Shown here piece by piece: positions 1 through 32,559 of a DNA stretch of 32,559 nt. The stretch is from the NCBI GenBank assembly GCA_027593305.1, contig JAQCJA010000003.1, positions 1 to 32,559 of the forward strand, given 5' to 3'. The translations under genes were made by a program, and so were the position numbers. The DNA is from a bacterium (lineage in GTDB: Bacteria; Latescibacterota; UBA2968; UBA8231). The notes beneath the pieces were generated by a model that worked only from the letters and a program-made list of their open reading frames with translations, was not told where the DNA came from and did not search any database. The stretch's first letter is position 1. Every line of letters begins with the position of its first letter.

Positions 1-2
1 CC

Positions 3-839
3 GGCAAGTTCAGGCTCTATCCGCTGCCCAGCTACCAGTTCCTCAGCCACCATCAGTTCCATCTCTACGGGGCTGATATCGTTTCCGCTTTCAACAACTA
101 CACCCTGCGGCGTTATGACCGCCTGTTGCAGGAATTACGGCCCATCGAGCAGCTGTACCAGGCGAAATTCGGGCAGGCACAGCAGATCCCATACAGTGAC
201 GATCAGCTGCTTGAAGCGATTCAACCTTTGTTGAATCTCGTCAACGCCCGCTACATCGTGACCCCCCGCCCGCTCGGCCTCGACGCGCAGAATTTCCCCG
301 AAGTATTTGCCGCAGAGGGGGTTCGACTTTACGCCAACAGACGGGCCCTGCCCTGGTTCCAACTGCTGCCCAGCTCTGAGGTGATAGAAGACGAAGCCGA
401 AATCCTGCGCATCCTGCGCGATGGCGAGGTAGATCTGGCGTCGACTGTGATCCTCGAAGCGCCGCTGGCGCTGGCGCTACCCGGCGCCGATGCGGACCGC
501 TCCCGAGACTCGATCCAGCTGGAGGAGTACGACTATCACGAAGGTGTGATCCGCGTTCGGGTCTCTGCCGCAGGACCCCGGATGCTCGTGGTCAGCGACA
601 ACTACCATCCCAACTGGCAGGCAACAGTCGATGCGACCCCCGTCGATATCGTACGAGCCAACTACGTCTGGCACGCGGTGGCCATTCCGCCCGGTAACCA
701 CGAGGTCCTGTTTGCCTATCACTCCACTCCGGTTGCGGCGGCGCGCGCTGCCGCCATCGGGTCCCTGCTGATCCTGCTCACATGGGGTGGCAGCACGCTT
801 CGACGTCGGCGGACGTCCGAGCAACCATCACCGCCCTGA
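3..839 (+). CDS. YfhO-family membrane protein (GT-C-like), C-terminal part; 5' truncated by window edge
   Basis: Frame is open from position 3. It has the typical YfhO C-terminal pattern LVVSDNYHPNWQATVD..RANY..AVAIPPGNHEV, then a TM helix and a basic tail. Confidence 0.8.
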   Translation, partial: GKFRLYPLPSYQFLSHHQFHLYGADIVSAFNNYTLRRYDRLLQELRPIEQLYQAKFGQAQQIPYSDDQLLEAIQPLLNLVNARYIVTPRPLGLDAQNFPEVFAAEGVRLYANRRALPWFQLLPSSEVIEDEAEILRILRDGEVDLASTVILEAPLALALPGADADRSRDSIQLEEYDYHEGVIRVRVSAAGPRMLVVSDNYHPNWQATVDATPVDIVRANYVWHAVAIPPGNHEVLFAYHSTPVAAARAAAIGSLLILLTWGGSTLRRRRTSEQPSPP

Positions 840-1736
840 GCGTTGTCTCACGGTTCGCGCGACCATGCTCGCGGCCCGAAGGGGATGTCGCAGTCCTCGT
901 CGTACCGTATGCCAGAGGATCCGGGTCTTTGCTGCGAGCCTCTCGTTGTCCTGGCGAAAAGACCTGAGCTGATCCTCCATATTTCGGCCGCTTTCCTGCT
1001 CGAGGTCGGCCAGTCGGGCCCGAAACAGCACTCCGACCTCCTCGCACAGAATTCGGTCGAGCCGGTTCCAGGACTCCAGCGCCTGCAGGTCGCGCGAAGG
1101 AAGCTGCGGTTTCGTGCCGCGGCGCACGTTCACGCGGCGATAGTACGGCGTGTTCCAACCCAATCGATGTCCCCAATCGAGCAATGCCTCGTCAAATGAC
1201 TCCATGGGCGCGACCAGGACACGGGATCGAGCCGCCTCCAGAGCCAGTTCCAGGTCGGTTTCGTCCATGGCTCGTGTCAGCGGCATGCCATCAAATTCCC
1301 GGGCACCACTCAGATAACGGACCTGGTTGTTGTCGAACAGGGCCAGCGGGCTTCGCTCGCACCAATCGGCAAGTGGCAGCTCAATTTCGGCGGGGATTTC
1401 AGGCAGCCAGGCCAGAGGCTCAGCCTTGAGATGGGCCATATGAGAGATCACGCGGCGCACAGGATCGCGAACCATGGCCATCGCCTGACCCTGCGGCCAG
1501 GAGCCGTCGAAGGAGCGGTGGGCACCAAGCGCCTGCGGTGGCATCCGGCCGGCATTCGCCGCCGCAAGCGGCGTCTGGTGCTTCCCATGGAACCACTGGG
1601 GGATCAGATAGAGAAACGTAGAGTACTGCCGATCAAGCACCCAGCGGAGGGTGGAACCACCGGTCTTGGGGATATGGATGAACAAAACGGTCTGAGGTAC
1701 AGCGTCTTCCTGCGTCACCAAATGGCCTCTTTTCAT
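828..1736 (-). CDS. Sulfotransferase family 2 protein
   Basis: PAPS-binding motifs FIHIPKTGGSTL and VRDPVRRVIS. The ATG at 1736 (MKRGHL) is preferred over the ORF-track start at 1892. It overlaps the YfhO 3' end convergently by 12 nt. Confidence 0.8.
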   Translation of the reverse strand: MKRGHLVTQEDAVPQTVLFIHIPKTGGSTLRWVLDRQYSTFLYLIPQWFHGKHQTPLAAANAGRMPPQALGAHRSFDGSWPQGQAMAMVRDPVRRVISHMAHLKAEPLAWLPEIPAEIELPLADWCERSPLALFDNNQVRYLSGAREFDGMPLTRAMDETDLELALEAARSRVLVAPMESFDEALLDWGHRLGWNTPYYRRVNVRRGTKPQLPSRDLQALESWNRLDRILCEEVGVLFRARLADLEQESGRNMEDQLRSFRQDNERLAAKTRILWHTVRRGLRHPLRAASMVARTVRQRSGR

Positions 1737-1945
1737 CGGTTCTTCACGGTGTGAACTCAACCACCCTCGTCCCCCGGGACGCCGGCGTCCAGGGCATGAG
1801 CCATACATTGAGGCAGCCTCCCAGGCCGTCGAATAAGACCACACGACGGGACGAATCCGCGAGTATGGTATCGATCTCAGCGCGACTGGCACGGATCTAG
1901 CTTGAGTCTCGGCCCAAAAAAATCTATCTTACCATCCAACCACAT

Positions 1946-1988
1946 GGTGACAGATGTCACATCGTCGTGGTTCAGGGCGCAGTATTTT
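1946..1988 (+). promoter_or_regulatory. CRP/FNR-family-like operator with class II promoter geometry
   Basis: GGTGA-CAGATG-TCACA (1946-1961) is a 9/10 match to TGTGA-N6-TCACA and contains the palindrome GTGACA-GA-TGTCAC. TATTTT at 1983-1988 as -10 puts the site centre at -41.5. Confidence 0.5.
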
Positions 1989-2079
1989 GTTGTGTGAAGC
2001 TCCAGACGGCGGGGTGCCAAACGAACGTATCTCCTGATTTCACCCTAGCTTGGCTCCTGAAAACGAACCCAAAAAGTGC

Positions 2080-2108
2080 TTGACACTCCAAAACCGCCGC
2101 AATATTAT
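2080..2108 (+). promoter_or_regulatory. Near-consensus sigma70 promoter for the 1504-aa/513-aa operon
   Basis: TTGACA (2080-2085), 17-bp spacer, TATTAT (2103-2108), with A-tracts just upstream. Predicted TSS is near 2113-2115. Confidence 0.8.
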
Positions 2109-2112
2109 AAGG

Positions 2113-2411
2113 CTCCCCTCACGCCTTCGTGGCATGGGGAGGTCTGCGTACTCCCAAATGGTGAGTGCGCTGGCTGTTATGGAACAGCAAGACAGGCCAA
2201 AAGGAATTCACAGGGTGAACCGCCGAAAGGAGGGGAAGGCGTCGAAGTCGCAAGCAATCCAAAAGAGCGGGTGTCGGTCGCTCGAGGACACTTGCCGTTG
2301 AAACCGATTCTCTCAAAAAAGCGATTCACAGTAATCTTCCTGATGGACAAGAACAACGTCCGCAGACTGCAGTTTCAAACAGGGAGCAGGGCTCCTTGAG
2401 GAGGAAAGAAG
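2113..2411 (+). ncRNA. Long structured 5' leader (candidate cis-regulatory RNA; partial c-di-GMP-I/GEMM resemblance)
   Basis: Consecutive hairpins: 2113-2141, 2146-2170, 2173-2188, 2207-2219, a GAAA-capped stem at ~2220-2233, and 2267-2295. RBS GAGGAGG at 2398-2404. Confidence 0.45.
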
Positions 2412-5400
2412 ATGCAGTATAGGAAATGCGTAGCCCTTTTTGCCGCCATGTTGGTTGGCTTCGGGGTCGTAGCTGTAGACGCCGCTACCGTCCACAGCAT
2501 CACGATCGTGTCGCCATCTGACAGCGGTGCACTCCGAGGTATTGACTCGACCTTCACAGTCCAGGCCAAAGTCCTCGATTTCACCCCGAACGATTCACTC
2601 GAGGTGATTTTTTATCTGCTGACGGCCAATGATTCGACGGTCGTGTCTGATGTCCAGAATCTCCACAGCGGCACCGGTCGAGCACTTGCCTCAATCATTG
2701 GTAAGGCTATCAAGACCACGGCTGGTGTGGCCCAGAAGGTGAGAACATCAACTGGGCAGGTTCTGAACTCGAGTTCCAGTCTTGCCGACGTAATCGTGGG
2801 CAAAGCGAAGGTCGGAACGGTTGACGAGGGTGCCCTCATCGCCGTCCGCGCCACGCGCGGCCGGGTCCTCAAAACGTCCACGTGGTTCCAGGGTGATGCG
2901 GACTCAGTTCGCGCCGTGGCCAGTTCCAACAACGATACCACGACATTTACGTGGTATGGCAAGGTTCATCACTCCAGTGGAACGGTCAACGGCATCCGAG
3001 CTGCTGCCATTTCGATCGACGGAACGGCCACGAACGTGTTGGCGGACACGACAACGCCGAAACTGTCCGCGACAAGTCTCAAGATCAATATCGACGCGGA
3101 TCGTCCGGTCGATGCGGACGCAATGGTGACTGCGACATCGGCAACGGCTCGCGGCAATCGCACCGGCTCACCGGATCTCACCATCGGCGGGCTCGCTAAC
3201 TCCGCCACAAGCGACAAGGTTCTGGGCATCAATGACACCCTGAAGTTGGATGTCAAGCTCGGATCGCAGACGGACGGAGTGTTGATCGGCGACAGTCTCA
3301 CGGTCATCGCCGATGCCTTCGGCAAGTCCTTCGTCGTGAGCAAGTCCGCACGTGCCTCCGACACCCTGCGGTGGCGTCAGGTTATCGCAGAGGGCGACTT
3401 CGCCGACTTTGTCGGTGCGGAGAATGCAAACCACTCCGACACGCTCGCTATCTACCTGGTTGACCTTGCAGGAAACCGCAGTGCTTCGACTGATAGTGCC
3501 ATCAGGGGCGTGACACTCGGCGTGACCTTCTTTGTTGACGCCAAGAAGCCAGTCCTCGACGGCCAGGTGGTCAACGGAGACACAATTCTTCCTGTCAGCA
3601 ATGACACCATTTCCGACGGCAGCCTGAATACGGGTGTCTCCCACGATCTCAATCCCGTAACCTACAATCTGCCTGAAGCCCTCGACACGCTGTTTGTCAC
3701 AGTCGGCAACACGGTGTTGAAGATCAGCAACAATGATCAGACCAAGACCAACACCGCCCTACTCAAGAGCGCGACGAAGCGTGTCAACTTCACGGCCGTC
3801 GGCAATCAGAGCGACACTCCAAGCGGCGGCGACTCTATCTTCGTCTCGAACAGCGATGGAACGTCCCCGGTCAAGTTTGGCGGCCAGGGCGGCCAGGACG
3901 TCGTAACTGGCGATAGCACAATCACCACGGGCGTGCACACCATCAAGTTCAAGGCACAGGATCTGGCCGGTAACGTTGGTCCTGAATTGACACGCACAAA
4001 TGTGTATGTCGATGTCGATGACATAAACCTTGCTCGTCTGTTCCCGACTGCAGCATCGGGGCTGGACACCTTGGAAGAAACAACAGCCAAGATCGTCTTC
4101 CGTCTGAGTGAGCACGCTGACAGCGTCCTGATCTCCTACAAGGGCATTGCCGGCAACGACAACGGTGCATCGCGTTTACGCCCGCTGGTCGGTTCCGAGC
4201 TCACCAATATCACAAGCGAGCAGACGTTCACGGTCGATTCGCTCAAGAGCAACAGCCTGTACACGCTGCAACTCATCGCGGCTGACCTGAGCGGGAACTA
4301 CACGAAGACGAGTCTCGACACCTTCGTCTACGACACAACATTCGTCGTTCCCGTCATCGCGACCTTCAAGATCACAGCCAGCTCTTCGGGTTTTGGTAGC
4401 CCGGTCCTGGCTGGAGCCAGTGTGACACTGACGCTGAAGGCTCGTACGGCTGCCGATGCGGCTGCCGTGACCTACAAAGAAGCCGCAGTACTGAAGGTCA
4501 TCGGTGGTTCGGGTGTCACGATTAAGGGAACAGGCGTCGATACTGTTGGTCTTGTAAGCGGTCGCGCAAATCTGAGTGCTGATGACTGGATCGTCGGTGA
4601 GCGTACTGTCACGCTGACTGACACGTCCTCCATCGACACTCTCGCCGTGAGCGTCCTGGACTGCACGGATATCACCAATCTCTACACCGGCAAGCTCGAT
4701 TCATCGATCGTGGTCAATCCCGCAGCCTATCAGCAGATCGCGCTGAGTGCTGCTGACACGGTTGGACAGGGCGACAATTTCTGGGTGGGCGTGACGCTGG
4801 CTGACAAGTATGGCAACACGCGCGACAAGGACAATCGCTTTGTTGAGGTCACCACCACTGCTCTCGGCGTGCAGCACCCCATCGGTGCCATCGCTGTCAC
4901 TAAGGGCACTGGCGGCTTCTGGGCCAACAGCCAGGGTTACGCAGGTAACCTCACTCTGACGGTCCGTGACATTGTTGACACGCTCAAGAGCACAGGTCCA
5001 GACGCACTGGGCAACCAGTTCACCTACGGCACACTCAGTCTGTATGTCGACGGTGATGGGGCCACGGTCCTCGCAGAGCCCGACACGCTGATCGCCCAGG
5101 ATTACATGGGCGCCAGTGGTGCAGGGGATCAGGGCGGTTTCGTCCTGCTGACCTTCCCGGCCTCTGCTGACCACAGCACGCTTACCGGTTACCGTATTTA
5201 CCGCGATATCAGCGTCGATTACGACGCCGACAGCACGGGCGCTCTTGTGGCCCTGGCTGCGCCCACCACCGCAATGGTGCCGTGGGGTCGCATCGACGCC
5301 GTTCCTGGCGAAAATGTGATGCGCGTCGTTGTCGCAACCCTCGATGGTGATGCTACCACATATGGTGTTGCAGCCGAGCGCGGCAACCTGACCACGAAGG

Positions 5401-6926
5401 AGGCCTTCGACGCCGCCGACGCCGTCAGTACGCCGTACGAGCTCATGGCTCAGACTATGTTGAAGAGCATGGAAGTCGCCCAGGCTGTCCCCGGTGCGCC
5501 AGTATTCGCCACGCTCACACCGGAGGCTCTCGCCTTCAGTGCGGAGGGTGTCGTACCGCGCCTGAAGACAGTAGAGGGTGTGCTTCTCTCCCAGGTCCGT
5601 CAGAGTGAATCCGTCAAGGCGATCGATAACATCCCGCCCGCCGCGGTTCCATTCATGCAGGCTCGGGATACCCAGGGTGACGCAGGCGGCAGTATCACTG
5701 TGCAGTGGGCCAAGTCGGTCGACGACAAGATGCTGACCACAACCGTTCCCAACGCAGTCGGTGGAGTCAATACATTCACCACCGTCGGCGTCCAGGGTTA
5801 CAATGTCTACCGTAAGCTCGGTGACGCCGCATGGCAGCTGGTTGGCCAGGCAGGCGCTGGCGAGACGTCCTTTGAGGATGCAACGGTGTTCAACGGTGTG
5901 CGCTACAGCTACAAGGTTGAAGCGCGCGACGCAGACAACGTTACCACCTCCGAGATCCAGAAGTCGGCAATGGCCATTCGCAACAATGTCGTTGATGCCA
6001 ACGGCAGCCGGATTGCCGGTCTCTTCGGCGCAGATGTCCGCGTCGACTATGACGACTTCTTCATCTTCGCGGACAACTTCGGCCTCACGGCTGGATCGGA
6101 GTCCTTTGACTCGGCCTTCGATCTGAGCCCGAACAATGCGGTCGATTTTGACGACTTCTTCGTCTTCGCCGATAACTTCGGCCGCGAGATGGTTGGGGTT
6201 GGCAAGGTTGTTCCGACGATGACGGGTCTGAACAGTGACGCACGCTACTACCTCGAAGCCGGCACTGAGTTGCCGCGCATCGGTGAAGAGTTGAGTGTCG
6301 CAGTCAGTCTCGAGGACTTCATCGAGGTTCGCGGTTATGGCCTCACTGTCGAGTTCGACAACGAGCTTCTCGAGTTTGTCGAGACGCGTGTCGTCGACAA
6401 CCTCCTGGGCGAGAAGGATCTGGCTGCACCGCAGGTCTTCGCACAGGCTGACGGCAAGGTTTCTATCGCCGCGTTCGGTAACACCGCAAGTGAAGGTGGT
6501 CTCGGCCTGAATCTGATCTTCCGCACCAGGCAGGAGATTCAGGACAGTTATATCGAGCTCACCAATGGCACCCTGCAGGACGGCACCTACGGCCTGAACC
6601 AGATCACGACTCCGGTCTCGGTACGGATTGAGACTCGTCCAGAGGTATACGCTCTGGCCGACAACTATCCGAACCCGTTCAACCCGGAGACGACGATCAA
6701 GTATCAGCTCCCGGAGGCAGGCCAGGTTCGCCTGGAGGTTTACAACATGCTCGGTCAGGCCGTGAAGACGCTGGTTGATAACCAGTTCCAGAACGCTGGC
6801 CGGTATACACTCCAGTGGGACGCCACCAACAACAGCGGGCAGCCCTTGTCCTCTGGTGTCTACTTCTACCGCATCGTTGCGGGCGGAGAGTATCAGAGTC
6901 ACAAGAAGATGCTTCTGCTGAAGTAG
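2412..6926 (+). CDS. Large secreted surface protein (S-layer/scaffoldin-like): signal peptide, Ig-like repeats, two FN3-like units, dockerin/EF-hand-like pair, cohesin-like domain, FlgD-Ig/T9SS-like C-terminal domain
   Basis: Signal MQYRKCVALFAAMLVGFGVVAVDA; rich in Thr/Val/Asp/Gly/Ala; repeated DLAGN/DLSGN/DKYGN; GDxGG..GYxxYR twice; VDYDDFFIFADNFG and VDFDDFFVFADNFG; tail DNYPNPFNPETTI..YNMLGQ..WD..SSGVYFYRI..KKMLLLK. Confidence 0.85.
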   Translation: MQYRKCVALFAAMLVGFGVVAVDAATVHSITIVSPSDSGALRGIDSTFTVQAKVLDFTPNDSLEVIFYLLTANDSTVVSDVQNLHSGTGRALASIIGKAIKTTAGVAQKVRTSTGQVLNSSSSLADVIVGKAKVGTVDEGALIAVRATRGRVLKTSTWFQGDADSVRAVASSNNDTTTFTWYGKVHHSSGTVNGIRAAAISIDGTATNVLADTTTPKLSATSLKINIDADRPVDADAMVTATSATARGNRTGSPDLTIGGLANSATSDKVLGINDTLKLDVKLGSQTDGVLIGDSLTVIADAFGKSFVVSKSARASDTLRWRQVIAEGDFADFVGAENANHSDTLAIYLVDLAGNRSASTDSAIRGVTLGVTFFVDAKKPVLDGQVVNGDTILPVSNDTISDGSLNTGVSHDLNPVTYNLPEALDTLFVTVGNTVLKISNNDQTKTNTALLKSATKRVNFTAVGNQSDTPSGGDSIFVSNSDGTSPVKFGGQGGQDVVTGDSTITTGVHTIKFKAQDLAGNVGPELTRTNVYVDVDDINLARLFPTAASGLDTLEETTAKIVFRLSEHADSVLISYKGIAGNDNGASRLRPLVGSELTNITSEQTFTVDSLKSNSLYTLQLIAADLSGNYTKTSLDTFVYDTTFVVPVIATFKITASSSGFGSPVLAGASVTLTLKARTAADAAAVTYKEAAVLKVIGGSGVTIKGTGVDTVGLVSGRANLSADDWIVGERTVTLTDTSSIDTLAVSVLDCTDITNLYTGKLDSSIVVNPAAYQQIALSAADTVGQGDNFWVGVTLADKYGNTRDKDNRFVEVTTTALGVQHPIGAIAVTKGTGGFWANSQGYAGNLTLTVRDIVDTLKSTGPDALGNQFTYGTLSLYVDGDGATVLAEPDTLIAQDYMGASGAGDQGGFVLLTFPASADHSTLTGYRIYRDISVDYDADSTGALVALAAPTTAMVPWGRIDAVPGENVMRVVVATLDGDATTYGVAAERGNLTTKEAFDAADAVSTPYELMAQTMLKSMEVAQAVPGAPVFATLTPEALAFSAEGVVPRLKTVEGVLLSQVRQSESVKAIDNIPPAAVPFMQARDTQGDAGGSITVQWAKSVDDKMLTTTVPNAVGGVNTFTTVGVQGYNVYRKLGDAAWQLVGQAGAGETSFEDATVFNGVRYSYKVEARDADNVTTSEIQKSAMAIRNNVVDANGSRIAGLFGADVRVDYDDFFIFADNFGLTAGSESFDSAFDLSPNNAVDFDDFFVFADNFGREMVGVGKVVPTMTGLNSDARYYLEAGTELPRIGEELSVAVSLEDFIEVRGYGLTVEFDNELLEFVETRVVDNLLGEKDLAAPQVFAQADGKVSIAAFGNTASEGGLGLNLIFRTRQEIQDSYIELTNGTLQDGTYGLNQITTPVSVRIETRPEVYALADNYPNPFNPETTIKYQLPEAGQVRLEVYNMLGQAVKTLVDNQFQNAGRYTLQWDATNNSGQPLSSGVYFYRIVAGGEYQSHKKMLLLK
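6018..6182 (+). repeat. Intragenic duplicated EF-hand/dockerin-like motif
   Basis: Two copies of VD[YF]DDFF[IV]FADNFG, visible at both DNA and protein level. Confidence 0.75.
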
Positions 6927-7036
6927 GCGGTAGCTTCGCGATGTAAGTGAAATGGGACCCCGCCTAGTGCGGTGGGCCAGGTGGTTATCCTGCAGTGCGA
7001 CCATTTAAGTGCTGAACAATAGAGGGGATTTACGGA

Positions 7037-8578
7037 ATGCAGACAATGCGCAGGGCCACTCCGATCGCCCTCGCCCTCTTCCTCGCACTGGTAAGCGGAG
7101 CTTTCGCTGGCGCAAATCAAGGCGTTACATTCTCGCTTACTAGTTCGGAGACGATTTCAGGGGTGGGGCCGGGTGCATCGGTCACTCTCGACATAGCCGG
7201 AAGCGGCTTCGTCGGTATCAAGAATCTGGATGTCTACGTCACGGTGTCCGACCCCGAGGCTTTTGATCTCGGGGCCGTCAGCGTGGTACCTTTCACTGGT
7301 TGGTTTCCATTGGCCGGACAACTCGTCTCTGGCACCACGGACCAAGTTCGTGTTGGCGCGGCGCTCCTGGGCGCCGGCGGTGTCACTGGCGATGGATCGT
7401 TCACCGTGACATTGACCACCTCAGCGACTTTCACGACTGAGACTGAGGCGACCGTTACGGTAACTCTGATCTCAGTGGGGCCGTCATCCAGCGACCGCGA
7501 CGAGTTCCACGGGGGGGGGGCCCCTTGGTTGGCAGTACAGCTGAACCCGCCGGTGTCGGACCCAACGTTGACCGCCTCCTCGGCAACCGACATCAGCACC
7601 GATTTCTCAAGTGTCGGTGACGGAAATGTCGCAGACGGCAGCGATGGTGAAGTCACACTCTCTGCTGTATTCGCAAACGAAACAGGTGCCGCGACGGCTG
7701 GCCAGGCAATAACATGGACCATCGTCAACAACGGATCTGAGTCGATCTTCGTGCTCGGTAGCACGGTATCCGAGATTGCGTCGGGCGCAACAAGGGTTGT
7801 CAGTGCCACCAGTGGTTCCGGTGGTGCCAGTGCGCTCGTTCTGGATGCTGAAGGTGATAAGTTCGCCGGCAGTACCAGCGCCTCGGTAACGGCAAGTACG
7901 TCCGCCGCGAACTCAGAGGGCGCAACACTGGCTCTCAGTGTTGCCTACTCTGTGACGTGGGACGTCCCGGTACCGGCTGAGTTAGCCAGTTTTGCCGCCG
8001 ATGTCACGGGCGACTCGGATGTTCAGTTGCAGTGGGCCGTCTCTTCGCAGACGAACAATCTGGGTTGGGAAGTCTATCGCAGCGCAGACAACGACGTGTT
8101 CGAGCGTGTCAGTGGCCTGATCTCTGGCGACGGTACCAGTGACACGTTCCGGACGTTTGACTTCCTCGATTCCGAGTTGCCAGCGACGGATGTCCTGTTC
8201 TACTACCTGCGTCAGATCGACCTCAACGGAACTGTTACACGCTCAAACGTCATCGAGGTCAAGTTGGCCCCGACCGCCGTGCTTGAGCAGGCGCTTCCGT
8301 TGGCGACCGCACTGGCACAGAATTTCCCGAACCCATTCAACCCCGAAACGACGATTCACTTCGACCTGGCCACGGAAAGCGGAATCAGTCTCCGCATCTT
8401 TGACATGACAGGGCAAGTGGTTCGGACTCTCGTGCGGGGCAGCCTCCCAGCTGGCAGCTACACAGAGCTCTGGGATGGTCGGAATGAGTTGGGCATCAGG
8501 GTGGGTAGCGGTGTCTACTTCTACGAGCTGCAGGCTGGTTCCTTCAGTTCCAAAAAGAAGATGACGCTTCTCCAGTAG
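7037..8578 (+). CDS. Secreted protein: signal peptide, cohesin/Ig-like domains, PxELxSF FN3-like domain, FlgD-Ig/T9SS-like tail
   Basis: RBS AGAGGGG; signal MRRATPIALALFLALVSGAFA; PVPAELASF..LQW..NNLGWEVYRS..YYLRQIDLNG; QNFPNPFNPETTI..WDGRNE..SGVYFY..KKMTLLQ. Confidence 0.85.
   Translation: MQTMRRATPIALALFLALVSGAFAGANQGVTFSLTSSETISGVGPGASVTLDIAGSGFVGIKNLDVYVTVSDPEAFDLGAVSVVPFTGWFPLAGQLVSGTTDQVRVGAALLGAGGVTGDGSFTVTLTTSATFTTETEATVTVTLISVGPSSSDRDEFHGGGAPWLAVQLNPPVSDPTLTASSATDISTDFSSVGDGNVADGSDGEVTLSAVFANETGAATAGQAITWTIVNNGSESIFVLGSTVSEIASGATRVVSATSGSGGASALVLDAEGDKFAGSTSASVTASTSAANSEGATLALSVAYSVTWDVPVPAELASFAADVTGDSDVQLQWAVSSQTNNLGWEVYRSADNDVFERVSGLISGDGTSDTFRTFDFLDSELPATDVLFYYLRQIDLNGTVTRSNVIEVKLAPTAVLEQALPLATALAQNFPNPFNPETTIHFDLATESGISLRIFDMTGQVVRTLVRGSLPAGSYTELWDGRNELGIRVGSGVYFYELQAGSFSSKKKMTLLQ
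7511..7520 (+). repeat. G10 homopolymer inside CDS
   Basis: Ten consecutive G followed by CCCC; the longest homopolymer I noticed in the window. Confidence 0.9.
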
Positions 8579-8617
8579 TTCGAATTGTCAAACTCCGGTC
8601 ATCGGAGTTGCTCGGAA

Positions 8618-8660
8618 AAGCCGCCAGTCCCAGCCGGGACTGGCGGCTTCGTTGTTTTCT
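8618..8660 (+). terminator. Intrinsic terminator closing the surface-protein operon
   Basis: 14-bp stem AAGCCGCCAGTCCC / GGGACTGGCGGCTT with 4-nt loop, followed by CGTTGTTTTCT. A smaller hairpin precedes it at 8591-8609. Confidence 0.8.
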
Positions 8661-8744
8661 CGCACGCACATGGTTGCCCACCAATTTCATCCCGGCTATA
8701 TTCGCCTCCCACACAATGGTACTCGCACGAGTGACAAGGGCCTG

Positions 8745-9440
8745 ATGAAGGTGGACGTGCTGTTTTTTGCTGGGGCGCGCGATGCCGTGGGAGCCAAGGC
8801 ACTTGAGGTCACCTTGCCTGAAGGCGCCACGGCCGGATCGCTGCTGGAAAAATTGGCGCGGCAGTACCCGGCCTTTGTCCGGATGGCCTCGTTTGCTCAG
8901 GTTGCCGTCAACGAAGACTATGTACCAAGGACACACCCCCTGAGTATGGGCGACACCGTGGCCGTGATTCCTCCGGTCAGTGGCGGCTCAGGCTCCAGAA
9001 ATTTCCAGGTAGTGGACAGGCCCATTCGTCCGGAGGAATTCCACGAACTCGTGCGCACCGATTCAGACGGAGCTATCGTCACATTCTCGGGCGTGGTTCG
9101 CGACCACACGGGTGGTCGAGAGACTTCTCATCTGCTGTATGAGGCCTACGCGCCCATGGCCGAGAAGAAGATGGCATCGTTAGCTCAGCAGGCCCGTGCC
9201 CGGTGGAGCCTGGGTGACATCGCCATGATGCACCGCGTCGGTCGCCTGGAAATCGGTGAAATTTCGATCCTCGTGAGTGTCGCCAGTCCCCACCGCGGCG
9301 GGGCATTCGAGGCCTGCCAGTTTCTCATCGATCGTCTCAAAGCCGAAGTCCCCGTCTGGAAGAAGGAAGTGGGACCCAGTGGCGACTTCTGGGTGGAGGG
9401 TCCCGGCGATCACACCCCGGCCCAGGTCGGTCCGCAGTGA
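8745..9440 (+). CDS. moaE: Fused molybdopterin synthase MoaD-MoaE (MoaX-type)
   Basis: MKVDVLFFAGAR..AVNEDY..VAVIPPVSGG (MoaD) joined in frame to GAIVTFSGVVR..HRVGRL..SPHR..LKAEVPVWKKE (MoaE). The ATG at 8745 is preferred. Confidence 0.9.
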   Translation: MKVDVLFFAGARDAVGAKALEVTLPEGATAGSLLEKLARQYPAFVRMASFAQVAVNEDYVPRTHPLSMGDTVAVIPPVSGGSGSRNFQVVDRPIRPEEFHELVRTDSDGAIVTFSGVVRDHTGGRETSHLLYEAYAPMAEKKMASLAQQARARWSLGDIAMMHRVGRLEIGEISILVSVASPHRGGAFEACQFLIDRLKAEVPVWKKEVGPSGDFWVEGPGDHTPAQVGPQ

Positions 9441-9904
9441 TCACGAATTTCAGTTGGGTCCTGCCCGGCCAGCTTGCCGGCTTCGGCCTGCCCGAGCAGG
9501 CTACCGTCACGGACCTGCAGGCGCTTCGTGACCAGGGGATCGGTGCCCTGGTTTCCCTGACTGAATTACCCATGGATACCGAGCTGACTTCACAGGTCGG
9601 CCTTCGGTATCGGCACCTGCCTGTTCCGGACATGCAAGCGCCCTCTCTCGACGAAATCAGGTGCTTCACGGAATTTGTCACCGAGGCTCGAGCGGCGGGC
9701 ATCGCAACGGCAACACATTGTCGCGCAGGTCTTGGACGAACTGGCACCATGCTGGCGTGTTATCTGGTGCATGAAGGCCACACCTGGGACCATGCGCTTG
9801 CCACTGTAAGGGTCAACCGCCCGGGCTCTATCGAGACGACAGCGCAGGAAAAGGTAGTATTCGACTACGCCCGGATGCTGCATGCGAACGGGGAGGGGGC
9901 CTGA
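9437..9904 (+). CDS. Dual-specificity/protein-tyrosine phosphatase family protein
   Basis: CX5R loop HCRAGLGRTG, general-acid loop VPDMQAP and C-terminal RPGSIET..Q. GTGA overlap with the upstream stop. Confidence 0.88.
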   Translation: MITNFSWVLPGQLAGFGLPEQATVTDLQALRDQGIGALVSLTELPMDTELTSQVGLRYRHLPVPDMQAPSLDEIRCFTEFVTEARAAGIATATHCRAGLGRTGTMLACYLVHEGHTWDHALATVRVNRPGSIETTAQEKVVFDYARMLHANGEGA

Positions 9905-9958
9905 TGACGAAGGGAAGCGAACCCAAGACTCCACATGATCGGGAGGGGAGGTCAAAAA

Positions 9959-10150
9959 ATGGATGCTCCGTATCCTAGTTGCCTCAAGTGTCAGCAGGGG
10001 GTGCTCGTGCCCCTGTCAGACTACGGCCGGGACGGCGCCGCAATTCACTACAAGGCCTGGGTTTGTACCAGCCCGGATTGCGGCTACAATATCCGCATTG
10101 ACAATGGTGAACTCAGTATTGGCAAGGAGTTAAGGGAGTCGTACAAATAA
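9959..10150 (+). CDS. Small zinc-ribbon-like hypothetical protein (63 aa)
   Basis: Strong RBS GGAGG (9947-9951) before the ATG at 9959; CLKC...CTSPDC cysteine pattern. Confidence 0.75.
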   Translation: MDAPYPSCLKCQQGVLVPLSDYGRDGAAIHYKAWVCTSPDCGYNIRIDNGELSIGKELRESYK

Positions 10151-10181
10151 GGGGACAAGATCCTGGCGCACCGAGGATCCA

Positions 10182-11114
10182 ATGCAGCGGCTGCTGACGC
10201 GAGACTGGGGCGTCAAACTGGGGGCCGTCCTGCTGTCGACAGCCTTGTGGTTCCACGCCGTCACGGAGCGGACGTATCGCAGGAACCTGCAGGTCCCCCT
10301 CATCGTCGAGGAGTCCTCAGAAAACGTGGGCGACGCGCCCCTGATGATCTCGAGCCCCCTCCCACCAACCGTGAGGGTGGCCGTGTCCGGACGCGGCAAG
10401 GACCTTCTACGTGCAGCCGATGATGACTTCCTCCTGCACGTCCAGCTGCCAACAGGGCGCCCGGGCAAGCGACTCAATCTTCGACTGGACGTCACCCAGG
10501 TTGAGACCCAGGTGGAGTCCAATCTTGCAGTCGACGCCGTGCTCCAACCGACAGATCTCAGTGTGATGCTCGATCACAGGGAGGACCGCCGCGTTCCCAT
10601 CCGGCCCCGAATCGGTTTGCGTCTGGCCGAGTCGTACACCCAGGTCGGTACGTCGCAACTGGACGCCGACTCCGTCGACATTACGGGTCCGCGAGGCCAC
10701 ATCCGACAAATCGACGTGATCTACACCGACAGCCTTTTTCGCCAGGATGTGCGAGCCGATGTTGATCTGGAACTTGCCCTGAACATCCCCCAAGGGAGGC
10801 TGATTGAGCTTCGCCCGGATCACGTTCACGTGCATGTCGACATCCAGGAGTTGGCCGAATACGAGGTGCTCAACGTCCCTGTTGCGGTTGTCAACGCCCC
10901 CCCGGGCGCTGTGGCCGAGCCATCACGCGTCTCGGTTCGGGTTCGCGGCGGAGCCGATCTCATCGGCAACCTCGATCCGGAAAGCGACATCGGTTTGACC
11001 GTGCTTTATGAACTGGCTCGATCCGCTGAAGGTGGTCCGATCGAGGGGAGTACAGGGCAACTGTACGAGATTCGCCGGATTACGCCTGAACGCGCCACCG
11101 TCGTCTTGCGCTGA
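10182..11114 (+). CDS. YbbR/CdaR-like domain protein
   Basis: N-terminal DWGVKLGAVLLSTALW TM anchor; repeated P..V.V.V.G / VDITGP YbbR-type units. Confidence 0.8.
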   Translation: MQRLLTRDWGVKLGAVLLSTALWFHAVTERTYRRNLQVPLIVEESSENVGDAPLMISSPLPPTVRVAVSGRGKDLLRAADDDFLLHVQLPTGRPGKRLNLRLDVTQVETQVESNLAVDAVLQPTDLSVMLDHREDRRVPIRPRIGLRLAESYTQVGTSQLDADSVDITGPRGHIRQIDVIYTDSLFRQDVRADVDLELALNIPQGRLIELRPDHVHVHVDIQELAEYEVLNVPVAVVNAPPGAVAEPSRVSVRVRGGADLIGNLDPESDIGLTVLYELARSAEGGPIEGSTGQLYEIRRITPERATVVLR

Positions 11115-11115
11115 T

Positions 11116-12153
11116 TTGGTTGTCCTCGGACTCGAGACGTCCTGCGACGAGACTTCGGCGGCTGTCATCACTGCCGATGGCAAACTGCAGTCGAACGTCG
11201 TGCTGTCACAGCACGACCATGCTCGCTACGGCGGCGTCGTCCCCGAACTGGCGTCCCGAGCCCATATCCGAACCGTCGGGCCCGTCGTTGAGCAGGCTTT
11301 GCAGGAGGCCGGCTGTTCTCTGGATCAACTCGACGCAATTGCCGTTACGCACGGTCCGGGCCTGGTCGGCTCCCTGCTCGTCGGGGTGAACATCGCCAAG
11401 GGGCTGGCCTACAGCCGCGATCTGGCTCTCATCGGGGTGCACCACCTCGAGGGACATCTGTACTCGGCCGGAATCGAGCGTCCCCTGCCACCCCCATTCG
11501 TCGCGCTTCTGGTCTCCGGCGGACACACCGAACTGATCCACGTCCGAGACCATGGCTCCTATGAGCACCTTGGCCGGACACTGGACGATGCGGCGGGTGA
11601 GGCCTTCGACAAGGTCGCCCGGCTGCTCGATCTTCTGCCTCCCGACCAATTGGTCGCCGGGGGCCGGGCCGTCAGCGACGCTGCCGAGGCGGGAGATCCC
11701 CAGGCGGTGAAATTCCCCAGGCCCCTGCCCGAAAAGAAGGGGCTCGATTTCAGCTTCAGCGGACTGAAAACTGCCGTCCGCACAGAACTGATACGTCTGG
11801 GTGGCCCCGGCTCCGAGGGGGTGAAGGCACGCACGGCAGATATGGCCGCCAGTTTCCAGCAGGCTGTCATCGATGTTCTTGTCCGACGCGCGTGTGATGC
11901 GGTGGAGAGCACCGGCATCGAGCGACTTTCGCTTGTTGGCGGTGTCGCGGCAAATCGTCTGCTGCGCGAGAGCTTGTGCCACGCGATGGACAAGATCGGG
12001 GTAGAGTTCTTTACACCCAGTTCCATCCTCTGCACTGACAATGCAGCGATGATCGCGGCTGCAGGTCGCCATCGCCTGCTGACAGGGGAACGCAGCGGCT
12101 GGGATCTCGACGCCCATCCCCGCCTGGCGCTGCCAGGCCTGCAGCATGAGTGA
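11116..12153 (+). CDS. tsaD: tRNA N6-adenosine threonylcarbamoyltransferase TsaD
   Basis: LGLETSCDET, GGVVPELASRAH, GPGLVGSL, HHLEGH, VSGGHT, DDAAGEAFDK, FSFSGLKT, CTDNAAMIA. Probable start is the TTG at 11116. Confidence 0.97.
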   Translation: MVVLGLETSCDETSAAVITADGKLQSNVVLSQHDHARYGGVVPELASRAHIRTVGPVVEQALQEAGCSLDQLDAIAVTHGPGLVGSLLVGVNIAKGLAYSRDLALIGVHHLEGHLYSAGIERPLPPPFVALLVSGGHTELIHVRDHGSYEHLGRTLDDAAGEAFDKVARLLDLLPPDQLVAGGRAVSDAAEAGDPQAVKFPRPLPEKKGLDFSFSGLKTAVRTELIRLGGPGSEGVKARTADMAASFQQAVIDVLVRRACDAVESTGIERLSLVGGVAANRLLRESLCHAMDKIGVEFFTPSSILCTDNAAMIAAAGRHRLLTGERSGWDLDAHPRLALPGLQHE

Positions 12154-14275
12154 TCTTCTCGACGCCGCTCTCCGCCTCGACGCCGTCTGGCCATGGTTGC
12201 TGCCTCTGCCGCCGATGGTATTGTTTGCCAACCTTGTGTATCGGTGGACACGCCCCCCCGTGGCCCAGTCTCGGGTTGTCCTGCTCTGGTTACTCCGAGC
12301 CGCAACTTTCGCAATTGTCGTGCTGCTTCTGGCAGAGCCCGTTCTATCCTATCTCGCCCGGCGGGCACTGCGACCCGGAGTTGTGACGCTCGTTGACGCG
12401 AGCCCATCAATGGATGTCGAAGAGAGGGGTGTAACGCGCCTTGATCGAATCCGGAGATCCATGGCGGATGGACTCGCAGAGGCTCTTGTCGGGCCGGTAA
12501 GAGCGTTCTCTGCATCCGTGCAGGATATCGATCCGGATACCCTTGATCGACTCCACTCTTCTGGCAAAGCCACGGATCTGGCCGCCGCGCTGGCGTCCGT
12601 CCTTGACGAGGCCGCCGACCCACGACTGTTGAGCGCCATCGTCCTGATCACAGACGGCAGGCACAATCTGGGCCCAGACCCGGTCCGCCTCGCCAGCGAG
12701 CACGGAACGCCCATCCATGTTCTCGGCGTGACCTCAGAGACGAGCCCCGATGATGTGCAGGTTCTGGGTCTCGAAATCGACGACCAACCCTTTGCCGGGA
12801 AGCCGATACGACTCCTGGCGCGTCTGCGGAGTTGGGGCTTTCAAGACAGCACGGTGACTTTGCGGCTGGAAGAAGGCGAGCAAATTCTCAGTCAAGTCGA
12901 GATCCCACTCGCTGTCGACGGGCAGGTGCAGCCTGTGGCATTGTCGACGCCCCCCATGAGTCCCGGTCCTCACCTTCTCCAATTGTATGTTGTGCCCAGG
13001 GCCGGGGAACTGACGCCGCACAACAACCAGTCTCTGTTGGCCCTTAATGTCAGGCAGAGCCGGCTTCGCATCCTGCTGCTTGCGGATCGACCGAACCCCG
13101 AATCAGGCTTCGTCCGGCGGACATTAATGGCTGATTCGACGCTGCAGGTTGACGCGTTCATCGGCCGCGGCGAGGCCGCCTACTACGGTGGCGCCCCGAT
13201 ACCGACTGCTTTCGGAGGGTACGACGCCGTCGTTGTGTTGTCCCCCGAGGGGCCGCTCGACACGCTGCCTGAAGCCTTGCAGGCCTACCTGACCGATGGG
13301 GGAGGCACCCTGATTCAGACGCTGGCCAGCGACACAGGCGCGTCCTCCGAGACGTGGTCCGATATTCTGCCCACTGTGACAGAGACAGGTACTGCGGACG
13401 TGCACGATCAGGCGCCCCTTCACCTTGTACCCGAAACGCGCAATCACCCGATTCATCGTGGTATGACGAGAAACGTCTCCGAGGATCCCTGGCAACGATT
13501 GCCGCCGTTGCAGGCACGAACACCCCGAGTTCGGGTGAAGCCAACCGCAAAGGTCCTGTTGGCAGCAGCCGACGGTGCTCCCGTTGTGGTGGCTGGTGCC
13601 TACGGTACGGGCCGCGTCGTACATGTCACAGGAACAGGATTCTGGCGTCAAAGCCTGTTCGGTGAGGGGGCGGGCGGCGACGCCAGGACCGTCCCCGCGT
13701 TCTGGCGGAGTGCCGTCCACTGGCTGGCTTTGGCCGAGTCCGGAGGACGCGTGCAGGCCTCTGCCGAGCAACCGGTATACCGATCCGGACAACCGGCTGC
13801 AGTTACGGCGCAGGTATTCGATGAACTGCAGGAGCCACTCACAGACGCTGAAGTCGAACTCTCCCTCTCTCCGGGGGGCCGTTCCATCATCCTGGAGCCA
13901 ACGGTCCCGGGCCACTACCGGACTGAACTTCCAGATCTCGCTGCTGGCACCTACACCTTCCTGGTCCGGGCCCGGATCGGCATGGAGAGCATTGGTCAGA
14001 CGGAGGGCTCATTCGTCATTGAAGACCATACGATTGAGTCCGACGATCTGCGATCCGATCCCGAGATGCTTGCTGCGATTGCCCGCGCCAGCGGCGGCAC
14101 CTATCGAGGGATCGAGGCCTGGCCGGATCTGGTCCAGACCATCCGCCCAACGCCGATTCTCGTACGCGAGCAGCAGGACATCGGGGTGAAGATTCACCAC
14201 ATGGGTTGGCTCTTGCTGCTGACAGGGCTGTTGACGACGGAGTGGATTCTGCGCAAGCGCTCGGGTATGCTGTGA
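12146..14275 (+). CDS. Membrane-anchored vWA-domain protein with Ig-like and GATase-like regions
   Basis: N-terminal TM pair (LLRAATFAIVVLLLAEP), MIDAS DASPSM..TDL..ITDG, and C-terminal TM EWILRKRSGML. Confidence 0.8.
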   Translation: MSDLLDAALRLDAVWPWLLPLPPMVLFANLVYRWTRPPVAQSRVVLLWLLRAATFAIVVLLLAEPVLSYLARRALRPGVVTLVDASPSMDVEERGVTRLDRIRRSMADGLAEALVGPVRAFSASVQDIDPDTLDRLHSSGKATDLAAALASVLDEAADPRLLSAIVLITDGRHNLGPDPVRLASEHGTPIHVLGVTSETSPDDVQVLGLEIDDQPFAGKPIRLLARLRSWGFQDSTVTLRLEEGEQILSQVEIPLAVDGQVQPVALSTPPMSPGPHLLQLYVVPRAGELTPHNNQSLLALNVRQSRLRILLLADRPNPESGFVRRTLMADSTLQVDAFIGRGEAAYYGGAPIPTAFGGYDAVVVLSPEGPLDTLPEALQAYLTDGGGTLIQTLASDTGASSETWSDILPTVTETGTADVHDQAPLHLVPETRNHPIHRGMTRNVSEDPWQRLPPLQARTPRVRVKPTAKVLLAAADGAPVVVAGAYGTGRVVHVTGTGFWRQSLFGEGAGGDARTVPAFWRSAVHWLALAESGGRVQASAEQPVYRSGQPAAVTAQVFDELQEPLTDAEVELSLSPGGRSIILEPTVPGHYRTELPDLAAGTYTFLVRARIGMESIGQTEGSFVIEDHTIESDDLRSDPEMLAAIARASGGTYRGIEAWPDLVQTIRPTPILVREQQDIGVKIHHMGWLLLLTGLLTTEWILRKRSGML

Positions 14276-15117
14276 GAGCTGCTCCGCCGATGTTCTTCCT
14301 GGCTCTCTATATCGCAAGCCCAGGGGCCCTGTGCGGGCAGGCCCGGCTCTCGGAAGTCATGACCGATCCGTTGGGAAGCGAGCCCCACGACGAGTTTGTC
14401 GAGATCTACAACGCCAGCCAGACAGACACGATCGACCTGGCTGGCTGGTCTCTGGGCAATGGCGATGAGATCGACAGAATCATCGCCCTCCGGAACGGCA
14501 CGAGGCTGCAACCAGGAGGGTTCGCCCTGGTGCTGGATGGCAGCTATGCGGGCGCCTCGACGACGTATGATTCGGTGCGAGAGTCCGTCACAATCGTTAC
14601 TATTGAGGACCGCGCATTTGGCAGATCAGGGTGGTCCAATTCGGCACACGAACAAGTGATTCTCGTGGATGCCGCCGGTGATACGGCCGACATGTTTTCC
14701 TACGACCCCGTTGCCAGTCGCGCCGGCCATTCGTGGGAGCGCCGAACCGACTCGCGATGGCAGTTGTCGTTGTGGGTAGGTGGCACACCGGGGCAGCAGA
14801 ACAGTGTCGATCAGGCACCCGCGGAGACGGGCCGTATCGTTATGGACCGGTCGCCCGATCCATTTGTTGAGAGCCTGCAGATTGTCTGTCACCTGCCCTT
14901 TGCACCGGCTCTGCTGTCGGTGACGGTTTACGACACCGAGGGCAACCTTGTACTGCGTTTGCGCGACTGGGAGCCAGCCGTCTTCGAGCAGACCATCCGC
15001 TGGGACGGTCGAACAGCATCGGGGCAATTTTGTCCCCCAGGTTTGTACATTCTGTTGGCCAGGGCCAGTGCTGAGGGACGGACCGTTCACGAAAAAGTAA
15101 CCGTCTCCCGGCAGTGA
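14272..15117 (+). CDS. Lamin-tail-domain protein with FlgD-Ig-like C-terminal domain
   Basis: LSEVMTDP..DEFVEIYN..IDLAGWSL..SWER..GTPG (LTD), then SPDPF..VYDTEG..WDGR..PGLYI. A GTG at 14272 overlaps the upstream TGA. Confidence 0.8.
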   Translation: MRAAPPMFFLALYIASPGALCGQARLSEVMTDPLGSEPHDEFVEIYNASQTDTIDLAGWSLGNGDEIDRIIALRNGTRLQPGGFALVLDGSYAGASTTYDSVRESVTIVTIEDRAFGRSGWSNSAHEQVILVDAAGDTADMFSYDPVASRAGHSWERRTDSRWQLSLWVGGTPGQQNSVDQAPAETGRIVMDRSPDPFVESLQIVCHLPFAPALLSVTVYDTEGNLVLRLRDWEPAVFEQTIRWDGRTASGQFCPPGLYILLARASAEGRTVHEKVTVSRQ

Positions 15118-15246
15118 CAGTTCGTTTTTGAGGTACAACTGGCGATCCCCGTCGCTACACGGTGGCCCTCCCCGGCTGCCGCCACGTTCCCCGACGTCCC
15201 CTACCGAACGCATCGGGCGCCCTTTGAGCGCCGATGATCACAGGAT

Positions 15247-17658
15247 ATGTCCGAACTCGCACAGCGCTTCGTCGCAGGACGCAAGGGATCACAAGTCTCA
15301 GGTGTCCTGCTAACCGCCCTTGGGACCTTTCTGCTTGTCAGTCTCGTCTCATACTCACATTTCGATCCACCCAATTCCAGCCAGTTTCACAGTGGTACGA
15401 TCAACTGGGCGGGCAAGATTGGGGCGCACGTGTCGTACGGTCTGTTCGCAGCCGTCGGCCTCAGCGCCTACACACTGCCTGTGATCGCTCTCCTGTGGGG
15501 ATGGAATCGTCTCCGCCGCCGTGAAGTTCGCGCCGACGCCATGCGGACCGCCGGGTTGCTCGGCATCGCTACGTTCTCCTCCATTGCATCCGGACTGCCC
15601 ACCTGGTCGTCCTATACGGCTTTTGAACTGGGTGGCTGGCTGGGGACGTGGACAACGAACGTCTTCCTGGTTCCTTACACCGGCCGTGTCGGTTCCACGA
15701 TCCTGCTCTCAGCCCTGCTGTTGGCCTCCCTTCTGCTCGTCACCGACCTCGACCCACGTCGACTGCTGACGTTGCTCGCTGCTGCTGGCACACATGTCCA
15801 TGCCGCAGCAACCCGGGCGTTCGCCTCGATCCGGATCATCTCGGCCAGACTCGCCTCCGTCGGACGACGGGATGATCCAGAAGACTCTGAGCCCGAGGAG
15901 GATGACGACGACGACGAGGGGGAGGATGACGAGGAGGGCTTTGAAGGGCAGGATTCAGTCGCCGATGACGAAGAGCGACGGGAAACACGAACGCCACCAA
16001 AGCGTCTGCCAACCATCAGGAAGGACGAAATCCAGGTGCGGCGGCCCCCTGTTGCCGACGCTGTCCCTGTGAGGCCCACTCCCCCGGCTCCATCGCCCAC
16101 AGAGGACCAGGACCTGGCAAAGGAGTCAGACACGAGTGCCGGATCGGGCAAACTGCGCAAGAAAGGCGGACGCTACAAAGTTCCCGTCGTGAGCCTGCTT
16201 GATCCTGTTCCGAATGACCGGGGCGAGCCGGACCGGGAGTCGCTGCTGGCCAATGCGCGAATCCTTGAGGAAGCCATGGCGAACTTTGACGTGATGGGGA
16301 AAGTCGTCGAGATCAGCCCGGGCCCCGTCGTGACTCGTTACGAGGTTGAGCCGGCACCAGGGGTCAAGGTGGGACGAATCTCCGCCCTGGCTGATGACCT
16401 GGCTCGCGTCATGAGTGCCCAGGGCATACGCATCCAGGCCCCGGTCCCGGGAAAGTCCGTGGTTGGTGTTGAGATCGCCAATCATCATCGTGAAACGGTG
16501 TATCTGCGCGAAATCATCGATTCTCCAGCCTTCAAGAACTCTGAGTCTCTCATCACCATGGCGCTGGGCAAGACGATTGCCGGCGAAGACTTCGTCACAG
16601 ACATGGCGAAGATGCCGCACTTGCTCGTGGCAGGCGCCACGGGTGCTGGCAAGAGTGTGTGCATCAACGGCCTGATCTGCAGCATCCTGCTGCGCGCCAC
16701 GCCGGATCAGGTGCGGTTGCTCATGATCGATCCGAAGGTCGTGGAGTTGACGATGTACAACGGCATTCCGCATCTGCTTGTGCCCGTCATCACGGAGCCA
16801 AAAAAGGCATCGGAGGCACTCAAGTGGGCGGTGGCCGAGATGGAGGTCCGCTATCGGTCCCTGGCGCGAATGCATGTGCGCAACCTGGCCGACTACAACG
16901 CCAAAGTTGAGAAAGCGCTGGCCGAGCGCGCCGCCGCCGGTGATGCTGGCGCCGAGACTGAGGAGGCCGCCGCGGGTGAGGAACTGCGGAAATTGCCATT
17001 CATTGTCATCATCATCGACGAGTTCGCCGATCTGATGCTCACGGCACCAGCTGATGTCGAGACCTCTCTCATGGGGCTCGCGCAGAAGTCGCGCGCCGTT
17101 GGCATTCACATCATCCTGGCAACGCAACGCCCCTCGGTGAACGTGATCACGGGTGTGATCAAGGCGAACTTTCCGTCACGCATCGCTTTTCAGGTGGCCT
17201 CCAAGATCGACTCGCGGACAATTCTTGATATGAACGGCGCCGAACGCCTGCTCGGGCGTGGTGATATGTTGTTTCTGCCCAGTGGTCAAGGTGAGCCCAT
17301 CCGCATCCACGGCGCCTACATTTCCGGCGAGGAGACCGAACGACTCGTGGAGAAGATCAAAGAGAGTGGCTACGAGGTGGAGGAGGTCAAGGTCTTTGCC
17401 CCACGAGGTGACGCTTCCGGGGGGAACAGTGATCGGGACGAGTTGTTCGAGGATGCTGTCGCCATCGTTCTCGATACGCAACAGGCAAGCACCTCTTTCC
17501 TGCAGCGAAGAATGAAAGTGGGCTACTCGAGGGCCGCGCGTCTGATGGATGAACTGGAATCGGAGGGCATCGTCGGCCCCGCCGAGGGTGCCAAGCCACG
17601 GGAGATCCTCGTGGAGTCGGGGCCCAGCGCCTACGCGAAGGAGGATGATCTCAATTGA
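15247..17658 (+). CDS. ftsK: DNA translocase FtsK
   Basis: 4TM N-terminus, acidic/Pro-rich linker, GPVVTRYE, MPHLLVAGATGAGKS, IDEFADLM, LATQRPSV, and gamma domain LQRRMKVGYSRAARLMD. Confidence 0.97.
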   Translation: MSELAQRFVAGRKGSQVSGVLLTALGTFLLVSLVSYSHFDPPNSSQFHSGTINWAGKIGAHVSYGLFAAVGLSAYTLPVIALLWGWNRLRRREVRADAMRTAGLLGIATFSSIASGLPTWSSYTAFELGGWLGTWTTNVFLVPYTGRVGSTILLSALLLASLLLVTDLDPRRLLTLLAAAGTHVHAAATRAFASIRIISARLASVGRRDDPEDSEPEEDDDDDEGEDDEEGFEGQDSVADDEERRETRTPPKRLPTIRKDEIQVRRPPVADAVPVRPTPPAPSPTEDQDLAKESDTSAGSGKLRKKGGRYKVPVVSLLDPVPNDRGEPDRESLLANARILEEAMANFDVMGKVVEISPGPVVTRYEVEPAPGVKVGRISALADDLARVMSAQGIRIQAPVPGKSVVGVEIANHHRETVYLREIIDSPAFKNSESLITMALGKTIAGEDFVTDMAKMPHLLVAGATGAGKSVCINGLICSILLRATPDQVRLLMIDPKVVELTMYNGIPHLLVPVITEPKKASEALKWAVAEMEVRYRSLARMHVRNLADYNAKVEKALAERAAAGDAGAETEEAAAGEELRKLPFIVIIIDEFADLMLTAPADVETSLMGLAQKSRAVGIHIILATQRPSVNVITGVIKANFPSRIAFQVASKIDSRTILDMNGAERLLGRGDMLFLPSGQGEPIRIHGAYISGEETERLVEKIKESGYEVEEVKVFAPRGDASGGNSDRDELFEDAVAIVLDTQQASTSFLQRRMKVGYSRAARLMDELESEGIVGPAEGAKPREILVESGPSAYAKEDDLN

Positions 17659-18323
17659 GACGGACCGCAGCGATCGGCCGATGCCTTGTTTTGTCTTGCC
17701 TGCTGTTGCCAATGGTGGCCCACGCCATCACCGGCGGAGAGGTTATCGAGCGAATGCAGGAGCGTTTCGCCGACGCCAAGTCCTACGAGGCCAGGTTCGA
17801 GAAGCAGTTCTACTGGGCCGTCCTGGATAAGAGCATGTCCCGCGAAGGCCATATCTATACGCGACGCCCGGGGCAGTTTCGCGTGGAGGTCGACGATGGA
17901 GACCTGGTCGTGGCCGATGGTACGACCATCTGGGCCTATAACAAGGCGAACGACCAGGTCATCGTGTCGCACTACGAAGGCGAACTGCGGACGCCCTGGG
18001 AGATCCTCGTGCAGTACACCGACGGATATCGACCTGTGTCGGTCAAAGAGACAAAGATCGATGGCCAGCAGGCATATGAGTTGACCCTGCAGCCCCGCGA
18101 TGACGTGCCGGCCCATCTCCGGTTGCAGCGCATGCGTGTCTGGGTTGAGCGCAAGGACTGGTATCTGCTGCGCGTCGAGCAAGTCGAGGCCAATGATGAT
18201 GTTCGCACCTACATCCTCAAGGATCACCGCAAGGACAAGAAGCTGAAGGACGAACTCTTCACCTTTCTTGCGCCAGAAGGCGCACAGGTCGTCGATCAAC
18301 GCGTCACTCCCGGCGGACCGTGA
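17655..18323 (+). CDS. lolA: Outer-membrane lipoprotein carrier LolA
   Basis: Signal peptide, ARFEKQ..G..RPGQFR..VADG.TIW.Y..QV, FTF.APEG; directly follows ftsK with a TTGA overlap. Confidence 0.88.
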   Translation: MRRTAAIGRCLVLSCLLLPMVAHAITGGEVIERMQERFADAKSYEARFEKQFYWAVLDKSMSREGHIYTRRPGQFRVEVDDGDLVVADGTTIWAYNKANDQVIVSHYEGELRTPWEILVQYTDGYRPVSVKETKIDGQQAYELTLQPRDDVPAHLRLQRMRVWVERKDWYLLRVEQVEANDDVRTYILKDHRKDKKLKDELFTFLAPEGAQVVDQRVTPGGP

Positions 18324-20029
18324 CGCGCTGCAGGCTTCCTGCCGCCATGTTGGTACTGCTGTGTGCCGCACCGCTGATGGCGACCGAGGCGTTGTGGGTT
18401 TTCCTGGCGGATAAGCCTGCAGCAGATGGTCGCCGAATAGATTGGTCCACAGGGCATACAGCAACCCGCCAGCAGTTGGATCAATCTGTGGATGCCACGT
18501 ATCTGCAGGCCGTACTGGCAACCGGCGTGGTCGTGCGCCAGCGTTCGCGCTGGTTCAATGCGGTCAGCGTCACGGCCACTGCTGACCAGGTGCAGGAGCT
18601 TCGGGCGCTGCCCTTCGTACTCGATGTGCGTCCCGTGCGGAGCTTTCACCGGACGCCGGCGCCGGCCACCGCAAGTGTACCCGCATCCCGCAGAGCAGGT
18701 GCGGCGTTGGACTACGGAGAATCCTTTGAACAGAACGCCGCCGTCGCAGCACATCTGTTGCACGCCCGTGATGTGATGGGCCAGGGGGTGCGCGTCGCGA
18801 TCATTGATGCCGGTTTCAACTGGCAGGACCATCAGGCTTTTGCCAGTCTCAACGTCCTCGCCTGGCGGGATTTTCTCAATGATGACAACGACGTCGGTGA
18901 TGAGACGGACGAGCCGATCACTGGCAACGAGATAGAGACTGGCCAGAACCTCCACGGCACCGAAGTGCTCGGGGTGATCGCCGGCTATGATCCCGGACGA
19001 CTCGTAGGAATCGCGCCCCGCGCGCACTACCTGCTGGCCAAGACGGAGGACGCCCGTGTCGATGATCGGGGTGTGGAACTCGACCCGCCGACGGAGGAGG
19101 ACCGGTGGATCGCTGCCCTTGAGTGGGCCGACAGTCTGGGGGCACAGATCGTCAGTTCATCGCTTGGCTACATCACCTTCGATGATGGCACGGGATATGA
19201 ATACGAAGACCTGGATGGCCGGACGGCACTCACGACACGTGCCGCCGAGCTGGCGGTCGCTCGAGGCATCGTTGTTGTTGTGGCCGCCGGCAACGAGGGC
19301 AACACGAGTTGGCACCACATCACGGTCCCCGCCGACGGTGCAGGTGTCATCGCCGTCGGTGCCGTTCATCCAGTGAACAGCGGCCTCGCCTTCTTCAGTT
19401 CCAGGGGACCAACAGCAGATGGGCGTATCAAGCCCGACGTGGTGGCGCCGGGGCAGCAGATTGTCACCGTCACCGGCAGGGGAGCCGGGTCGTCGTCGCT
19501 CCCATTCAGCCTGCAGGAATATCGTCGGCTGAGCGGCACGTCATTTTCGGCACCCATCGTCAGTGGCGCCTGCGCACTTCTGCTGCAACTGCATCCGACC
19601 TGGACACCCGGGGAGGTGGCGGACGCACTGCGCTCCACGGCAACCGATCTGGGCCCAGCGGGACCCGACACCCTCTTTGGGTGGGGCCTGATCGATGTTG
19701 CCAAGGCGAGCGGACTCGACGCGATCATCCCCGAGATCAGCCTGGCGGCAGCGCCCTTTCCGAACCCCGCCCGTGGCCCGGCGCCGACGATCCACTTCCC
19801 CGTTGCGTTGCATGCAACGGAGAATGTATCCCTGTCACTTTTCGACGCGGCGGGAGAACTGGTGGACCGCGTCGAACCCAGGCGCCTACCCCCGGGAGAC
19901 TACACCAGTCCCACCCTGGCCCCCAGATGGCACGTACCGGAGCGCCTCGCGGATGGTGTCTACCTGTACGTTCTCTCCAGTGAAACGCTCCACTACACAG
20001 GAAAGGTCGCGGTTCTGCGAACTCGCTAG
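18320..20029 (+). CDS. Secreted S8 (subtilisin-like) serine peptidase with C-terminal sorting-type domain
   Basis: Catalytic triad IIDAG / HGTEV / SGTSFS, oxyanion AAGN, IKPDVVAPG; tail PFPNP..LFDAAGELV..GVYLY..KVAVLR. Confidence 0.92.
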   Translation: MTRCRLPAAMLVLLCAAPLMATEALWVFLADKPAADGRRIDWSTGHTATRQQLDQSVDATYLQAVLATGVVVRQRSRWFNAVSVTATADQVQELRALPFVLDVRPVRSFHRTPAPATASVPASRRAGAALDYGESFEQNAAVAAHLLHARDVMGQGVRVAIIDAGFNWQDHQAFASLNVLAWRDFLNDDNDVGDETDEPITGNEIETGQNLHGTEVLGVIAGYDPGRLVGIAPRAHYLLAKTEDARVDDRGVELDPPTEEDRWIAALEWADSLGAQIVSSSLGYITFDDGTGYEYEDLDGRTALTTRAAELAVARGIVVVVAAGNEGNTSWHHITVPADGAGVIAVGAVHPVNSGLAFFSSRGPTADGRIKPDVVAPGQQIVTVTGRGAGSSSLPFSLQEYRRLSGTSFSAPIVSGACALLLQLHPTWTPGEVADALRSTATDLGPAGPDTLFGWGLIDVAKASGLDAIIPEISLAAAPFPNPARGPAPTIHFPVALHATENVSLSLFDAAGELVDRVEPRRLPPGDYTSPTLAPRWHVPERLADGVYLYVLSSETLHYTGKVAVLRTR

Positions 20030-20089
20030 AAGCTTCGCCATGTGGCAAGCGGGTTCTCCAGCGAGTACCTTCGTTGTGCGGAGACTCTG

Positions 20090-20620
20090 ATGACATCCAC
20101 GCCTACTGACGCAGCCGCCCACGGGCGGCCGGCACCGACGCGCCGTGTCCGGAACCAACGGCAGATGCGGACGCTGAACCGCATGGGGCTGCTCTGCAGT
20201 GCCGTCTTCATACCGGTATATGTTGCGATCAGACTCACCGGGGGATCAACAGCGAAGCTTGATGAGCTACCGGACCTGCTGAGTCGGATCCAGACACCCG
20301 TTGTCTGGGAAGTACCTGAAAACGGCGTGCGCTACGAGACGTTCTTCCACGGATATCCGGATGCGGGCTACAAGTTCGTCGTCGTCAGAGTACAGATGGA
20401 GGCCCGCATGAAAATCGGGTACGACATTGTCCCAAGATGTTTCCAGTTGGTGGATGATACCGGGCTCCGTCACTACCCGCTGACTCACTCGCCGATTTTT
20501 ATTCATCTCGGCGACAAATTCAAACTCGATCGAGATGACACTCTCGACGAGGAACTTCTGTTCGAAATCCCCAAGGCTGCCAGTGCCGACCGGCTCACTT
20601 TCGAACGCTACCAGGAGTAA
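20090..20620 (+). CDS. Membrane-anchored DUF4352-like Ig-fold protein
   Basis: GGAG before the ATG at 20090; one TM helix; GYKFVVVRVQM..FQLVDDTG..LLFEIPK pattern. Confidence 0.65.
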   Translation: MTSTPTDAAAHGRPAPTRRVRNQRQMRTLNRMGLLCSAVFIPVYVAIRLTGGSTAKLDELPDLLSRIQTPVVWEVPENGVRYETFFHGYPDAGYKFVVVRVQMEARMKIGYDIVPRCFQLVDDTGLRHYPLTHSPIFIHLGDKFKLDRDDTLDEELLFEIPKAASADRLTFERYQE

Positions 20621-20627
20621 GGTTGCT

Positions 20628-21726
20628 ATGGCTACTCTCGACGAGACGATCTCCGACTGCCAGATTCGGCTTGAACGGTTGCGAGGGTATCTTTGACGTC
20701 GACCTGCGACGTCGACGACTTACCGAACTCGAGGAGCAAATGGCGGTCGGCGATTTCTGGAACGACCGGCAAAGAGGGCAGACCGTATCGCGTGAGGCCC
20801 GTGAGTTGCGCGCCATCCTCGGACCCTTCGCGGCTCTGCACTCACGTATAGCGGACTTATGTGAATTGCACCAAATGAGCACGGAGGAGGGTGACGAGAC
20901 CTCTCTCTCCGAGTTCGAGGCCGAGGCCGCCTCTCTGTTGGTCGAACTCGATCATATGGAGTTCCTGGCGATTCTGTCGGATCCAGATGACTCGAAAGAT
21001 GCCATTCTCGAGATCCATCCTGGCGCCGGCGGGACCGAAGCCGCCGATTGGGCCGAGATGCTGATGCGCCTCTATCAGCGCTGGATCGAGCGGCGCGAGT
21101 TCGAGGCGGAGGTGATGGACCTGGTGCCCGGAGACGAGGCGGGAATCAAGTCTGTCACGATCGAAGTGAAAGGCAGCTACGCATATGGTTACCTCAAGGC
21201 CGAGGCCGGTGTCCATCGCCTTGTGCGGATATCACCGTTCGACGCACAGAAACGGCGGCATACCTCTTTCGCCAGTGTCTTCGTCTACCCTCAGGTAGAC
21301 GAAATGCCAGAGGTGGAATTGAAGGATGTGGACATCCAGGTCGATGTCTACAAGGCAGGCGGTGCCGGGGGGCAACACGTGAACAAGACCTCATCCGCCG
21401 TGCGCATGACCCACCTGCCGACGGGTATCACGGTGTCATGCCAGAATGAGCGCTCGCAGTTGAAAAACAAGGGCGCCGCTCGCAAGGTCCTGACGGCCAG
21501 GGTCTACGCTTTCTACAAGCAGGAAGAATTGAAGAAAATTGCGGCCGTAGAGAGCACGAAGATGGCCATCGATTTTGGCAGCCAGATTCGTTCCTATGTC
21601 TTCCAGCCGTACACGATGGTGAAAGACCACCGAACCGGACACGAGTCAGGCAACCTCCAGGCCATCATGGATGGTGACATCGACAAGTTCATCGAAGCCT
21701 ATCTGACAGCGGCCCGGGCAAAGTAG
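20628..21726 (+). CDS. prfB: Peptide chain release factor 2 (programmed +1 frameshift; join 20628..20693 and 20695..21726, 365 aa)
   Basis: ATG at 20628 gives MATLDETISDCQIRLERLRGYL then TGA. The +1 frame contains GAGGTEA, GVHRLVRISPFD, GGQHVNKT and GSQIRSYV. Confidence 0.97.
20683..20697 (+). other. prfB +1 frameshift cassette
   Basis: GAGGG-TAT-CTT-TGA-C: internal SD, slippery CTT-T and in-frame UGA. Confidence 0.95.
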
Positions 21727-21732
21727 GCCGTC

Positions 21733-22986
21733 GTGTCGTACGAACTTTTTGTCGCCCGACGGTACCTGAAAGCCAAACACCGCTCCGGGTTTCTTTCTGT
21801 CATCAGTTTCATTGCCGTGGGCGGCGTGATCCTGGGCGTTGCTGCCCTCGTGATCATGCTCTCTGTGACCAACGGGTTCTCTGGTGAGGTGAAGAACCGT
21901 CTGATCGGCATGAACGCCCATGTCAGCATCGGCCGGTACTATGGCGCTCCCATCGAACAAGCCGATACACTCCTGGCCCATATCGTGAAGATGCCCGTAG
22001 TTCGAGGCGCCGCACCGATCGTCGAAGCGAAATTGGGGTTGTATACCAATGACGGTGATTTTTCTGGGGTCATCGTCTGGGGCATTGACCCGCAGAACTT
22101 CGGCCAGGTGTCTGATCTGCCGAAGCATCTGGAATACGATAAGCAGGGGCAGTTTCACTTTGATCCGCCAGAGGGTGAGAAGTACCCGGGAATCATTGTG
22201 GGGGCGTCTCTGGCGAATCGTCTGCGCATCGGCGTCGGTGACCGTGTCTTTCTTCTGTCGATCCAGAAGCGGCCCATCGAGGAGGTGTTGATGGACGGTC
22301 TGGCACCCAAGTATCACCCCTATGTCGTGACCGATCTCTTCGCCAGTGGTATGTATCACTACGACGACACCTTTGCCTTTGTGGGCCTCGACGAAGCTCG
22401 CCGCATGCTGGCGATGGATGGCGTGTCCGCCATCCATCTGCGCATAGATGATCTGGATGATGCGACGACGCTTCGCGACGAACTCGACGAAGATCTGGGT
22501 TACCCCTTCCACGTCACGGACTGGACACAGCAGTTTCCCGAACTGTTCCACTGGATGGAGCTGGAGAAGATCGTGATCTTCACGGCCCTGAGTCTGATCA
22601 TCGTCGTTGCTGCTTTCAATATCATGTCGATCCTGACGATGTCGATCCTGATCAAGACGCCCGAGATCGGTATCCTTCGAGCCATGGGTGCCCAGGCCAA
22701 AGGGATTGGCCGTGTCTTTATCTTTCAGGGCATGTTCATCGGCGTCTTCGGCACGGCATTGGGATGCCTGATCGGGCTCGCCGTGTGTGTCGTACAGGAT
22801 CGTCTGCAGATTATCTCCATCCCAAGTGACATCTACATCATCAGTTCTCTGCCGGTCGACATGCAGCCCCTTGACTTCGTCGCAGTATCCGTCATGAGTA
22901 TCGTCATCTGCCTGCTGGCGGCGGTCATTCCAGCACGCAAGGCTGCCTCTTTGGAACCTGTCGAAGCCATCCGTTACATCATGTGA
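21733..22986 (+). CDS. lolE: Lipoprotein-releasing ABC permease LolC/E
   Basis: ARRYL..FLSVIS..GV.LGVAAL..SV.NGF; VAAFNI..KTPEIGILRAMGA; PARKAASLEPVEAIRY. Confidence 0.92.
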   Translation: MSYELFVARRYLKAKHRSGFLSVISFIAVGGVILGVAALVIMLSVTNGFSGEVKNRLIGMNAHVSIGRYYGAPIEQADTLLAHIVKMPVVRGAAPIVEAKLGLYTNDGDFSGVIVWGIDPQNFGQVSDLPKHLEYDKQGQFHFDPPEGEKYPGIIVGASLANRLRIGVGDRVFLLSIQKRPIEEVLMDGLAPKYHPYVVTDLFASGMYHYDDTFAFVGLDEARRMLAMDGVSAIHLRIDDLDDATTLRDELDEDLGYPFHVTDWTQQFPELFHWMELEKIVIFTALSLIIVVAAFNIMSILTMSILIKTPEIGILRAMGAQAKGIGRVFIFQGMFIGVFGTALGCLIGLAVCVVQDRLQIISIPSDIYIISSLPVDMQPLDFVAVSVMSIVICLLAAVIPARKAASLEPVEAIRYIM

Positions 22987-23708
22987 CTGCAATGAGAATC
23001 GATGAATCGACAACCGTTGAGACCTTGTCACCTCGTGGCATCGTCCTGCGTGCGAAGGATGTGCGCAAGGTCTACCGCAGCGGCGACCAGGACCTCGAGG
23101 TGCTGCGGGGGATCAATATTGAACTCCGGGAAGGCGAGACCGTCGCCATTACCGGTGCATCCGGAGTGGGCAAGAGCACGCTGCTCCACATCCTGGGCGC
23201 CCTGGATCGACCAACAGAGGGCCAGCTGCAGATCCGTGACGTCGACGTTCTGGCACTCAACGACGACGATCGGGCGCAGTTCCGTAATCGGCACGTGGGC
23301 TTTGTTTTCCAGTTTCACAATCTTCTGCCAGAGTTTACCGCACTGGAGAATGTGATGATGCCAGCCCTGATCGCCCGACACGCTGATGGAATGGAACCCA
23401 GGGCAAGAGATCTGCTGTCCCTCGTGGGCCTCGATCACCGTCTTGAGCACCGGCCTGGCGAGCTCTCCGGTGGCGAGTGTCAACGGGTCGCGGTCGCCCG
23501 GGCTCTCATCATGAAACCCGAGCTTGTCCTGGCCGACGAGCCTTCCGGCAATCTGGATCACGAGTCCAGCGACCGCCTGCACGGCCTGCTTCGCGAACTG
23601 GCGAGCGCCGAGAACCAGGCTTTCCTGGTCATGACGCATGACAGAGACCTTGCCGCCAGTCTCGATCGATCGGGGCATATCGATGCCGGTCGTCTGGATC
23701 TCAACTGA
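22983..23708 (+). CDS. lolD: Lipoprotein-releasing ABC ATPase LolD
   Basis: GASGVGKSTLLH, GFVFQFHNLLPEFTALENV, LSGGECQRVAVARAL, LADEPSGNLD. Start may instead be the ATG at 22992. Confidence 0.92.
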   Translation: MTAMRIDESTTVETLSPRGIVLRAKDVRKVYRSGDQDLEVLRGINIELREGETVAITGASGVGKSTLLHILGALDRPTEGQLQIRDVDVLALNDDDRAQFRNRHVGFVFQFHNLLPEFTALENVMMPALIARHADGMEPRARDLLSLVGLDHRLEHRPGELSGGECQRVAVARALIMKPELVLADEPSGNLDHESSDRLHGLLRELASAENQAFLVMTHDRDLAASLDRSGHIDAGRLDLN

Positions 23709-23711
23709 GCC

Positions 23712-24236
23712 ATGATCTGTGACATCTGCAACAAGCGCCAGGCAACGATCGAGTTCACGGCAATCGCAGGGGACGCGAAAAAGACGCTGCACCTTTGCCA
23801 GGAGTGCTCCAAACAGCAGGGCCAGAAAACGGAACCCGTGAAGCTGGCGCATGTGCCGACGGATGCGAAGAAAGTGGATGTCGTCATCGGCCAGCTGGCT
23901 GGTGCCGAGGCAGGCAAGGGTCTGTGTCCGGGCTGCGGTATGACGTATGAGGAGTTCCGCAAGGTTGGCCGCCTGGGTTGTTCGCAGTGCTACGCAGCTT
24001 TCGGTACACCTCTGCGGCGACTGTTGAAACGCATCCACGGATCCGATCTGCATGTCGGCCGCGGTCCCAGGGCGCCCACTCCGGTTCCCGAGCATGGGGA
24101 CTCCCGAACAGGCACGACGGCTGTCAACGCAGAAGATCTGCGCTCGGAACTGGCAGCAGCTGTCAATGCCGAAGACTACGAACGAGCGGCGGATCTGCGC
24201 GATCGCATCGCCCGCCTGCAGGAAGAGGGCTCTTGA
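23712..24236 (+). CDS. mcsA: Protein-arginine kinase activator McsA
   Basis: Four CxxC motifs (CDIC, CQEC, CPGC, CSQC), GRLGC..CY..F, IHG...HVG, and UVR tail EDYERAADLRD. Confidence 0.93.
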   Translation: MICDICNKRQATIEFTAIAGDAKKTLHLCQECSKQQGQKTEPVKLAHVPTDAKKVDVVIGQLAGAEAGKGLCPGCGMTYEEFRKVGRLGCSQCYAAFGTPLRRLLKRIHGSDLHVGRGPRAPTPVPEHGDSRTGTTAVNAEDLRSELAAAVNAEDYERAADLRDRIARLQEEGS

Positions 24237-24255
24237 AAGAGGCGGGCTCTTGAAA
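24222..24255 (+). repeat. 17-bp tandem duplication at mcsA/mcsB junction
   Basis: GAAGAGGGCTCTTGAAA / GAGGCGGGCTCTTGAAA are 15/17 identical, with a perfect 12-bp core GGGCTCTTGAAA. Confidence 0.85.
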
Positions 24256-25311
24256 CTCGATTCCCTGATCCGGACGGCTCCAAGCTGGATGAGCGGCGAC
24301 GGCGACGCGGATGGTATTGTCATCAGCTGCCGGGCTCGCCTGGCGCGCAATCTCGCCGGCTACCCCTTTGGCACACGTATCACGCAAACTCAGCAGCAAC
24401 AGGTCATCGACGAGGTCCTTGCGGCGGCCAAGACGAGCCGTTCGATGAGTACGGCCACGTACTTCGGGATGAGCGTGCTCGACGGCAACGAGCGCAGGGT
24501 GTTGGTGGAACGGCACCTCATCAGTCCGACTCTGGCAGACGAGAAGGGCGAGCGTGGGGTTCTGTTCAATCAGGACGAATCACTAAGTGTGATGATCAAT
24601 GAAGAAGATCACCTGCGCCTGCAGGCGATTTCACCCGGTACTCGGGGCCGGGATGCCTTTGCCGCGATCTGTGCGCTGGATGACGAGTTACTCAATGCAG
24701 TCAACTGCGCGCACGATCCGAGAATCGGATTCCTCACAGCCTGTCCGACGAACACGGGAACGGGCCTGCGTCTTTCTGTTCTGATGCATCTGCCGGCCCT
24801 CGTTCTTACAGAAGACATGGAGCGAGTTTTGCAGGGGTTGAGTCACTTGTCCTTCACCGTCAGAGGCGTATACGGTGAAGGCTCCAATGCGGCAGGAAAT
24901 CTCTTCCAGATATCGAACCAGGCGACGCTTGGTGCCTCGGAACAGAGCATCCTTGAGGGGTTGCTGCGTATTGCCGAGCAACTGATAGGTTACGAAAGAG
25001 ACGCCCAGGACTCGTTGACGAAGGAAGCCCGGGGACAGATGGAAGACAAGGTGTGGCGCGCCTACGGCATTCTGTCCCACGCCCGAATCCTGACGAGCCA
25101 GGAGTTCATGAATCTGTTGTCAGCGGTGCGACTGGGGTGCACCCTCGGGGTTGTGCAGGGCATACCCTCAGGGTTCCTCAATCACCTCATGATCGCCACT
25201 CAGCCCTCCCACTTACGGGCTGAAGCTGGGCGTGGACTGACCCCGGCGGAACGCGACTTGCGGCGCGCCGACCTGGTCCGAGAGAAACTGTCGCAAGTTA
25301 ATAATTCATAG
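24250..25311 (+). CDS. mcsB: Protein-arginine kinase McsB
   Basis: RARLARNL, LVERHLISP, MINEEDHLRLQ, GFLTACPTNTGTGLR, VRGVYGEGS, FQISNQATLG. Probable start is the TTG at 24250. Confidence 0.95.
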   Translation: MKLDSLIRTAPSWMSGDGDADGIVISCRARLARNLAGYPFGTRITQTQQQQVIDEVLAAAKTSRSMSTATYFGMSVLDGNERRVLVERHLISPTLADEKGERGVLFNQDESLSVMINEEDHLRLQAISPGTRGRDAFAAICALDDELLNAVNCAHDPRIGFLTACPTNTGTGLRLSVLMHLPALVLTEDMERVLQGLSHLSFTVRGVYGEGSNAAGNLFQISNQATLGASEQSILEGLLRIAEQLIGYERDAQDSLTKEARGQMEDKVWRAYGILSHARILTSQEFMNLLSAVRLGCTLGVVQGIPSGFLNHLMIATQPSHLRAEAGRGLTPAERDLRRADLVREKLSQVNNS

Positions 25312-25346
25312 GTACTTGAGAGGCTTCGACCGGGCTTGCCCGAACC

Positions 25347-25375
25347 TTGACACTTCGAAAGCACCTGTGTAGTTT
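25347..25375 (+). promoter_or_regulatory. Internal sigma70-like promoter upstream of clpC
   Basis: TTGACA (25347-25352), 17-bp spacer, TAGTTT (25370-25375); GGAGG RBS before the ATG at 25421. Confidence 0.6.
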
Positions 25376-25420
25376 GAGCCAAGCCAATCAACTGGCCCAA
25401 TTATCTGGAGGTCGCGGTAC

Positions 25421-27886
25421 ATGAACAACATGTTCACCGATGGAGTGAAGCGTGTCATGCAGTACGCGCGGGAGGAATCTGCGCGCCTCGGGCACAATTA
25501 CATCGGCACCGAGCACCTGCTCCTCGGCATCATCAAAGAGGGTAAGGGCAAGGCAGTTACCGTTCTAACCAACCTCGGACTCAACCTCGAAACAGTGAAG
25601 CAGTCCGTCGAGGATTACGTCGCCACCTCGGGTGGCACCATGACCATAGGCGAAGTGCCATTCACGCCTCGCGCCAAGCAGATCCTTGAGGTTGCTGCCA
25701 ACGAAGCCAAGGACATGAAGACGCAGTTCGTTGACGTTGAGCATCTCCTGCTTGCTCTGCTCAAGGACAAAGAAGGTGTTGCGGCACAGATTCTTGCCGC
25801 TTTCGGTGTCGATTACAAGACTGCCATGGAAGAGACCGTCGCCGTTCTCGAAGGCAAGACGACAGGATCCAAAGAGAAGGGCAAGAAGAGCAAGACGCCT
25901 TTCCTCGATCATTTCGGGCGCGATCTGACGCAGATGGCCCGCGAAGGCAAGTTGGATCCCGTCATCGGACGCGAGAAGGAAATCGAGCGCGTGACGCAGA
26001 TTCTATCGCGCCGCAAGAAGAACAATCCCATTCTCATCGGCGACCCAGGTGTTGGCAAGACGGCGATCGTCGAGGGCTTGGCCCAACGCATCGTTGAAAA
26101 GCGCGTTCCCCAGATTTTGCTCGACAAGCGACTTGTCACTCTGGATATGGGTGGAGTTGTTGCCGGTACCAAGTACCGTGGACAGTTCGAGGAGCGTATC
26201 AAAGCCGTCCTCAACGAACTCAATCAGAATCCCGATGTCGTGATCTTTATCGACGAACTGCACACCATCGTCGGTGCCGGCAGTGCTGAGGGCACTCTGG
26301 ACGCTTCCAACATGTTCAAACCCGCCCTGTCCCGCGGCGAACTGCAGTGCATCGGTGCGACGACCCTGGACGAGTATCGGAAATACATCGAGAAGGACGG
26401 TGCGCTGGAGCGTCGCTTTCAGTCGATCATGGTCGAACCGCCTTCCGTCCCCGATACCATCGAGATCCTCAAGGGTCTGCGCGCCAACTATGAGAGCCAT
26501 CATCACGTAACGTACTCTGATCAGGTTGTCGCCTACGCAGTGAAGCAGTCGGATCGCTATATCGCCGACCGCTACCTGCCAGACAAGGCGATCGACATCA
26601 TCGACGAGACCGGGTCTCGGGTCCATCTGGCACGACTGAGCCCTCCCGAAGAGATCGGTGCTCTCGAGGCACAGATCCAGGAGATCGATCGCAAGAAGAT
26701 CGAGTGTTCCGAGAAACAGGAATTTGAAGAAGCGGCCCGCCTGCGAGATGAAGCGCACAGTCTGCGCGAGAGTCTGCAGCAGAGGCGCCGAGCCTGGGAG
26801 GAGGAAGTCCGCAACGAAGTCGTCGAGGTCACCGAAGATGACATCGCTGCCGTCATTTCGTCCATTACCGGTGTGCCCATGCAGCGCTTGGCCGCCAGCG
26901 AGACAGAGCGATTGCTGTCCATGGAAGGGGAACTCCGCAAGCAGGTCGTGGGTCAAGAAGTGGCGACAGCCACAGTCTCCAGAGCGATACGCCGCAGTCG
27001 CGCCGGGTTGCAGGACCCAAAGCGACCGATTGGCTCGTTTCTTTTCCTCGGTCCCACGGGTGTCGGCAAGACGTACATGGCTGCCAAGCTGGCTGAGTTC
27101 CTTTTCGGTGACGAAGAGGCCCTCATCACGGTAGACATGTCAGAATACATGGAGAAGTTCACCGTTTCTCGACTCGTCGGTGCGCCTCCGGGTTATGTCG
27201 GCTTCGACGAAGGTGGGCAACTGACCGAGCGTGTTCGGCGGCGTCCCTACTCGGTGATCCTGCTGGATGAGATGGAGAAGGCGCACCCGGATGTCTTTAA
27301 CATCCTGCTGCAGATTCTCGATGAGGGCAGGCTGACAGACAGCACCGGCCGAAAAGTTGACTTTCGCAACACGGTCGTGATCATGACATCAAACGTCGGT
27401 ACCCGCGAAGTCGGCTCCGGCGGCGTCCTGGGTTTCGGCAAGACCGACGACGAATCGATGCAGGAGTTGATGGAAGCGAAGGTCAAAGACGCGATGAAGA
27501 AGGCTTTCAATCCGGAGTTTCTGAATCGCATTGATGACACGGTGATCTTTCATTCGTTGACCCGAGAGAACATTGCGGAGATCATTGATATCTTCCTCGA
27601 AGAGTTCAAGACGCGACTGGTTGATCGTGACATCCAGGTGCGGATTACCCCCGGGGCAAAGAGCCTGATTGCAGAAAAGGGATTTGACCAGCAATACGGC
27701 GCACGTTATCTCAGGCGCACGGCCCAGAAGCTGCTCGAAGACCCACTTGCCGAGGAGATCCTCCAGGGTCGTTTCAGCGAAGGCAGCCGGATCCGGGTTA
27801 CGAAGAAGGGCGAAGCCCTCGTCTTTGATGACGAGAGAGACGCCGCTGAGTCGGTTGATGAAAAAAAACCTGAGGCTGCCTCCTGA
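25421..27886 (+). CDS. clpC: ATP-dependent Clp protease ATPase ClpC
   Basis: Double Clp-N repeat, GDPGVGKT and GPTGVGKT Walker A motifs, short UVR middle domain ([11 protein letters not shown]), LGF ClpP-docking loop; follows mcsAB. Confidence 0.96.
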
Positions 27887-27938
27887 GGCAGCCTTTCCCT
27901 GCTACAGCGCTGCACCTGGTTCCGGCGCTTCACGAAAC

Positions 27939-27978
27939 AAGCCGCTCTATCACGGACTCAGAGATAGAGCGGCTTTTT
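27939..27978 (+). terminator. Intrinsic terminator after clpC
   Basis: 13-bp stem AAGCCGCTCTATC / GATAGAGCGGCTT then TTT. An additional hairpin at 27873-27894 spans the clpC stop. Confidence 0.8.
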
Positions 27979-28039
27979 CGGCTTTCTGCCTGCTGCACGG
28001 TGAGCGACCAATGGTCGACGCAACGGAGGCCCAACGAAC

Positions 28040-30340
28040 ATGTGTGATGTACGCAATCGCTCCCTGATCCGCCTCGACGCAGTTCTTCTCTGCGTACTTC
28101 TGGCGGTACCCGCTCTTGCCCAGACGACGGTCCAGGAAATCGAAATCAGAGGCGATTTCAACCGGGTTGCCGAGTCACTGATTCGATCAACACTCGGCCT
28201 TGAGACGGGCGTCGAACTGTCTCAGGAGAATGTGCAGGAGGCAGTGCGCGCGCTGCAGGGCCTGCACGTGTTTTCCGATATCCAGATCTATGCCGACGAG
28301 AGCGAGTCGGGCAATGGCGTGAAGGTGATCGTTGTTGTTCGTGAGCACCCCACGCTGGAGGGGGTCCGGTTCAAGGGCAACAAGGAGATCAAAGAGAAGG
28401 ACATGAAGGAGGCCGTGGGCCTCGTCTCCGGCCAGGTGGTGGCGCCCAAGGATGTTGCACGCGGCCGTCAGCGTATTCTGGAACTCTATGGAGACAAGGG
28501 TTACCTGAGGGCCGAGGTCGAAGGTCAGTTATTCGACAATGAGTCCGGAACTGTTTTTCTGCAGTATGACATCGATGAAGGTGACAAGATCAAGATTGCC
28601 GCCATCAATGTGATCGGCACAGATGCCATCAGCAGCGGCAAGATCCACAAACAGATGGAGACCAAGCCGAAGCGTTGGTGGCGCAAGGGCGAGTTCAAGG
28701 CGGACACATATCAGGAAGACAAGGAGCGTATCCTTGCCTTCTATCGCTCCGAGGGGTATCAGCAAGCGACAATTCTGCGTGATTCGATCTACTACGACGA
28801 CAGTCGTCGACGGCTTTTCATCGACGTCGAGATCGAGGAGGGCCAGCAGTTTTTTGTTGGCGATGTCAGTTGGGAGGGGAACGAGCTCTTCAGTGTGGCA
28901 GATCTGGAGCGTCAACTGAAGGTCAGCCACGGGGACGTTTTCAAAGCCTCTTCCCCTGAACTGGCCTACCTTGCCAAATCCGCCTACTACGAGCGCGGCT
29001 ACCTCGATACAGAAATCATACCCCACGAGACCATTCGGGGTGACAGTATCGACGTCGCTTTCCAGATTTTCGAGGGTGAGCCCTGGCGCATTCGACGAGT
29101 TGATTTCACCGGAAATGTGAAGACTCAGGAAAAAGTCTTGCGGCGGGAAGTCGCCCTGCGGCCCGGTGATGTGTTCAAATCGAGCCAACTTCAAGAGAGC
29201 CAACGGCGGCTGTATATGCTGGGATACTTCAAGGATGTGCAGTTCCAGCAACATGCCACCCCTTCCATAGACGATGAGAAATTCATCGACCTCTCCTTCA
29301 ACGTGGAGGAGCAGCGGACTGGAGCCGCGTCCATGGGTGCCGGGTACAGCGATCGCGACAAGCTCGTTGGCACGCTTGGTTTGCAGATCCCCAACTTCAG
29401 AGGCAAGGGGCAGAATCTCGATTTCAACTGGGAGTTCGGTACCCGGCGTGAGCAATTCCTCATCGGTTTCACCGAACCATGGTTGTTTGATACGCCAACG
29501 AGTTTCTCTTTCCGCGTCTACACACTGAATCAGCAGTATCTCAACAGTTTCGATTTCCACCGCAACTCGGTCAGCGTCCGTGTCGGACGTCGGCTGAAGC
29601 GACCCGCGTTCTCCTCCATATCTCTGGGCTACGAACTTCGCGACGAGCGCTACAGTGATTTCGTCTCCGGCTATGACGAGAGCAGTTCCAGTTTCACCCC
29701 TCGAACCACGTCCAGTATCGAGTTGGTGTTCCGACGAGATACGCGAGACCTGCCCGACTTCCCCACCACTGGTTCTGTAATCAGCTATACGCCTGAGGTG
29801 GCATCTTCCTTCATTGCTGGCGATGTAGATTTCCACCGACACGAGCTGAATCTGAACGTGTATCGGCCGAGTTTCTGGAAATTCGTGCTCTCTGTGGAGT
29901 CCAAATTCGCCATCATCGACGGTTTCTCGAACTGGGATGATGCCAATATTTCCTTCTGGGACCGGTTCACTCCAGGTGGAGTTGACTGGTGGGACGGGCA
30001 GGTCCGAGGTTACCCTGATGCCTCCCTCGGACCACGGGATGCCAGGGGACAGAACATCGGCGGCCGCTCCATGATGACAATAAACGTCGAGTATCGCTTC
30101 CCGATCACGGAGCGGCAGGTTGTTGGTCTGCTCTTCGCTGACGCGGGCAATGCCTGGAAAGACGTCGATGGTTTTGATCCGACGGACCTGAAACGCTCCA
30201 TCGGCATCGGCTTTCGTGTGTTAACACCCATGCTTGGGATGATCGGCTTCGACTTCGGCTATGGCTTCGATCGACGCAGCATCGACGGCCAGAGGCCCGG
30301 TTTGACCACCCACTTCCAGTTCGGGCCGCGCTTCTTCTAG
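28040..30340 (+). CDS. bamA: Outer membrane protein assembly factor BamA
   Basis: Signal peptide, POTRA repeats (F.GN..; GNVKTQEKVLRRE), NFRGKGQ, FTEPWLFD, VRGY lid motif, C-terminal Phe. Confidence 0.96.
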   Translation: MCDVRNRSLIRLDAVLLCVLLAVPALAQTTVQEIEIRGDFNRVAESLIRSTLGLETGVELSQENVQEAVRALQGLHVFSDIQIYADESESGNGVKVIVVVREHPTLEGVRFKGNKEIKEKDMKEAVGLVSGQVVAPKDVARGRQRILELYGDKGYLRAEVEGQLFDNESGTVFLQYDIDEGDKIKIAAINVIGTDAISSGKIHKQMETKPKRWWRKGEFKADTYQEDKERILAFYRSEGYQQATILRDSIYYDDSRRRLFIDVEIEEGQQFFVGDVSWEGNELFSVADLERQLKVSHGDVFKASSPELAYLAKSAYYERGYLDTEIIPHETIRGDSIDVAFQIFEGEPWRIRRVDFTGNVKTQEKVLRREVALRPGDVFKSSQLQESQRRLYMLGYFKDVQFQQHATPSIDDEKFIDLSFNVEEQRTGAASMGAGYSDRDKLVGTLGLQIPNFRGKGQNLDFNWEFGTRREQFLIGFTEPWLFDTPTSFSFRVYTLNQQYLNSFDFHRNSVSVRVGRRLKRPAFSSISLGYELRDERYSDFVSGYDESSSSFTPRTTSSIELVFRRDTRDLPDFPTTGSVISYTPEVASSFIAGDVDFHRHELNLNVYRPSFWKFVLSVESKFAIIDGFSNWDDANISFWDRFTPGGVDWWDGQVRGYPDASLGPRDARGQNIGGRSMMTINVEYRFPITERQVVGLLFADAGNAWKDVDGFDPTDLKRSIGIGFRVLTPMLGMIGFDFGYGFDRRSIDGQRPGLTTHFQFGPRFF

Positions 30341-30374
30341 GGCGCGCCTTCAACCCTCAGCGACAGAGTCCTCG

Positions 30375-30926
30375 ATGAAGCGTATCCCCCTTTTCGCCGC
30401 CGCCGCAGTCCTGGGATTGGCCGTTCTCATTCAGCCCGCCCATGCGCAGGCCAAGATTGGCTACATCGATTCCGAAGTACTGCGTGAACGGATGCCCGAG
30501 TTCAAGCAGATCCAGCGCGAGATCGAGCGCCTCCAGCAGGACTACGAGCAGCAGGCCATGGACCGGCAGAGCAAGCTGGTCAAGTTGCAGGAAGATTTTC
30601 GCAAGCAGGAACTGCTGATGAGCGAGGCCAAGAAGGCCGAGATGCAGGCCGCATTCGACAAGCAGGTACAGGAACTGCAACAGTTCACTCAGGGGAAAAT
30701 GGGACCGAGTGGAGAGCTGTTCCGCAAGAATGTGGAACTCTCGCAGCCGATCTTTGAGCAGGTCAACGCCGCTTTGGAGACTCTCGCCAAAAAGGACGGT
30801 TACGATTTCATCTTTGACGTCGCCGGCAACGGGGCGATTGTGTACGCTGATCCGGACCGCTTCAATCTGACGGAGAAGCTGCTTACTGCTCTGGAGGAAG
30901 CGCGTGAGGAGCAAGCCAAGCAGTGA
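30375..30926 (+). CDS. skp: Periplasmic chaperone Skp/OmpH
   Basis: Signal peptide, KIGYID, long coiled coil, GYDFIFD..IVYA..NLT; directly after bamA. Confidence 0.93.
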   Translation: MKRIPLFAAAAVLGLAVLIQPAHAQAKIGYIDSEVLRERMPEFKQIQREIERLQQDYEQQAMDRQSKLVKLQEDFRKQELLMSEAKKAEMQAAFDKQVQELQQFTQGKMGPSGELFRKNVELSQPIFEQVNAALETLAKKDGYDFIFDVAGNGAIVYADPDRFNLTEKLLTALEEAREEQAKQ

Positions 30927-31375
30927 ACTGTGACGGGGTGGTGCTGGATGCGGAAGCCATCCAACGCACGATCCCGCATCGTGCTCCCTTTCTTCTCGTA
31001 GACCGCATTATCGAGCTGGTGCCACAAGAACGGGCGGTCGGGGTACACGATGTCACGACCCGGGACCCCTGGCTGGCCGGACACTTCCCAGCGCGCCCCC
31101 TGATGCCGGGGGTCCTCATTGTTGAGGCGCTGGCACAGACGGCGGCCATCCTCATGGTGTACAATCAGGATGTCGCCGCTGGACGTCTTCCCTTTATTGC
31201 CGGAATTGACCGGGCCCGCTTTCGCAGGCCCGTTGTCATTGGTGATGAACTGCGGCTCGAAGTCACGATCCTGCACCGAAGATCCGATTCATGCAAGCTG
31301 CAGGGAATCGCCCGAGTTGGATCAGATGTCGCCGCGCAGGCGGAAATCCTGGCGGTTCTGGCGCCAGCGGACTAA
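30923..31375 (+). CDS. fabZ: 3-hydroxyacyl-ACP dehydratase FabZ
   Basis: IPHRAPFLLVDRI, GHFP..PLMPGVLIVEALAQ, ARFRRPV.IGD.L. Confidence 0.93.
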   Translation: MNCDGVVLDAEAIQRTIPHRAPFLLVDRIIELVPQERAVGVHDVTTRDPWLAGHFPARPLMPGVLIVEALAQTAAILMVYNQDVAAGRLPFIAGIDRARFRRPVVIGDELRLEVTILHRRSDSCKLQGIARVGSDVAAQAEILAVLAPAD

Positions 31376-31388
31376 CGCATATTCCAAC

Positions 31389-31429
31389 AAAAAAGACGGG
31401 GCTCCGGGAGATTCATCCGGGCGCCCCGT
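31389..31429 (-). terminator. Intrinsic terminator between convergent fabZ and the right-hand gene
   Basis: Stem ACGGGGC-TCCGG...CCGGG-C-GCCCCGT. The A-run at 31389-31394 reads as a U-tract on the minus strand. Confidence 0.7.
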
Positions 31430-31445
31430 ACTATCATTTTGCTGC

Positions 31446-32558
31446 CTACTTCAGCATCATCATCTTTCCGGTGTCTGAGAAATTCGCCGTCGTCAGGCGG
31501 TAGAAATAGAGCCCGTTACCCACAGCATGCCCGGACGCATCTCGACCATCCCAGGTAACGGAGTAGAACCCCGCCGGCAGCTCTGATTCTGCGTGGACCA
31601 GGGTGCGAATGGCTCTGCCAAGCACATCATATATCACGAGACGAGCCGCGGATTCTGCTGCCAGGGAAAAGTCGATCTGCGTAGACGGGTTGAACGGGTT
31701 GGGGTAGGCATCGCCAAGGGCGAAAACCGAGGGCCGCAATCGTGTCGATTCGACGGCAGCGACGCGTCTGACATCATTGACATCCCCCGCGATAAAAGCC
31801 TGCTGCAGATCAAAGCGAGTGTCTGTCGCCAGGTGTCGATCCCGTAAACGGAAGGTCAGTTCTGCCAGGAGCCCCGATCCTGAGACTGGTTCACCCGTCA
31901 CGAGGCCGCTGCCAATTAGCAATCGACCCGGGCGGTCATCTAGGACCCCGAAGAGCCCTGCATCGCCACCCCGACTCTCCAGCAATGACCCAGGACCCTC
32001 CTTTGCCTCGGTGAAGGTCAAGGCAGCGGGGTCATAGCTGATGACGAGACCGAAGGCTGCGACCTTTTCTACGTCGTCGGCAAAAATACGAAGGCGAACA
32101 ATGTCGCGGGGCAGACCATCCGCCGCCGCTTGTGTCATGGGGCCACCACTGGCGACCAGTCGCAGTCTGGCAGTCTCGTCAAGTCGACGAGCAAAAGCCC
32201 AGGTGCCTGCCGACTTTCCGGCACTCGTGCCAAAAGCATCCACGAAGGCGAAGAAATCATCAAAATCAATGAAGCTGCCTGATCCGGAGCCGTTCAGATC
32301 GAAGGCGGGAAAGTCGTCGGCAGATTGACCAAAGGCGTCGACGAATGCAAAGAAATCATCAAAATCGACGGCGCCGGAGTCATTGAAGTCACCTGCCAGA
32401 AGCGGGGCGGATGACACCTGGAACTCCTGAGCCGCGGTGAAGGGCCCGGTCAACGTTCCTTCCATGGCCCGCACTCGCCAGAAGTATGTTTCCCCGTCCG
32501 TCAAAGATCGCGTGATCGTCCATGATGTCTCACCGGCGCCCTCGGTCAACCCCGATTC
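31446..32558 (-). CDS. Secreted protein C-terminus: FN3-like, dockerin/EF-hand-like pair, cohesin-like, FlgD-Ig/T9SS-like tail; 5' truncated by window edge
   Basis: Frame is open to the window edge. TYFWRVRA; GDFNDSGAVDFDDFFAFVDAFG and FDLNGSG..IDFDDFFAFVDAFG; AFGLVISYDPAALTF..VSGSGLLAELTF; AYPNPFNPST..WDGRD..GLYFYRL..KMMMLK. Confidence 0.88.
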   Translation of the reverse strand, partial: ESGLTEGAGETSWTITRSLTDGETYFWRVRAMEGTLTGPFTAAQEFQVSSAPLLAGDFNDSGAVDFDDFFAFVDAFGQSADDFPAFDLNGSGSGSFIDFDDFFAFVDAFGTSAGKSAGTWAFARRLDETARLRLVASGGPMTQAAADGLPRDIVRLRIFADDVEKVAAFGLVISYDPAALTFTEAKEGPGSLLESRGGDAGLFGVLDDRPGRLLIGSGLVTGEPVSGSGLLAELTFRLRDRHLATDTRFDLQQAFIAGDVNDVRRVAAVESTRLRPSVFALGDAYPNPFNPSTQIDFSLAAESAARLVIYDVLGRAIRTLVHAESELPAGFYSVTWDGRDASGHAVGNGLYFYRLTTANFSDTGKMMMLK

Positions 32559-32559
32559 G

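What the first reader, a model, noticed from the sequence alone, without database searches (positions are those of the whole stretch)
6018..6926. Shared dockerin-like + cohesin-like + sorting-tail module: candidate self-assembling surface-lattice system
Seen: the 1504-aa protein and the protein 25 kb away (31446-32558, minus) end in the same three-part cassette. It consists of a duplicated Ca-loop motif (VD[YF]DDFFxFxDxFG x2), a ~130-aa beta-domain with a cohesin-like pattern (V.V.L.....G..L.V.[FY]D...L.F), and an xPNPFNP FlgD-Ig/T9SS-like tail ending KMxxLK. Known: dockerins are duplicated EF-hand-like units that bind cohesins. Inference: a plug and a socket on the same chain would allow head-to-tail polymerisation, or let cargo proteins clip onto an abundant scaffold. 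This would be a non-cellulosomal modular surface display system. The Phe-rich helix (FFxF) differs from classical dockerins and may define a new class.
Basis: partly seen in the sequence, partly recalled or inferred. Interest (0 to 1): 0.8.

Follow-up and report, generated by a model that had tools for sequence, protein, structure and literature searches.

The report
Dockerin-cohesin tail on T9SS surface proteins
Two secreted surface proteins of an uncultured Latescibacterota bacterium end in a real dockerin plug, a real cohesin socket and a type IX secretion tag, a tail that is common in this phylum and probably links surface proteins together, although no binding has been tested.

Summary
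The 1504-aa protein (2412..6926, +) and the 5'-cut protein (31446..32558, -) both end in two D[FY]DDFFxFxDxFG repeats, a ~140-aa beta domain and a C-terminal sorting domain.

All three module names are supported:
- Dockerin: family profiles match solved dockerins (E 5e-12, 5.5e-8).
- Cohesin: profiles match solved cohesins (E 1e-7, 2e-10). The AlphaFold2 model (pLDDT 92) superposes on cohesins (Z 15.7, rmsd 2.0 A).
- Tail: it passes the T9SS type-A cut-offs.

The tail is a fixed-spacing unit. It occurs in 94 of 151 proteins examined and in 93 of 121 genomes sampled from the phylum.

The genome also encodes dockerin-only and cohesin-only proteins, so a non-cellulosomal surface assembly network is the likeliest reading.

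Self-polymerisation is untested: the complex predictor was unavailable. The pTM values (0.84-0.85) suggest the dockerin rests on its own cohesin.

The "new dockerin class" idea fails: NCBIfam's GC-type dockerin model matches 14 of 14 members.

Cohesin-dockerin sets with T9SS tails, and self-recognising cohesin-plus-dockerin proteins, are already published. This scan also flagged the same tail on other DNA. I rate it a new variant of a known kind.

The parts
2412..6926 (+). Gene for the 1504-aa surface protein (P0001). It has an N-terminal Sec-type signal peptide (read by eye: MQYRKCVALFAAMLVGFGVVAVDA), about 1180 aa of ectodomain with no known family, then the three-part tail.
   Evidence: Pfam finds nothing above cut-off in residues 1-1202. 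phmmer of residues 1-1202 against PDB sequences gives 0 hits at E<=1. Orthologues of 54-100% identity are named only 'T9SS type A sorting domain-containing protein', 'FlgD immunoglobulin-like domain containing protein' or 'hypothetical protein'.
6018..6197 (+). Dockerin module (protein residues 1203-1262), made of two EF-hand-like repeats. Repeat 1 motif is at 6042-6083 and repeat 2 motif at 6141-6182. The loop-1 Ca ligands are degenerate (L,G,D,D,D at loop positions 1,3,5,9,12). Loop 2 is canonical (D,S,N,D,D).
   Evidence: Profile of 14 such modules against PDB: dockerin 2y3n_B at E 5.5e-8, aligned over 57 of 60 positions. A1 profile: 5e-12. NF041540 dockerin_GC scores 16.1 bits for this copy, below the 29-bit cut-off. 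AF2 helices at 11-19 and 44-52 of the cassette. Loop analysis.
6198..6233 (+). Short linker plus the conserved N-terminal extension of the cohesin (G-K-x-V...G-x-N). K63 of the cassette is K in 89% of 124 cassettes.
   Evidence: Column statistics. The same GK..V...GLN stretch precedes the cohesin in cohesin-CTD proteins that lack a dockerin (P0047). pLDDT is 63-73 here.
6219..6641 (+). Cohesin module (cassette residues about 68-208), a beta-sandwich.
   Evidence: A1 profile against PDB: C. perfringens NagJ cohesin at 9.8e-8 and ScaB cohesin 3l8q_A at 2.9e-7. Cohesin-only profile A4: 3l8q_A at 2e-10 and 2jh2_A at 1.2e-7, and 19 of 20 hits at E<=0.001 are cohesin chains. Foldseek: 2jh2_A with TM(target) 0.81 and rmsd 2.2 A. 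VIA-align: 2jh2_C with Z 15.7 and rmsd 2.0 A over 125 residues, and rows 1-42 are all cohesins.
6642..6926 (+). T9SS type-A C-terminal sorting domain (FlgD-Ig-like fold) ending in KKMLLLK, plus the stop codon.
   Evidence: TIGR04183 scores 39.4 bits (cut-off 23), PF18962 32.3 bits (cut-off 27) and PF13860 37.5 bits (cut-off 27). PDB: PorU C-terminal part 6za2_A.
31446..32558 (-). Second gene (P0002), cut at its 5' end by the contig end. It encodes an FN3-like remnant, a dockerin (32217-32393, both Ca loops canonical), a cohesin (31731-32186) and a T9SS CTD (31449-31727).
   Evidence: Pfam Cohesin scores 18.5 bits (E 0.0025), below the gathering score of 24.1. NF041540 gives E 4.3e-4. TIGR04183 scores 32.8 bits, above its cut-off.

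Best explanation
The cassette is a genuine dockerin-cohesin-T9SS-CTD tail. It is a fixed-spacing unit that Latescibacterota and other FCB-group bacteria place at the C-terminus of many large, mostly non-enzymatic surface proteins.

Shown here: the identity of the three modules, the conserved spacing, the spread across the phylum, and the presence of SprA, PorV and a PorU-like gene in this genome.

Inferred mechanism:
- The signal peptide takes the protein across the inner membrane.
- The CTD takes it through the T9SS and is removed by the PorU-type sortase. This leaves the cohesin, with the dockerin beside it, at the end nearest the outer membrane.
- The dockerin (Ca-dependent plug) and cohesin (socket) then join surface proteins non-covalently.
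- The cassette's cohesin can take dockerins of secreted dockerin-only proteins. In this genome these are a heparinase II/III-like lyase and Ig-like, FN3 and LRR proteins.
- The cassette's dockerin can plug into cohesins of neighbours, either its own kind or cohesin-CTD proteins that lack a dockerin.
- In the isolated monomer the dockerin probably rests against its own cohesin. Assembly would then be an exchange from cis to trans contacts.

The outcome would be a non-cellulosomal surface display and cross-linking network, not an enzyme machine.
For: Module identity.

Fixed unit:
- 94 of 151 proteins examined (150 database representatives plus P0002) are Doc-Coh-CTD, and 14 more are Coh-Doc-Coh-CTD.
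- Doc-to-Coh spacing lies within a 9-residue range in 114 of 125 cases. Coh-to-CTD spacing is identical in 103 of 117.

Network parts in the same genome (76% complete): 10 open frames with a dockerin, 8 with a cohesin and 66 with the CTD. These include cohesin-CTD without dockerin (C194, C257, C355), dockerin-only C-termini (C64, C214, C127, C599) and the reverse order Coh-Doc-CTD (C587).

One complete related chromosome has 18 cohesin matches but only 7 dockerin matches, so most sockets have no intact plug on their own chain.

The two dockerin repeats are kept alike within each protein. The top four direct-coupling pairs are equivalent positions 21-54, 15-48, 18-51 and 11-44 (z 7-11). Identity at positions 11/44, 15/48 and 18/51 is well above shuffled expectation. 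Recalled, not tested here: this is the pattern of dual-binding-mode dockerins that work in trans.

T9SS parts: SprA_N scores 118 bits, PorV gives 3 matches over cut-off, and a PorU-like frame scores 200 bits.

Published precedents:
- A cohesin scaffoldin with a T9SS CTD plus dockerin enzymes was proposed for Ca. Stygibacter (PMC8542988, passages read).
- The R. bromii Amy4 cohesin binds its own dockerin in array, ELISA and pull-down (PMC4611034, abstract and passages).

Contigs of four RNA libraries cover the gene at 90-99% likeness.
Against: - No binding was predicted or measured.
- The pTM of the Doc-Coh model (0.84 for 210 residues) and of the whole tail (0.85 for 302) is higher than I would expect if the 60-residue dockerin floated freely. 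By my own estimate from the pTM formula, a floating dockerin would give about 0.7. This suggests a cis-packed state that could leave neither module free. I could not see PAE or coordinates.
- Loop 1 of this protein's dockerin lacks two canonical Ca ligands. Only 43 of 124 cassettes keep a canonical loop 1.
- Direct-coupling analysis gave only weak, scattered Doc-Coh pairs: 15 of the top 100, with none forming a coherent patch.
- Dockerin-only proteins lack a T9SS tail, and I did not work out how they cross the outer membrane.
- The RNA-library contigs do not prove transcription, because DNA carry-over is possible and I laid no silent control.
Confidence: 0.45

Rival explanations
1. Cis-locked pedestal. 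The dockerin binds only the cohesin next to it on the same chain. The pair is a rigid, Ca-stabilised base module in front of the T9SS cleavage site, and it never engages other proteins.
For: pTM is 0.84-0.85 in two separate AF2 runs, which implies a confident Doc-Coh orientation (inference from pTM only). Spacing is short and nearly constant, and the Lys in the joining stretch is conserved (K63, 89%). In a large paralogue group only a degenerate half-dockerin helix (DFGDLSSLFGGAGK in L021) is kept in front of the cohesin, as if that helix were part of the cohesin unit.
Against: Dockerin-only and cohesin-only proteins exist in the same genomes and would have no partner. A single fixed cis contact does not need the two dockerin repeats to be kept symmetric. 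Other orders occur, such as Coh-Doc-CTD, Coh-Doc-Coh-CTD and five-cohesin proteins.
Confidence: 0.3
2. Cellulosome-like enzyme machine. The cohesins collect dockerin-tagged polysaccharide-degrading enzymes on the cell surface, as proposed for Cloacimonadota and (as cited by others) for Latescibacteria.
For: One dockerin protein carries a heparinase II/III-like lyase domain (Hepar_II_III_C, E 4.5e-15) and one has a weak CBM96-like hit. PMC7081726 cites Farag et al. 2017 for 'cellulosome-affiliated enzymes' in Latescibacteria (one passage read). PMC8542988 makes the proposal for Ca. Stygibacter.
Against: Only 1 of 10 dockerin open frames has an enzyme domain, and the rest are Ig-like, FN3, LRR or unknown. 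Every cohesin protein of this genome has a single cohesin, with no multi-cohesin scaffoldin and no scaffoldin CBM. In the complete relative the dockerins sit almost only in the giant cassette proteins (5 of 7) and in two small FN3 proteins.
Confidence: 0.08
3. The modules have drifted to other uses. The cohesin acts as the Ig-like spacer that T9SS cargo usually has before the CTD, and the dockerin acts as a Ca-binding stabiliser or a binder of a non-protein ligand.
For: Loop 1 is degenerate in 81 of 124 cassettes. Beta-sandwich neighbours such as integrin domains score Z 11.7, not far below the cohesins. No interaction evidence exists.
Against: The dockerin helices are among the most conserved columns: D13 is D in 100%, F14 in 89%, F47 in 89% and G55 in 91% of 124 cassettes. 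The cohesin is recognisably a cohesin at sequence level, not only by fold. Dockerin and cohesin co-occur at fixed spacing in 94 of 151 proteins.
Confidence: 0.12

Closest known systems
Cellulosome-like cohesin-dockerin set with a T9SS CTD proposed for Candidatus Stygibacter (Cloacimonadota), Williams et al. 2021, PMC8542988 (passages read)
   Same: [quoted passage not shown] It is inferred from genomes only.
   Different: That system has one 3,755-aa scaffoldin with tandem cohesins and CBM2/CBM3, and the dockerins sit on enzymes (GH18, GH57, peptidases). Here a single dockerin and a single cohesin sit side by side at fixed spacing on the same chain, directly before the CTD. They are on many mostly non-enzymatic giant proteins, with no CBM-bearing scaffoldin.
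Ruminococcus bromii Amy4 of the amylosome, Ze et al. 2015, PMC4611034 (abstract and passages read)
   Same: A cohesin and a dockerin on one polypeptide. That paper measured that the cohesin binds its own protein's dockerin and discusses multimerisation.
   Different: Amy4 is from a Gram-positive bacterium and is an enzyme (GH13). It is anchored via a sortase-linked Sca2, and its cohesin and dockerin are not an adjacent fixed unit. No T9SS is involved.
Clostridium perfringens non-cellulosomal cohesin-dockerin pairs (NagJ cohesin 2jh2/2o4e/2ozn; NagH dockerin 2jnk)
   Same: These are the best structural and near-best sequence matches of the cohesin (Z 15.7; E about 1e-7). They are non-cellulosomal and have a single cohesin per protein.
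   Different: They link secreted glycoside hydrolases of a Gram-positive pathogen. They have no surface-sorting tail, and cohesin and dockerin are on different proteins (their roles are recalled, not tested here).
NCBIfam NF041540 'GC-type dockerin domain-anchored protein'
   Same: All 14 of 14 dockerins scanned match it at E<=1 (best 1.3e-8). A curated model therefore already covers this Phe-rich dockerin type.
   Different: The copy in the 1504-aa protein scores 16.1 bits, below the 29-bit cut-off. I could not read the model's description or its member architectures.
Earlier notes of this scan: e1-1433343 (Calditrichota/KSB1-like) and e1-2850935 (Ignavibacteria-type)
   Same: They describe the same dockerin-cohesin-T9SS-signal tail on T9SS cargo, also read as a general surface assembly device.
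   Different: They concern other phyla and other proteins. Here I add the census across Latescibacterota, the spacing statistics, the repeat symmetry and the socket-to-plug counts.

Membership tests
Dockerin (Pfam PF00404 Dockerin_1; NCBIfam NF041540 GC-type dockerin) | Two tandem segments of about 22 residues, each an EF-hand-like loop followed by a helix | tested here: met
   Two motif copies 33 residues apart. AF2 helices at 11-19 and 44-52 with pLDDT above 90. Full-length profile alignment to dockerin 2y3n_B.
Dockerin (Pfam PF00404 Dockerin_1; NCBIfam NF041540 GC-type dockerin) | Significant sequence similarity to known dockerins, or a score over the curated cut-off | tested here: inconclusive
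   By profile the feature is met: 2y3n_B at E 5e-12 (A1) and 5.5e-8 (A2). By single sequence it falls below cut-off: P0001's copy scores 16.1 bits against 29 for NF041540 and has no Dockerin_1 hit at E<=1. Among 14 family members, 14 match NF041540 (best 1.3e-8) and 3 match Dockerin_1 (best 7.5e-5). The C587 dockerin passes Dockerin_1 (23.0 against 22.9 bits).
Dockerin (Pfam PF00404 Dockerin_1; NCBIfam NF041540 GC-type dockerin) | Ca-ligand residues at loop positions 1, 3, 5, 9 and 12 in both repeats (positions recalled from the EF-hand/dockerin literature) | tested here: inconclusive
   In P0001, loop 2 reads D,S,N,D,D (met) and loop 1 reads L,G,D,D,D (two ligands missing). In P0002 both loops are canonical. 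Among 124 cassettes, loop 1 is canonical in 43 and loop 2 in 95.
Dockerin (Pfam PF00404 Dockerin_1; NCBIfam NF041540 GC-type dockerin) | Ca-dependent binding to a cohesin | not tested
   Complex prediction was queued, lost and then unavailable. This needs bench work.
Cohesin (Pfam PF00963) | Beta-sandwich of about 140 residues with the cohesin topology | tested here: met
   AF2 pLDDT is above 90 across residues 76-205. VIA-align gives Z 15.7, rmsd 2.0 A and 125 aligned residues to 2jh2_C. Rows 1-42 are all cohesins, and the first other fold scores Z 11.7. Foldseek TM(target) is 0.81.
Cohesin (Pfam PF00963) | Sequence similarity to known cohesins, or a score over the Pfam gathering score | tested here: inconclusive
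   By profile the feature is met: NagJ cohesin at 9.8e-8 and 3l8q_A at 2e-10, with 19 of 20 PDB hits being cohesins. By single sequence it is below threshold: P0002 scores 18.5 against 24.1 bits, and P0001 has no hit. Some orthologues carry a precomputed PF00963 hit.
Cohesin (Pfam PF00963) | Binds a dockerin on the 8-3-6-5 face (recalled) | not tested
   No coordinates or complex model were available. Direct-coupling analysis was inconclusive.
T9SS type-A C-terminal sorting domain (TIGR04183 / PF18962) | Score over the curated cut-off, at the extreme C-terminus | tested here: met
   TIGR04183 scores 39.4 and 32.8 bits (cut-off 23). PF18962 scores 32.3 bits (cut-off 27) for P0001. Both domains end at the last residues.
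T9SS type-A C-terminal sorting domain (TIGR04183 / PF18962) | T9SS machinery encoded in the same genome | tested here: inconclusive
   SprA_N scores 118 bits, over its cut-off. PorV gives 3 matches over cut-off. A PorU-like frame scores 200 bits, below the 420-bit equivalog cut-off. GldM_1st was not found, but the genome is 76% complete and that model did not pass its cut-off in any control genome. I did not search for GldK, GldL or GldN.
Cellulosome (scaffoldin-based enzyme complex) | Scaffoldin with several cohesins and a CBM, and dockerins mainly on carbohydrate-active enzymes | tested here: not met
   All 8 cohesin open frames of this genome have one cohesin. Only 1 of 10 dockerin open frames has an enzyme domain. 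Multi-cohesin relatives (P0048, P0152) exist elsewhere.

The most novel reading that the evidence does not exclude
The fixed-spacing dockerin-cohesin pair in front of the T9SS signal is a self-complementary unit. Its linker is too short for a canonical intramolecular fit, so on the cell surface it swaps partners with neighbours. This zips dozens of different giant cargo proteins (up to 21 paralogues in one genome) into a Ca-dependent, S-layer-like lattice on the outer membrane of Latescibacterota and other FCB-group phyla. That would be a surface-coat principle not described for diderm bacteria.
Probability: 0.2. Interest if true: 0.75.

Novelty: new variant of a known kind. Interest (0 to 1): 0.42.

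Why it matters
Latescibacterota and their FCB-group relatives are uncultured, and their cell surfaces are unknown. A tail that combines plug, socket and export tag is present in about three quarters of the sampled genomes of the phylum, with up to 21 copies in one genome. It would be a main organiser of their surface and a ready-made Ca-switchable display module for Gram-negative hosts. Public annotation names these proteins only as T9SS or FlgD-Ig proteins, so the cohesin-dockerin content is currently invisible in databases. The value is limited for three reasons: the modules and the general idea are known, the same tail was already flagged by this scan on other DNA, and the key claim (who binds whom) is still untested.

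Tried and rejected
- Complex prediction (cohesin 66-208 against dockerin 1-62 of the cassette, both as alignments). The queue was full (the hand-ins came too soon after a full-queue answer and were not sent on). The job was accepted, lost, and the tool was declared unavailable. No verdict of any kind.
- Direct-coupling analysis for Doc-Coh contacts (Meff 105 and 119). Inter-domain pairs were weak and scattered (V42-F101, S37-T123, F54-S149 and others), so I treat this as inconclusive.
- Single-sequence searches were too weak to decide. Pfam gave no dockerin hit and only a sub-threshold cohesin hit. phmmer against PDB gave dockerin 2y3n_B at E 0.069.
- The ESM Atlas could not read the protein or a stored homologue.
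- Peer et al. 2009 (PMC3035643) is not held, so what I say of it is recalled or taken from papers that cite it.
- The N-terminal 1202 residues gave no PDB sequence match and no Pfam family over cut-off.
- I looked for an operon link. The neighbours are housekeeping genes (MoaE, TsaD, FtsK, LolA, S8 protease, RF2, LolCDE-like ABC, McsB/ClpC, BamA, Skp, FabZ), so there is no dedicated locus.
- Literature searches for this tail in print: 'cohesin + dockerin + type IX secretion' gave 10 papers, of which only Williams 2021 is relevant. 'Latescibacteria + cohesin + dockerin' gave 0. 'Latescibacteria + cellulosome' gave 9. Names of FCB phyla with cohesin/dockerin gave 12 listed papers, none relevant by title.
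- Parts of the window without RNA-contig cover say nothing.
Full report
**Observation.** The window is contig C265 of a 4.93-Mb, 688-contig metagenome-assembled genome estimated at 76% complete. ORF 2412..6926 (+) encodes a 1504-aa protein. The 5'-open ORF 31446..32558 (-) encodes at least 370 aa.
- two copies of a D[FY]DDFFxFxDxFG motif 33 residues apart;
- a beta-rich domain of about 140 residues;
- a tail starting YPNPFNP and ending KMLLLK or KMMMLK.

BLASTP of the two proteins gives 31% identity over 227 residues, E 1e-27. The motif pattern occurs in only 6 of 46,167 six-frame open frames of 60 aa or more in the genome.

**What the three parts are.**
- Single-sequence searches are weak. 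Pfam finds only the tail (FlgD_ig, Por_Secre_tail) and a sub-threshold Cohesin hit in the second protein (18.5 against 24.1 bits). NCBIfam finds TIGR04183 over its cut-off and a sub-threshold 'GC-type dockerin'.
- An exhaustive HMMER search with the dockerin-plus-cohesin part found 937 cluster representatives at E<=0.001 and 41 at E<=1e-30.
- A profile of 40 of these (A1) matched solved structures clearly. Dockerin 2y3n_B scored 5e-12 and X-dockerins 4u3s_B and 3kcp_A scored 4.8e-10 and 3.9e-8. The C. perfringens NagJ cohesin scored 9.8e-8, ScaB cohesin 3l8q_A 2.9e-7 and FlgD 8.7e-5.
- A dockerin-only profile (A2) gave 5.5e-8 to 2y3n_B over 57 of 60 positions.
- A cohesin-only profile (A4) gave 2e-10 to 3l8q_A, and 19 of its 20 hits are cohesins.
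- AlphaFold2 with A1 gave mean pLDDT 92.0 and pTM 0.85. It shows two helices in the dockerin part and strands throughout the rest.
- Foldseek puts cohesins on top (2jh2_A, TM 0.81, rmsd 2.2 A).
- The VIA-align second look gives Z 15.7, rmsd 2.0 A over 125 residues. Rows 1-42 are all cohesins before the first other fold at Z 11.7.

**The dockerin type.** All 14 of 14 dockerins scanned match NCBIfam NF041540 (GC-type dockerin) at E<=1, best 1.3e-8. Three of 14 match Pfam Dockerin_1. The Phe-rich helix is thus covered by an existing curated model and is not a new class.

In the 1504-aa protein and its orthologues the first Ca loop reads GLFGAD.RV and lacks two canonical ligands. The second loop is canonical, as are both loops of the second protein. 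Among 124 cassettes, loop 1 is canonical in 43 and loop 2 in 95.

**A fixed unit.** I examined 151 proteins (150 representatives plus the window's second protein).
- 94 are Doc-Coh-CTD, 14 are Coh-Doc-Coh-CTD, 9 are Doc-Coh and 4 are Coh-CTD. Two carry five cohesins before the CTD.
- Doc-to-Coh spacing falls within a nine-residue range in 114 of 125 cases.
- Coh-to-CTD spacing is identical in 103 of 117.
- The stretch GK.V...G.N between the modules is conserved (K in 89% of 124 cassettes). It is also present in cohesin-CTD proteins without a dockerin, so it belongs to the cohesin.

**Who has it.** The closest public records are Candidatus Latescibacterota MAGs, the best at 87% identity. In a sample of 121 genomes of the phylum (G000 included):
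- 93 have a match at E<=1e-10;
- 36 of the 52 high-quality genomes have one;
- by family the counts are f1 37/40, f2 29/29, f3 12/13, f10 0/13 and f8 0/5;
- one 4.2-Mb genome has 21 copies.

Orthologues are named in public sources only as T9SS or FlgD-Ig proteins or as hypothetical.

**The rest of the system in this genome.** Home-made HMMs over all six-frame open frames find 10 with a dockerin, 8 with a cohesin and 66 with the CTD. Besides the two Doc-Coh-CTD proteins of the window there are:
- Coh-Doc-CTD (C587) and a 1346-aa Coh-Doc protein (C190);
- Coh-CTD (C194, C257, C355);
- N-terminal cohesins (C560, C256);
- proteins ending in a dockerin: a heparinase II/III-like lyase (C64), a weak CBM96-like protein (C214), an Ig-like protein (C127) and an FN3 protein (C599);
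- a dockerin-LRR protein (C305).

Only one of the ten is an enzyme, so this is not a cellulosome.

One complete related chromosome has 18 cohesin matches but 7 dockerin matches. Five dockerins sit in giants of about 1900 aa, and two sit in small secreted FN3 proteins. Thirteen cohesins sit in proteins of about 1430-1530 aa. In the one such protein I read (locus L021), only a degenerate half-dockerin helix precedes the cohesin. Sockets without their own plug are thus common.

T9SS parts are present: SprA, PorV and a PorU-like frame. GldM_1st was not found in this incomplete genome. The window's neighbours are housekeeping genes.

**How it most likely works.** Shown: module identity, spacing, spread, and the coexistence of plug-only and socket-only proteins. 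Inferred: Sec export, T9SS transit, removal of the CTD by the PorU-type sortase and attachment near the outer membrane. Dockerin-cohesin contacts would then tie surface proteins together and hang dockerin-only proteins onto anchored cohesins.

Two observations bear on cis against trans binding.
- First, pTM is 0.85 for the whole tail and 0.84 for the 210-residue Doc-Coh part. By my estimate from the pTM formula, a freely floating 60-residue dockerin would give about 0.7. The models therefore probably place the dockerin against its own cohesin. I could not see PAE or coordinates, so I do not know which face it contacts.
- Second, the two dockerin repeats are kept alike within each protein. The four strongest direct couplings are the equivalent positions 21-54, 15-48, 18-51 and 11-44 (z 7-11). 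Identity at positions 11/44, 15/48 and 18/51 is 0.73-0.77 against 0.37-0.51 after shuffling. As I recall it, such internal symmetry is the mark of dual-binding-mode dockerins that act in trans. A permanent single cis contact would not need it.

Inter-domain couplings were weak and scattered.

The decisive in-silico test did not run. I therefore give the trans-assembly network 0.45, a cis-locked pedestal 0.30, drifted functions 0.12 and an enzyme machine 0.08.

**Expression.** Contigs of four RNA libraries from four studies, labelled sediment or aquatic, cover 15-28 of 30 bins of window 2000-9000 at 90-99% likeness. One example covers 6294-6716 with 14 differences in 423 letters. This fits transcription of close orthologues but does not exclude DNA carry-over.

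**What is known.**
- Williams et al. [quoted passage not shown] It has dockerin enzymes and a multi-cohesin scaffoldin that carries a conserved CTD for surface attachment.
- PMC7081726 cites Farag et al. 2017 for cellulosome-affiliated enzymes in Latescibacteria (one passage). I did not read Farag et al.
- Ze et al. 2015 (PMC4611034) measured that the R. bromii Amy4 cohesin binds Amy4's own dockerin and discussed multimerisation.
- Peer et al. 2009 on non-cellulosomal cohesins and dockerins is not held.
- My searches found no paper describing the adjacent Doc-Coh-CTD unit as such. Supplements were closed.
- This scan has already flagged the same tail on other DNA (e1-1433343, e1-2850935).

**Verdict.** It is a new variant of a known kind of system. 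The attractive part, a self-assembling lattice, is still open.

Noticed in passing
window 7037-8578 (+): The 513-aa ORF directly downstream of the 1504-aa gene also ends in a T9SS-type tail (FlgD_ig E 1e-8) and has no other Pfam family. It is another T9SS cargo gene next door.
   Followed up: partly
window 23712-27886 (+): A UVR-motif protein, an ATP:guanido phosphotransferase (McsB-like, E 6e-61) and a ClpC-type AAA+ protein lie in a row. This is the arginine-phosphorylation quality-control set best known from Firmicutes (role recalled), here in a Latescibacterota genome.
   Followed up: no
window 14206-15117 (+): A 303-aa ORF has a lamin-tail domain (LTD, E 5.9e-14). It follows a 709-aa ORF with no Pfam family.
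   Followed up: no
G000 contig C64: 2184-4691 (+) and 5685-9809 (-): The dockerin-tagged heparinase II/III-like lyase gene lies convergent to the genome's PorU-like (T9SS sortase-like) 1591-aa frame on the same 10.4-kb contig.
   Followed up: partly
G092 and G001 (related genomes; loci L018-L024): The cassette proteins form large paralogue families. G092 (4.2 Mb) has 21 matches: 11 giants of about 1880-1945 aa with a full dockerin, and 10 of about 1413-1547 aa that match only from residue 21-23 on. In the one protein of this second kind that I read (L021, from G001, with many tandem repeats in its ectodomain), only a degenerate half-dockerin helix remains before the cohesin.
   Followed up: partly
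L105 (G001:C1:1994500-1999500), ORFs 1880-2617 (-) and 2617-3279 (-): Two adjacent small secreted proteins (245 and 220 aa; signal peptide, FN3-like part, dockerin) lie between a rho-like and a dnaG-like gene (identified by eye from their translations). They are the only dockerin-only proteins found in that complete genome.
   Followed up: partly
window 6018-6197 and 124 related cassettes: Equivalent positions of the two dockerin repeats co-vary more strongly than any other residue pair in the Doc-Coh unit (z 7-11). The cause could be concerted evolution or selection for a symmetric, dual-mode plug.
   Followed up: yes
window 2412-6017 (+): The 1202-residue ectodomain in front of the tail has no Pfam family over cut-off and no PDB sequence match at E<=1. 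It is nonetheless conserved at 54-100% identity in more than 100 database clusters. Its function is unknown.
   Followed up: partly
window 4701-7004 (-): A 767-aa open frame runs antisense across the 3' half of the 1504-aa gene. In DNA of about 59% G+C this is most likely a shadow frame.
   Followed up: no
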